From IMG/VR virus record IMGVR_UViG_3300045988_070547, positions 1 through 43,393 of that record: DNA of 43,393 bases; one strand, 5' to 3'. The position numbers were made by a program, and so were the translations under genes. Below are positions 1 through 43,393 of this stretch, in pieces (position 1 is the stretch's first letter; the number at the start of each line of letters is the position of its first letter). The notes beneath the pieces are model-generated. The model was not told where the DNA came from and searched no databases. It saw only the letters and a program-made list of their open reading frames with translations. This DNA is from a virus.

Positions 1-119
1 GGTTGATGAAGGTGCTTCACCACTACTGCGTCAGCAGAACCACCTGTGCTACCGGCGCCGTATGAGTTACCGGAAGCAAGAAGGAACGTGTCTTGAATCC
101 GTTCCCACGACCCACCAAA
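1..119. repeat. Left copy of the 119-bp end overlap (identical to 43275-43393)
   Basis: Direct comparison of ggttgatgaaggtgcttcacc...cccaccaaa at both ends. Lies inside a CDS. Confidence 0.95.
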
Positions 120-242
120 CAAAGTTGATGGGTCTGTGGAATTCACGCTCATATAGATTGAGCCTACTGGATAGCACTCTTTCCAAATCCTACCCTTCAT
201 AAGCTCAAATACCTTTTTTAAACCAACGTCGTCTAGTTTCAT
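1..242 (-). CDS. Tail-fibre tip-domain protein, 5' part (157 aa in total; continues at 43274..43043 across the circular junction)
   Basis: ATG at 242 with GGAG 6 nt upstream. My translation is MKLDDVGLKKVFELMKGRIWKECYPVGSIYMSVNSTDPSTLFGGSWERIQDTF..., which joins in frame to the 43043-43297 ORF. The YPVGS(I/V)YM...FGG(S/T)W motif is shared with the C-terminus of the 451-aa fibre. Confidence 0.75.
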   Translation of the reverse strand, partial: MKLDDVGLKKVFELMKGRIWKECYPVGSIYMSVNSTDPSTLFGGSWERIQDTFLLASGNSYGAGSTGGSADAVVVKHLHQ

Positions 243-252
243 AGGCTATCTC

Positions 253-1116
253 CTAACCGAATACCTGTGTAAAGATACTCTCAATCGTTGCGTTCGAAAT
301 TGGTGAATCTGCTGTTCCTACGGCTGGCAAGCTTGCTCTCGTCACCGTGATTACACCGTCCGTTTCCGATACAGACGATACATATTTTCCCTCTTCGGCG
401 GTATCGCTGTAATCAAGCTTGTTAATGGCATTGACTATATGAGAAGCACTCGTCTGAGCGGTAATAAAACCAATGTCATTTGTGATGTCGGAAACCTTTG
501 TCGGAATCTCCGTTTTCTTTGCGTACGGTGTGAGGTCAATATCGGTTGTGCCGATTTTCTCATACCGTGCCGCTGTGCTACCGTCTGCCGGAAGGAAGAT
601 GTATTCATCATACACGTTGTTGGTTGTGCTACCGCTGTGAGCTACAAGGTAGACAACACCCTTCTTTCCTTCGCTGGTTGATGGAAGGGAATCAACAACC
701 TTGTACTCGAACGATGTGATTTTGCCGACTGCTTCGCTAATCTTTTGGTCTACGCCGTGCGAGGAAATTGCCATGTTGCTTTCAATCGATTTTAAGTAAG
801 CTCTATCCCATGCATATAAGAATCTATTTCGGGTCGCGCTGATTTTTCCATCCTTCTGAGTGACATTGCTTATGTAGAAAGTTGGCTCCTCCTGGTCATT
901 GCTGTTTATGGGTCCGTCATAATCCAGCTTTCCAAGTTCAGTGCCAATCTTGGTATCAACTTCGGTCGCATTTTGATACTGACTGTCATTTGTAAGCTGT
1001 GATACCTTCGTTGGAATAGCCGTAATTTCTGCCTTCTTTGCCAAGAGAGACTTAATCTTTGTGAGAATTTGTGTTACACCGGCATTGTCTAAGTATGTTG
1101 CCATAATTACCCCCAT
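253..1116 (-). CDS. Tail fibre-like structural protein
   Basis: 287-aa ORF. An alternative ATG at 1104 (MATYLDNAGV...) has a G-rich SD. Carries two copies of the phage-fibre motif IPTKVS(Q/D)(L/I)TND. Lies in the tail module. Confidence 0.65.
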   Translation of the reverse strand: MGVIMATYLDNAGVTQILTKIKSLLAKKAEITAIPTKVSQLTNDSQYQNATEVDTKIGTELGKLDYDGPINSNDQEEPTFYISNVTQKDGKISATRNRFLYAWDRAYLKSIESNMAISSHGVDQKISEAVGKITSFEYKVVDSLPSTSEGKKGVVYLVAHSGSTTNNVYDEYIFLPADGSTAARYEKIGTTDIDLTPYAKKTEIPTKVSDITNDIGFITAQTSASHIVNAINKLDYSDTAEEGKYVSSVSETDGVITVTRASLPAVGTADSPISNATIESIFTQVFG

Positions 1117-1352
1117 TAATCGTTAAATAGATTGTTCAATAGAGACGTTATTTCATCTTCGGGTATTGGAGAAGAACCGTCTCCTTGAACTATAGTTGTA
1201 TTGTTCGTGTAGAAGTTTTTTACTTCATTAACTGTCGTTTCCTTGGTGTCCGTGTTAGCCACTTCGTCTAACGCTCTTTGAACAGACTCCTTTAGTGATT
1301 GAAGCCTCTTCTCTCCGTCTATGTTCGGGTTGTGGTCATAATCGATTATCAC
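1116..1352 (-). CDS. Hypothetical small tail-module protein (78 aa)
   Basis: ORF coupled to both neighbours by 1-4 nt overlaps. No recognisable motif. Confidence 0.5.
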   Translation of the reverse strand: MIIDYDHNPNIDGEKRLQSLKESVQRALDEVANTDTKETTVNEVKNFYTNNTTIVQGDGSSPIPEDEITSLLNNLFND

Positions 1353-3352
1353 TGCTTAACCACTCTTGAAGAACCTTGTCTGTATTTCCGTGTGAAAGAA
1401 TCAATTCGACAACGACCGACACCAGTTAGCCGTACATAGAACCTCGAACATCTTCTTGGAACAATCGGTACATGAACCGAAAGTTCATTCTCTGCGGAAA
1501 TCTCCTTTATGGTCTCCCATTTACAATCACCCAGCTTCAATGCGTTCATTGCAATCTCTACCTTAAGAGTTGCTGTGCTTGGTAGCTGCACTCTCATCTG
1601 TAGCTTGGAATATATCTTCTGATTCTCGATGTATTCATCGAAAGGTCCGAATGTGACACCCCATTGAATAGGCTCATCATTCTTCACTGGTTCTATGTCA
1701 AAATCTTCGGCATCCAGTACGAGAACATTCTTCTGTGCGTTATCCACCATCAGGAGTTTGTTCTTGTAGTTTCGGAAGCAATGCACACCGACCGTATCCT
1801 CGATATGCCAAAGTCCTGTGCCAGTATCACAAACGAGAATCTTATAGCCACCGCCCTTCATGTGGATTGAAGCGTAGTATTTCTTATGACGAGATCCCGA
1901 TACGACATTATCGTACTTCCAATCACCGAACTTTTCGCTAATGCTGTATGGGTTTCCCCCTTCATAGCACATAATCCCAACAGGCGACTTGTAGAAAATC
2001 ATATTATTCACCGTTGCTATAGATTCGCTCGAACCTTCCTCGACTCCAAACCCCTCGATGATAGATGTTTGGAATGATGAAGGCGCTGAACCGTAAACTC
2101 TGTGAATGAAGTTCTCTTTGAAGAACAAAAGGTGAGACGAGTACACGGCGCACCCTGTCCAATTACCGTTCGTTCCTTGCTGTGCATAGTAGGAATCCAT
2201 GCTTGTGTTCTGATAATAATCCCATGACATAGGGTCTCCCAGTTTGCTGGCATAAATCGTATTATCCTTGTTGCTCACTCCCCATAGGCGATTATTCCAC
2301 TCCATGAAGAAGTCGAGTTCAGGAACGACACGCTCAATCTTTAAATGCCCTGCAAAGAACCCTGTGTACTTGCTGTTCATCAGTGTACTTGCCGAACACG
2401 GAGTAATGTATGCACTCACCGATGAGAACTCATCTTTGCTGAACTTGATGAATATTCCCTCATACGTGCCTTTTGTGCCGAGAGCCACGGAATTGTCGAA
2501 TAAATCCCCTGTTTTGCCGTCGTCTGCCGTGTAGTTGAATGTTGGAATAGGGATATCCCCCATCTTCAGTACATCAAGCACGGTAACGGGAATCTGTGGT
2601 GCTGTGAAGTTTCCGCTATCATCCGCAAGGACTCCATCGTGTCCTTCAGAAGCCACAACCTTTTGGTTGTTCAGTCCGACAAATTCTCCCGATAATCTGA
2701 CAACATCCCCAATCCGCAACATGCTCTTAATTTCTGAGAACTTGTCATTGAAGATTTGTCCTGCCGCATACTTCTGTCCCCTTGCGGAAACCATCAAATA
2801 TAGGTGTTCCTGGTCGTTTGGGTCAATCAATACACGCCCTATCCACTCCACGCTATAGTCGTGACCCATGTAATCGGATGAAGGGCCTTCGATGCCGTCA
2901 AGATTATCTTCATGTACGTTCTGATGGAAGTACCCAAGTGAGCCGAAATCCTTTGTGCCGACGTTGAACCACTGCTTTGATGGGAAGAAGCAAATGTAAT
3001 TGTTCACCGCAACCATCTTTTCTTTAGCTGTTAAGTCTATGTCGTACATAGTTCCGTCATACCAAAACCGCCAAACACCATCAGTGGTAGCACCTACAAC
3101 AGCAAGCTTTGTTCTTGAATCCGTTGGGTCTCTACGTTCCATAAGGTCTTGAACCTTTGTACAATCAGTCGGAATCTCTGAAAACAAGCCGCGTGCTTTT
3201 CTCTGAGTGAGCGTTGGGTACAAGTCGCATGACATGTTCAGCATATCTGCCATTTCCCCCGACTCTACGGAAGCTTTTCTATTCAGCCCCTTAAACTCTA
3301 TAACACGCTCTTCAAGCGGTGACGGCTTATTCTGTAATGCTTGTAGTGGCAT
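1349..3352 (-). CDS. Large tail protein, possibly nozzle/tail-tubular-like (beta-propeller-like repeats)
   Basis: 667-aa ORF with GGGGGTG SD, directly downstream of the adaptor. Recurrent blade-like strands (NRLWGVSNKDNTIYASKLGDPMSW, HLLFFKENFIHRVYGS, MIFYKSPVGIMCYEGG, YKILVCDTGTGLWHIED). Function inferred from position only. Confidence 0.4.
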   Translation of the reverse strand: MPLQALQNKPSPLEERVIEFKGLNRKASVESGEMADMLNMSCDLYPTLTQRKARGLFSEIPTDCTKVQDLMERRDPTDSRTKLAVVGATTDGVWRFWYDGTMYDIDLTAKEKMVAVNNYICFFPSKQWFNVGTKDFGSLGYFHQNVHEDNLDGIEGPSSDYMGHDYSVEWIGRVLIDPNDQEHLYLMVSARGQKYAAGQIFNDKFSEIKSMLRIGDVVRLSGEFVGLNNQKVVASEGHDGVLADDSGNFTAPQIPVTVLDVLKMGDIPIPTFNYTADDGKTGDLFDNSVALGTKGTYEGIFIKFSKDEFSSVSAYITPCSASTLMNSKYTGFFAGHLKIERVVPELDFFMEWNNRLWGVSNKDNTIYASKLGDPMSWDYYQNTSMDSYYAQQGTNGNWTGCAVYSSHLLFFKENFIHRVYGSAPSSFQTSIIEGFGVEEGSSESIATVNNMIFYKSPVGIMCYEGGNPYSISEKFGDWKYDNVVSGSRHKKYYASIHMKGGGYKILVCDTGTGLWHIEDTVGVHCFRNYKNKLLMVDNAQKNVLVLDAEDFDIEPVKNDEPIQWGVTFGPFDEYIENQKIYSKLQMRVQLPSTATLKVEIAMNALKLGDCKWETIKEISAENELSVHVPIVPRRCSRFYVRLTGVGRCRIDSFTRKYRQGSSRVVKQ

Positions 3353-3366
3353 TGCCTACACCCCCT

Positions 3367-3729
3367 TTAAAACACGTTTATAAAGCGTTTAGGGCTTCTT
3401 TTGTGATATGCCCTAGTTCTGACTGACCAATCCGCAAAATCCCTGAAATCGGCGATATGCTGTGCTTGGTCGTTCTCGTAATTCTCGTACTCTTCAAGGA
3501 CATAATCTATCCTTGCTTTAAGGTATGATATATAGAGCTTGTCATATGGCGGTTTAACCAAAAGGTCTTTATCCATGTCCAGCTTCAAGTCGTAGCTTGT
3601 AACCGGCACAATTTCCATTTGGTCTTGCACCTCTGCTTCAATCTCGTTGATATATCCCAAGAGCATTTCATCACTGAAAGAATTCGGCTTCTCCGTCTTA
3701 ATTAAATTCAGAAGGTCTTTTACTTTCAT
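3367..3729 (-). CDS. Head-tail adaptor (gp6-like connector family, tentative)
   Basis: ATG 3729 with AAAGGAG SD (120 aa). The longer track ORF start has no SD. Small acidic helical protein after the capsid genes, with LLGYINEIEAEVQ-type N-terminus. Confidence 0.5.
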   Translation of the reverse strand: MKVKDLLNLIKTEKPNSFSDEMLLGYINEIEAEVQDQMEIVPVTSYDLKLDMDKDLLVKPPYDKLYISYLKARIDYVLEEYENYENDQAQHIADFRDFADWSVRTRAYHKRSPKRFINVF

Positions 3730-3782
3730 TTCTGCTCCTTTACAAAAAGGGGAAACAGAAGTTTCTGCTTCCCCCATCGCGT

Positions 3783-4079
3783 TTACACTTCACCGTAGTT
3801 TTTTGATGTCATTTCTTTCTGTTTCTGCATTGCTACCATCATCTGCTTGTCGGAATTCCTAAGAACTTCTGCCACGCACAATGGCACCTCTACAGGCTCT
3901 CCGCGCTTAATCTGATAGTCCTTCATGTTGACACCGACGTACACGCTGTCACCCATGCCCTCGATAACAGGAAGCTGAATTACTACGGTTTTTGGTTTTG
4001 CTTCTGCTTTATCAGAAGTTTTTTCTGCTACAGCAGATTCTACCTCTGCTTTTGCAGCTTCTTTTTTTGCTCTTGCCAT
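3783..4079 (-). CDS. Hypothetical head-associated protein (98 aa)
   Basis: Strong SD (GAAGGAG). Immediately downstream of the capsid gene. Lys/Ala/Glu-rich N-terminus. Confidence 0.5.
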   Translation of the reverse strand: MARAKKEAAKAEVESAVAEKTSDKAEAKPKTVVIQLPVIEGMGDSVYVGVNMKDYQIKRGEPVEVPLCVAEVLRNSDKQMMVAMQKQKEMTSKNYGEV

Positions 4080-4105
4080 ATTAACTCCTTCGTTAATGCT
4101 TGGCT

Positions 4106-5098
4106 TTAGTTGGACACGTCCTCTGCCCCGGTGCAGGTGTGCTCGATTCTTACCATTCTGAAATCGTCAAGAATCGTTGCTGTCTTGTTCAGCTTCCAAC
4201 CCATTGTTGCTCTCTGATTCAGTGGGTCCGCAGTTCCGCCCGAGCCAAGCTGTTTAGTAATAGTTTCGATTCCACCACCGTTAATGGAAGTGATACCGTA
4301 TGCATCCGCACCGAGTACGAGGGTAGCATATACAGGTACGGTTGCTCCTGCATCTTCCTTGCTCCAAATCTTCGCCTCGGTAGACTCTACAAAGCGCACT
4401 CCGTACATGTGACCGATTTCTCCGTTGAAAATCTTCTCGGAAGTTGTGTACTTCTGAGCCTCAATCCATTCAGGGTCATTCATCAGGTCGTATGCGGTAT
4501 CGGTGTGAACGATTGCTACATAACTGTCACCAATCTTCGGTGCATTGTGTCTTTTCAGCCAACGAACCGCCTTCTTGATATCCGCAATTTTCAGCGTGTC
4601 TGTTGCCTTAATCTCCGTTCTCGTAGTAGCCTCACCAGCGAAAAGCGCCTTAGTTCCAGCACAGAGAATATCTCTTGTGATGGTATCAGAAGTTCTTCCT
4701 GCCTGAGAACCGAGCAGTTTCAGAGTCTCTGCTGTCACCTGGTCAAATGCGGTAAGGTTCAGCATATCGGAAGTGGTAACATATCCGCCGTACTGCTTAA
4801 TTTCAGCCTCCAGCTTTGTTACATTCAGGCTCTGTCCATCAGGGGTTACACCCTCGGTCAGTGGCTTCTTGTCCATCTTCGGCAGGCTAGAGAACTTTCT
4901 GAACTCAATTTTCTTGCCGTTGCCTCCCGGAATAGGTCTCTTCTGACCGAACTGATCGTGCACCAGTTCAGGCTCTGCCGCACGAATCAGAACCTTGTCA
5001 TAGAAGGTTTTCATTTCAGGGGACAAGTCGTTTCCGCTTGTAGTTGCAGTGGTAACATTGGTGTTCAAATCGAACAGGTTAAAAACGTACTTAAACAT
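4106..5098 (-). CDS. Major capsid protein (HK97 fold, tentative)
   Basis: ATG 5098 with GGAG SD (330 aa). Follows a scaffold-like ORF. C-terminal ...LGSGGTADPLNQRATMGWKLNKTATILDDF... reads like HK97-type MCPs. No TTA/CTA/TCA codons in frame. Confidence 0.8.
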   Translation of the reverse strand: MFKYVFNLFDLNTNVTTATTSGNDLSPEMKTFYDKVLIRAAEPELVHDQFGQKRPIPGGNGKKIEFRKFSSLPKMDKKPLTEGVTPDGQSLNVTKLEAEIKQYGGYVTTSDMLNLTAFDQVTAETLKLLGSQAGRTSDTITRDILCAGTKALFAGEATTRTEIKATDTLKIADIKKAVRWLKRHNAPKIGDSYVAIVHTDTAYDLMNDPEWIEAQKYTTSEKIFNGEIGHMYGVRFVESTEAKIWSKEDAGATVPVYATLVLGADAYGITSINGGGIETITKQLGSGGTADPLNQRATMGWKLNKTATILDDFRMVRIEHTCTGAEDVSN

Positions 5099-5150
5099 AT
5101 TCTTTTGCTCCTTCTGTATTCTTGTATATCTCGATACAGACAAGAGAGCT

Positions 5151-6104
5151 TTAGAACGAGAATGTTTTACCATTCTCCACATCTTTCAGAATCTTGTCCA
5201 TATCTTCATTCGTGAACTCTGAAGGATTTACCTTTCTTGTTACTGCCGGTTGGTGTTTCAGACCATTCTCAACAGGTCGTGATTGTCTCTGTTGAATCTG
5301 ATTCACTACATCCTGTTTTGCACTTCTTGTAGACTCTTCCGTGAGTCCTTTCAGAATGTCTTGTGTGTGTGTAGCTACAAAGGCGTCGATTACGGAAATG
5401 CCGTTTTCGATTAAGTCTGTGAACTTCGGGTTGTAGTTCATTTCTTGCTCAAGGTCAAAGTTTGGGAACGATTCTCTAAGCTCGTCAGCCTCCGCATTCC
5501 ATGCGGTCATTTGTTCCGCTTTCTTCGCCTCTGCCTTGTACTCTGACAAAGCACGTTGGTTTTTTTCCAATTCTTCTTGTAGCCGCAGATTCTCTCTGTA
5601 TTGGTCGGGAGTGATACCCTTTTCACGGGCGGCGTCCTCAATCCAATCATCATCACTGTTAATGGCTTCGGTTAATCCCTCGATATCGCCCCGTTCGAGT
5701 CCGTAATGTCTCATAAGCGGTGCTAATGCGTCTTCGTAGCTGTCAACTCTCTCCTGTGCACTGGATTGATTTTTAAACCGCTTGTCGATGGCATCCGATA
5801 CCGCTTTTCCGTAAAGGTCGTGAAATCTGCCGTTCTTGCCGACTAACTCCGCAAACTCTTCTTCAGGGCTAATTTCTTCTTGACTTTCAGATTCAGACGC
5901 GCTGTTATCCGATGCCTCCGTGTCTATTCCGTATGCAACTTCCGGCGACTCCGTAGTATCGTTGTTATCAGTCCGCTCCCCACCGCCAAGTGAAGCGAGG
6001 AATTCGTCTGCTTCTGCTCCCAGTCCGCTCTGACTTCCTGATGAAGCGTTGCCTTCTCCACCTTCTCCGTCAAAAAGTGACCAGTAAAATTTGAATTTTG
6101 TCAT
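5151..6104 (-). CDS. Scaffolding protein
   Basis: 317-aa very acidic, helix-prone protein between the protease-like gene and the MCP. The N-terminus shares an LFD motif with the MCP. Confidence 0.6.
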   Translation of the reverse strand: MTKFKFYWSLFDGEGGEGNASSGSQSGLGAEADEFLASLGGGERTDNNDTTESPEVAYGIDTEASDNSASESESQEEISPEEEFAELVGKNGRFHDLYGKAVSDAIDKRFKNQSSAQERVDSYEDALAPLMRHYGLERGDIEGLTEAINSDDDWIEDAAREKGITPDQYRENLRLQEELEKNQRALSEYKAEAKKAEQMTAWNAEADELRESFPNFDLEQEMNYNPKFTDLIENGISVIDAFVATHTQDILKGLTEESTRSAKQDVVNQIQQRQSRPVENGLKHQPAVTRKVNPSEFTNEDMDKILKDVENGKTFSF

Positions 6105-6199
6105 ACTTTATTTCCTTTCTGTCTTTTATAGAGTGACGAACTCTTAATTTCTGACAATGTTATTTTATATAACACTCTTTCCTGTCGCTCCCCTTTTCA

Positions 6200-6235
6200 G
6201 AGCAAAGGAAAAGCCCCAGTCCGTTAAGACTGAGG
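6200..6235 (-). terminator. Intrinsic-terminator-like hairpin in the Prp-scaffold spacer
   Basis: Minus strand CCTCAGTC-TTAACG-GACTGGGG (8 bp, one G.U) followed by CTTTTCCTTTGCTC. Confidence 0.4.
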
Positions 6236-6333
6236 TTATCCCATGGCGATTTAGGTTATGAATTTGGAATATGAAAAAATCAGGAAATAAGTTAAAGGTG
6301 TATCCATCCGTAACTAATTTAACTTACAACTCT

Positions 6334-6362
6334 ATTATATCACACGGGTTTCTGTTTGTCTC
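6334..6362 (-). promoter_or_regulatory. Extended -10 promoter-like element (GAGACA-N14-TGA-TATAAT)
   Basis: Minus strand reads gagacaaacagaaacccgtgTGaTATAAT, straddling the stop of the Prp-like gene. Same architecture as the plus-strand element at 13074-13102. Confidence 0.4.
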
Positions 6363-6657
6363 AATAATTAAAGTCGTCTACCCCGATTAATTTTACTCCG
6401 TTGTATTGTGACCTAAGTTCTACAAAGGTCGCCCACACGGCATGGAATACCGCTAGAACGCTTTCAGCGTACTTGTGAGCTACGATAATGACGTGACCTG
6501 GTTCATATACCTTTGGAATAATTCCGTGCGGCAAAACGGCGCTTACAAGCACGTTGCACAATGTGGAATACATAATGCACTCGTCGTGACTGTTCGCATG
6601 GTTCACACACTCAAAGAAAATATCATCTTCCGACACGGTGAGTTTTACAGTTGTCAT
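6361..6657 (-). CDS. Prp-like cysteine protease (ribosomal-processing protease family, DUF464-like)
   Basis: 98 aa. The ...ECVNHANSHDECIMYSTLCNVLVSAV... segment matches the GHA...D.VCAAVS core pattern of Prp. Sits between portal and scaffold. ATG overlaps the portal stop region. Confidence 0.55.
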   Translation of the reverse strand: MTTVKLTVSEDDIFFECVNHANSHDECIMYSTLCNVLVSAVLPHGIIPKVYEPGHVIIVAHKYAESVLAVFHAVWATFVELRSQYNGVKLIGVDDFNY

Positions 6658-6658
6658 G

Positions 6659-8920
6659 CTACTTCACCTCCGACGCACTACGCGCTTTATCTCTTGCTTT
6701 CTCCAGTCTGTCCGTGTTCGTCGTCTTCTTTGCCGCTCTCTCGTCTGCTGTCCCATCCTCAGATACCCCTAGAACGCCGTTATTTGCGTTCTGAGCCACC
6801 ATAACTTGATTCGGGTCTACTAGTCCCATCTGCATAGCCGCTTCAGGCGAGAGCTGAATTATGAGCTGTTGCATTTGCTGGAATTGTTGCATGAACGTGT
6901 CGTTCTGTTGAATCTGCTGTTTAATCTTCTCCTTGCCTTCAAATTCCATCATGTCGAGACAAACAAGTGCAGGTGTTGCATTATCAGGTGAAAACAAACC
7001 AAGCTGATAAAGTTCTTTTGCCGTCTCATTCTGTGACGCTCTTGAAAATGGACTCTGTTTTTCGGCGGACACTTCCAAGTCAAAAATACTTTTCTTGTGA
7101 CGTGTTCCTTCGGGTGTTGTTATGTCCTGAGGTGCAATGTTCACGTTGGAATAGTCCATGTATTCATAACGGCCCGTTCCATCATCAATACGGAATGTTC
7201 TCGGTTCGGTGTAGAACTGCCGAATCAGTTCAATTTCGAGATAGTACTCTTCTCTTGAACCTCGGTACATCGCTTTGTTAATGTCTCTCGATAATTTGCT
7301 TCCCGCTTCCTGAAGCGCTGCTATTGCACTCGCCGCCGTTACACCGGAAGCGGTAGAACCCTGTGAGAAGTCTCTGTTTCCTGAAATCTCTTTCAGCTCG
7401 TCTATTTTTGCTTCCAAGTGAGTTTCAACGATTGCCGGGAGCGTGTCAACGTCCATCTGCTGTACTGCTGACCCAAGGTCACCGGAACCGACTTCTACAA
7501 TCTCTTCATTCCAATCCGCAAAGGCTTCCTTGTTGATGTCTGCGTTCTTCTTTACCCACCAACGCGGCTTTGCTTTCATCATGGTATTTTTCATGATTGC
7601 CTGGTCTAACTTGTCAATGTCCCTTTGCGGATATTTCATAATGTCAAGATATCCAAAGCCACAAGGACTATCTTTAACAGGGAAGCATTTTCGGAATACA
7701 TACGGATATTTACCGTGCTTATAGAATCCGTCCTGATATTGTGGGTAATCCTCCGAACAGAATACGCACTGGTCGCCTATGATAATAGCCATGTGCAGAA
7801 TCTCACGGGGTACAAGGTGTTGCGCTACCGTCTGAGGGTCAATGTTAATGAGAACGGGTCTCATTTCCAACTTCTTGTAGTAGCAATTGATAATTTCAAT
7901 GTCGTTCTGATGGTTAATATTATCATCGTGAATGTACTCGGTAATGAAGCCCTGTTTTCCTCCGCCTATCTTCTCCGCTATGTCGGGGTACTGTAGTTTC
8001 ACGTCATTCACATCAGCAACGGAAACATCAAAGAAATATTTAGACTGCTGAATGTCTTCAATTCCAGGTTGCCAAAATACGTTATGAATATCCACATTGG
8101 TTTTCTTAATGTCGCCCATTCCGTCATGTGCCATCGGGTCCCATAATACGGAGGTTATCGCCGTGCCATCTATCAGGAAGTCATAACCGGCGGTGTTATA
8201 CACCTGTTCCGCGTCCGTGTGTTCCTCGATTGCCGGGAGAATCTTTGAAAGAATCTGCGCCTCTTCCTCGTCGTCTGCTTCACGTGCCAATACATTAGCC
8301 TTCGGGAATGAGTCCATAAAATCGGCGTGTTTGTTCAGAATGGAGTTTACCGCCCACGCTGACCCAACCTCAACTTTTGCTTTTCCCGCTTCCGTCTTGC
8401 CCTGAATGACGTTCCAATGTCTGAGCCGCCACCATTCCTGATTTTCTGTTGCTTTCATGTCGACGGTTGTTTTCCCGTCTTTGTACTCGTGCAGAATCTG
8501 AAGCACCTCTGACACCTTATCAGGTGTGAAGTGCGGTTCAGTCGGTGCGCTCTGCTGTTGTTCAGTCTGTTCTTTGTTCTCTTTCGGTCTGTACCGTTCG
8601 GGGCGATACTCTCCGTTCTGCTGTTCCCTCTGCTCGTTCGGCTGTCTCTGTTCTCTCTGCTGTTCTCTCTGCTGTTCTCCGTTGGGCTGTTCCTTCGGCT
8701 GTCTTCTCGGTTCGGTCTGCTGTCTCTGCTCTCGTGGTTTCGGCTGACTTTCCCTCTGCTGTCCGTTCTGCTCCTTCTGCTGTCTGTTCGGTGTCTGCTC
8801 TGCTTTGGGTGCGTTCTGCTCCGCTTTTGCGTCCTTTTTTGCGTCCTTTGCGTCCTTTTGTCCGAACTGATTGTTTTTCTTGTCGGTCTCTGCTTTCCGC
8901 AGCTCTTTGTTTTTCTTCAT
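6659..8920 (-). CDS. Portal protein with ~135-aa low-complexity N-terminal extension
   Basis: 753-aa ORF directly after terL. Called from size and position. The N-terminus is rich in K/E/Q/R/P (EQQREQQREQRQPNEQREQQ...). Confidence 0.75.
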   Translation of the reverse strand: MKKNKELRKAETDKKNNQFGQKDAKDAKKDAKAEQNAPKAEQTPNRQQKEQNGQQRESQPKPREQRQQTEPRRQPKEQPNGEQQREQQREQRQPNEQREQQNGEYRPERYRPKENKEQTEQQQSAPTEPHFTPDKVSEVLQILHEYKDGKTTVDMKATENQEWWRLRHWNVIQGKTEAGKAKVEVGSAWAVNSILNKHADFMDSFPKANVLAREADDEEEAQILSKILPAIEEHTDAEQVYNTAGYDFLIDGTAITSVLWDPMAHDGMGDIKKTNVDIHNVFWQPGIEDIQQSKYFFDVSVADVNDVKLQYPDIAEKIGGGKQGFITEYIHDDNINHQNDIEIINCYYKKLEMRPVLINIDPQTVAQHLVPREILHMAIIIGDQCVFCSEDYPQYQDGFYKHGKYPYVFRKCFPVKDSPCGFGYLDIMKYPQRDIDKLDQAIMKNTMMKAKPRWWVKKNADINKEAFADWNEEIVEVGSGDLGSAVQQMDVDTLPAIVETHLEAKIDELKEISGNRDFSQGSTASGVTAASAIAALQEAGSKLSRDINKAMYRGSREEYYLEIELIRQFYTEPRTFRIDDGTGRYEYMDYSNVNIAPQDITTPEGTRHKKSIFDLEVSAEKQSPFSRASQNETAKELYQLGLFSPDNATPALVCLDMMEFEGKEKIKQQIQQNDTFMQQFQQMQQLIIQLSPEAAMQMGLVDPNQVMVAQNANNGVLGVSEDGTADERAAKKTTNTDRLEKARDKARSASEVK

Positions 8921-8923
8921 GCT

Positions 8924-10363
8924 CTATACCTCGTAAAACGTTAATATATCGTCTGTAGTCTGTCCCTCTACCTTGTCTCTGACCATGTTCAGAGGGTCGT
9001 CTATGTTATTCGGGTCAATAATTTTCTTGTGGTGCATTTCTCGCGGTGCTATCGGTCTAGCCATACACACATACCGCCACTCATCGTAGTTGTGGTCTTC
9101 TAGTGATGTGTCTATGTCCTCAACCCTTGTCTCATCATACATAAGCGCAGGAATACACCTGATGAAGTGCTTACACGTATTAAATACGTAAAACATCGGT
9201 CGCCCGTCATCGTCAAAGGCTAATCGGTAATGGCACTGCATTTTGCCGGGGATGCGTTGATGGTCGCCCCGGTCAAAGTAAACCCTGTGTTTTTCCATTG
9301 TCTCCGCGATACTTTCCCCGCCGTCCTCTGCGAATATAGCGGGATCCGCTATCCCGAACACATGCCGACCTTTCATATATGGGTGTTCCTCTTCCATGCG
9401 CCTAATCTCTTCGGCTACATGGTCAACCGTCCATTGAACGCCCTCATTAGGTTCACCTGTACAGCCGTACAGTTCAGCGAATCGGTACATTCTGCCCGAT
9501 GGTGCCACGGCATACCACCCAACCGAGAACGGTTTGGAATAACCCCAGTCAAAACCTCGGTAGATGTTCCACCCTATCGGAATCGGGAACGGTTCAATCA
9601 CGTGTGTATAACGCTTGTCGGCGTAGTGTTCTGGAGCGTCCGTGAATTCCGTGAACACCTGCCCCGCGAACACGTCCCAACGCCCATACCGCCAAGCCTC
9701 CCGCAACGCCTTGGGCAACGCTTCCAGCTGTGCTAGGTAATCTGGTTGCGATTCCATTAATGCCGTGTTGTCGTCCACTAGAGCTTGGATGAACGCATAT
9801 TCGTCGGGGTTCTCGTTGGGTTTGTATTGCTTGTCAATAAATAGACGCTTAATATACTGGTGTCCTTGCCCTCCAGGGTTGCACGTGTAATATACACGCT
9901 TAGGGAAGTCGTTGACGCCTCGGAGGGTCGCTGTTATTGTCCGCATCTGATATTCCGACAGCTGAGTAGCCTCGTCAAGAAAGATAACGTCATACTCCAA
10001 CCCCTGGAGTTTGTCCAAGTCCGCATCCCTGGCGCAATACATGAATTCTATTGTTGACCCGTTGGAGAAGGTCAATAGTTTATCGGTTGAGTTATACGCC
10101 GCAAAGTCCCGTGTCATCTGGCGTAGTGTCCTAATATGGTTACCTTCCAACTCCTTGTACGTTCGGCGGACTATCAACATATGAATTCCCGGGAAGCGTT
10201 GCCCAAGCAGGATAGCCTTAACTCTCACCGCCCAGGACTTACCACCACCACGGGCGCCGCCATAGCCGATATACTTCCGGTGGCAACGGAGGAACGCGTC
10301 TTGCTTCGGCGATGGTGCCCCAAGCTGTACTGTGCGCCGTCTATTCGCTGTATTCATCCGCAT
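8924..10363 (-). CDS. terL: Terminase large subunit
   Basis: 479 aa. Walker A GGARGGGKSW, Walker B-like VIFLDEATQL, nuclease-like C-terminal half. Position between terS-like and portal ORFs. Confidence 0.9.
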   Translation of the reverse strand: MRMNTANRRRTVQLGAPSPKQDAFLRCHRKYIGYGGARGGGKSWAVRVKAILLGQRFPGIHMLIVRRTYKELEGNHIRTLRQMTRDFAAYNSTDKLLTFSNGSTIEFMYCARDADLDKLQGLEYDVIFLDEATQLSEYQMRTITATLRGVNDFPKRVYYTCNPGGQGHQYIKRLFIDKQYKPNENPDEYAFIQALVDDNTALMESQPDYLAQLEALPKALREAWRYGRWDVFAGQVFTEFTDAPEHYADKRYTHVIEPFPIPIGWNIYRGFDWGYSKPFSVGWYAVAPSGRMYRFAELYGCTGEPNEGVQWTVDHVAEEIRRMEEEHPYMKGRHVFGIADPAIFAEDGGESIAETMEKHRVYFDRGDHQRIPGKMQCHYRLAFDDDGRPMFYVFNTCKHFIRCIPALMYDETRVEDIDTSLEDHNYDEWRYVCMARPIAPREMHHKKIIDPNNIDDPLNMVRDKVEGQTTDDILTFYEV

Positions 10364-11018
10364 ACCCCCCTACAACTATCCGCACGCCCTGCACGCCTTC
10401 CGCGTCTCGTTCTTCTCGCTTGCGCGTCAGTTCCAGCCGCTCCCGTTCCAGTTCCAACCGCTCTCGCTCCAGCGCCAGTCGTTCCGATTCGATTTGCTTC
10501 CGGTGGCGCTCCTGTGCGGTCTCCAGCCCGTGCAATGACCGCTTGAGCGCCTCCAGCGTCTTCACACTGTCGGTCAGGTCACGCAGGGCGCGCGTGTCTA
10601 CCTTGTCGCTGGTAATGTCCTTGTAGGCGGTTTCCGTCGTGCCGTCTTTGTGCCTGCTGGTCGTCTGTACTAGGTATCTGTGTAACTGTTCCCCGTCTTC
10701 TAACGCCTTCCGCGTCTCACGTTCTAACGCGTCCACCACGTAGGATAGCCCGGTTAGTTGGGACGCTACACGGTAGGCGGAACACGTCGCCGCCGTATCT
10801 ATTGCCTTATCGTTAACGGCGCCGCGGTAGGCTGTGCGCTGTTGCTCCCAGTGTTCCCGCGCGGCGTGGTTCCGCAATGTGCACACGTTAACGCCGTGCC
10901 GCCGGGCGCTTTCCGGTTGCGTGTCGTTGCTGGTTATGTAGTCCCGCCGGATGGCGTCCCAATCCGGACGGCTGTTTTTTTTCTTTTCCGGTTTTTCCGG
11001 ATTTTTCTTTTTTTCCAT
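10341..11018 (-). CDS. terS: Terminase small subunit (HTH N-terminus, coiled-coil C-terminus)
   Basis: 225 aa. 23-nt overlap with terL. ERLALERERLELERERLELTRK coiled coil. GGGGGAAAA SD. Confidence 0.6.
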   Translation of the reverse strand: MEKKKNPEKPEKKKNSRPDWDAIRRDYITSNDTQPESARRHGVNVCTLRNHAAREHWEQQRTAYRGAVNDKAIDTAATCSAYRVASQLTGLSYVVDALERETRKALEDGEQLHRYLVQTTSRHKDGTTETAYKDITSDKVDTRALRDLTDSVKTLEALKRSLHGLETAQERHRKQIESERLALERERLELERERLELTRKREERDAEGVQGVRIVVGGYADEYSE

Positions 11019-11211
11019 TTTTCCCCCTTTCCGGTTGTCGTTGTTACGATTCTACACACGCGCGCGGGGTGAGTTCGCCCGCCAACGTTACCGGCGCGCC
11101 GCTACATTGTTAGTGTTTTCCCGCTCAATTCATTCAAAATCGTATACAATTCAAATTCAGAAAGAGAACATCAGTTTTTTTAAAAAGGTAATAAAAATTA
11201 TGAAAAAAGTG

Positions 11212-11240
11212 TTGACACGGTAATACTTTCGTGGTATTAT
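11212..11240 (+). promoter_or_regulatory. Near-consensus sigma70-type promoter of the ArdA operon
   Basis: TTGACA (11212-11217), 17-nt spacer, TATTAT (11235-11240), about 70 nt upstream of the ArdA-like ATG. Confidence 0.65.
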
Positions 11241-11312
11241 ATAGGTGTCAAAGGGAAGAGACCCAAAGACAAAACACAACAAATTTTTTTAAAGAAAAGT
11301 GAGGTAAACACA

Positions 11313-11819
11313 ATGAGAACTAACACAACAACCAAGAGAACCGCAACCATCAGAAGCCTGTACACGGGGAAAGATTTCGAAATCTCGTTCCCGGCGACAA
11401 TGGAAGAAATGAACTACCTGAACGACTGTGCGACCTGTTGCGGCGGTCACGATGCGGTTGTCGTAGCCCTGGACGGATTCTATAACTTCATCGATTCCGA
11501 ATTCACTGGAATTTATTCCTTGAACGATATTGCGGAACGCCTGGAGGCGCTGGAATACAATGACGCGGAGAAGCTGGAAGCCATGTCTGAGGAAATGGAC
11601 AACCTGGACGAGGTGGAACGGTGCTGGGATGACTCCTACTTTGTTCCGGATACCACCCTGGAGGACTACGCGTGTGAGCTGTGCCATGATTGTGGATACA
11701 TTCCGAGCGATTTCCCGGATTGGATCGCGTACCACATTGACTGGGACGGCGTAGCGCGTGACTTAAGTTATGACGGCTACAGCGAAGTAAACGGAGGCGT
11801 GCTATACGTAGCACAGTAG
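11313..11819 (+). CDS. ardA: ArdA-like antirestriction protein (DNA mimic family)
   Basis: 168 aa, acidic. C-terminus ...YHIDWDGVARDLSYDGYSEVNGGVLYV parallels the ArdA signature (Y)ID(Y/W)..(G/A)RDL...G.....G(I/V)(F/L). The central SLNDIAERLEALE matches the ArdA middle domain. Confidence 0.65.
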   Translation: MRTNTTTKRTATIRSLYTGKDFEISFPATMEEMNYLNDCATCCGGHDAVVVALDGFYNFIDSEFTGIYSLNDIAERLEALEYNDAEKLEAMSEEMDNLDEVERCWDDSYFVPDTTLEDYACELCHDCGYIPSDFPDWIAYHIDWDGVARDLSYDGYSEVNGGVLYVAQ

Positions 11820-11953
11820 GGGCGTTCGCCCCGCCGTAATGCAGCCGAAAGCCCGTTGCAAGCCGGGAAAGATGCAGAGCACGGAAATTGAAGCAAATCT
11901 GAACAGATGAAAGGAGAACCAAAACGGAGCCTATTTTTGAGAACGGAAAGAAG

Positions 11954-12469
11954 ATGGAGGGTATTCCGTACCCTGTGGAATTCTGGGACGCCGAGCGTTC
12001 CCGGTGGGATGATTCTATCGATGGATTTCAGCCGATTTGGGCGGAGAATGAAGATGACGCTATAGCGGGCGCGATGGAGTACTTCAAAGAGTGTATCGCA
12101 GATGATTGCACACTTGACGAGGACCAGCAGGCGGAGAGAATCGCGTTCTATAGCGACCCGAACAAGTTCAACGTGCAAGGCGACGTTCGGGACCTCGACC
12201 TATACGTGTTCGAGCAGATGACCTATAACAGTAACTTGTGGGAGATTCAGTTATTTACCGACCGCCGGGAGGCGGTTGAGGCGGCAAAAAAGGATTGGGC
12301 GCGCATGTGTGACAGAGACAGACGGGAGTACGGGCGCGGAGTCTTCCGTGTGTACTCCGTTACTATCCCTTACTCGGATATCTGCTATGACTGTGACGAG
12401 CCTTACACGGAAGACCCTTACACTGAGTACGAGGACTACGAGGTGTGGAACGCGCTCAACGAGGACTAG
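11954..12469 (+). CDS. Highly acidic hypothetical protein (171 aa), anti-defence candidate
   Basis: The ATG is the only start in the open frame. D/E-rich, with C-terminus DCDEPYTEDPYTEYEDYEVWNALNED. Same operon as the ArdA-like gene. Confidence 0.55.
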   Translation: MEGIPYPVEFWDAERSRWDDSIDGFQPIWAENEDDAIAGAMEYFKECIADDCTLDEDQQAERIAFYSDPNKFNVQGDVRDLDLYVFEQMTYNSNLWEIQLFTDRREAVEAAKKDWARMCDRDRREYGRGVFRVYSVTIPYSDICYDCDEPYTEDPYTEYEDYEVWNALNED

Positions 12470-12485
12470 ATGAAGGGAGAACCAA

Positions 12486-12656
12486 ATGGGAAAGACTGAG
12501 AAGAAAACGGAGCTGATCACGATGAAGGTAACACCTACTTTCAAGGCTATGGCGAAAGCCGTAGCCGAGGAGGAAGGGCGGAGCCTATCAAACTACATCG
12601 AGTGGTTAATCAAGAACGACATGAAACAAAAGGAACAGGAAACTAAGGAGGCATAA
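12486..12656 (+). CDS. Ribbon-helix-helix (CopG/Arc-like) DNA-binding protein, 56 aa (below the ORF-track cutoff)
   Basis: My translation: MGKTEKKTELITMKVTPTFKAMAKAVAEEEGRSLSNYIEWLIKNDMKQKEQETKEA. Beta strand (ITMKVTP) followed by ...EGRSLSNYIEWLI is the classic RHH pattern. GGGAGAA SD 7 nt upstream. Confidence 0.6.
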   Translation: MGKTEKKTELITMKVTPTFKAMAKAVAEEEGRSLSNYIEWLIKNDMKQKEQETKEA

Positions 12657-12657
12657 A

Positions 12658-12942
12658 ATGACTTACAGAGCATTATTCAAATTTGACAAGATTAGCGAAA
12701 ACGCAAAAACCGAATATGAGCAGAACGTTGAAACGTTCCTGAAGTACGTGAACGCGATCGGCTGGGACTACACCATGGAGGACCTGGAGAACGCCATCAA
12801 GCACGACTACCTCACCGACCACGAGACGGACGACGGGAAAGTATTCTTTCACTACCTGGACGATACTTTTGAATTTGTAGTTCGCCCGGGCGAAATCCTG
12901 GACGGCGACGACATGAAGGAGTACACGAAATATATTTATTAG
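12658..12942 (+). CDS. Acidic hypothetical protein (94 aa), anti-defence candidate
   Basis: AAGGAGG SD. Start lies 1 nt after the RHH stop. D/E-rich. Last gene before the terminator. Confidence 0.55.
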   Translation: MTYRALFKFDKISENAKTEYEQNVETFLKYVNAIGWDYTMEDLENAIKHDYLTDHETDDGKVFFHYLDDTFEFVVRPGEILDGDDMKEYTKYIY

Positions 12943-12950
12943 AAGGATCG

Positions 12951-12979
12951 CCCTCCCCTTGCGGGAGGGTTTATCTTTG
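12951..12979 (+). terminator. Rho-independent terminator of the ArdA operon
   Basis: CCCTCCC-cttgc-GGGAGGG followed by TTTATCTTT, 9 nt after the stop codon. Confidence 0.7.
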
Positions 12980-12980
12980 C

Positions 12981-13014
12981 ACAAAAATAGGGGATGCCGT
13001 CACCAGCATCCCCC
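12981..13014 (-). terminator. Rho-independent terminator facing the minus-strand early operon
   Basis: Minus strand GGGGATGC-tggtgacg-GCATCCCC followed by TATTTTTGTG. Confidence 0.65.
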
Positions 13015-13050
13015 AAAACACAACAAATTATCAAACAAAAGTTTGGTAAC
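12981..13050 (-). ncRNA. Candidate ~70-nt small transcript (promoter 13057-13085 to terminator 12981-13014)
   Basis: Bounded by an extended -10 promoter-like element and an intrinsic terminator. No SD-preceded ORF. Confidence 0.25.
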
Positions 13051-13056
13051 ATCGGA

Positions 13057-13085
13057 ATTATATCACACTTCTCGAGACATTGGAA
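13057..13085 (-). promoter_or_regulatory. Extended -10 promoter-like element (TTCCAA-N14-TGA-TATAAT)
   Basis: Minus strand reads ttccaatgtctcgagaagtgTGaTATAAT. Its -35 lies in the spacer of the divergent plus-strand promoter. Confidence 0.35.
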
Positions 13086-13102
13086 GCCGAATATGGTATA
13101 AT
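13074..13102 (+). promoter_or_regulatory. Extended -10 promoter-like element (GAGACA-N14-TGG-TATAAT)
   Basis: Plus strand reads gagacattggaagccgaataTGgTATAAT. No plus-strand gene lies downstream. Confidence 0.4.
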
Positions 13103-13108
13103 ATAAGT

Positions 13109-13208
13109 GGTTCTAATAAGTCATTTTTTAGCCTCCTTTCTCAAATAACATTATGGATTTTGCGGACTTCCCAGGGCGATAAAAAAGCCTTGGGATTTTC
13201 GTTTTTTT
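13109..13208 (+). ncRNA. Candidate ~100-nt small transcript ending at a hairpin plus T-run
   Basis: Starts about 7 nt after the TATAAT. Terminator CCCAGGGC-gataaaaaa-GCCTTGGG (13170-13194) followed by ATTTTCGTTTTTTT. Only a 9-codon ORF without an SD. Confidence 0.3.
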
Positions 13209-13241
13209 GCCAATTTTGCACTAGCTGAAGGGAAAACCTTT

Positions 13242-13616
13242 TTATTTTTCAATGTCTTGAAATTTTTCGAGCTTGTTCAACCTTCCATTCAACTTCTTAA
13301 GTTCGCCCTTCATCGCTTTCACTTGATGGGTTAAATATATCTCCTGCTGGTGTTCCATGTCACTGTTAATCTGTTCCCACACATGGGAAATTGTGATAGC
13401 GTATGGGCAACGCTCCCATGCACTATCACAATACTTGACCATATGGTTTTCCTTTTCTTCCAGTCGTAAAAACCGTCTGGAAGTGTCTTCACAGTAAATC
13501 ACTTTATCCTTCTCGTGCTTGTAGTACGGGCATAAAGTGTAGTGACCATTATTCGGCAAGATTTCCCCTTTCCGCTTCACGCGTGATTTTGTAGTTGATC
13601 CAGTCGTCGAGTTCAT
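13242..13616 (-). CDS. Cys-rich (CPYY...YCE...C...CPY) coiled-coil protein, last gene of the early operon; possible late-gene regulator
   Basis: 124-aa ORF. The ATG at 13616 overlaps the MazG-like gene by 68 nt. A TTG at 13556 with GGAAAGGGG upstream is an alternative start. Four Cys plus a C-terminal heptad region. Confidence 0.5.
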   Translation of the reverse strand: MNSTTGSTTKSRVKRKGEILPNNGHYTLCPYYKHEKDKVIYCEDTSRRFLRLEEKENHMVKYCDSAWERCPYAITISHVWEQINSDMEHQQEIYLTHQVKAMKGELKKLNGRLNKLEKFQDIEK

Positions 13617-13839
13617 TCCTGCTCAGGAATTGCTTCCGGATTTGTTCAAGCATGATATAAACGTCGGCTATTTCTTCCTGTACCGCCTCAATCCTTCCCT
13701 CACCTGGTCCCTTGTTGTAGCACTTTAGAAGCGCTGCTTCGAGTTCTGAGAGTTCTTCACAAGTCTTGACTACCTGATTTCTGAATCCGTGCTTCCTCAA
13801 GATTGAATTCAGCAGCTGTTTTTGTTTCTTCGTGAACAT
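13549..13839 (-). CDS. MazG-like nucleotide pyrophosphohydrolase (small phage type)
   Basis: 96 aa. CEELSELEAAL...EEIADVYIMLEQI matches the EExxE...E..aDv metal-binding helices of MazG-type NTP-PPases. GGGGAA SD. Confidence 0.6.
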   Translation of the reverse strand: MFTKKQKQLLNSILRKHGFRNQVVKTCEELSELEAALLKCYNKGPGEGRIEAVQEEIADVYIMLEQIRKQFLSRNELDDWINYKITREAERGNLAE

Positions 13840-13957
13840 TAATTCCCCTTTCGATTCGGTTCATCAGATACAGAAAGAACAACCACTTTGCGCCTTTTCC
13901 CTTATTCTTCACACATTCCTTTTTTAGAATTTTCCACATTTTTTCGAACTTATTCAT
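13757..13957 (-). CDS. Hypothetical 66-aa ORF overlapping the MazG-like start (uncertain)
   Basis: ATGAATAA coupling with the upstream stop. However, 83 nt overlap with the next gene, so it could be shorter or spurious. Confidence 0.3.
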   Translation of the reverse strand: MNKFEKMWKILKKECVKNKGKGAKWLFFLYLMNRIERGINVHEETKTAAEFNLEEARIQKSGSQDL

Positions 13958-14534
13958 TTACCTTCGATTCATTCTCTTTCACGAAATCTGTATATCTCTC
14001 AAACTTTGCGGCTGTGAGCCACTTAATAACACCATTTTTTATAATTTTGGCGCTCCTCTGATATTCATCAGAACACTCACTCCATGCATCGAGAATCATA
14101 TCGAAATACGCATCCATCACTATTTCAGTGTGGTTCATTCCTTCCAGGAATATTTTCTGTTCGTCTGTTATTGGAGCTTCGGGATCCTCTTCATCTTCTG
14201 CATAGATAATATCGAGCCCGTATTCTTCGGCGACATCGTGCTCAATTCTGCATCCCCTAGCATCTTCCCAGCCGTCGCAGAAATAGGCAACACTACACAA
14301 GCTCATATTCTCAAGCGATTTTGCTAGGTAGCAAAGTGGGATATTCACAACACCTCTGTCCTTCATAGCTGATTCGCTATACCAATCATCTGTGAACAGT
14401 GTATTTACAACTTTGTAGCCCAATCTTTCGAGGTGCCTTCTTGCTTTTTCGTGGGTTTCTCCAACCTCTTCTTTGGTCAAACCTCTCATAGGCTGTGAGA
14501 TCATTGCAACTTTTCTAATTGTTACCCCATTCAT
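13950..14534 (-). CDS. DUF4406-like (nucleoside 2-deoxyribosyltransferase-like fold) protein with extra C-terminal domain
   Basis: 194 aa. ISQPMRGLT...GYKVVN...CSVAYFCDGWEDARGCRIEHDVAEEYGLDIIY follows the ISGPMtG...vvNP...cDaiy.l.gWe.S.Ga..E pattern. GGAGGGA SD. Confidence 0.5.
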   Translation of the reverse strand: MNGVTIRKVAMISQPMRGLTKEEVGETHEKARRHLERLGYKVVNTLFTDDWYSESAMKDRGVVNIPLCYLAKSLENMSLCSVAYFCDGWEDARGCRIEHDVAEEYGLDIIYAEDEEDPEAPITDEQKIFLEGMNHTEIVMDAYFDMILDAWSECSDEYQRSAKIIKNGVIKWLTAAKFERYTDFVKENESKVNE

Positions 14535-14756
14535 TTTTTAGTCCCTCCATTTCGAAATCTAATTCTTCTGATAACCAATCTTCTATGCACGCAAAGCACG
14601 TTTCGTCAAGAACCCACTCATCCCCTCTTCCATCCCGGCATAACCATTTGTTCTCATGCAGATATGGGCAGTTTATTTGTTCCAACAAGACTTGTCTATA
14701 TACAGCATCGGGGCAGTGCCCCGCAACGCTTCAATCAATCTGTCTCTATTTGTCAT
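14514..14756 (-). pseudogene. Small Cys-rich gene split over two frames (frameshift, sequencing indel or two mini-ORFs)
   Basis: ATG 14756 gives MTNRDRLIEALRGTAPMLYIDKSCWNK*. The -1-shifted frame continues ...LLEQINCPYLHENKWLCRDGRGDEWVLDETCFACIEDWLSEELDFEMEGLKNEWGNN*. The GGGGCACTGCCCC homopolymer palindrome sits at the likely shift point. Confidence 0.35.
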
Positions 14757-15159
14757 TGTCCTCATCCTCCACAAGTTCGCAGTACTTCCACCTCACGTAG
14801 TCCCCGCCGAAGGCTGTTTTGCTTGTCGCTCCATCACACCACGTCATAAATCTGTGTGCACGGTCATAATCGCTGATTCCTTTGAAATACATCAAAGTCC
14901 ACTTTTGTTCCTCTCTGTCACGAACCCTTACAAGCGTGTCAACCGGGACTTTAACCCAGTCCACTTCTGGTTCTTTGTATTCTTCGTCAAGCCAAATCTG
15001 TAGTGCCGTGCCACAAGTAACACAAGTCATTTTGCAGTAATTTGTTGAGTCCTTTCCGAACATCCGGAATACCTCGTGCTTTTTCACGAATTCGCACAGC
15101 TTACCGTCCTTCTTGATAACCTTTATCAACTCGTTTTTATATTTTTCTCTATTCTTCAT
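14746..15159 (-). CDS. Hypothetical protein (137 aa)
   Basis: AAGGAGGA SD. Cys cluster CKMTCVTCG. No family recognised. Confidence 0.6.
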   Translation of the reverse strand: MKNREKYKNELIKVIKKDGKLCEFVKKHEVFRMFGKDSTNYCKMTCVTCGTALQIWLDEEYKEPEVDWVKVPVDTLVRVRDREEQKWTLMYFKGISDYDRAHRFMTWCDGATSKTAFGGDYVRWKYCELVEDEDNDK

Positions 15160-15169
15160 TTTGTCCTCC

Positions 15170-15865
15170 TTATAAAAACCACTCGTGATTTCTTAACGGT
15201 GCGTGATTTTCCGGTTTCTCAGCTTTCACTTTGTCTTGTAGTTCCCTAACAAGTGGGATTGCCTCCGGAAACTCTCTAAACCATTGTTCACGCTCCCTTT
15301 TCGGTGCGTTCGGACACAACGTGCAACCGTCACGTTTATAGTGCTGATAGAGCGGTGATAAGAATGTGTTGCGTTTGCAAATCTCCATTGCCTGTTCTTC
15401 CGTGATTTTGTACTCCACCAATATTGAGCGTCTTTTCTCGTTCAATTGTTGCTGTCTCAGCTTTTCATCATAAGCAATTCCAATGTCTTCATAATCATAA
15501 TGACCAACATCACATCGGTGCAAAGCACGTACTTTGGAGAAATTCTTGAATTCGCACATTCTCGGTATGAAGTAAGGAAACCCCATGATTCCACCCTTGT
15601 CAGCACCTTTTGTTTTTCTCCGTAGAACAAAGTCGTGGTAGGTCATTCCTGTGACCATGTGCACCTCTGCTCCCATATCACGAAACCGTTCTGCTGTTTT
15701 CTGAATGAATTCATAATGGTCTTTCAGCAGCAGCGGGATTTCTTCTGTGAACATCGGTGTGTAGTTCACAGCCTTCACTTTGTGTCCTGCCTCCAAGTGG
15801 ATGAGTACGGCGCAAGTGCTATCCTTCCCACCGCTCCAGCTCACTTTCACAGTTTCCTTTGCCAT
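15170..15865 (-). CDS. PAPS reductase / ATP-pyrophosphatase (SGGKDS P-loop) family protein
   Basis: ATG 15865 (MAKETVKVSWSGGKDSTCAV...) with a GGAAAGGA SD. The upstream part of the track ORF is occupied by another small gene. C-terminal DGCTLCP Cys pair. Confidence 0.65.
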   Translation of the reverse strand: MAKETVKVSWSGGKDSTCAVLIHLEAGHKVKAVNYTPMFTEEIPLLLKDHYEFIQKTAERFRDMGAEVHMVTGMTYHDFVLRRKTKGADKGGIMGFPYFIPRMCEFKNFSKVRALHRCDVGHYDYEDIGIAYDEKLRQQQLNEKRRSILVEYKITEEQAMEICKRNTFLSPLYQHYKRDGCTLCPNAPKREREQWFREFPEAIPLVRELQDKVKAEKPENHAPLRNHEWFL

Positions 15866-15930
15866 TTTCACATCCTTTCCGACATTGACTAAAACTTGTT
15901 TAAATCTTGTTTGACATTGTCTAATCCTTT

Positions 15931-16095
15931 TCAATACACCATCAAATAGATTGCTATAGACAAAGTCCCAAGGAACAAAACTTCTTCAACGATTAGTCCC
16001 AGTATTTCTTTCAAGTCACAATCCAATTTTGTGACCCATACGAGCATTGTGGTTACCGCAATCGCCATCAAATTAAAGCCGATTAATTCCTTCAT
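15931..16095 (-). CDS. Small two-TM membrane protein, 54 aa (below the ORF-track cutoff)
   Basis: My translation: MKELIGFNLMAIAVTTMLVWVTKLDCDLKEILGLIVEEVLFLGTLSIAIYLMVY. The ATG lies 1 nt after the DUF1064 stop. AGAGAGGTG SD. Confidence 0.5.
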   Translation of the reverse strand: MKELIGFNLMAIAVTTMLVWVTKLDCDLKEILGLIVEEVLFLGTLSIAIYLMVY

Positions 16096-16096
16096 C

Positions 16097-16429
16097 CTAC
16101 ACCTCTCTGATTCTTATACCGTACTTGTACAACATCAACTTCCGCTTGATAATGTATTCCTTCGTCCGGAATCCTTTTACGTCCTCCACAACGGTCTCGC
16201 CGTCTTCGGTATAGACGAAATCCGCCCTATAGGAACACTCACGCTCTATTACCTTTCCCGTCTTCTCATCCCTCTGTGAGTGGATGAGCACAAACTTTAC
16301 CTGTCTCCGCAGGTCTTGAATTGCACCCGCCTTTTCCAGCAGGAGCAATTCTTGATAGCGATTTGCTTCTTTCTTTGAATCAAATGTTTGACCATTCACA
16401 ACGGTTTTCTTGCTCTTGTATTTGCTCAC
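16097..16429 (-). CDS. DUF1064 family protein (PD-(D/E)XK-like phage nuclease fold)
   Basis: 110 aa, GTG start with GGAGGTG SD. ...GQTFDSKKEANRYQELLLLEKAGAIQDLRRQVKF...YRADFVY...VEDVKG..TKEYIIKRKL follows the DUF1064 pattern. Confidence 0.7.
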   Translation of the reverse strand: MSKYKSKKTVVNGQTFDSKKEANRYQELLLLEKAGAIQDLRRQVKFVLIHSQRDEKTGKVIERECSYRADFVYTEDGETVVEDVKGFRTKEYIIKRKLMLYKYGIRIREV

Positions 16430-16641
16430 TCAGCACCTCCATTCACTTCAATGTCCGTAATGTAGCCCAGTGCTTGGGCAATCTCTAGGAACTTGTACCA
16501 TGTGATATTCTCTCCATGTTCCCACCGGCAAATCGAACCTGTGTCCGAATATACCGCCTCTGCAAGCTTCCCTCGTGGCATCCCCTTCGCCGTTCTCATT
16601 TTCTTTATCAGTTCGCCAAGTGTTCTCTCGTTTGCTTCCAT
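16426..16641 (-). CDS. XRE-family helix-turn-helix protein (71 aa)
   Basis: TLGELIKKMRTAKGMPRGKLAEAV...ICRWEHG matches the HTH_XRE pattern. AGGAGGA SD. Confidence 0.65.
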   Translation of the reverse strand: MEANERTLGELIKKMRTAKGMPRGKLAEAVYSDTGSICRWEHGENITWYKFLEIAQALGYITDIEVNGGAE

Positions 16642-16650
16642 GTAGTCCTC

Positions 16651-16959
16651 CTAGTCGTCACTTCTGAACATTCCGTCGATTCCGTACGCACACGCCGCAT
16701 AACCAGCAATATCAATATAGTTGTCAAGGTGGATTCCTGGAGCCGCCCCTCTCGCCACCTTCAGAAGAATCATCATCATTGCCACATCCTTCGGTTCAAT
16801 CACTACATCGCAACCAGTAGCCTTAAGGTATGATTCCCACATGGTAGCAATCAATTTAAAATTGTCTTCCGCATCCCCGTAGCAATCCTTCCTTGCTCCG
16901 TTCACAATCTCACATGCCGTCCGCAAGCACTCTTCTCTCATTTTCTCTTTGTTTTTCAC
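16651..16959 (-). CDS. DUF6378-like conserved phage protein
   Basis: 102 aa, GTG start with AGGAGGA SD. ...KDCYGDAEDNFKLIATMWESYL...PKDVAMMMILLKVAR...DNYIDIAGYAACAYG matches the YG...nF..iA.lW...dV..mM.llKiaR...D...D.aGYaa pattern. Confidence 0.55.
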   Translation of the reverse strand: MKNKEKMREECLRTACEIVNGARKDCYGDAEDNFKLIATMWESYLKATGCDVVIEPKDVAMMMILLKVARGAAPGIHLDNYIDIAGYAACAYGIDGMFRSDD

Positions 16960-16975
16960 GTTGTCCTCCTTTTAT

Positions 16976-17161
16976 CTAAAAATCACCGTCTTCTTCCAAC
17001 TCTTCCAGCATTTCAAGAACTTCTTGATAGGCGTCAATCTGTCCTTGATGAAAGCACTTCATTTTGTTCTGATGGCGATTCCTAGCGTCCTGATAGTCTT
17101 CGGTTACGAACTGCAAACGCTGTTCAATTAACTCTCTCACATCATCTAAGTTGCTCCGCAT
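16976..17161 (-). CDS. Hypothetical acidic coiled-coil protein (61 aa)
   Basis: ATG 17161 (MRSNLDD...) with GGAGGG SD. The track ORF begins at an upstream TTG without an SD. Confidence 0.5.
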   Translation of the reverse strand: MRSNLDDVRELIEQRLQFVTEDYQDARNRHQNKMKCFHQGQIDAYQEVLEMLEELEEDGDF

Positions 17162-17916
17162 AATCCCTCCATTTCGTTCTTTTGTTTCGCTTAAGGAATT
17201 TATTGACAATCGACTTTTGAACGCGTTATGAGCCGTTTAAAGCCGTTTTGTGGGTATCACAGCCCAGGATTCTATTCTTGGCAATTCATAGCCTTTACAG
17301 TTCGTTACCCTTCACAGCTTTTCCTTTGCTGTCTACGCCAATCTTCTCTTTTCCTTGACTGCTCCTTGCGGTTCGACTCCTCCGCCAATCAGCGCCCTTC
17401 TATTCCATTGCTTCACTATTCGGCTCTAAGCATCGCTAGTCAGCACTTTTTCGGAACATTTCAGATCTATGCCGTTTCATTTCTCTGCTCATCCACTCCA
17501 TCTCAAATCCAATCACTTCCTTTGCGACTCCTCACGATACTTCTCTTTTGCGTTTCAATGATTTTCCACTCCCATCTATTCCTCTCCTATGCTGTTCTGC
17601 GCGATGCTTATCCTTTGCTTTGCTATTCGTCTCCATACGGTTCAAAGCGTTGCTAATCCATTGCTTCTCTACGCTCATCCATTGCTCTTTTAGTTTTTCT
17701 TTTCCTAAACAATTCTTTGCTGTTCTCTTCCACGGCAAAGCTCCGCCAATCTCAGCCATTCCTTTGATTCTCCGTGCTGTTCTCTTCCATTGCACATCTT
17801 CACACTGCATAGCTTTTCCATCGCCCCTAAGCTCTTGTTCGTTCCATTGATTTGCTATTCTAGGCATTTGCACTTCTATCCGAATCGGTTCATATCCTTC
17901 GCGTTTCGTGAATACG
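17162..17916. repeat. 755-bp strand-skewed, motif-dense degenerate repeat tract (tract A)
   Basis: The plus strand is about 68% pyrimidine in a hand-counted 60-nt line. CCATTGC occurs 4 times (17405, 17658, 17679, 17787). The exact 15-mer tgctgttctcttcca occurs twice, 57 nt apart (17718, 17775). ctccgccaatc occurs twice (17380, 17741). Long ORFs are open on both strands. Confidence 0.7.
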
Positions 17917-17924
17917 CTATGCAT
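17532..17924 (-). CDS. Basic Trp-repeat ORF (130 aa) inside tract A; real gene or decayed remnant
   Basis: The ATG overlaps the upstream stop (ATGCATAG). Repeats QWNEQ / VQWKRTARR / LPWKRTAKN / EQWMS / KQWIS. The same motif continues in the same frame past TGA, TAG, TAG and TAA stops down to about 17290. Confidence 0.3.
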   Translation of the reverse strand: MHSVFTKREGYEPIRIEVQMPRIANQWNEQELRGDGKAMQCEDVQWKRTARRIKGMAEIGGALPWKRTAKNCLGKEKLKEQWMSVEKQWISNALNRMETNSKAKDKHRAEQHRRGIDGSGKSLKRKREVS

Positions 17925-18159
17925 TTCCTAAGCTGTACCGCTCATTGCTAATCCGTTTCGGCGTTCCGTCTTCGAGCTTATGGAACACTGTTTTTCCCTT
18001 CTCAACAACTTCATCTACCCCCAGCATTTCAACCTCTTCCTTGCGGCTAAGAGCGTCAGGAGCGTTTGAAGCGATGTATGTTTCATGAATCTTCGGGTCG
18101 CTTGAAGCTGTTCCCAGTACATCGTCAATAAACGTCAGTCTTACTCTCATTGTTTCCAT
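17917..18159 (-). CDS. Hypothetical protein (80 aa)
   Basis: AAGGAGGA SD. METMRVRLTFIDDVLGTASSDPKIHETYIASNAPD.... No family assigned. Confidence 0.55.
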   Translation of the reverse strand: METMRVRLTFIDDVLGTASSDPKIHETYIASNAPDALSRKEEVEMLGVDEVVEKGKTVFHKLEDGTPKRISNERYSLGNA

Positions 18160-18250
18160 TTTTTCCTCCTTGCCCGCCCTTTCAGGCGGGACTTGTCTTT
18201 TCTCTGTTTTAACGTTGATTTTTTGTTTGTTTTATCTAGAGTAATAACGG

Positions 18251-18526
18251 CTAATTTATTTCTGTGTGATTCGTCTCCGCATAGATTCGGATTGAATCGC
18301 TCACACATTCATAGTGTTTGTCCAGCATGTCCAGCAGTGTTAGTGCTTCCTGAAGCGGCAATCTAACGCTTTCATCACCTCTGCTGATTGCTATCTCCTT
18401 CCCTCTGCAAAGGATAGTAAGTCTATCCCCGCCCACATCATCATCGACACGATACATGGCGTCCGTAATCACCTTTTTTCGGACTTTTTCGATACTAAGC
18501 TTATAGAGCATTATTCGTTCAACCAT
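18251..18526 (-). CDS. Hypothetical protein, paralogue of the upstream 138-aa ORF
   Basis: 91 aa (or 86 aa from the TAATG-coupled ATG at 18511). YRVDDD...GKEIAISRGDESVRLPLQEALTLLDML aligns with YRYDDD...GGEVAFSGWGKTVILPIDEALAITGLL. Confidence 0.55.
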   Translation of the reverse strand: MVERIMLYKLSIEKVRKKVITDAMYRVDDDVGGDRLTILCRGKEIAISRGDESVRLPLQEALTLLDMLDKHYECVSDSIRIYAETNHTEIN

Positions 18527-18927
18527 CTTTCCAGCGTTTCCACGGATTCGCCTGTTATCTTCGCCGCAAACTCAATCTTCATTTGCCCGTGTTTGAGTAT
18601 TTCAGCGATTCTCTCCAAGTCCTTCGGCTTTTCTTTCTGCTGCACGCCTGCAAGCTCCGCAAGCGACAATCCCTCACATTCGGCAGGTCCTTTATACACA
18701 CCAATGAAGTCATGAGCGCCTTTTGCTCTTCCTGCGAGAAGTCCTGTTATTGCTAGTGCTTCGTCTATCGGCAGTATGACCGTCTTTCCCCAGCCGCTGA
18801 ACGCAACTTCTCCGCCTTTAATAACGCACGTGAAGCGTTTCTCAACTCCATATTCCCTGTCATCGTCGTATCGGTAATCGTTTTCAGTCCACTTCCGCAA
18901 TCTTCCGAGTCCACCGTTAATTAGCAT
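18511..18927 (-). CDS. Hypothetical protein (138 aa) with HTH-like C-terminus; paralogue of the downstream ORF
   Basis: The ATG overlaps the end of the DnaC-like gene by 11 nt. See the paralogue alignment in the previous entry. Confidence 0.55.
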   Translation of the reverse strand: MLINGGLGRLRKWTENDYRYDDDREYGVEKRFTCVIKGGEVAFSGWGKTVILPIDEALAITGLLAGRAKGAHDFIGVYKGPAECEGLSLAELAGVQQKEKPKDLERIAEILKHGQMKIEFAAKITGESVETLERWLNE

Positions 18928-19711
18928 TGAGTAGCCCCTCCCTTCTGCGGAATTCTGCTTTCACGGCTTCTCTCCGCCTGCTGTCACCTTCCATTTTGAT
19001 GGGATGGCACCGCTCCAGGATTCGATCGTACAATCGTTCATCCATCGTCTCTGTAGGCTTCTTGAATTCTTCAATCGGGATGTTAGTTGTGATTATGAGC
19101 GGCGTTTTCGCTTCATAACACATGTTTATGACCTTGTATACAAGTTCTTTCATCACCGATGTTTGCCGTTCGATTCCAAAGTCGTCTATCACAAGAAGTC
19201 TATGGCGAACTAGTTTCATCAGCTTTTCCATCTTCTCATAGCCCTTCAAGCCTTCAAGTTCTTCTGCAATGTACGAGAAGTTCGTAAAGCGTACCGTGTA
19301 GCCGTTCAAGAGAAGCGTGTTCGCTATCCCTGCGGCTATTGTGGATTTACCCGTTCCGACTCCGCCAGCCAGCAGGAGTCCTATCCCGTCTCTCGAAAAA
19401 TCATTGAAATGGTCAGCGTAGCCTTTAGCTTTGTCTACATACTCATTGGCTTCAAGTTCTTCAAGTGTTCGGCTGTACGCCAGCTTTTGGGCTTCTCCGT
19501 AATCCTTGAAACAGCACCTTGTGTTCCTTTGGATAATGACCTCACGCTTCCGCCGTTCTTCAAGGTTCCGGGATTCTTCAACGCACTTACACCCTGGTTC
19601 TACAATGAGCAATCCCCTTTTAGTCTGGAGCACCATTTGCTTCGGCGTATTGCACACCGAACACCAAATAGTCCCATCACGTACATATTCATTTTCCTTT
19701 AATTCTCTCAT
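18917..19711 (-). CDS. DnaC/IstB-like AAA+ helicase loader
   Basis: ATG 19711 with GGAAGGAG SD (264 aa). Walker A GGVGTGKST, Walker B LLVIDDFG. N-terminal Cys4 (CSVCN...CKC). Confidence 0.8.
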   Translation of the reverse strand: MRELKENEYVRDGTIWCSVCNTPKQMVLQTKRGLLIVEPGCKCVEESRNLEERRKREVIIQRNTRCCFKDYGEAQKLAYSRTLEELEANEYVDKAKGYADHFNDFSRDGIGLLLAGGVGTGKSTIAAGIANTLLLNGYTVRFTNFSYIAEELEGLKGYEKMEKLMKLVRHRLLVIDDFGIERQTSVMKELVYKVINMCYEAKTPLIITTNIPIEEFKKPTETMDERLYDRILERCHPIKMEGDSRRREAVKAEFRRREGLLNAN

Positions 19712-19956
19712 TCGTTCTCCTTCCTGATTTTGCAATTCAATGCCAGTCCAATCTACGCCATTGCATTACATGACAATTCCACTCCATGCCTTTTGCAGGT
19801 CTATTCCTTAGCTGTTCAAACGCTTCAATTCCTCAGCAGAGCGGAGCGCAACCGTTCATGGCTCTTCCTTTCCATTGCTAAGTTTGTCAATTCCTTTGCC
19901 GCTCTTGTCTATTCCATGCCTACGCTGAGCCTTACAGAACAGTTCGTTGCCGTCGC
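19712..19956. repeat. 245-bp tract B, related in composition and motifs to tract A
   Basis: CCATTGC occurs twice (19758, 19872). Shares gcaattca, tctacgcca, ttcctttgc and cagttcgtt blocks with 17281-17340. Fills the whole Rep-DnaC intergenic space. Confidence 0.6.
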
Positions 19957-20757
19957 CTAGAACAAATCATCTAAATCGGTCTTGCTATAGTCAAGCTTCG
20001 GATTCATCGGCGGTGTATAGTTCTCGTCGAGGTAATCAATATATCCGCCGTTGAAGAAGGTGCTTCCGTTCTGCGCCTTCCGCCACTCGTCTTTTTTCAA
20101 GTCCTCGAGGTATCTATCAATGGCACGCTTGACATTATCCCAACCGTGGCTCATTAATCGCTCTTTAGACTTGTCAGAGACTTGAGCCTTTCCCCGCTTG
20201 TTAGGGTAGTACTGCCATGCTCTCTCAAAGAACTCTTCAGAGGATTCTTCAGAGGGTTCAGAACACGAATGCACATTATTAGTATTATTAGTAATATCTC
20301 TATTAATATAACTAGTATTATCTATATGAAAATTTGTCACACCCCCTACGTCATTTTGTCCTACCCCCTGAGACTTTTTGTCACACCCCCTATGAAAATT
20401 TGTCACACCCCCTACGTCATTTTGTCCTACCCCCTGAGACTTTTTGTCACACCATTGTGGGCTTTCTGAAACACTTGGGTTAGCCTGATAAAACGCTCTT
20501 TTTTCGTCGTTTTCGAGAAACACTTCTCTTTTGCAAATCACGTTATCTTCAACAAGCTTGCTCAGAATCCGCATGACAGTCCGCCGCGAGCACCCTACCC
20601 AATCAGCAAGGTATTGTGCTGTGCCTTTGAACTCGCCTTGCCCGTTCTGTGAGAATCCGTAGATAATCGCATACACAAGAAGTTCATTTCCTGTAAGATT
20701 TAGCTCTGTTCTCATCCAGCCTTCAACTGTGATGTAGTTCCGCTCATTAACTTTCAT
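19957..20757 (-). CDS. Replication initiator / replisome organiser (winged-helix N-domain, DnaD-like C-domain)
   Basis: ATG 20757 with AGGAGGTG SD (266 aa). N-terminus ...LTGNELLVYAIIYGFSQNGQGEFKGTAQYLADWVGCSRRTVMRIL.... C-terminus ...ERAWQYYPNKRGK...AIDRYL.... Internal duplicated 22-aa linker. Confidence 0.65.
   Translation of the reverse strand: MKVNERNYITVEGWMRTELNLTGNELLVYAIIYGFSQNGQGEFKGTAQYLADWVGCSRRTVMRILSKLVEDNVICKREVFLENDEKRAFYQANPSVSESPQWCDKKSQGVGQNDVGGVTNFHRGCDKKSQGVGQNDVGGVTNFHIDNTSYINRDITNNTNNVHSCSEPSEESSEEFFERAWQYYPNKRGKAQVSDKSKERLMSHGWDNVKRAIDRYLEDLKKDEWRKAQNGSTFFNGGYIDYLDENYTPPMNPKLDYSKTDLDDLF
20333..20464. repeat. Six iterons TTTGTC(AC/CT)ACCCCCT at an exact 22-bp period (candidate origin) inside the initiator gene
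   Basis: Copies start at 20333, 20355, 20377, 20399, 20421 and 20443 (the last is partial). A very AT-rich stretch lies adjacent at 20262-20332. Confidence 0.7.
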
Positions 20758-20766
20758 ATCCACCTC

Positions 20767-21153
20767 CTAGAAAGGCAAATCGCTATCATCCTCGATAAAT
20801 GCGTCCATAACGCTTGACGACTGGTTCGCCTCGTGGCGATCGTCGCTCTTTGGTTTCGTCAGGAATTCGATTCTGTTTGCTACAACGTCTGTTGTATAGA
20901 CTTTCTTTCCGTCCTTGCCATCGTAGCTACCCGTCTGAATCCGTCCATCTACCGCAACCATGCTACCCTTCTTCAGGTACTTGTTACAGTTCTCCGCCTG
21001 TTTTCCGAAGGCGATAATTCGAATCCAGTCCGTACCCTCCGTTGGTCTATCTACGGCAAGCGTAAATTTGCAAATTGCCGTGTCCTTGTGTGCTCCTCCG
21101 TAGGTCAGTTCAGGGTCTCTTCCCAGCCGACCAATCTCAATTACTTTGTTCAT
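20767..21153 (-). CDS. ssb: Single-stranded DNA-binding protein
   Basis: ATG 21153 (MNKVIEIGRLGRDPEL...) with GGAGAG SD. OB-fold pattern and acidic C-terminal tail DDSDLPF. Confidence 0.9.
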   Translation of the reverse strand: MNKVIEIGRLGRDPELTYGGAHKDTAICKFTLAVDRPTEGTDWIRIIAFGKQAENCNKYLKKGSMVAVDGRIQTGSYDGKDGKKVYTTDVVANRIEFLTKPKSDDRHEANQSSSVMDAFIEDDSDLPF

Positions 21154-21697
21154 TCTTCTTCTCTCCTTCCAGCAAGTAATTAATTTCTTCTCTCGACATT
21201 GTTTCAATGCCTTGAGCTTTGCAATCAAGAACAACCTCATCGATTAATCTTGACATTGACTTAGTATCGTATTCGGACGTTCCGTAATACGCTTTCAAGT
21301 TGTGGTAGCCTTGCGTCCTTCGGCATGGTCCAATATCATCTACAAACCATGCTATACCATGACTGCTCCACACCTTCGAGAAGGCCTCTAACGCGTCCTC
21401 TCGCACGGGAATTACATAATATTGACCGAATCCCCTTACATAGTACCTGTAAAGCTCTATGGGGCTATTTTCGACCTTAAAAGCCAACTCCTTTAAAAGC
21501 ACCCACATATAAGCGTTTGCGTCCAGTGACCTTTTCTTCTTTCGCCGCTTGATAGATACCGTGTACTCCGCTTCGGAATCTACCTTCCCGGTTTCATCAA
21601 TGATTCTCTGAAGCTCCGCAGCTTCCTTCACGTCACACTCAATCGTTAGTTGTGCGCTCCACAGTGTCGTCTGAAGATTCAGATTCTTTATCCGCAT
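21137..21697 (-). CDS. NinB/Orf-like recombination mediator (tentative)
   Basis: ATG 21697 with GGAAGGA SD (186 aa). KKKRSLDANAYMWVLLKELA resembles the lambda NinB RNRSLDQNRKLWACLGDVS segment. Confidence 0.4.
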   Translation of the reverse strand: MRIKNLNLQTTLWSAQLTIECDVKEAAELQRIIDETGKVDSEAEYTVSIKRRKKKRSLDANAYMWVLLKELAFKVENSPIELYRYYVRGFGQYYVIPVREDALEAFSKVWSSHGIAWFVDDIGPCRRTQGYHNLKAYYGTSEYDTKSMSRLIDEVVLDCKAQGIETMSREEINYLLEGEKKNEQSN

Positions 21698-21965
21698 AGT
21701 TCCTTCCGAAAACCTCCACAAAATTTGTGTTCGGGTACGCTTCCTCAAAGCGTATCTGCGCCCATGATTTCAATCTATCGTTTAATTCTCTGTTATGGTG
21801 TACTCCGTGCGGCGGCTCATTGTGGTGAGCGTGGCACAAGTAAACCATCATTCCGTAGGCGGTACTGTTCTTTCGATTAGCACCGCCGTAAACGTGATGT
21901 TCTTCCGTATTCGGATTCCCACAGAATAGGCATCCGGATTCGCGATCCTGTAATATCGACTTCAT
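21639..21965 (-). CDS. His/Cys-rich HNH-like zinc-binding protein (108 aa)
   Basis: CLFCGN...EEHHVYGGANRKNS...YLCHAHHNEPPHGVHHN. TGATG coupling to the SSAP stop. Confidence 0.4.
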   Translation of the reverse strand: MKSILQDRESGCLFCGNPNTEEHHVYGGANRKNSTAYGMMVYLCHAHHNEPPHGVHHNRELNDRLKSWAQIRFEEAYPNTNFVEVFGRNYADKESESSDDTVERTTND

Positions 21966-22540
21966 CAAGCGTTCGCCTTGTCGATTTTGCTGTTCAGAAC
22001 CTTGCTTGCGTGAACATAATCCGCTTTGGTCATGTCTGAAATCTTCTCGACCTTGTAATATTTCAGGAACTTCTCAGTGTCCGTTCCCAGCTCTTCCATC
22101 ATCTGTTCAAGCACTCTGCACTCAGACTTTGAAATCGGTTGCATGGCCTTCTGATTTTCCTTTGCGTTCAGCACCTCTTCTGCACTGGCGATGGAAGTGT
22201 CGATTCCGATACCGCAGAATCCAAGCGCTCTTCCAACCGCCGATGTTTCACAGTTCTCAATGTACGATGTTTTGTTGATGAAGGAAGAACCTTCCTTCTC
22301 GTAGGCAAGACCCGTTCCGAGAAGAACGTCATTCCCTTCATCGTCTTTAGTCCATGCCTCCGCTCTGATAACGCACACACCATCTTCGAGGGAAACAATG
22401 TCCGTTCTGATGCTTCCCATCGGATGAAGCTTTCGGAATGCGGTCACACGCTGTGGAACCTCCGCATAGTCCTTGCCTTTAACATCAGTCGTCTTAAGCT
22501 CTGCATTAACCGCCTTAATCTGTTCATAATTGATAGACAT
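21965..22540 (-). CDS. Rad52/Sak-like single-strand annealing protein (tentative)
   Basis: ATG 22540 with AAGGAGGT SD (191 aa). ...YIENCETSAVGRALGFCGIG... resembles the conserved Rad52-type helix-hairpin. Neighbours are NinB-like and SSB genes. Confidence 0.5.
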   Translation of the reverse strand: MSINYEQIKAVNAELKTTDVKGKDYAEVPQRVTAFRKLHPMGSIRTDIVSLEDGVCVIRAEAWTKDDEGNDVLLGTGLAYEKEGSSFINKTSYIENCETSAVGRALGFCGIGIDTSIASAEEVLNAKENQKAMQPISKSECRVLEQMMEELGTDTEKFLKYYKVEKISDMTKADYVHASKVLNSKIDKANA

Positions 22541-22551
22541 CTTGTACCTCC

Positions 22552-22806
22552 TTACCAAGCCATTCTCATATAATCGCTGTTCCATTCCTTCTCAATGTCG
22601 CTTCTTGAGAGTTCGTCTTCGTCGAAGTAGTAATCCTCCGTCACGATTCTCTCTCCACAGCACGGGCAGTAATGGAAAGTCTGCTCATGCTCTCCACAGT
22701 CGAACATTACCTCAGTGTCCTCTGTAATGTCGTCCTCCGTATATACCGCTCCACACTCTTCACAGCGGTACTTCTTCGTCAAGTCGATGTATTCCTGATT
22801 TTCCAT
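22552..22806 (-). CDS. Zinc-ribbon small protein (84 aa)
   Basis: CEEC...CPCC pairs with an acidic C-terminus. Early operon. Confidence 0.55.
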   Translation of the reverse strand: MENQEYIDLTKKYRCEECGAVYTEDDITEDTEVMFDCGEHEQTFHYCPCCGERIVTEDYYFDEDELSRSDIEKEWNSDYMRMAW

Positions 22807-22821
22807 AACCTTTTTACCTCC

Positions 22822-23040
22822 TTAGAACGGAAACTCCGCCCATGCTCTCATACCTTCGGGGTGTTGACCCTTTATTTCCATATCGTAGAACGGGCATGTC
22901 CCCCACCCGTATTCCACCGTGTAATCATCTGTAGTGATGTAGTGGATTCCCGAGCCGGGAGTCGCATAAGCGACAAGGTATTTCCCGTCTCGTTTTGGGT
23001 TCTCTTCGAACGTCCATGTACACTGCTTATGAACCTGCAT
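22822..23040 (-). CDS. Hypothetical early protein (72 aa)
   Basis: ORF with GGAGGTA SD. No motif recognised. Confidence 0.5.
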   Translation of the reverse strand: MQVHKQCTWTFEENPKRDGKYLVAYATPGSGIHYITTDDYTVEYGWGTCPFYDMEIKGQHPEGMRAWAEFPF

Positions 23041-23050
23041 TGCGTACCTC

Positions 23051-23293
23051 CTACCTCATTGTTCCCTTCTCGATAAAGTCCATTCTGTCGTTGTCTGCAT
23101 ACAGACCGAAGACCACCCAGGAAACAATCTTCTCGAACACCTTGTAAGCGTCCATCAAGTCGTCAAACGTTCTGCTAACGCTTCTTCCGTTCTTGTCGTT
23201 ATGCGCTCTCACCGCATACTTGTTACTGGCCTTGTTAATGCTGTAATGCACCTGTCTGCTAACATCATCAACGCTTGTAATCATGAAATCCAT
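23051..23293 (-). CDS. Hypothetical early protein (80 aa)
   Basis: ORF in the operon. No motif recognised. Confidence 0.5.
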   Translation of the reverse strand: MDFMITSVDDVSRQVHYSINKASNKYAVRAHNDKNGRSVSRTFDDLMDAYKVFEKIVSWVVFGLYADNDRMDFIEKGTMR

Positions 23294-23294
23294 C

Positions 23295-23438
23295 TTACAT
23301 ACCTCCTAACAAAATTACTGCCACCATCAGCAGCGTTCCGATTGTGCCTCCGATGTACATTCCCAGCGTGTCGCCGTTGTACTCTTCCGCCGCTTCATCT
23401 TCGAGGAACTTCTTAATCTTCAATCTGAAATTCTTCAT
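23295..23438 (-). CDS. Small C-terminally membrane-anchored protein (47 aa)
   Basis: ATG 23438 with AAGGAAAGGAAAAAGG upstream. ...GMYIGGTIGTLLMVAVILLGGM is a TM helix. The longer track ORF overlaps the upstream gene by 113 nt. Confidence 0.45.
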   Translation of the reverse strand: MKNFRLKIKKFLEDEAAEEYNGDTLGMYIGGTIGTLLMVAVILLGGM

Positions 23439-23592
23439 AACCTTTTTCCTTTCCTTTGCGAAAATCATCAATATTGAGTCGAATACTTTTCCCGATTCTG
23501 TAATACGGGATTGAATCGCTCTCAATAAGTCGGTATACAGACACCGTGCTAATCCCCATGATTTCCGCGAACTCTGATACCTTCACAAACAT
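23413..23592 (-). CDS. Excisionase/MerR-type HTH DNA-binding protein
   Basis: MFVKVSEFAEIMGISTVSVYRLIESDSIPYYRIGKSIRL matches the helix-turn-helix_17/Xis pattern. GGAGG lies 5 nt upstream of ATG 23592 (alternative ATG at 23604). Confidence 0.55.
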   Translation of the reverse strand: MFVKVSEFAEIMGISTVSVYRLIESDSIPYYRIGKSIRLNIDDFRKGKEKGYEEFQIED

Positions 23593-23637
23593 CACAGCCT
23601 CCATTCGTTTACTTTTCAGCTGATTTGGCTAAGAAAA

Positions 23638-23853
23638 TTAGCCGTTTTGGCTAAAAAAAATTTTCTTCATTTCTGCCATTGTTCTAATGTTAAGCAATTC
23701 GCACAGCGTGTTTACTTCTTGTGACGTGAAAGCGGATGCATTGATTCTCTTACGGCGAAACGCCTGATAAGTAATACCCATCGCTTTGCACAACTGGCTT
23801 TTCTTAAGTCCTGATTCTTTAATTTTCAAATTTAGAAGCTCAGTATTTACCAT
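23638..23853 (-). CDS. Cro-like HTH regulator (first gene of the early leftward operon)
   Basis: ATG 23853 with AAAGGAGGTG SD. ...LKKSQLCKAMGITYQAFRRK.... Divergent from the CI-like gene. Confidence 0.6.
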   Translation of the reverse strand: MVNTELLNLKIKESGLKKSQLCKAMGITYQAFRRKRINASAFTSQEVNTLCELLNIRTMAEMKKIFFSQNG

Positions 23854-23891
23854 CAAGCACCTCCTTTCCGTTGACTACTTTTGACAGTCAT

Positions 23892-23920
23892 ATAATATCA
23901 TTTTGGCTAACAGAAGTCAA
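23892..23920 (-). promoter_or_regulatory. Early (cro-side) promoter TTGACT-17-TATTAT
   Basis: Minus strand reads TTGACTtctgttagccaaaatgaTATTAT. The TGACAGTCA palindrome lies at the predicted start site. Confidence 0.6.
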
Positions 23921-23947
23921 CGTATTTTTTCAATTTTTTGAAAATTA

Positions 23948-23976
23948 TTGTTCACTTTTTTGCTATATGCTATTAT
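23948..23976 (+). promoter_or_regulatory. Repressor-side promoter TTGTTC-17-TATTAT
   Basis: Plus strand reads TTGTTCacttttttgctatatgcTATTAT, 20 nt upstream of the CI-like ATG. Confidence 0.5.
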
Positions 23977-23995
23977 TGCCACAGGAGGTGGCATT

Positions 23996-24340
23996 ATGAG
24001 TATTGAAACTATAGGGGACAGAGTAAAAAGTAGAAGATTGGCAATGGATATGTCGCAAGAGGACTTAGCAAGGGCGTTGGGTTATAAATCAAAAGCCTCA
24101 ATATTCAAAATTGAGAACGGCACTGGCGACATACCGAGAAGTAAGCTCCCAAAGTTTGCTTCCATTCTCAACTGTTCTATTTCTTATTTAACAGGTTGGA
24201 ACGAGCTTAAAACATTTGATGATGAACATAGAGAAAAAACACCTTATGACATTCTATGCGATAAAATAAGTCGTTTATCTCCGTCCGATATGGAAAACGT
24301 ATCTGATTATATTGATTTTGTTATTAACAAAAGGAAGTAG
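23996..24340 (+). CDS. CI-like XRE-family repressor
   Basis: ATG 23996 with AGGAGGTG SD (114 aa). ...RLAMDMSQEDLARALGYKSKASIFKIENG... Upstream of int and divergent from cro. Confidence 0.75.
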   Translation: MSIETIGDRVKSRRLAMDMSQEDLARALGYKSKASIFKIENGTGDIPRSKLPKFASILNCSISYLTGWNELKTFDDEHREKTPYDILCDKISRLSPSDMENVSDYIDFVINKRK

Positions 24341-24342
24341 TC

Positions 24343-25470
24343 ATGCATATAAAACAGCTTGAAAAGAATAAGTACAGAGTGTGGATTGATATTAACACCG
24401 ACTATGTAGGAAAAAGGAAGCAGAAATCAAAAGTGTTTCACGCTTCCACAAAACGAGATTTAAACAATCAAATAAATGAATGGGTTGAGTCAATATCGGG
24501 AATATCCGCCCAATGCAGAACTGTTTCCGACATGTGTAATGCTGTATGGAGTCAGGTTATCAATAATAAATCCCCAAATACGATTCACACCTACAACGAT
24601 CAGCGCAACCGCATAGACAACACCATCGGTTTGTTGCGCCTTGAAAAGCTTTCCCCTCGCACCCTTCAAATGTGGGTTGATGATTTATCTTCCGAGCTTT
24701 CACCGAGAACAATCCGCTTCACATACTCCCTTCTTCGTAACTGTTGCTCTATTGCTGTAACGTGGAACCTAATTAAGACGAATCCATGTCACGACGTGAG
24801 CCTTCCTTCCGTAAGAAAAAAGGAAGTACAGATATTGTCACCCGAAGATTTCACTGTTTTCTGCTCACACCTAGACGAACTGCCGCTAGATTATAAAGTC
24901 TGTTTCGAACTTGCGTTGTTCGGATCGCTTCGAAAAGGGGAAGTGTTAGGAATAATGGAAGATGAAATTCCTGATGATGGAAGATTCTATATTAAGCGTG
25001 CAAGATATTCACCCAATTTAAGAGAAGTGTTTGTCAAGGAAACGAAAACATCTTCCGGTGAGCGTCTATGCATACTTCCACAATTGGTAGTTGATGATGT
25101 TATAGCCCTTCGGAAACAGCACATACAGAGCAAACTAAGGTATGGGAAAGCGTGGGTCGATTCACCTTATTTGCTGAAAGAAGGAAACGGAGAAGCTTTC
25201 CATGCTTCTCTATGCATAACACGGCTACAATCCTATATGAAGAAAATAGGGCTTGAACCAATCTCTTTCCACGCACTGCGCCACACATACGCTTCGATAT
25301 GCATTTCTTTAGGCGTGAATCCCGAGATAGTATCTAAGCGCATGGGGCATTCAAACATATCAACAACGCTAGGTATATATACGCACTTATTCGAGCAAAA
25401 AAATAATGATGACGAAATAGCGTCAGCATTAGGAACGATGTTGTCTCAATCTGTGGAAAAGTGCGACTAA
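24343..25470 (+). CDS. int: Tyrosine recombinase / phage integrase
   Basis: 375 aa. R...HALRHTYAS...GHSNISTTLGIYTH catalytic-domain motifs. SAM-like N-domain. Confidence 0.9.
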   Translation: MHIKQLEKNKYRVWIDINTDYVGKRKQKSKVFHASTKRDLNNQINEWVESISGISAQCRTVSDMCNAVWSQVINNKSPNTIHTYNDQRNRIDNTIGLLRLEKLSPRTLQMWVDDLSSELSPRTIRFTYSLLRNCCSIAVTWNLIKTNPCHDVSLPSVRKKEVQILSPEDFTVFCSHLDELPLDYKVCFELALFGSLRKGEVLGIMEDEIPDDGRFYIKRARYSPNLREVFVKETKTSSGERLCILPQLVVDDVIALRKQHIQSKLRYGKAWVDSPYLLKEGNGEAFHASLCITRLQSYMKKIGLEPISFHALRHTYASICISLGVNPEIVSKRMGHSNISTTLGIYTHLFEQKNNDDEIASALGTMLSQSVEKCD

Positions 25471-25677
25471 TCTTATCAAATGTTACATTCTCGTTACACT
25501 TTTTACAGTAATCACTCTCAAACCTTTTAATATCAACGATTACAAACAACTTCTCATAGATTATTATTATTTATGAAGCCGATAACACTTGTTAACATCT
25601 CTATCAAAACTGTTGAAAACTAAGCGTTTTATGATGGGGATGTTATTCATTGTTATCCAAAGTTATAAATTTTTCTG
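25471..25677. other. Candidate attP region
   Basis: AT-rich 207-bp non-coding gap right after int. TGTTACA/GTTACA direct repeats on both sides (25481, 25493, 25686, 25697). The core is not identifiable without the host sequence. Confidence 0.4.
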
Positions 25678-26259
25678 TTACACATTTGTTACATCTTCAT
25701 GAGACGGACTGCTATAGCCTTTTTTCCCATCTATGTATGATTCTTTCGCCGCCTCTACGGCTCTTTCCAGCATTGACACGTTTGGGCGAAACTCTTCAGG
25801 TGCTTCTATTTCACCATTCATTAGTTTTAATTTGTAGTCTTCCAAAATGTGTTCAGCTACAAGAATGCGTGCGCCTAATGGGTTGCACAAATGAGCTAAA
25901 GTAAGCTGTATTACTGAGGCTGGACTTGAGCCGTGACTCCCCGAATAGATGTACACCAGTGCAAGTTTATCTTCTGGAGTTAGGTTTTCGGACATTAATT
26001 CATACAGGCGTTCTATATTGTCTGCGTTCTCACTTTCTTCTAAAGCGAACTCGTCGGGATATGACAATATAAACATATACGGGATAGGATTTTCTCCAAC
26101 CGCGCGAAACCACTCTATCATTTCGCTTACAGTCGGCTCACTCTTTCCATTTTCCCACCTACCGATAGTCCGAACTTCCACGTTAAGTGCTTCTGCCATA
26201 AATGATTGTGACTTCCCAACCCTCTTTCTTGTGTACTTCATAATTTCTCCTACCGTCAT
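25678..26259 (-). CDS. XRE-family HTH protein with ~120-aa helical C-terminal domain
   Basis: ATG 26259 with GGGAGGTG SD (193 aa). ...KSQSFMAEALNVEVRTIGRWENGKSEP.... Confidence 0.6.
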   Translation of the reverse strand: MTVGEIMKYTRKRVGKSQSFMAEALNVEVRTIGRWENGKSEPTVSEMIEWFRAVGENPIPYMFILSYPDEFALEESENADNIERLYELMSENLTPEDKLALVYIYSGSHGSSPASVIQLTLAHLCNPLGARILVAEHILEDYKLKLMNGEIEAPEEFRPNVSMLERAVEAAKESYIDGKKGYSSPSHEDVTNV

Positions 26260-26402
26260 TATTCTCACCTCCCAGCCTATTTTATATCAACTAGACAAAA
26301 ATGTAACCATTTTCATTTAAAAACAGTGCATTTTTAGAATTGTGCTACCCGTTTAATTTGGATAAAATCCAACTTATCAAACGTAAAGAAAGGAGCGAAT
26401 CA

Positions 26403-26621
26403 ATGGATAATTTTGTTCGATTAAGTGGGATGCTTGCTAGAAGGTATGATGATTATTTTGTTCTTGATTGCAACGGTGTATTTGTTCGGTGTATTGATTA
26501 TGATACGGCAAAGTTTAAGATAACAGACTGTTTTGTTATCACAGGACATCTTCTCAATCAGTACAGAAGAAATGTGAACACGCTCATAGTTAGCGTTGAT
26601 TCGCTAAAACTTGTCACATGA
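26403..26621 (+). CDS. Hypothetical protein (72 aa), beta-rich
   Basis: ATG 26403 with AAAGGAG SD. Divergent from the 193-aa HTH gene. Confidence 0.5.
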   Translation: MDNFVRLSGMLARRYDDYFVLDCNGVFVRCIDYDTAKFKITDCFVITGHLLNQYRRNVNTLIVSVDSLKLVT

Positions 26622-26644
26622 AAAAAGAGTCGGATAACTCCGAC
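26621..26644 (-). terminator. Hairpin plus T-run closing the 4-gene moron-like unit
   Basis: Minus strand GTCGGA-gtta-TCCGAC followed by TCTTTTTT. Short 6-bp stem. Also lies 8 nt after the plus-strand 72-aa gene. Confidence 0.45.
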
Positions 26645-26771
26645 CCGTTTCCCTGCAAACCGCACATTTGATTTTATCTGAACAGGAGGCGCTCAATGAG
26701 AGAGAACGCTGATTATATGTACAAGTGTATTGTACACCTTTCATCATCGCTTTTCAAGAACATTTGTTCTC

Positions 26772-27176
26772 TTACTGCTTTGTAATATCAACAGCAAGAT
26801 TGCTTCCTGTTACGGCTTGACCGCCCATTACAACAGTCAATGTCGAGCTGTTCCTACCGCAGTACACCCGAACGATTCCGCTTGTTCCCAGTGTGACGGT
26901 ATCTCCCTCCGCCTTGATGGTCTGTGTAGCATTCATTCCCGGAACGGCTGTTCCGTCCTGATACACCGTCATTGTAACATTGCCCGCTACCGTTCCGACT
27001 ACCGTAGCTGTGACGGCAACATCATAATAGCCTTGACCATTAATCTGCATGGCGTTGTTTGTCATTTGGCAACACTGCCCAAAACGTCTAATGATGGTAT
27101 CCGGTTGATAATTACCACCATCCGGAATTGTCGCTGTGCTTGTGTTAACCGCATAAATCGCACTTTTACAACTCAT
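26772..27176 (-). CDS. BclA-C/C1q/TNF-like jelly-roll candidate protein (134 aa)
   Basis: ATG 27176 (MSCKSAIYAVNT...) with AAGGAGGT SD. All-beta pattern ...INGQGYYDVAVTATVVGTVAGNVTMTVYQDGTAVPG...GDTVTLGTSGIVRVYCG...LTVVMGGQAV... No collagen repeats. Confidence 0.4.
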   Translation of the reverse strand: MSCKSAIYAVNTSTATIPDGGNYQPDTIIRRFGQCCQMTNNAMQINGQGYYDVAVTATVVGTVAGNVTMTVYQDGTAVPGMNATQTIKAEGDTVTLGTSGIVRVYCGRNSSTLTVVMGGQAVTGSNLAVDITKQ

Positions 27177-27210
27177 AATTACCTCCTTGGCTTTCATGCC
27201 CTACGACTAG

Positions 27211-27792
27211 TTAGATAGCATTCCCGCAACCGCAGTTTCCGAATGGATTAGCGCCACTGCAATAAGTTGTGGCATTAGGGTATCTCACGACACCGCACAT
27301 TGCGTTCTGCATCTGAAGCTGTGTAACCTGTGCCTGCAACGACTCGATTTTGTTCTGAGACAATGCGTCCAGAATCTTCTGAGTCTGTGCTGTAGTGTTT
27401 GCGTTGATATTTGCGGTATTGATTGCTCCGTTGTAATTCACGCCATCGATACCACGCTGAGTAGTGCAACAACAATCAGAAATCCGATTCTGAGTCTCGT
27501 TGAAGTTTCTCAAAGTCTCATAACCGAGATTTGAGATACCGTTCTGCAAGCCCATGTAATCGCTCTGAAGGCTATCGTTCAGTCTACCTACTGCATTCTC
27601 AAGACCGTTAAAGTTCATTGCGTTGCATAATCCTGCTTCGGTTACTGGTTCGCTCTGATTTCCTCTGTTCCAATATCCGCCGCCCATCATCATCAGAATC
27701 AGAAGGGCGAAAATCCACATTCCACCGTTGCCAAAATATTCATCATTATCCTTTGTGACAGCGGCAATATCAGACAAGCTCATGTTTTCCAT
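27211..27792 (-). CDS. Membrane-anchored Cys-rich, N/Q-rich protein (193 aa)
   Basis: GGAAGGAG SD. TM helix GGMWIFALLILMMMGGGYW near the N-terminus. DCCCTTQRG, coiled-coil QAQVTQLQMQ, C-terminus CGVVRYPNATTYCSGANPFGNCGCGNAI. Confidence 0.55.
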   Translation of the reverse strand: MENMSLSDIAAVTKDNDEYFGNGGMWIFALLILMMMGGGYWNRGNQSEPVTEAGLCNAMNFNGLENAVGRLNDSLQSDYMGLQNGISNLGYETLRNFNETQNRISDCCCTTQRGIDGVNYNGAINTANINANTTAQTQKILDALSQNKIESLQAQVTQLQMQNAMCGVVRYPNATTYCSGANPFGNCGCGNAI

Positions 27793-27861
27793 ATTGTTCT
27801 CCTTCCTTCGGATGTTCCGAAAAATAAAAATAACTTCTCACTTGCAAGTGTTATAACGATT

Positions 27862-28068
27862 CTATTTGATGCTATGCATAAATTCGTTCACATCGATTCC
27901 CCGCTCTTTACAGATGGAACGAACCATCTGTTCTGCGGACATTCCTTTTCCAGAAAGCATACCCATAACATTCTGCATTTGCCGTGTGTCGTTCATCATG
28001 GCTTTTGCACGATCCACTAGGCTATCTATCTGTCTGCTGTTCTGATTCTTGAATATACTGCTTCCCAT
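27862..28068 (-). CDS. Hypothetical Met-rich small protein (68 aa)
   Basis: AAGGAGGA SD embedded in the upstream gene. 47-nt overlap. Confidence 0.5.
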   Translation of the reverse strand: MGSSIFKNQNSRQIDSLVDRAKAMMNDTRQMQNVMGMLSGKGMSAEQMVRSICKERGIDVNEFMHSIK

Positions 28069-28336
28069 TTAAAAGTTCCTCCTTGAACTGTTCGAATTCT
28101 GCTTTGGTGATATACTCTTGTGAAACATTTTGTGTAGCTGTGACTTCCTCGAATCGGAAGATTCGAATCGTTGGAAACCCTGCCCCATCGGTTGATTTGA
28201 GATAGAATACGTCTTCTGCTCCATCAAATAGAGCAACGGAACTATTCGGGCGCATTTGATAGGCTTTAGCACCATCAAGACCAGTTACCCTTACAAGCTG
28301 TTCATTGCCCCCGTATGGCTGATAAAATCCGTACAT
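28022..28336 (-). CDS. Hypothetical protein (104 aa), first gene of the moron-like unit
   Basis: ATG 28336 (MYGFYQPYGGNEQLVRVTGLDGAKAYQMRPNSSVALFDGAEDVFYLKSTDGAGFPTIRIFRFEEV...) with AAGGAGGA SD. The upstream part of the track ORF spans a terminator. Confidence 0.55.
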   Translation of the reverse strand: MYGFYQPYGGNEQLVRVTGLDGAKAYQMRPNSSVALFDGAEDVFYLKSTDGAGFPTIRIFRFEEVTATQNVSQEYITKAEFEQFKEELLNGKQYIQESEQQTDR

Positions 28337-28358
28337 GGTATTATTCCTCCTTGGAAAA

Positions 28359-28367
28359 ATTGTAACA
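28359..28367 (-). promoter_or_regulatory. Extended -10 element TGTTACAAT in front of the moron-like unit
   Basis: Minus strand reads tTGtTACAATttttccaaggagg. Lies immediately after the upstream terminator T-run. No good -35. Confidence 0.4.
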
Positions 28368-28406
28368 ATAAAAACGACGGCTAAACCTCTGCTTAACCGT
28401 CGTTTT
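28365..28406 (-). terminator. Rho-independent terminator after the giant-gene cassette
   Basis: Minus strand AAAACGACGG-16 nt-CCGTCGTTTT followed by TATTGTT. Confidence 0.65.
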
Positions 28407-28460
28407 CCTATCACATTGCTATCTGTAAATTCCCCGTTGCCGTGGAGGTAAGATGGGGTC

Positions 28461-28667
28461 TTATGCCTGCACTTCGTCATACTTCCGTTTAAGTCTGCTG
28501 ATAATCCTATCAATTGTTGAAACAGATAAGTTCAGTTCCATTGCTTGCTTTGTTCTGCTCCACCCTGCCGCACGTGTCCGCATTACAATCTCTTCATCAT
28601 CGGTTAAGTTCGCTTGCTCAATGAACCGCTCCAGCACTATTTTTGTCCATATTACTTCGTTGGTCAT
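28461..28667 (-). CDS. Sigma-70 region-4-like / LuxR-type HTH small protein
   Basis: ATG 28667 with AGGTGG SD (68 aa). ...LTDDEEIVMRTRAAGWSRTKQAMELNLSVSTIDRIISRLKRKY follows the region-4 pattern (LT..E..v...r..G.s...iA.eL..S..TV...i.R.kkK). Confidence 0.55.
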   Translation of the reverse strand: MTNEVIWTKIVLERFIEQANLTDDEEIVMRTRAAGWSRTKQAMELNLSVSTIDRIISRLKRKYDEVQA

Positions 28668-28676
28668 TTCAGCCAC

Positions 28677-31600
28677 CTACTTTGTAAGATGTTTGAGTGG
28701 GTCAACCGGTTCGCCGTTAATCATCATCTTGAAATCAAGGTGCGGACCCGTAGAAACTCCTGTGTTACCTGACAAGGCGACCTCCTGACCACGTGCAACC
28801 TTCTGACCTTTCCTTACCCCGACTTTAGACAAGTGGCTGTACTGAGTGACTACTCCGTTTCCATGGTCAATCTGCACGATGTTTCCATAGCCTCCTGACC
28901 ACCCTGTCGCGATAACCGTTCCGCCATCGGATGCACTAACCCTTGTGCCTTCAGGGACGGCAATGTCAATTGCTGGATGATTCGATGAAGCGCCTGCGGT
29001 AGGAGCGTTTCTGTAGCCGAAATAGGAAGTGATTGTTCCTCTTGCCGGGAAGATATACTTTCCTGTGGACTTTCCTTTACTTCCATCATCAGCCAATCCG
29101 AGTTCTTGTGCTTCCTTGTAGTACTTCGAGTCCTTAGCAATCTTCACACGGTTACGGTTTTCGTACAGATAATTGATATCCTCTTTGGTAATGCCTGCAT
29201 CCATCAGCTTTGCCAATGACTTCGCCGCACCCTCCGCATTCTCAACTTTGCACGCTTGTTTAAACTCACGTGCCGTATCTGAGTTCTCAATCATCTTTCG
29301 TGAAATGTCCTCTTTTGACCAACCCTGTTCCGCAAGGTAGTTCGTGTACTCGTCCATCCGAGAGAATGCCTTCTTATCCCACTTTTCAATGTCCTTGTGG
29401 TATCTCGTCCGAGTTTCGCTGATAATCGCTTCATTGAACTTTTCCCGAGACTCCTTCGAAACCCCACAAGCCTTCATCAACTTTTTTCTTCGCTCACAAT
29501 CCTTGTACCAATCTGTGATGGAGATTGTTCCTTCTTTAAGGTTCTTCTTCCAGTCCTTCTTGATATAGTTGACAACGGCTTCTTCACGGTACTCACCCTT
29601 CTTGTTCTGAGCTTTTGCGAGAGCCTTCTCAACATCGGCGTCAAAAGCCGCCTTTTCACGTTCCTTCTTGTCTCTCGTAAATCCCCACGAATCCAGCCTT
29701 TTATCAAGCTTCGAGCCCTCTTTGACATGCAGAAGAGCTTTAATTGTTCTACCTCCGAGTCCTTCATCGTCCCAAAATCCGTAGTCGTCGGTATCCTCTG
29801 AGTTTGTGAGCTTGTCATAAGCGCTCTTTAACTTTCCGAAAAGAGTACTTGATTCAGCGGCTTTTTCTGCCACTCCGCCGAGTTTTTTCTCTACTGCATT
29901 TGGTTCTCCAGGGACTTTTCCGCCCATCTCTTTGTATTTCTTTGCGAATACGTCAGCACGGTCTTCCGCGGCGTCCGCAAATACAGCGAATGGATCGGGT
30001 AATCCGAGAGCGTTTGTTACGGCTCCCACGTCTCTTTTAGCATTGGCAAATCCAAATCCTGCAAAGGCGAGGACTGTGTTCAAGAAGTCAACGCTGTCAC
30101 CGATTGATAAGTCGTTATCTTCTTTTTTCTTGTTGTACTTGTAGAGAGCCTTATTGATTGAGTAAAGCCAATCGGACGTAATGTTGCTCTGTGACATCAA
30201 GCTGAAATAATCAACCTCTTCACCGCTTAGCAAATCCAGTGTTGTGTTAAATACATTCCACAACTCTTCAAATCCTGGAATCTGCCGAATAGGATTCTCA
30301 TTATCCCAGAAGTTATCACCAAACAAATCTTTGAATGCCGCAAGATAGGTGATAGGTTCATCATCATCCTTCGCCTTATCCGTTTTCCTCATTGCCTGAA
30401 TGAGAGTCTTTGCAAATGCCGCCGCAAAGGAATTGATTGTAAGAACGGTAGCCATCTTCGTTACTGCCTTGGCGGCTTTCAGCTTTTTCCCGTCCTTCTT
30501 GTATCTTCCTGCTTCGATGAGAGAGTCTCTGAAGATATTGAACGTCTTAAGCGGCTCTGCCTTAAACGAGGACACCGATTTAGCAATGACATTCTTGTCA
30601 CGCATAATCTGTGCTCTGTGAAGTGGAGAGTCTACCGTTTGCGTGTAGTCGAAAATGTATGCCGCACGTTTACCGCAGTACTCAAGGAACTGTTCACTTC
30701 CAGGCTTTAAGTCTTTCCGTGTTTCCCTTGTCTCCGCTTTTACCGCCTTCCAAATGTGGAGCCATGTTCTAAGGTCTGCCGCTTCATAAACACCCATAGC
30801 GAGCGTATCACGAATAGGCTTATGGTTCATGATAATGTCCTCTGATGAGCGTGAGAAGTTCAGTTCGTGGTTTCCTTGGAACTTCCACCACGTAATAGGG
30901 CAATACTTGTTCATCTCATCGATAAGAGCGTTTCGCTTCTTCGCCTGAATCTTCGCCGGAAGCATTGTGTCTTTAGGACTCCGCAGGAAGAAATACTTCG
31001 GGCTAATGGTCATCCACGCTCTGCAAACTGCCGTGTACTGCTGTGCCCACACGCTAAGGTTTGCGGCAATAGCAGCTCTTTTGTAGTTATTCATTCCTGC
31101 ATTGATAATCTTTGACCAACCGTCAATATTCTTATCCTGCTGGTGTCTGAAGTCATTGATGATATTCTTTGTGTAGTCGATAGACTGAGTACCGAACGCA
31201 CGAATCATCTGTTCGCTTACATTCCCTGTGTTCAGAAGACGTGCAATGTCTTTCAGTGCCTTCTGTGAAGAAGCGTACAGATTCATCTCATCGCAGTGAC
31301 GAGCAAATACCCTGATACAATCCTCAATCACAAGAGCGTTCTCTGCCTTCTCGTTTACGTTCTTACTCCATCCAGGGTCAGGAATGCCCGCAATTCCATT
31401 GTAGCCTGTTTCGAGGTTTTTAAACTTTCCGTCCTGTACTGTGTACATCGGAAAATACTTATCTTCCTCAAACAAGCGAACTCCGTACATAGCCATGGAG
31501 GCTTTGTTTCCACGCTCTGCAATTACTGTTGAAAGGTAGTCCTGCATTGCGTTTGCGAACTTCTTCTGCTGTGGTGTAAGCCGTGAGAACATATCTGCTA

Positions 31601-34600
31601 AGTCAGCGTCGGTAACTGCCACCGATTCATAGTCCGTCATGTCACGCATGAGAACCTTATCGGCGACTTTCTCCCGAATCTTTCGCCCGTCCTTCTTAAC
31701 GATAGGAACACGGATGCCTTCTCCGTAGATATGCCGCATCGCCGCTTTACGTTTCGCCAGCAGATACAGTGACATAATCTGTGTGTCGCTTACATCAATT
31801 TTCTTTCCTGATTCAAGCTCAATCTCGTTCCTGTGGTCCTGCCACTTCTGAGCGTCACTGTGACCGCCATTAAGGCGTAACCACCGTTTATTGCCAGGAA
31901 GTGTTTCAACGAACTCTGCTGTTTCCTTCGTGTACTGGAAATACTCATCCTGAGACTTTCTGAGTACGTCCCAAATGTGACTGAACGTGCCACCCGCATT
32001 CTTGAAAAAGCTCATAGGGGTTACGTTATCAAAGTTCACAAAGTCACGAACCAAGCCATAAGCCCCCTTGAATTTCTTCGCTTCTCCGTATCTCTTAATA
32101 GTATCCTCGAAATCAGAGCAAATGCTATCGCTGATTCTTTTGAACGACTCTTTATGTCCGTTCAGTTCCATCTTCTGCCCTTCGGTAATCTCAAATCGAA
32201 TGCCATCGAGAACGTTCTTTACGAGATTCAGCTCCTCTAAATCCATATCTCTCATAGGCTTTCCAATCGAGGCGAGCTGTTCCATGTTGCTCATGAGAAC
32301 GTCATTCTCTGTGAACATGCCCTGATATTCCTTCTCTTTAGAAATTTCAAGCATAGCGTCTCTTAATGCGTGGAGCTTCAATGCCGCACCTGTAGGCACG
32401 CCAGTTTTCTCAATGCTTCTCTGCTCTGCCTTAATCGAGTTTGCCGACTGAATGTCGAGTGCTACAAGAGCTTGTGCTAGTGGTCTTCGAATCTCTTGCG
32501 GGATGTTCTTATCGTACCTCCGCTCCTTTGTGAGAAGTCTTGACGAAAGCCATGCATAGTTCACGTTGATTTTATCAAGAACCTTTTTAGTCTCTTCACG
32601 CAGTTTCCGCTTTTCTTCTTTCGCCTTGTTCTTTTCCTTTACTTTCTCGATACGCTTATCTCGAGCATCAAGCATTTTCTTATACTTCGTTTCCTGGGAT
32701 TCGAGTTTCTTCTCATACTTCTTCTCCCTATTTTCCGCCGTAGCTTTCGTTTTACCCAATTCATTTTTCGTGTCTTTCAGTTCGGCGGCGAGAGCGTCCC
32801 GTTCACCTTTAAGGCGGTTCTTCATCGTGTCGTACTTTTCCTTCTGCTTATCGGCATAGGTTTTATACGATTCCGCATCCTGAACAAGGATTTCCGAAAG
32901 GTCGTTTACGAGAGTCTTTTTCATTTGGTTGCAATCATAGATAACATCAAAGCCTTGTTCTCTGTATATCCAGTCTTCCCACTGCCGCATTCCTTCCTCA
33001 ACGATGTCTGGGAGGCTGTCGTCGTTATGAATTTCTTTCATATCATATAGCGGACCACCTAATGTCGAATATTCTGTACCAAATAGCAAGCGTGATAAAG
33101 TCGGGAGGTTTTCTAACCAATGGTCGGAATTTGCCTGCTTCTCAATCTGTCCAGCCTCAACCATTTGACCGAACACTCCTCTACGACTGCTGTCCGCGTG
33201 CCTTATTGTTACAAAGCGATATCTCTTATTCCTATCGGTTAGTGTTTCACCCCATCCTCTACCGCTATGTTTGTTTCCGTTTCTATCTCTAGCGATATAA
33301 ATAGGGTTCTTCCTAAGTTCTCTCTTTGCCACGATGAAGTCACTCATATCATCGTTTTCATAGTTCTCACGAACCACGTCCACAATCTCTTCACTTGCTT
33401 TTTCCAATACGTCGTAAACAACATCCATATTCGGATGTTCTTTCTGAAGTTCATAGTATGCTGTTGAGAGAGCGTCTACCGTAAAATCTCTTGTCTCACG
33501 CATGGTCTTCTTCGACATTACAGTGTCCGTGCCGACAACCTCGTGCAGAAGGTCGCTAACCTTGTTCTTCACGGACTTTGCGTCCAACACCTGACCATGT
33601 GTAAGTTTCTTGTCTGCCTTAAGCGGTTCAATAACAGAATCGATAGTTTCCTTAATTTCCGCTCTCGTGTCGATGTTATCCTGTTCAATCATAGGATTGA
33701 ATCGTGGGAACGACTGTTTCTTGAAGTCCTTGTGTTCCTCATTCTCTTCATTCCAGTTGATAAGTTCGGATATAAGTTCACTGTCTTCACTGTTCTCATT
33801 GTTAGTGAAACCTTTAAGATAATTATTGTATTTATCATCATATGTAGTGTCCACGGATTCCTGTTCTAATCCATTACGCCGTCTGTACTCGATTAACTGT
33901 GCTACACGCTCCATTCTTTCGTCAAGCTCTCCCCTCTGAGAAATGAGCTTATTCTTTTCTTCACGCTCTTCTGCCGTTAAAGTTCTTATCGGTTCAAAGT
34001 TTTCATCTACTTCAGCGTATTCGGCGATTGCTTTATCTATGCGATCGTATTCCTCCTGGTCGGAAGCCGTCCACCGCTCTTCTCCGTATTCTCTGAGCTG
34101 TTTTTCATACTCGTCTTTGTTTAAGTGGTGTATATAATATTCATCCATTTGCGGTTCATAATCAGGTGAATATTCATCGTTTACGGAATATGCTTTTTCT
34201 TCACGCTGTACCATCTTTCCAAGACCCATAGCAAGCTTTTTGTTGTGGAGTGCTGTTGCCAAAAACTCTTCGGCATCCTTAAGAAGATTGTACTGAGAGA
34301 ACAGAGCTTCCTTGTATCTGCTGTCGAACTGATTTCCGAGACCGAATATATCCCGAATCTTTCTGATTACCCTTCTAACGGCGTTTAAAAGCGTTCTGCC
34401 GGCTTTAAAATGCTTTTCGGTAATTCTGTCCATGAACTTATCATCGTGCAGAATTTCGCCCATCTGAGAGCAAATAACCTCTTCCAATGCCTGCTCATCG
34501 TTAAGCTCTTTCCCCGCATTCTTGTAGCGTTCTTTCACGCTCTCAATTGTCTTCTTGAAGTTCTCCGCATTATCCTGTGTCCACATCGTCTTGAATGCTT

Positions 34601-37600
34601 TAGCAAGGTTTGTGTACCCTTTGGAATCATAATCCTTGATACCGTGGACAAGCTCATGCATTGCAGTATATGCCATATTTTCAGAAGGTGTAGCCGAATT
34701 CAGAATAATCGTATTCGTTGCATAGTCAAACAGACCGTTCACATCGGCTCCGTTTGTGTAGCTCTGAATGTCTTCGGTCAATTCAATGTTCACCGAGAAG
34801 ATATCGGCAAACTGTTTCAACGCTTTTCTTGTTTCGGCGGTCACATTGCCGTTTGCCTTTACGGTAAATCCATTCCCCGATGAATCGATTTTACCCGCTC
34901 CAATCATGGAGTCTACATCCTCTTCCTTGAATCCGTAGTTCTCCACAATGTCACGCTTGATAGTATCAAGTATGTTATCAGGCTTTCCTTCCTTCGCCGC
35001 ATTATACGCACGCTCCATCTGCCGCATGAGAACGTTGTAATCCGCTTCGGATGAAACGTCTGCTTTGCTTGAAATCTCCTGTACTACGCTTTGTCCGATA
35101 GAGCCCATGTTATTCGAGTACTCGGATTCATATCTGCCACGTACTTCGTTCTTGTACACTTCGTTCTCTTCCCGTGCAAGGGTAACAAAATTATCTGCCG
35201 CCTTTGCAAAAAGGTATTCTCTTGTTGCCCTGTTTGTTTCAACCGCATTCAATGTGCCGTCGCTGTTCAGCTCCTGCGGTAACTTCTCTCCGGTCGCCTG
35301 TTCAAATACCTCACGCTCTTCTGTTTTGTTAGACATAAGAGTTTCCACGTCTTCTGGATTCAGCGTTCCTGTTTCAAGGTTTCCTGCCGCTCTTGCTACG
35401 TCGCCAATCTGAGCATCGTCAAGTCGCCTATCTTCATCAAAAGACTTGTTCATTTCATTTGCCGTGTCGGTGACTTTCTTTATAACCTCGTCTCCGTGCT
35501 GTTGAGCGAGTCGAGACGATCCATTAACAAGTCTGTCTGCCCCTGCGTCAAGCTTCTCATTCTGAGCTTTCTGCATAGCTAAATTCCGTGCAGTCTGAAT
35601 AGACTCAGAGTCCTTTGTCATCTGAGTATTGATAGCATGAGCAAGTTCAGCGTACTGCTCCAAGGCAATGTCCGTTCCCTCGTTAGCAGTATCTTTAATT
35701 GCTTGTGCTCTTGTGGAAATTTTGCTATCCTCCACATTCACCGCAATATCCGCGAGTGCCTGTGCCGTGTTATAACTTGAAACCTTTTCCGAGAGTACGT
35801 TCTTGAGAATTTCAGGACTGAGATTATCGTTGAGTCCTCTCATGCTCTTCATTGCATAGTTCTGCTTCAGACTGTCTCTAACATCTGCTCCGTAGGAAAG
35901 AACACGACCATTAGTTGCTACACCTGTTACTGCTGTCATAATGTATGCAGAAGCCATGGCATCCAAAGTGTCGGAAGCAGAGAATTTCTGTTTCACGGAA
36001 ACACCTTTCATGTATTCTGCCGTCATTTCATCTTCAAATTTCTTCGCCTTTTTAGAGTCGCCTGAAATGCTTGCGGATAGATACTTTTGCATTTTTTCTG
36101 CCATGGAAACAGCCTGTTTCTGACTCATTCCCGAATCCACATAGGATTGAATCAGCTCTTCCGAAAACTCTTTACTGTTAATGTCTTCTCCGTAAGCCTT
36201 CGCCAGTTCTTCCCTGCTGACTCCATACTGAGCCGCCTCATTAGAGATTCTATCTTCAAGGCTATCTGAACCGCTGAGAAGCATTTCACGGTAGCTCTTT
36301 TCTCTCCGAGAATCTACGGCGTTCCCATAGGAAAGGTTCGCAATAGGCGCATCCAAAATCCCGCCTATAAGTTCTTCTGTTGCTTCTTCTGTTCCACCGA
36401 GTGCAAGCTTTGCGCCCGAATAAGCCACATTAGCCGCTACGTTTCCGAATCTGTTTCCGACCCCTACGGCGAGTCTATCAAGTGCGGTTGACTTTAAAGC
36501 ACCGAGCCCAGTTTTCTCAAGAGCCGCTCCTGCTCCAGTGAGCTTGCTTGCGAGACCTGCTCCAGCGAACATGTACTCTGTGCCAGTCTCTTTTAATGCT
36601 TGTAGCACGGAATACAGTCTATCTTCACCAACTGTTGCTCCCTGCGCCTCTGCACTACCTCTTGTGTTACCGTACGTTCTAGCTGCCATGGACACAGCCC
36701 AATACGGACCGAATGTCATGTCTGCCGCCGTGCCGAGTCCTGACGTATAGGCACCCATGAGGATTTTCTCAAAGCGTGTTAATCCTTCCATGGATTTTTC
36801 AACCTGTCTGTCTCCGCTTGCCTGAATCTTCTCTCCAACGGAATACAAAGCCTTCCCTGGATTATACATGCCGCCACTACGCATATACTGCTCTGCGTTG
36901 TTGTAGCCGTCCTTAACCCCTCTGAGAGTGTTCTTAGTGCCCTCTGACACGTCCTTTCGCTGAATCTGACTATTGATAAATCTTTCTTCTTCGAACTTGT
37001 TTGCCTTAACGATAGAAGCTCCGCCGTGTCTTGTGTACACGTCCGCAACGTCGCCAGCAGTCTTTGCAAAGCCTCCGACAATCTGTTTCCCTGTTCCGAC
37101 TGTAGCGTCACTTAATCTCTCATCAGCATGAGCCAACTTCGTATTGGACAAATCGATACGGTTATTATCCATTCTCCGAGAAGCTGTAGAACCGTTCTGA
37201 TGTTCTCCCATCTCCATAGGGGAAGCACCATAGGAAACCTTTTCCTTGCTCCGATTTTTCGATAGCTGCTTTTTGGTTTCTTCGAGCTTTTTCTGATTCT
37301 CAATCTCAACCTGTCTATCCGACTTGTCGGAAATTCTGCGCAATGAAACAGCCTGATTCTCACGCTCTGTTTCTTCGTTCTTCTTAATCCGCTGAGCTTC
37401 TTCGTAGTACTTGCCCGATTTATTCTTCACGCTCTCACGAACAGCGTTAACGTCCTTGTTGAAGTTGTTCCCGAGCTGAGAGCTACCGTTAGAGCCACTC
37501 TCTTTCACTTTTGCCTGAAGATTCTTCCGTGCGGTTTCCGCTTCAATGCGATCCTGATTATTCTTTTTAACCTCTGCCATTCCGCGAACCGCTTCTTGCT

Positions 37601-38294
37601 GATTCGCGTTCTTCGTTCCGTTGAACTTCCCTTCGTGCTGTTTCTGCCCTGAAGACTCCTGCTCCATGTAGTCTTTTGCACGCTGTCTGTTCTGTTCGGT
37701 TATTTCATTCTCAATCTTGACTTGCTTCTCATGAATAGGTTCAGTCTGCTGTTCAGACATTACGCCGTCATGGAGTTTGGACGGACTGGAAGTTTTCGAG
37801 TAGCGATTTTCTACCGCCTTAATTCCCTCTCTTCTCTGCTTCTCAATAGCCTGCTGTCTCTCACGCTTTTCAGGGTTATACTTTGCCGTTTCCCTTGTCG
37901 CCTGAAAAGTATTTCCGAGACGAGAAGTAGACGAACGTTCCCTGTTGAGGTAACTGTTCGCCGCTTTTTTTCGTGATTCATAACTATCACGCTGAGAAGT
38001 AGATGGTGTGGAAACACTCTGAACCCTTCTCTTTACTTCCTTCTTGCTTTTGTTCGCATTGGTAGATTGAAAAGTGTTTCCTGTAGAGCCGTTTCCCGAA
38101 TGTATGTTTTGATACTCTCTATAAGCCTGACTACCGCTCTTTTTAGGAGTGGACTTCTTTACTTCATTTACACGCTTGCTTACTTCTTTCTTGCTTTTAT
38201 TCGTGTTAGTAGAAAGGAAAGAGTTCCCTGAAGAACCCTTTCCTTTGTGGGCTTTAAGATACGCTTCATACGCTTTCTTATCTTTCTTTCCCAA
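28677..38294 (-). CDS. Giant 3,205-aa polyvalent-type protein (basic N-terminal repeats, TMP-like hydrophobic segment, zincin HExxH module, coiled coil, large unknown region, C-terminal M23 peptidase)
   Basis: Single uninterrupted ORF. Probable TTG start at 38294 with AAAGGGG 7 nt upstream. See the domain features and findings. Confidence 0.85.
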   Translation of the reverse strand: MGKKDKKAYEAYLKAHKGKGSSGNSFLSTNTNKSKKEVSKRVNEVKKSTPKKSGSQAYREYQNIHSGNGSTGNTFQSTNANKSKKEVKRRVQSVSTPSTSQRDSYESRKKAANSYLNRERSSTSRLGNTFQATRETAKYNPEKRERQQAIEKQRREGIKAVENRYSKTSSPSKLHDGVMSEQQTEPIHEKQVKIENEITEQNRQRAKDYMEQESSGQKQHEGKFNGTKNANQQEAVRGMAEVKKNNQDRIEAETARKNLQAKVKESGSNGSSQLGNNFNKDVNAVRESVKNKSGKYYEEAQRIKKNEETERENQAVSLRRISDKSDRQVEIENQKKLEETKKQLSKNRSKEKVSYGASPMEMGEHQNGSTASRRMDNNRIDLSNTKLAHADERLSDATVGTGKQIVGGFAKTAGDVADVYTRHGGASIVKANKFEEERFINSQIQRKDVSEGTKNTLRGVKDGYNNAEQYMRSGGMYNPGKALYSVGEKIQASGDRQVEKSMEGLTRFEKILMGAYTSGLGTAADMTFGPYWAVSMAARTYGNTRGSAEAQGATVGEDRLYSVLQALKETGTEYMFAGAGLASKLTGAGAALEKTGLGALKSTALDRLAVGVGNRFGNVAANVAYSGAKLALGGTEEATEELIGGILDAPIANLSYGNAVDSRREKSYREMLLSGSDSLEDRISNEAAQYGVSREELAKAYGEDINSKEFSEELIQSYVDSGMSQKQAVSMAEKMQKYLSASISGDSKKAKKFEDEMTAEYMKGVSVKQKFSASDTLDAMASAYIMTAVTGVATNGRVLSYGADVRDSLKQNYAMKSMRGLNDNLSPEILKNVLSEKVSSYNTAQALADIAVNVEDSKISTRAQAIKDTANEGTDIALEQYAELAHAINTQMTKDSESIQTARNLAMQKAQNEKLDAGADRLVNGSSRLAQQHGDEVIKKVTDTANEMNKSFDEDRRLDDAQIGDVARAAGNLETGTLNPEDVETLMSNKTEEREVFEQATGEKLPQELNSDGTLNAVETNRATREYLFAKAADNFVTLAREENEVYKNEVRGRYESEYSNNMGSIGQSVVQEISSKADVSSEADYNVLMRQMERAYNAAKEGKPDNILDTIKRDIVENYGFKEEDVDSMIGAGKIDSSGNGFTVKANGNVTAETRKALKQFADIFSVNIELTEDIQSYTNGADVNGLFDYATNTIILNSATPSENMAYTAMHELVHGIKDYDSKGYTNLAKAFKTMWTQDNAENFKKTIESVKERYKNAGKELNDEQALEEVICSQMGEILHDDKFMDRITEKHFKAGRTLLNAVRRVIRKIRDIFGLGNQFDSRYKEALFSQYNLLKDAEEFLATALHNKKLAMGLGKMVQREEKAYSVNDEYSPDYEPQMDEYYIHHLNKDEYEKQLREYGEERWTASDQEEYDRIDKAIAEYAEVDENFEPIRTLTAEEREEKNKLISQRGELDERMERVAQLIEYRRRNGLEQESVDTTYDDKYNNYLKGFTNNENSEDSELISELINWNEENEEHKDFKKQSFPRFNPMIEQDNIDTRAEIKETIDSVIEPLKADKKLTHGQVLDAKSVKNKVSDLLHEVVGTDTVMSKKTMRETRDFTVDALSTAYYELQKEHPNMDVVYDVLEKASEEIVDVVRENYENDDMSDFIVAKRELRKNPIYIARDRNGNKHSGRGWGETLTDRNKRYRFVTIRHADSSRRGVFGQMVEAGQIEKQANSDHWLENLPTLSRLLFGTEYSTLGGPLYDMKEIHNDDSLPDIVEEGMRQWEDWIYREQGFDVIYDCNQMKKTLVNDLSEILVQDAESYKTYADKQKEKYDTMKNRLKGERDALAAELKDTKNELGKTKATAENREKKYEKKLESQETKYKKMLDARDKRIEKVKEKNKAKEEKRKLREETKKVLDKINVNYAWLSSRLLTKERRYDKNIPQEIRRPLAQALVALDIQSANSIKAEQRSIEKTGVPTGAALKLHALRDAMLEISKEKEYQGMFTENDVLMSNMEQLASIGKPMRDMDLEELNLVKNVLDGIRFEITEGQKMELNGHKESFKRISDSICSDFEDTIKRYGEAKKFKGAYGLVRDFVNFDNVTPMSFFKNAGGTFSHIWDVLRKSQDEYFQYTKETAEFVETLPGNKRWLRLNGGHSDAQKWQDHRNEIELESGKKIDVSDTQIMSLYLLAKRKAAMRHIYGEGIRVPIVKKDGRKIREKVADKVLMRDMTDYESVAVTDADLADMFSRLTPQQKKFANAMQDYLSTVIAERGNKASMAMYGVRLFEEDKYFPMYTVQDGKFKNLETGYNGIAGIPDPGWSKNVNEKAENALVIEDCIRVFARHCDEMNLYASSQKALKDIARLLNTGNVSEQMIRAFGTQSIDYTKNIINDFRHQQDKNIDGWSKIINAGMNNYKRAAIAANLSVWAQQYTAVCRAWMTISPKYFFLRSPKDTMLPAKIQAKKRNALIDEMNKYCPITWWKFQGNHELNFSRSSEDIIMNHKPIRDTLAMGVYEAADLRTWLHIWKAVKAETRETRKDLKPGSEQFLEYCGKRAAYIFDYTQTVDSPLHRAQIMRDKNVIAKSVSSFKAEPLKTFNIFRDSLIEAGRYKKDGKKLKAAKAVTKMATVLTINSFAAAFAKTLIQAMRKTDKAKDDDEPITYLAAFKDLFGDNFWDNENPIRQIPGFEELWNVFNTTLDLLSGEEVDYFSLMSQSNITSDWLYSINKALYKYNKKKEDNDLSIGDSVDFLNTVLAFAGFGFANAKRDVGAVTNALGLPDPFAVFADAAEDRADVFAKKYKEMGGKVPGEPNAVEKKLGGVAEKAAESSTLFGKLKSAYDKLTNSEDTDDYGFWDDEGLGGRTIKALLHVKEGSKLDKRLDSWGFTRDKKEREKAAFDADVEKALAKAQNKKGEYREEAVVNYIKKDWKKNLKEGTISITDWYKDCERRKKLMKACGVSKESREKFNEAIISETRTRYHKDIEKWDKKAFSRMDEYTNYLAEQGWSKEDISRKMIENSDTAREFKQACKVENAEGAAKSLAKLMDAGITKEDINYLYENRNRVKIAKDSKYYKEAQELGLADDGSKGKSTGKYIFPARGTITSYFGYRNAPTAGASSNHPAIDIAVPEGTRVSASDGGTVIATGWSGGYGNIVQIDHGNGVVTQYSHLSKVGVRKGQKVARGQEVALSGNTGVSTGPHLDFKMMINGEPVDPLKHLTK
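28680..29057 (-). other. M23/LytM peptidoglycan endopeptidase domain (last 126 aa of the giant ORF)
   Basis: YIFPARGTITSYFGYR...HPAIDIAVPEGTRV...GYGNIVQIDHGNG..TQYSHLS...GNTGVSTGPHLDF carries the HxxxD and HxH-type M23 signatures. Confidence 0.85.
34425..34907 (-). other. Zincin-like metallopeptidase module of the giant ORF (HELVH at nt 34644-34658, aa 1213-1217)
   Basis: ...NGLFDYATNTIILNSATPSENMAYTAMHELVHGIKDY.... HExxH read directly from atgcatgagcttgtccacgg on the minus strand. Confidence 0.6.
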
Positions 38295-38308
38295 GGCAAT
38301 GCCCCTTT

Positions 38309-39034
38309 CTATTTCTTTTTATTCTTTTGAAGTTTGGATGCCGCCGCCGTTACTTTATCGGCAAAGGACTTTCCACCCGAACCACCGCTAGAGCCTGTGG
38401 AGGTCGAGGCGCTAGGTGAATAATAAGTGCTTCCGCTACTTCTTCTGCCACCTCCGCTACTCTTCCGAGAAGACCTCCGACCCCCAGAAGAGCTACTTTT
38501 TTTTGCTTGATATACATTCACGTTGTAGTTCAGGCGATTCATGAGAGAATCTTCCTTGAAGTTCTTACCCTGCCAATAGTTGTTGTTGTTCTGCTCATAT
38601 CCCCACTGACTATCCGATACCTTGTCTCTGTACCGTCCGTATGACGTGTCGTCTGCGTCTCTAAGTGCGGACAAGGAAGTGGAAGCTCGATTATACGCCT
38701 TGTCTTCAAGCTCCATAGCCTTTGTGGCAAATTCTGCGTTGTAGTCGTTCCTTGACTGCTGAGCCGCACTGACCGCATAGCTTGTTCCGAATCCTCCGTT
38801 GAGTGCCGCCGCATCCCCCATTGTATTCCTAGCCGCCTGTTCGCCACGTTGTGTGTACAGTTTCGAAAGCGACTGATAACTAGCGTCCTTTGTGGGGTCG
38901 TACTTCCAATTAACGACATTATCAAGGGCACTTGAAAGCTGTTTGTCGTAAGCACCCTTATATCCAGCAGGTGCTTTGTATGTAGGTGCTTTGACTGTTG
39001 GGGCTTTAGTGCTTACATACTTTATTCCGCCCAT
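38309..39034 (-). CDS. Hypothetical protein (241 aa) with Ser/Gly/Arg-rich C-terminus, co-transcribed with the giant ORF
   Basis: AAAGGAG SD. ...KKSSSSGGRRSSRKSSGGGRRSSGSTYYSPSASTSTGSSGGSGGK.... No family recognised. Confidence 0.55.
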   Translation of the reverse strand: MGGIKYVSTKAPTVKAPTYKAPAGYKGAYDKQLSSALDNVVNWKYDPTKDASYQSLSKLYTQRGEQAARNTMGDAAALNGGFGTSYAVSAAQQSRNDYNAEFATKAMELEDKAYNRASTSLSALRDADDTSYGRYRDKVSDSQWGYEQNNNNYWQGKNFKEDSLMNRLNYNVNVYQAKKSSSSGGRRSSRKSSGGGRRSSGSTYYSPSASTSTGSSGGSGGKSFADKVTAAASKLQKNKKK

Positions 39035-39076
39035 TACTTATACTCCTTTCGTAAGCATGTTTTTGTTTTAGCATAT

Positions 39077-39103
39077 AAGAAAAGCGGGGCCTCATTCGCC
39101 CCG
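39077..39103 (-). terminator. Rho-independent terminator after the lysis cassette
   Basis: Minus strand GCGGGGC-gaatga-GCCCCGC followed by TTTTCTTAT, 9 nt after the lysin stop. Confidence 0.65.
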
Positions 39104-39111
39104 CCACACCG

Positions 39112-39816
39112 CTATTTCAAGCGAATCCGCACATATACTGTTCTGTTTTCGTACTTCTGTTTTCTCTTTGGTCCGAGGTTTTTCGGCTTCACGTCCGAAC
39201 CTCCTGCCGAATACCATAAGGCGTGTCCGTTCTTATCTTTGCCGACATACACCATCGTGTGAGGTTTATTGGCAAATCCGCAAATGTCCCCAGGTTTCAG
39301 TTTCGCTTGTCTCCACTTCTTTCGAGGGTATGCGACTTTCGCCTTTTTCTTGATAATGTCTTTCCCCGTTCCGTGAATCTTCGTATCAAGCCAAATGTAT
39401 TTTCCCTTTGGAAGAACGCCGATTTCCTGTAGCCCGAAAGAGATAAAGGTCGCACAATTCGTTCTCTTTCCCTTCAACGCACTGGCCAAACTCTTACACG
39501 GATGATTAGCATTATACTTCACACCAGCTTTAATCAACTTATGTGCGATCACCTTAAGTTCCTTCAGAAGTTTGTCTGCCTTCGTACTCTTCGGAACGGA
39601 AACAAGACGGACATATTTCTGCCCTTTAGAATCCTTCCAAATAGTCCAACCTTTGAGTGCCGGAACGTAAATGTAGTATCCTTTAATCTTTGTGGCATGA
39701 ACCTTTGTTCCAACCGAAAGAGTTTTTTTCAGCTTCGACTTGTAAGACGGCTTCACCCGCAGTGGGTCCGCTTTGATAACAACGTACGTTCTGTTAATCT
39801 TCCTACTTTTTGCCAC
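39112..39816 (-). CDS. Second lysin: SH3-like N-domain plus Cys-His (NlpC/P60- or CHAP-like) peptidase domain
   Basis: GTG 39816 (VAKSRKINRTYVVIKADPLRV...) with GGGAAGG upstream. Trims the 306-aa track ORF, which otherwise overlaps the amidase. Catalytic candidates NCATF and HTMVYVG. Confidence 0.55.
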   Translation of the reverse strand: MAKSRKINRTYVVIKADPLRVKPSYKSKLKKTLSVGTKVHATKIKGYYIYVPALKGWTIWKDSKGQKYVRLVSVPKSTKADKLLKELKVIAHKLIKAGVKYNANHPCKSLASALKGKRTNCATFISFGLQEIGVLPKGKYIWLDTKIHGTGKDIIKKKAKVAYPRKKWRQAKLKPGDICGFANKPHTMVYVGKDKNGHALWYSAGGSDVKPKNLGPKRKQKYENRTVYVRIRLK

Positions 39817-40507
39817 GATACACCGCCTTCCCTTTACTGTTAAAAACAGAGTAACCGTTTTTATCGGCACATTTCTTAGCGTTGGTAAGACTGGTGAACG
39901 CTCCCTTCTGAGACTTTTCGTCCTTCCACGTTTTGCGGACACGGTACGTCTCTTTTGCCTTTGAAGCTTCCTTGAACGTAACTCCAAGATATTCACAAAT
40001 GCCCTTTGCGATTGCCTTTCCGTATGTGTCATACTTTTCCTTAAGCGTTGCTAAGTCACCCTTGATACTGCCTGTTTCAAGAATACAAGCGGTCATGTCC
40101 GTTCCGTTCAGTTCCCAAAGGTCTGTTCTTCTCTGAACGCCTCTGCTCTTCATTTTCAAGTCCTTCTTGATATGCTTTTCAAGGCACTTACCAAGCTTCT
40201 TACCGCTCGATGAAACGTACAAAGGCATAACACCCTTAGGCGCGCCGCTGTAGTCACAATGGATTGATACATAGAGCTTACACCCTACGCTGTTCGCCCA
40301 TCTTACATCCGCAATCATATTCTTGTTGTTTCCGTGGTCGGCATCCGAAATCACAGTCACGCCTGATTTGCGTAGGTACTTCACCGCCGCCTTTGTGATT
40401 TTGAGCATGAGAGCGGCTTCGCTATATCCCTTGTACACGCACCCTGAATCCCAAGAACCATCAGTACTTACACCGTGTCCGCACTGTACCGCAATTGTTT
40501 TACTCAT
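39803..40507 (-). CDS. N-acetylmuramoyl-L-alanine amidase (Amidase_3 type) endolysin with C-terminal wall-binding repeat
   Basis: ATG 40507 (MSKTIAVQCGHGVSTDG...) overlaps the holin stop (ATGAGTAA). ...VSIHCDYS...ACILETGSI.... C-terminus YRVRKTWKDEKSQKGAFTSLTNAKK. Confidence 0.8.
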   Translation of the reverse strand: MSKTIAVQCGHGVSTDGSWDSGCVYKGYSEAALMLKITKAAVKYLRKSGVTVISDADHGNNKNMIADVRWANSVGCKLYVSIHCDYSGAPKGVMPLYVSSSGKKLGKCLEKHIKKDLKMKSRGVQRRTDLWELNGTDMTACILETGSIKGDLATLKEKYDTYGKAIAKGICEYLGVTFKEASKAKETYRVRKTWKDEKSQKGAFTSLTNAKKCADKNGYSVFNSKGKAVYRGKK

Positions 40508-40847
40508 TCTCTTCACCTTCTTCGTCCACTTCGTCCTCTTCTTCTGCCAATTCGTAATCCTGTACTTCATCGTCAGTAAGTTCGATGTTCGGGCGAACAT
40601 TCAAACCGAGTGCCTGCTGAAAAGACTGATTCAGACCAACGGAAGCAAGACCCGATACTGCACCAACTACTACTGCGTCAAAAGTCATTCCTGTGGTAGC
40701 AATTCCGCAAACGATACCAACAATAAACAGTGCGGTAGGAATCCATTTGTTATCCATCGGAAGCCAACGCTTCATAACATATCCTACGCACAAACAAAAC
40801 GCCACAATCTGTGGTACAAAATACTGAGTGATAGTTGCCATGTCCAT
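40500..40847 (-). CDS. Holin (2-3 TM segments, very acidic C-terminal tail)
   Basis: 115 aa. Hydrophobic segments IVAFCLCVGYV, IPTALFIVGIVCGIA and AVVVGAVSGLASVGL. Immediately upstream of, and overlapping, the amidase. Confidence 0.7.
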   Translation of the reverse strand: MDMATITQYFVPQIVAFCLCVGYVMKRWLPMDNKWIPTALFIVGIVCGIATTGMTFDAVVVGAVSGLASVGLNQSFQQALGLNVRPNIELTDDEVQDYELAEEEDEVDEEGEENE

Positions 40848-40962
40848 CTTCTTGTTCCTCCAAAATCCGCCCTACATGGGCATTTATTTATATGAGTGAT
40901 AATTTATACCTTGAGTAATTTAAAAGCCGTTAGAACGCAAATATGAGCCGTACAGAGCTACA

Positions 40963-41280
40963 TCAGCGTTCTATTAGGTAGTTGGTCAATTCCTCTTTTG
41001 CCTGTCTCATCGCTTCGATGTCATTTCCATCAATCCCATGAGCAAGCAACGCCAAGAGAGCACGCTGTGTAATCGTGTTCCCATCTTCTAACTGATTCAG
41101 TCTTTCATAATCCGCAATTGCTTTTTTCTCAAGCTTTCCAATTCGTTCATCTTGTGTCTTATTTGGCTTCTGCATTCTATCGATACACTCCGCTATTACT
41201 TTTACTGCGGCTGATATAGCTACGATGGCACCCGCCAGCCACAAGATATCGCTTACCGTAAACATGATAGGCTGATTCAT
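40963..41280 (-). CDS. N-terminally membrane-anchored coiled-coil protein (105 aa), lysis-accessory candidate
   Basis: TGATG coupling to the fibre stop. TM helix ILWLAGAIVAISAAVKVIA. Located between fibre and holin. Confidence 0.45.
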   Translation of the reverse strand: MNQPIMFTVSDILWLAGAIVAISAAVKVIAECIDRMQKPNKTQDERIGKLEKKAIADYERLNQLEDGNTITQRALLALLAHGIDGNDIEAMRQAKEELTNYLIER

Positions 41281-42635
41281 CACGCCCTCCGTTCCCAGAT
41301 ATGCACTCCGTAATATCCTGGATGGTATGCTGTGTTTGCAAAACTTCCTGTTCCAGTGTCCGATATACTAGCGCCACCTGTTGTTTTACTATCTCTCTGT
41401 TCACCTGAAGGGCTACTGCTTGTAGCCGTGCGAACCATCGGCACCTTGTATTTAGCCCCACCATCAGCGAATCTACCGCCAAATGTCTCAAACTGCCACG
41501 TTTTCTGCGTTGCACACGTGTAATATCCCTTACTCGATACATTGTGAGTGTGCTTCATACCGTGCACATGTGGCGGAAGATTCGATGCTGTAATGACATG
41601 ATCTGTAGAACCACCTGTAGAACCGCCACCGCTCATAACCGCTTTGAGATAAACATCATCGGTAACGTGGTGCCATGTTCCACCGAAAACCTCTTCCGGA
41701 TTGAAGTTATCATCACTTGTCATGTATACAGAGCCGACCGGGTAAACCTTCTCGTACAGCTGGTCTTTAATGGCACCCATGATGGAGTCAACATCAAGAC
41801 TCAGCTTTGTTCCGCCTGTAGAGTCTGCATTACAGTTTACGTACACGCCGCCTTTAAGGTACAAGTTACCGTCCCAATCAAGAGCATAGGCGTTAGATTT
41901 GTTCAGAATGTCTGCTCCGTTACCCACAATGTCCGCAAACTTGTTAGCCTCATCAATAACATTGTGCTTGCCCTGTACGTGCTGATATTCCCCGGCGGCT
42001 TCCGTGCCATAACCTTCTGCATGGGACGATGGTCCTGTCGCCCAAGAGCCTGTTCCTTCTGCATGAGAACCTGGACCGTTGGCTCTCGTTTGGGAACCTT
42101 CTACGTGAGACCACAATCCGCTTGCTTTCGTTTGAATTCCTTCTGCGTGAGAACTATCTCCGAGAGCTTCGCACTGAGTCCCTTCCGCATGAGAATTTTC
42201 ACCCGTTGCTTTGGTTCTATCCCCACCAATGTCTGTTGCCGTGAGAACTATATCCGTATCGAGTGCCTTTTCGTTCACCTTCCGTGTAATCGGAACGTAC
42301 TTCGAGAAGTCGATAACAGCAAGTTTCACCCACTTGTCATTCGCATAAATGTATGAAGTGTACGCTGTCCCAGCTTCATTCATGACAAGGTACAGAATTC
42401 CTGGATCGCCAACTTCGGGGAGTTCATCAACAATCTTGTTCCCAACGATGTTCACCTGTAGATTGTTCAAATAATTATTGATTTCCTGTAGAGCCTTCGC
42501 CCATTTATCCGCAAGGTCTTTTTCTAAAGACCCTTCAAGGGCGGTAACTCGTCCGTTAAGGTACTTGTAGCCAACGTCACTTGAAACAACATATGTTTCC
42601 TCGTTGTCTCGTACCTCCATTCTTACATCAGACAT
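41280..42635 (-). CDS. Tail fibre / receptor-binding protein with six 14-aa SHAEG repeats and a C-terminal tip domain
   Basis: 451 aa, GAAGGAGGA SD. ENSHAEGTQCEALGDSSHAEGIQTKASGLWSHVEGSQTRANGPGSHAEGTGSWATGPSSHAEGYG. C-terminus YPVGSVYMTSDDNFNPEEVFGGTWHHV...PPHVHGMKHTHN. Confidence 0.7.
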   Translation of the reverse strand: MSDVRMEVRDNEETYVVSSDVGYKYLNGRVTALEGSLEKDLADKWAKALQEINNYLNNLQVNIVGNKIVDELPEVGDPGILYLVMNEAGTAYTSYIYANDKWVKLAVIDFSKYVPITRKVNEKALDTDIVLTATDIGGDRTKATGENSHAEGTQCEALGDSSHAEGIQTKASGLWSHVEGSQTRANGPGSHAEGTGSWATGPSSHAEGYGTEAAGEYQHVQGKHNVIDEANKFADIVGNGADILNKSNAYALDWDGNLYLKGGVYVNCNADSTGGTKLSLDVDSIMGAIKDQLYEKVYPVGSVYMTSDDNFNPEEVFGGTWHHVTDDVYLKAVMSGGGSTGGSTDHVITASNLPPHVHGMKHTHNVSSKGYYTCATQKTWQFETFGGRFADGGAKYKVPMVRTATSSSPSGEQRDSKTTGGASISDTGTGSFANTAYHPGYYGVHIWERRA

Positions 42636-43033
42636 ATTTCGTCCTCCTTCGTTCTTGGTGGAGCTTCTCTAAGACTTCCACCGACTGGTATCTGAACAAC
42701 CTTTGCACTGCATTTGTTGCCGTTCTCATCGCCCCATTTAAGCTGAACCTGAACTCCGCCTACTTGGAATCTCATTGTTTCTTCTGCCGTTAGGTGGCAT
42801 TTTACATTTGCACCGATTGTTCTGATTCCCGACATATAATGGTCGGGGTCGGGTTGAGATTCAAACTCTTCGGTAATGTCTTTGATTTCAAGCTCTTTAT
42901 TGTACTTTGTAATGCTTACTTCATTCTGCTGAAAGGTCACAAGAACGACTTTTTCTTCGCTCAAGGCGTTCCTGAACCTGTCTCCGTAAACATCTATTGA
43001 TACCGTGAAGGTATCACCTCTTACTATGGACAT
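42623..43033 (-). CDS. Small tail/baseplate-module protein (136 aa)
   Basis: ATG 43033 (MSIVRGDTFTVSIDVYG...) with AGGAGGTG SD. Beta-rich. Overlaps the fibre start by 13 nt. Confidence 0.5.
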   Translation of the reverse strand: MSIVRGDTFTVSIDVYGDRFRNALSEEKVVLVTFQQNEVSITKYNKELEIKDITEEFESQPDPDHYMSGIRTIGANVKCHLTAEETMRFQVGGVQVQLKWGDENGNKCSAKVVQIPVGGSLREAPPRTKEDEICLM

Positions 43034-43042
43034 ATTCACCTC

Positions 43043-43393
43043 CTACGCCGTTCTCTTCCACACATACACGGCTAAATACGGTGGCATGTTCTTTCCCGCT
43101 CCATCACTTCCTGTCCAGTCCGTACTACCAGCATATCTGAGTCCTGAGGCATCCGCATTTGAAGCATTCTTCTTACCAACAATCGCATACCGCGCACTGC
43201 TTGCTGTTGACGTTCCTACACGTACTCTTTCAACCGTGCCGCTCATATAAGTGTTAAATCCGTCACCAGTAGACGGTTGATGAAGGTGCTTCACCACTAC
43301 TGCGTCAGCAGAACCACCTGTGCTACCGGCGCCGTATGAGTTACCGGAAGCAAGAAGGAACGTGTCTTGAATCCGTTCCCACGACCCACCAAA
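43043..43393 (-). CDS. Same tail-fibre tip-domain gene, 3' part (43275-43393 duplicates 1-119)
   Basis: The frame stays open to the window end. Stop at 43043. Ends ...NMPPYLAVYVWKRTA. Confidence 0.75.
   Translation of the reverse strand, partial: FGGSWERIQDTFLLASGNSYGAGSTGGSADAVVVKHLHQPSTGDGFNTYMSGTVERVRVGTSTASSARYAIVGKKNASNADASGLRYAGSTDWTGSDGAGKNMPPYLAVYVWKRTA
43275..43393. repeat. Right copy of the 119-bp end overlap (identical to 1-119)
   Basis: Same as the left copy. Consistent with circular assembly closure or permutation. Confidence 0.95.

Follow-up and report, generated by a model that had tools for sequence, protein, structure and literature searches.

The locus raises the question of what a phage encodes in a single reading frame that takes up more than a fifth of its genome. 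The window, which is the whole stretch of DNA analysed (43,393 nucleotides), is a complete genome of ~43.3 kb with a 119-bp terminal overlap, and is therefore a circular assembly. An uninterrupted ORF of 9,618 nt on its minus strand (28677..38294, with the stop codon at 28677–28679) encodes a protein of 3,205 aa and 362 kDa. It is the only ORF this large in the genome, corresponding to 22.2% of the 43,274-bp unit genome (22% in a preliminary description of the locus), and the chance that 3,205 random codons would contain no stop is ~1e-67. The preliminary description took the product for an injected, multi-effector virion protein, and we asked how far this view holds.

The reading frame itself is as described before, except for one detail. 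The ORF starts with a TTG codon at 38294–38292, and a Shine-Dalgarno sequence, AAAGGGG (38302..38308, minus strand), is found 7 nt upstream of it, immediately following the TAG that ends the preceding ORF. Both the TTG and the Shine-Dalgarno sequence are identical in a relative, L001 (~88% identity). The first Met is at aa 179, rather than about 200 codons into the frame as had been stated, and across 119 close relatives the protein sequence of the N-terminal 180 aa is 91–98% conserved, which indicates that this part is translated. In addition, an identical protein (P0001), called by others, is found on a 43,395-bp contig.

Judging by its gene content, the genome is that of a temperate podovirus-like (short-tailed) phage. 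It contains a match to the P22_portal family (E = 4e-32) and encodes TerS, TerL, a major capsid protein, a tail protein with Gp10_C, an endolysin, an integrase, and a repressor, and family searches revealed no tape measure, tube, or sheath families in any large ORF. The podovirus setting assumed at the outset is thus supported by a P22-type portal, by large ORFs that contain no long-tail gene families, and by a giant gene located in the late operon. A short-tailed phage with P22_portal and with neither a tape measure nor a tube in the large ORFs checked is also the setting expected for a podovirus ejection protein. The relative L001 is a near-identical prophage copy on a 99-kb contig. Since its flanking genes encode exact Mogibacterium proteins, the phage is assigned to Mogibacterium, a Gram-positive gut/oral anaerobe. 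The sole genome-contig match, a MAG, is labelled Prevotella; a Prevotella host is contradicted by the Mogibacterium flanks of L001 and was rejected, and the MAG is probably mis-binned.

The giant gene closes the late operon, with tail genes, lysis genes, and the lysogeny module as its neighbours. The same gene layout was observed in the distant relatives L005 and L006, the latter encoding a 4,685-aa version of the giant protein that occupies 33% of a 42.8-kb contig. In the present genome the giant gene lies after the holin and endolysin genes, not before them; this position is unusual for a structural gene and counts against an ejection protein. Immediately upstream, a 241-aa ORF with a Gly/Ser/Arg-rich tail (38309..39034, minus strand) is a conserved neighbour and a candidate partner of the giant protein; the ORF that immediately precedes the giant gene of the distant L006 shares 44% identity with it (E = 9e-40). 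The 241-aa ORF matched no family and no PDB entry, and a PDB sequence search with a 667-aa neighbouring ORF gave no match.

The giant protein is described below from the N terminus, with all features on the minus strand. Residues 1–440 (36975..38294) are basic, of low complexity, and lineage-specific, as shown by composition, self-BLAST, and coverage; distant relatives leave this region almost uncovered, and the conservation of the first 180 residues is that among close ones. The pI of aa 1–170 is 10.4 and their net charge is +26, consistent with the basic character of the three ~50-aa repeats noted previously. What recurs, however, is a short G.GS.GN.F repeat, seen as the motif Y..h..G.GS.GN.F…K.EV at aa ~9, 57, 113, and 265, in three clear copies and one degenerate copy. 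No long N-terminal repeat was detected by self-BLAST of the giant protein, and long repeats were therefore rejected.

Residues 441–700 (36195..36974) form a Gly/Ala-rich helical segment, which is common to ~60 of the 148 distant relatives and is modelled as helical with low to moderate pLDDT. This segment had been regarded as hydrophobic and tape-measure-like. Its Gly/Ala richness is evident (G+A of 26–33% in aa 500–700), whereas the Kyte-Doolittle hydropathy of aa 500–700 reaches a maximum of only 1.0, which does not support a membrane-inserting or tape-measure-like segment. No 19-residue window of the giant protein exceeds 1.42 on this scale, i.e., there is no segment of membrane-span-grade hydrophobicity, an absence that counts against the ejection reading. 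A conserved all-helical domain follows at aa 701–1124 (34923..36194), present in ~65 of the 148 relatives and modelled with pLDDT values mostly of 80–90.

The next module, aa 1125–1370 (34185..34922), is zincin-like. Its HELVH sequence at aa 1213–1217 (34644–34658 of the window) is the sole HExxH in the giant protein and is followed by Y1257 and E1272. These H, E, H, Y, and E residues are invariant in 18 diverse and 119 close relatives, and in the model of the region the HExxH helix comes after beta strands. The database matches are weak but consistent: the profile matches to DUF6782 (E = 2e-4) and M78 (E = 2e-3) are sub-threshold, as are those to abylysin/PprI (probability of 0.54 for abylysin) and ECE-1/Wss1/IrrE (E = 0.09–0.8). 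The Pfam MPTase-PolyVal model did not match the module, which counts against the ejection reading. These results support the HExxH region as a conserved zincin-like unit, in line with the metallopeptidase module proposed from the motif. The MPTase hub of polyvalent proteins is characterised by a beta sheet, an HExxH helix, and a Glu on a later helix.

Between the zincin module and the core described below lies an acidic segment, aa 1371–1800 (32895..34184; net charge −38), which is distinguished by its charge, its variability, and its length variation in the family. It is hypervariable at aa 1351–1500 and 1651–1800, around a semi-conserved pre-core segment. Across relatives, the zincin-to-core interval ranges from 297 to 2,479 aa and explains the total protein length (r = 0.95), so that the length variation of the family resides almost entirely there. 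In relatives the interval holds ART-PolyVal, PBECR5, Zeta-toxin, or GNAT domains. By these comparisons, the interval is a swappable, fast-evolving slot that accommodates ADP-ribosyltransferase, nuclease, Zeta-toxin, or acetyltransferase domains in relatives. In the present protein the slot is near its minimum (555 aa, compared with a median of 1,368), and no effector domain was recognisable in it with Pfam, Pfam tiling, or NCBIfam. Fusions to effector domains, which in the polyvalent class include ART, nucleases, and methylases, are represented in the homologues by the domains just named and are not found in this copy, and the multi-effector character initially ascribed to it does not extend beyond the two peptidases.

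A K/E-rich, coiled-coil-like long helix, aa 1801–1920 (32535..32894), leads into the core. The composition of aa 1801–1900 (32 K+R and 23 D+E) and the single long helix at aa 1881–1921 in the AlphaFold2 model agree with the K/E coiled coil predicted at aa ~1810–1910. The core itself, aa 1921–2760 (30015..32534), is a conserved all-alpha region unnamed in Pfam and NCBIfam, and is, with its boundaries taken as aa ~1900–2760 (~850 residues), the best-conserved part of the giant protein. It matches phrog_22978 (E = 2e-104) and 3,329 clusters (clustered at 50% identity), in which it lies almost exclusively within proteins of 2,000–4,700 aa, and no match was found in plasmids. AlphaFold2 modelled it as one confident all-alpha fold (pLDDT 79, pTM 0.81), so that the centre of the protein is a folded domain and not the coiled-coil or tape-measure spacer that would have spoken against the earlier view. 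No Pfam model, including the LPD families, and no NCBIfam model matches the core, and a Foldseek search against the PDB gave no fold match (best E = 0.3, TM < 0.1). In BFVD the fold has 77 matches and recurs in fragments of giant phage proteins whose names refer to ART-PolyVal, MuF_C, or nuclease domains. These results indicate that the giant protein is built around an undescribed core domain, the polyvalent class itself being already known.

For the protein as a whole, domain tiling and structure searches (Pfam tiling, NCBIfam, and PDB) gave only M23 and the weak zincin signals. A profile of the giant protein matched PDB sequences in M23 only, and Foldseek of the model of the N-terminal half against the PDB revealed no ejection-protein homology; by profile and fold, homology to a solved ejection protein is thus confined to the lysin domain. 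The dark length, which it had been suggested could hide takeover or anti-defence activities, is mostly a conserved scaffold common to thousands of relatives and not a series of new activities.

The C-terminal region consists of a linker and a helical pre-M23 domain (aa 2761–3075; 29070..30014), found together with M23 in ~75 of the 148 relatives, and an M23/LytM peptidoglycan endopeptidase domain (aa 3076–3205; 28680..29069). The M23 family (PF01551) matches aa 3105–3199 with a Pfam E value of 1.7e-31 and 108.7 bits, against a gathering cut-off of 28.7, and ShyA in the PDB is matched with E = 4e-25, which confirms the LytM/M23 tail recognised earlier. The HxxxD motif (H-P-A-I-D) and the catalytic His (S-H-L) are present. 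At the position of the HxH motif, the sequence is H-L-D (H3189 and D3191), in place of the H-L-H of ShyA. Asp is able to bind zinc, and the Asp is conserved in the family consensus sequences; the activity of the domain is nevertheless not guaranteed, because the third zinc ligand is Asp and not His. The M23 domains of two phage internal proteins of known structure, 9m7n ‘Gp16’ and 9k2v ‘Internal protein’, resemble it as well.

The relatives place this architecture in a family. Among 148 representatives, 53 share the whole collinear architecture, and the proteins range from 2,100 to 4,700 aa, the giant gene being the largest gene in every related phage. All of the 11 largest relatives carry ART-PolyVal together with M23, and single ones carry PBECR5, MuF_C, or Zeta_toxin; further domain combinations occur in relatives, as do LPD3 and GNAT. 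A tblastn search of annotated phage genomes with aa 1–3000 found only two unannotated faecal fragments and no isolate relative. A further relative, P0329, is carried by Gallibacter sp. Marseille-QA0791. The conserved blocks are homologous to giant phage proteins with Pfam ART-PolyVal, PBECR5, MuF_C, and LPD3 domains, which justifies filing the giant protein with the polyvalent proteins (PMC5512222), in keeping with the kinship first suggested. A very large multidomain protein beside late/virion genes, as seen here and in the same context in relatives, is also what characterises that class.

We consider it likely that the product of the giant ORF is a polyvalent-class ejection (pilot) protein that a temperate short-tailed Mogibacterium phage packages in its capsid. 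A few copies would be loaded into the head at assembly and, on adsorption, would exit through the P22-type portal and the short tail before or with the DNA, by analogy with T7 gp14–16, cyanophage A4 gp28, N4 gp50, and phi24B gp47. The C-terminal M23 domain would then cut peptidoglycan cross-links locally, and it is proposed that the short tail could thereby reach the membrane. The all-alpha core and the other helical domains may serve as the conserved structural body, either forming a core inside the capsid or extending the DNA conduit; since the core resembles no solved ejection protein in profile or fold, this role is drawn by analogy only. The zincin, with its invariant catalytic residues, may cleave the polyprotein or a host target. 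A more far-reaching version is conceivable but on balance doubtful: the core might be a previously undescribed phage-specific fold and the structural heart of single-polypeptide ‘ejectosomes’ that replace the three or four ejection proteins of T7 and P22 in thousands of temperate short-tailed phages, serving as an in-capsid core and/or a conduit across the Gram-positive wall and as an effector chassis with one slot.

The main alternative to an ejection protein is an external part of the virion, i.e., a tail-associated lysin or a central tail hub or fibre fused to a long helical body at the tail tip. M23 is frequently found in both tape measures and tail-associated lysins, phrog_167 (tape measure) and endolysin/peptidase PHROGs match the C terminus, and the giant gene adjoins the tail genes. 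We nevertheless regard this alternative as unlikely, because the 362-kDa protein is modelled as a compact all-alpha fold, without beta-helix, fibre, or receptor-binding features, and because the ART, nuclease, and Zeta toxin domains of relatives act in the cytoplasm and would make no sense unless the protein were delivered into the cell. In addition, phi24B gp47 is abundant in virions and missing from the external cryo-EM density (bioRxiv 10.64898/2026.04.10.717836). Somewhat less probable still is an unpackaged late protein of the producing or lysogenic cell, such as a lysis accessory, a secreted wall hydrolase or toxin, or a lysogenic-conversion factor. The location of the gene after holin and endolysin and beside the lysogeny module is a typical moron position, and relatives are labelled by JGI as MepM/NlpD-type murein endopeptidases. 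However, the gene lies on the strand of the late operon and is tightly spaced with it, in L006 it comes before the lysis genes, and the hydropathy scan showed no N-terminal segment that is signal-peptide-like or strongly hydrophobic. An accessory gene is also difficult to reconcile with the largest gene of every related phage, with its conserved upstream partner, and an expenditure of 22–33% of the genome on such a gene is implausible.

Two further readings have very little probability. The large size, the Gly/Ala-rich helical segment, and the C-terminal M23, which occurs in some tape measures (phrog_167), are reminiscent of the tape measure that a long-tailed phage would encode, but the phrog_167 match is confined to the M23 domain, the portal is P22-type, and the genome showed neither a tail tube or sheath nor a chaperone or frameshift pair. 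The model shows a globular multi-helix protein and not an extended coiled coil, such as would be encoded between the chaperones and the distal tail genes. A tape measure follows a rule of ~1.5 Å per residue, by which 3,205 aa would demand a tail of ~480 nm. The least probable reading, and one largely refuted, is that the core is a cryptic N4-like or crAss-like virion RNA polymerase fused to the zincin, as in N4 gp50. N4-type virion RNA polymerases are always fused to MPTase domains (PMC5512222), the size is near that of N4 gp50, and a KxxxxxxYG string at aa ~2180 resembles the T7-type motif B. This string is not conserved even in the nearest distant relative (P0120), and no DxDGD motif occurs in the giant protein. 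The core is almost purely helical, without palm or double-psi-barrel sheets, and has neither a polymerase fold match in the PDB nor a sequence-profile match; the sole alignment to N4 mini-vRNAP came from the model of the N-terminal half (E = 8). Moreover, a temperate phage with a repressor needs no such enzyme. An RNA polymerase of the T7/N4 type was therefore rejected.

The short-tailed phages of Gram-positive gut anaerobes, whose DNA has to pass a thick wall, have barely been studied. In this family, one gene probably holds the whole entry machinery, in which a cell-wall enzyme is joined to a putative self-processing peptidase and to one swappable slot for host-takeover or anti-defence domains. 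The hypervariable slot is the natural place to search for new effectors in relatives, rather than in the present copy. The core is widespread (3,329 clusters), is modelled with confidence, and lacks annotation, so that a single structure or virion proteome would annotate thousands of entries, and would bear on how a protein of ~2,800 residues, such as that of phi24B, is organised in the capsid.

The giant protein shares with the polyvalent proteins (Iyer, Burroughs, Anand, de Souza & Aravind 2017, PMC5512222) a giant multidomain build, a gene located next to late virion genes, a putative zincin-like hub peptidase with HExxH…E, and homologues that carry ART-PolyVal, PBECR5, MuF_C, and LPD3. It differs in that the present copy has no recognisable effector, its zincin is unmatched by Pfam MPTase-PolyVal, and its dominant conserved ~850-aa core matches no Pfam family, LPD included; that paper makes no reference to M23 (the term occurs 0 times). 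N4 gp50 (~3,500 aa), a virion RNA polymerase that is packaged in a podovirus head and ejected, is likewise giant and has a zincin module, whereas the giant protein has neither a polymerase fold nor the catalytic motifs expected of N4- or crAss-like enzymes, and N4 is lytic with a Gram-negative host. The cyanopodophage A4 gp28 is a capsid-internal ejection (pre-ejectosome) protein composed of helical bundles, a lytic transglycosylase, and M23 (PMC12002296); the PDB entry 9k2v ‘Internal protein’ (1,058 aa) is probably A4 gp28, by matching length only. Both gp28 and 9m7n ‘Gp16’ are capsid-internal and have helical bundles with M23 in the C-terminal part. In contrast, they are three times shorter, gp28 has the additional transglycosylase, and the similarity to the giant protein is limited to M23, the helical parts having no fold match.

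The closest settings are found in other temperate phages. Phi1 and phi4 of Clostridium clostridioforme LM41 are ~41-kb temperate prophages of predicted podovirus type, particles of which are spontaneously released, and have an 8-kb ORF at the 3' end (~20% of the genome), called polyvalent-like in a passing mention (PMC11318856). As temperate Clostridia phages with a giant 3'-end ORF, they are likened to the present phage by description only. Phi24B gp47 (vb_24B_48), the 2,811-aa polyvalent protein of an Stx phage, was detected in virions by proteomics (MS) and proposed to be an ejection protein (bioRxiv 10.64898/2026.04.10.717836). Like the giant protein, it belongs to a temperate podovirus and has a zincin motif, and its giant ORF closes the late region at the 3' end, beside the attachment end. 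It differs in its domain set (LPD5, LPD1, LPD38, and MuF-C), the lack of M23, and its Gram-negative host; hhalign found similarity over only 35 residues around the HExxH (probability 4.8%), and homology of the core to the phi24B giant protein was accordingly rejected. By analogy, the presence of phi24B gp47 in virions is a direct experimental precedent for the packaging of a polyvalent protein.

The giant gene is a single minus-strand ORF of 3,205 codons (28677–38294), 22.2% of the 43,274-bp genome, and a stop-free run of such length would occur by chance with a probability of ~1e-67. Its start codon is a TTG at 38294–38292 (-), and the Shine-Dalgarno sequence AAAGGGG lies at 38308–38302 (-), directly after the stop codon of the preceding ORF and with a 7-nt spacer to the TTG. 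The same arrangement is kept in a relative at ~88% identity. The start proposed in the preliminary description, with this codon, motif and spacer, was right in detail. The first Met of the protein is aa 179, and the 180 N-terminal residues are 91–98% conserved at the protein level among 119 relatives.

The N-terminal region (aa 1–440), the longest among the family representatives compared, is basic (pI 10.4 over aa 1–170), of low complexity and lineage-specific, and the short motif G.GS.GN.F is repeated 3–4 times within it. It is followed by a Gly/Ala-rich helical segment (aa 441–700), the hydrophobicity of which is too low for a membrane span, a conserved helical domain (aa 701–1124), a zincin-like module (aa 1125–1370), a variable acidic stretch with a net charge of -38 (aa 1371–1800), and a long K/E-rich helix (aa 1801–1920). 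The conserved core (aa ~1921–2760) then leads into a linker and a helical domain that co-occurs with M23 (aa 2761–3075), and the protein ends in the M23 peptidase (aa 3076–3205).

In the zincin-like module, 18 diverse relatives and all close ones keep H1213, E1214, H1217, Y1257, and E1272 unchanged, and three or four short strands directly precede the HExxH helix in the AlphaFold2 model. The database signals for this module, DUF6782 and M78 in Pfam, abylysin and PprI by Foldseek, and ECE-1, Wss1, and IrrE in profile searches, all point to zinc peptidases and are all sub-threshold. For the M23 domain (Pfam, E = 1.7e-31), the HxxxD motif and the catalytic His are intact, whereas the HxH motif reads H-L-D (aa ~3189–3191, within 28680–28730 (-)), where ShyA has H-L-H. 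The third zinc ligand is thus Asp instead of His, and this substitution is kept throughout the family.

The main finding on the giant protein is its core. When aa 1760–2959 were run with HMMER against the full set of 1.84 billion cluster representatives, 3,329 clusters matched at E ≤ 1e-3, of which 2,311 also passed E ≤ 1e-30; nearly all of the 150 listed matches align over query residues ~30–925 and sit inside proteins of 2,000–4,700 aa. AlphaFold2, run on aa 1880–2800 with an alignment of 38 of the cluster matches, confidently predicted a single, almost purely helical fold (mean pLDDT 79, pTM 0.81). No fold relative was found in the PDB by Foldseek (best E = 0.3, TM < 0.1), a sequence profile matched only M23 among all PDB chains, and neither Pfam nor NCBIfam holds a model for the core. 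Its only equivalent in PHROGs is phrog_22978, an unannotated family. In BFVD, 77 matches were found by Foldseek at E ≤ 1e-3, with TM mostly ~0.45–0.7 and a few near 0.3. The top-listed ones, some of them from aquatic phages at ~10–13% identity, are all large viral proteins, whole or fragments; their labels vary among nuclease, MuF C-terminal domain, PolyVal ADP-ribosyltransferase, LPD-containing, and uncharacterised. None of the 72,556 plasmids searched matched the core, and in an annotated phage collection it was present in only two faecal fragments, both unannotated.

These results argue against a centre that is only a coiled-coil or tape-measure spacer, the finding that would have counted against the preliminary description. 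New and useful is that this very abundant, unannotated domain, confidently modeled and without a solved relative, is now delineated.

The entire collinear layout, in the order Gly/Ala segment, helical domain, zincin, core, pre-M23 domain, and M23, was observed in 53 of the 148 listed representatives. The stretch that separates zincin and core, measured in the 113 listed representatives that contain the two, is 297–2,479 aa long (median 1,368), and its length correlates with total length (r = 0.95), with little length variation before or after this slot. Each of the 11 largest relatives has ART-PolyVal in the slot, and individual relatives have PBECR5, MuF_C, or Zeta_toxin; in a subfamily at ~34% identity, slot domains occur in many combinations, together with LPD3 and GNAT acetyltransferases. 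Among the 119 near-identical relatives, identity along the giant protein is 90–100%, except at two hot spots, aa 1351–1500 and 1651–1800 (within 32895–34244 (-)), where it falls to 26–63% with indels; diversifying selection or recombination could be the cause. These results indicate that the slot gains and loses cassettes in the long term and is a divergence hot spot in the short term. In this family, which belongs to temperate podoviruses of Clostridia, it is the one defined variable slot. The slot of the giant protein itself, 555 aa, is among the shortest, and the protein is a 'minimal-cargo' member with no evident effector, which makes it less likely that its dark stretches conceal a range of new activities, as had been hoped.

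The window begins and ends with the same 119 nt (1–119 and 43275–43393), indicating a complete, circularly assembled genome of 43,274 bp. Among its other large ORFs, PHROG and Pfam scans identified small and large terminases, a P22-type portal (PF16510, E = 4e-32), a major capsid protein, a tail protein with a Gp10_C domain, an Amidase_3 endolysin, DnaD/DnaC-like replication proteins, and a tyrosine integrase with an HTH repressor, and no tape measure, tube, or sheath family. Judged by gene content, the phage is a temperate, short-tailed, podovirus-like virus. Its composition is mosaic (~9000–13000 and ~23000–27000): GC is 0.50–0.54, with a change in the sign of GC skew, near the terminase genes and at 11–13 kb, ~0.45 elsewhere, and 0.39–0.40 in the integrase/repressor module.

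An 88%-identical prophage copy lies on a 99-kb contig (L001), and the host genes beside it (L001 22804–29528; L002/L003) match proteins of Mogibacterium exactly, including M. kristiansenii and Mogibacterium sp., indicating that the host is Mogibacterium, a Gram-positive anaerobe of the Clostridia. The Shine-Dalgarno sequence and TTG start fit a Firmicute host. The sole species-genome match, a MAG labeled Prevotella sp., probably reflects a binning error of phage contigs, given the exact Mogibacterium flanks.

In the contigs of two distant relatives, L005 and L006, the layout is the same: capsid, tail genes, giant gene, lysis, then integrase and repressor. The giant gene of L006 (10001–24058) encodes 4,685 aa and takes up ~33% of the 42.8-kb contig. 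Directly upstream of the giant gene lies a 241-aa ORF, 38309–39034 (-), with a C-terminal tail rich in Gly, Ser, and Arg; it matches no family and is 44% identical to the ORF at the same position in L006. It is thus a conserved neighbor and a candidate partner of the giant protein. After the endolysin lies a basic 234-aa ORF, 39112–39816 (-), which has a weak Amidase_6 match (E = 0.003), is not present in L006, and may be another hydrolase of the cell wall. The 193-aa ORF at 27211–27792 (-), downstream of the giant gene, matches phrog_16490; it contains a single hydrophobic helix (KD 1.53), and its C-terminus is rich in Cys (…DCCCTTQRG…CGCGNAI). The C-terminal half of a 667-aa protein, 1349–3352 (-), matches phrog_511 'internal virion protein' (E = 3e-50); this protein is 36% identical to its L006 counterpart, has no match in Pfam or the PDB, and is either a tail hub/nozzle or a second internal protein.

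Homology to proteins with 'PolyVal' domains places the giant protein in the polyvalent class (Iyer et al., PMC5512222), as the preliminary description had correctly named it. In the view of Iyer et al., members of this class are packaged and then delivered along with the DNA, the zincin serving as their processing hub (PMC5512222). That the giant protein is a late protein left out of the particle seems very unlikely. An external, tail-associated lysin is an unlikely reading as well, and fits poorly with the cytoplasm-acting domains carried by relatives. A role as tape measure, contradicted by both the genome type and the globular fold, is highly improbable, and a cryptic virion RNA polymerase is extremely unlikely for a protein with neither the conserved motifs, nor beta-rich catalytic folds, nor any polymerase match. 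The giant protein is probably a capsid-packaged ejection or pilot protein. As such, it would open the Gram-positive wall with its M23 domain, its helical domains, core included, would form the structural body and perhaps a conduit, and the zincin may process the giant protein itself.

This reading follows from class membership together with three precedents. The 2,811-aa polyvalent protein gp47 of the temperate podovirus phi24B, encoded at the 3' end of the genome, was abundant when virions were analyzed by MS but could not be seen in the external reconstruction, and has been proposed to be an ejection protein (bioRxiv 10.64898/2026.04.10.717836). Phi1 and phi4 of Clostridium clostridioforme LM41, predicted podovirus-type prophages with an 8-kb ORF at the 3' end, are released as particles (PMC11318856). 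The gp28 of cyanopodophage A4 is a capsid-internal pre-ejectosome protein with helical bundles, LT, and M23 (PMC12002296), and its probable PDB entry matches the M23 domain of the giant protein.
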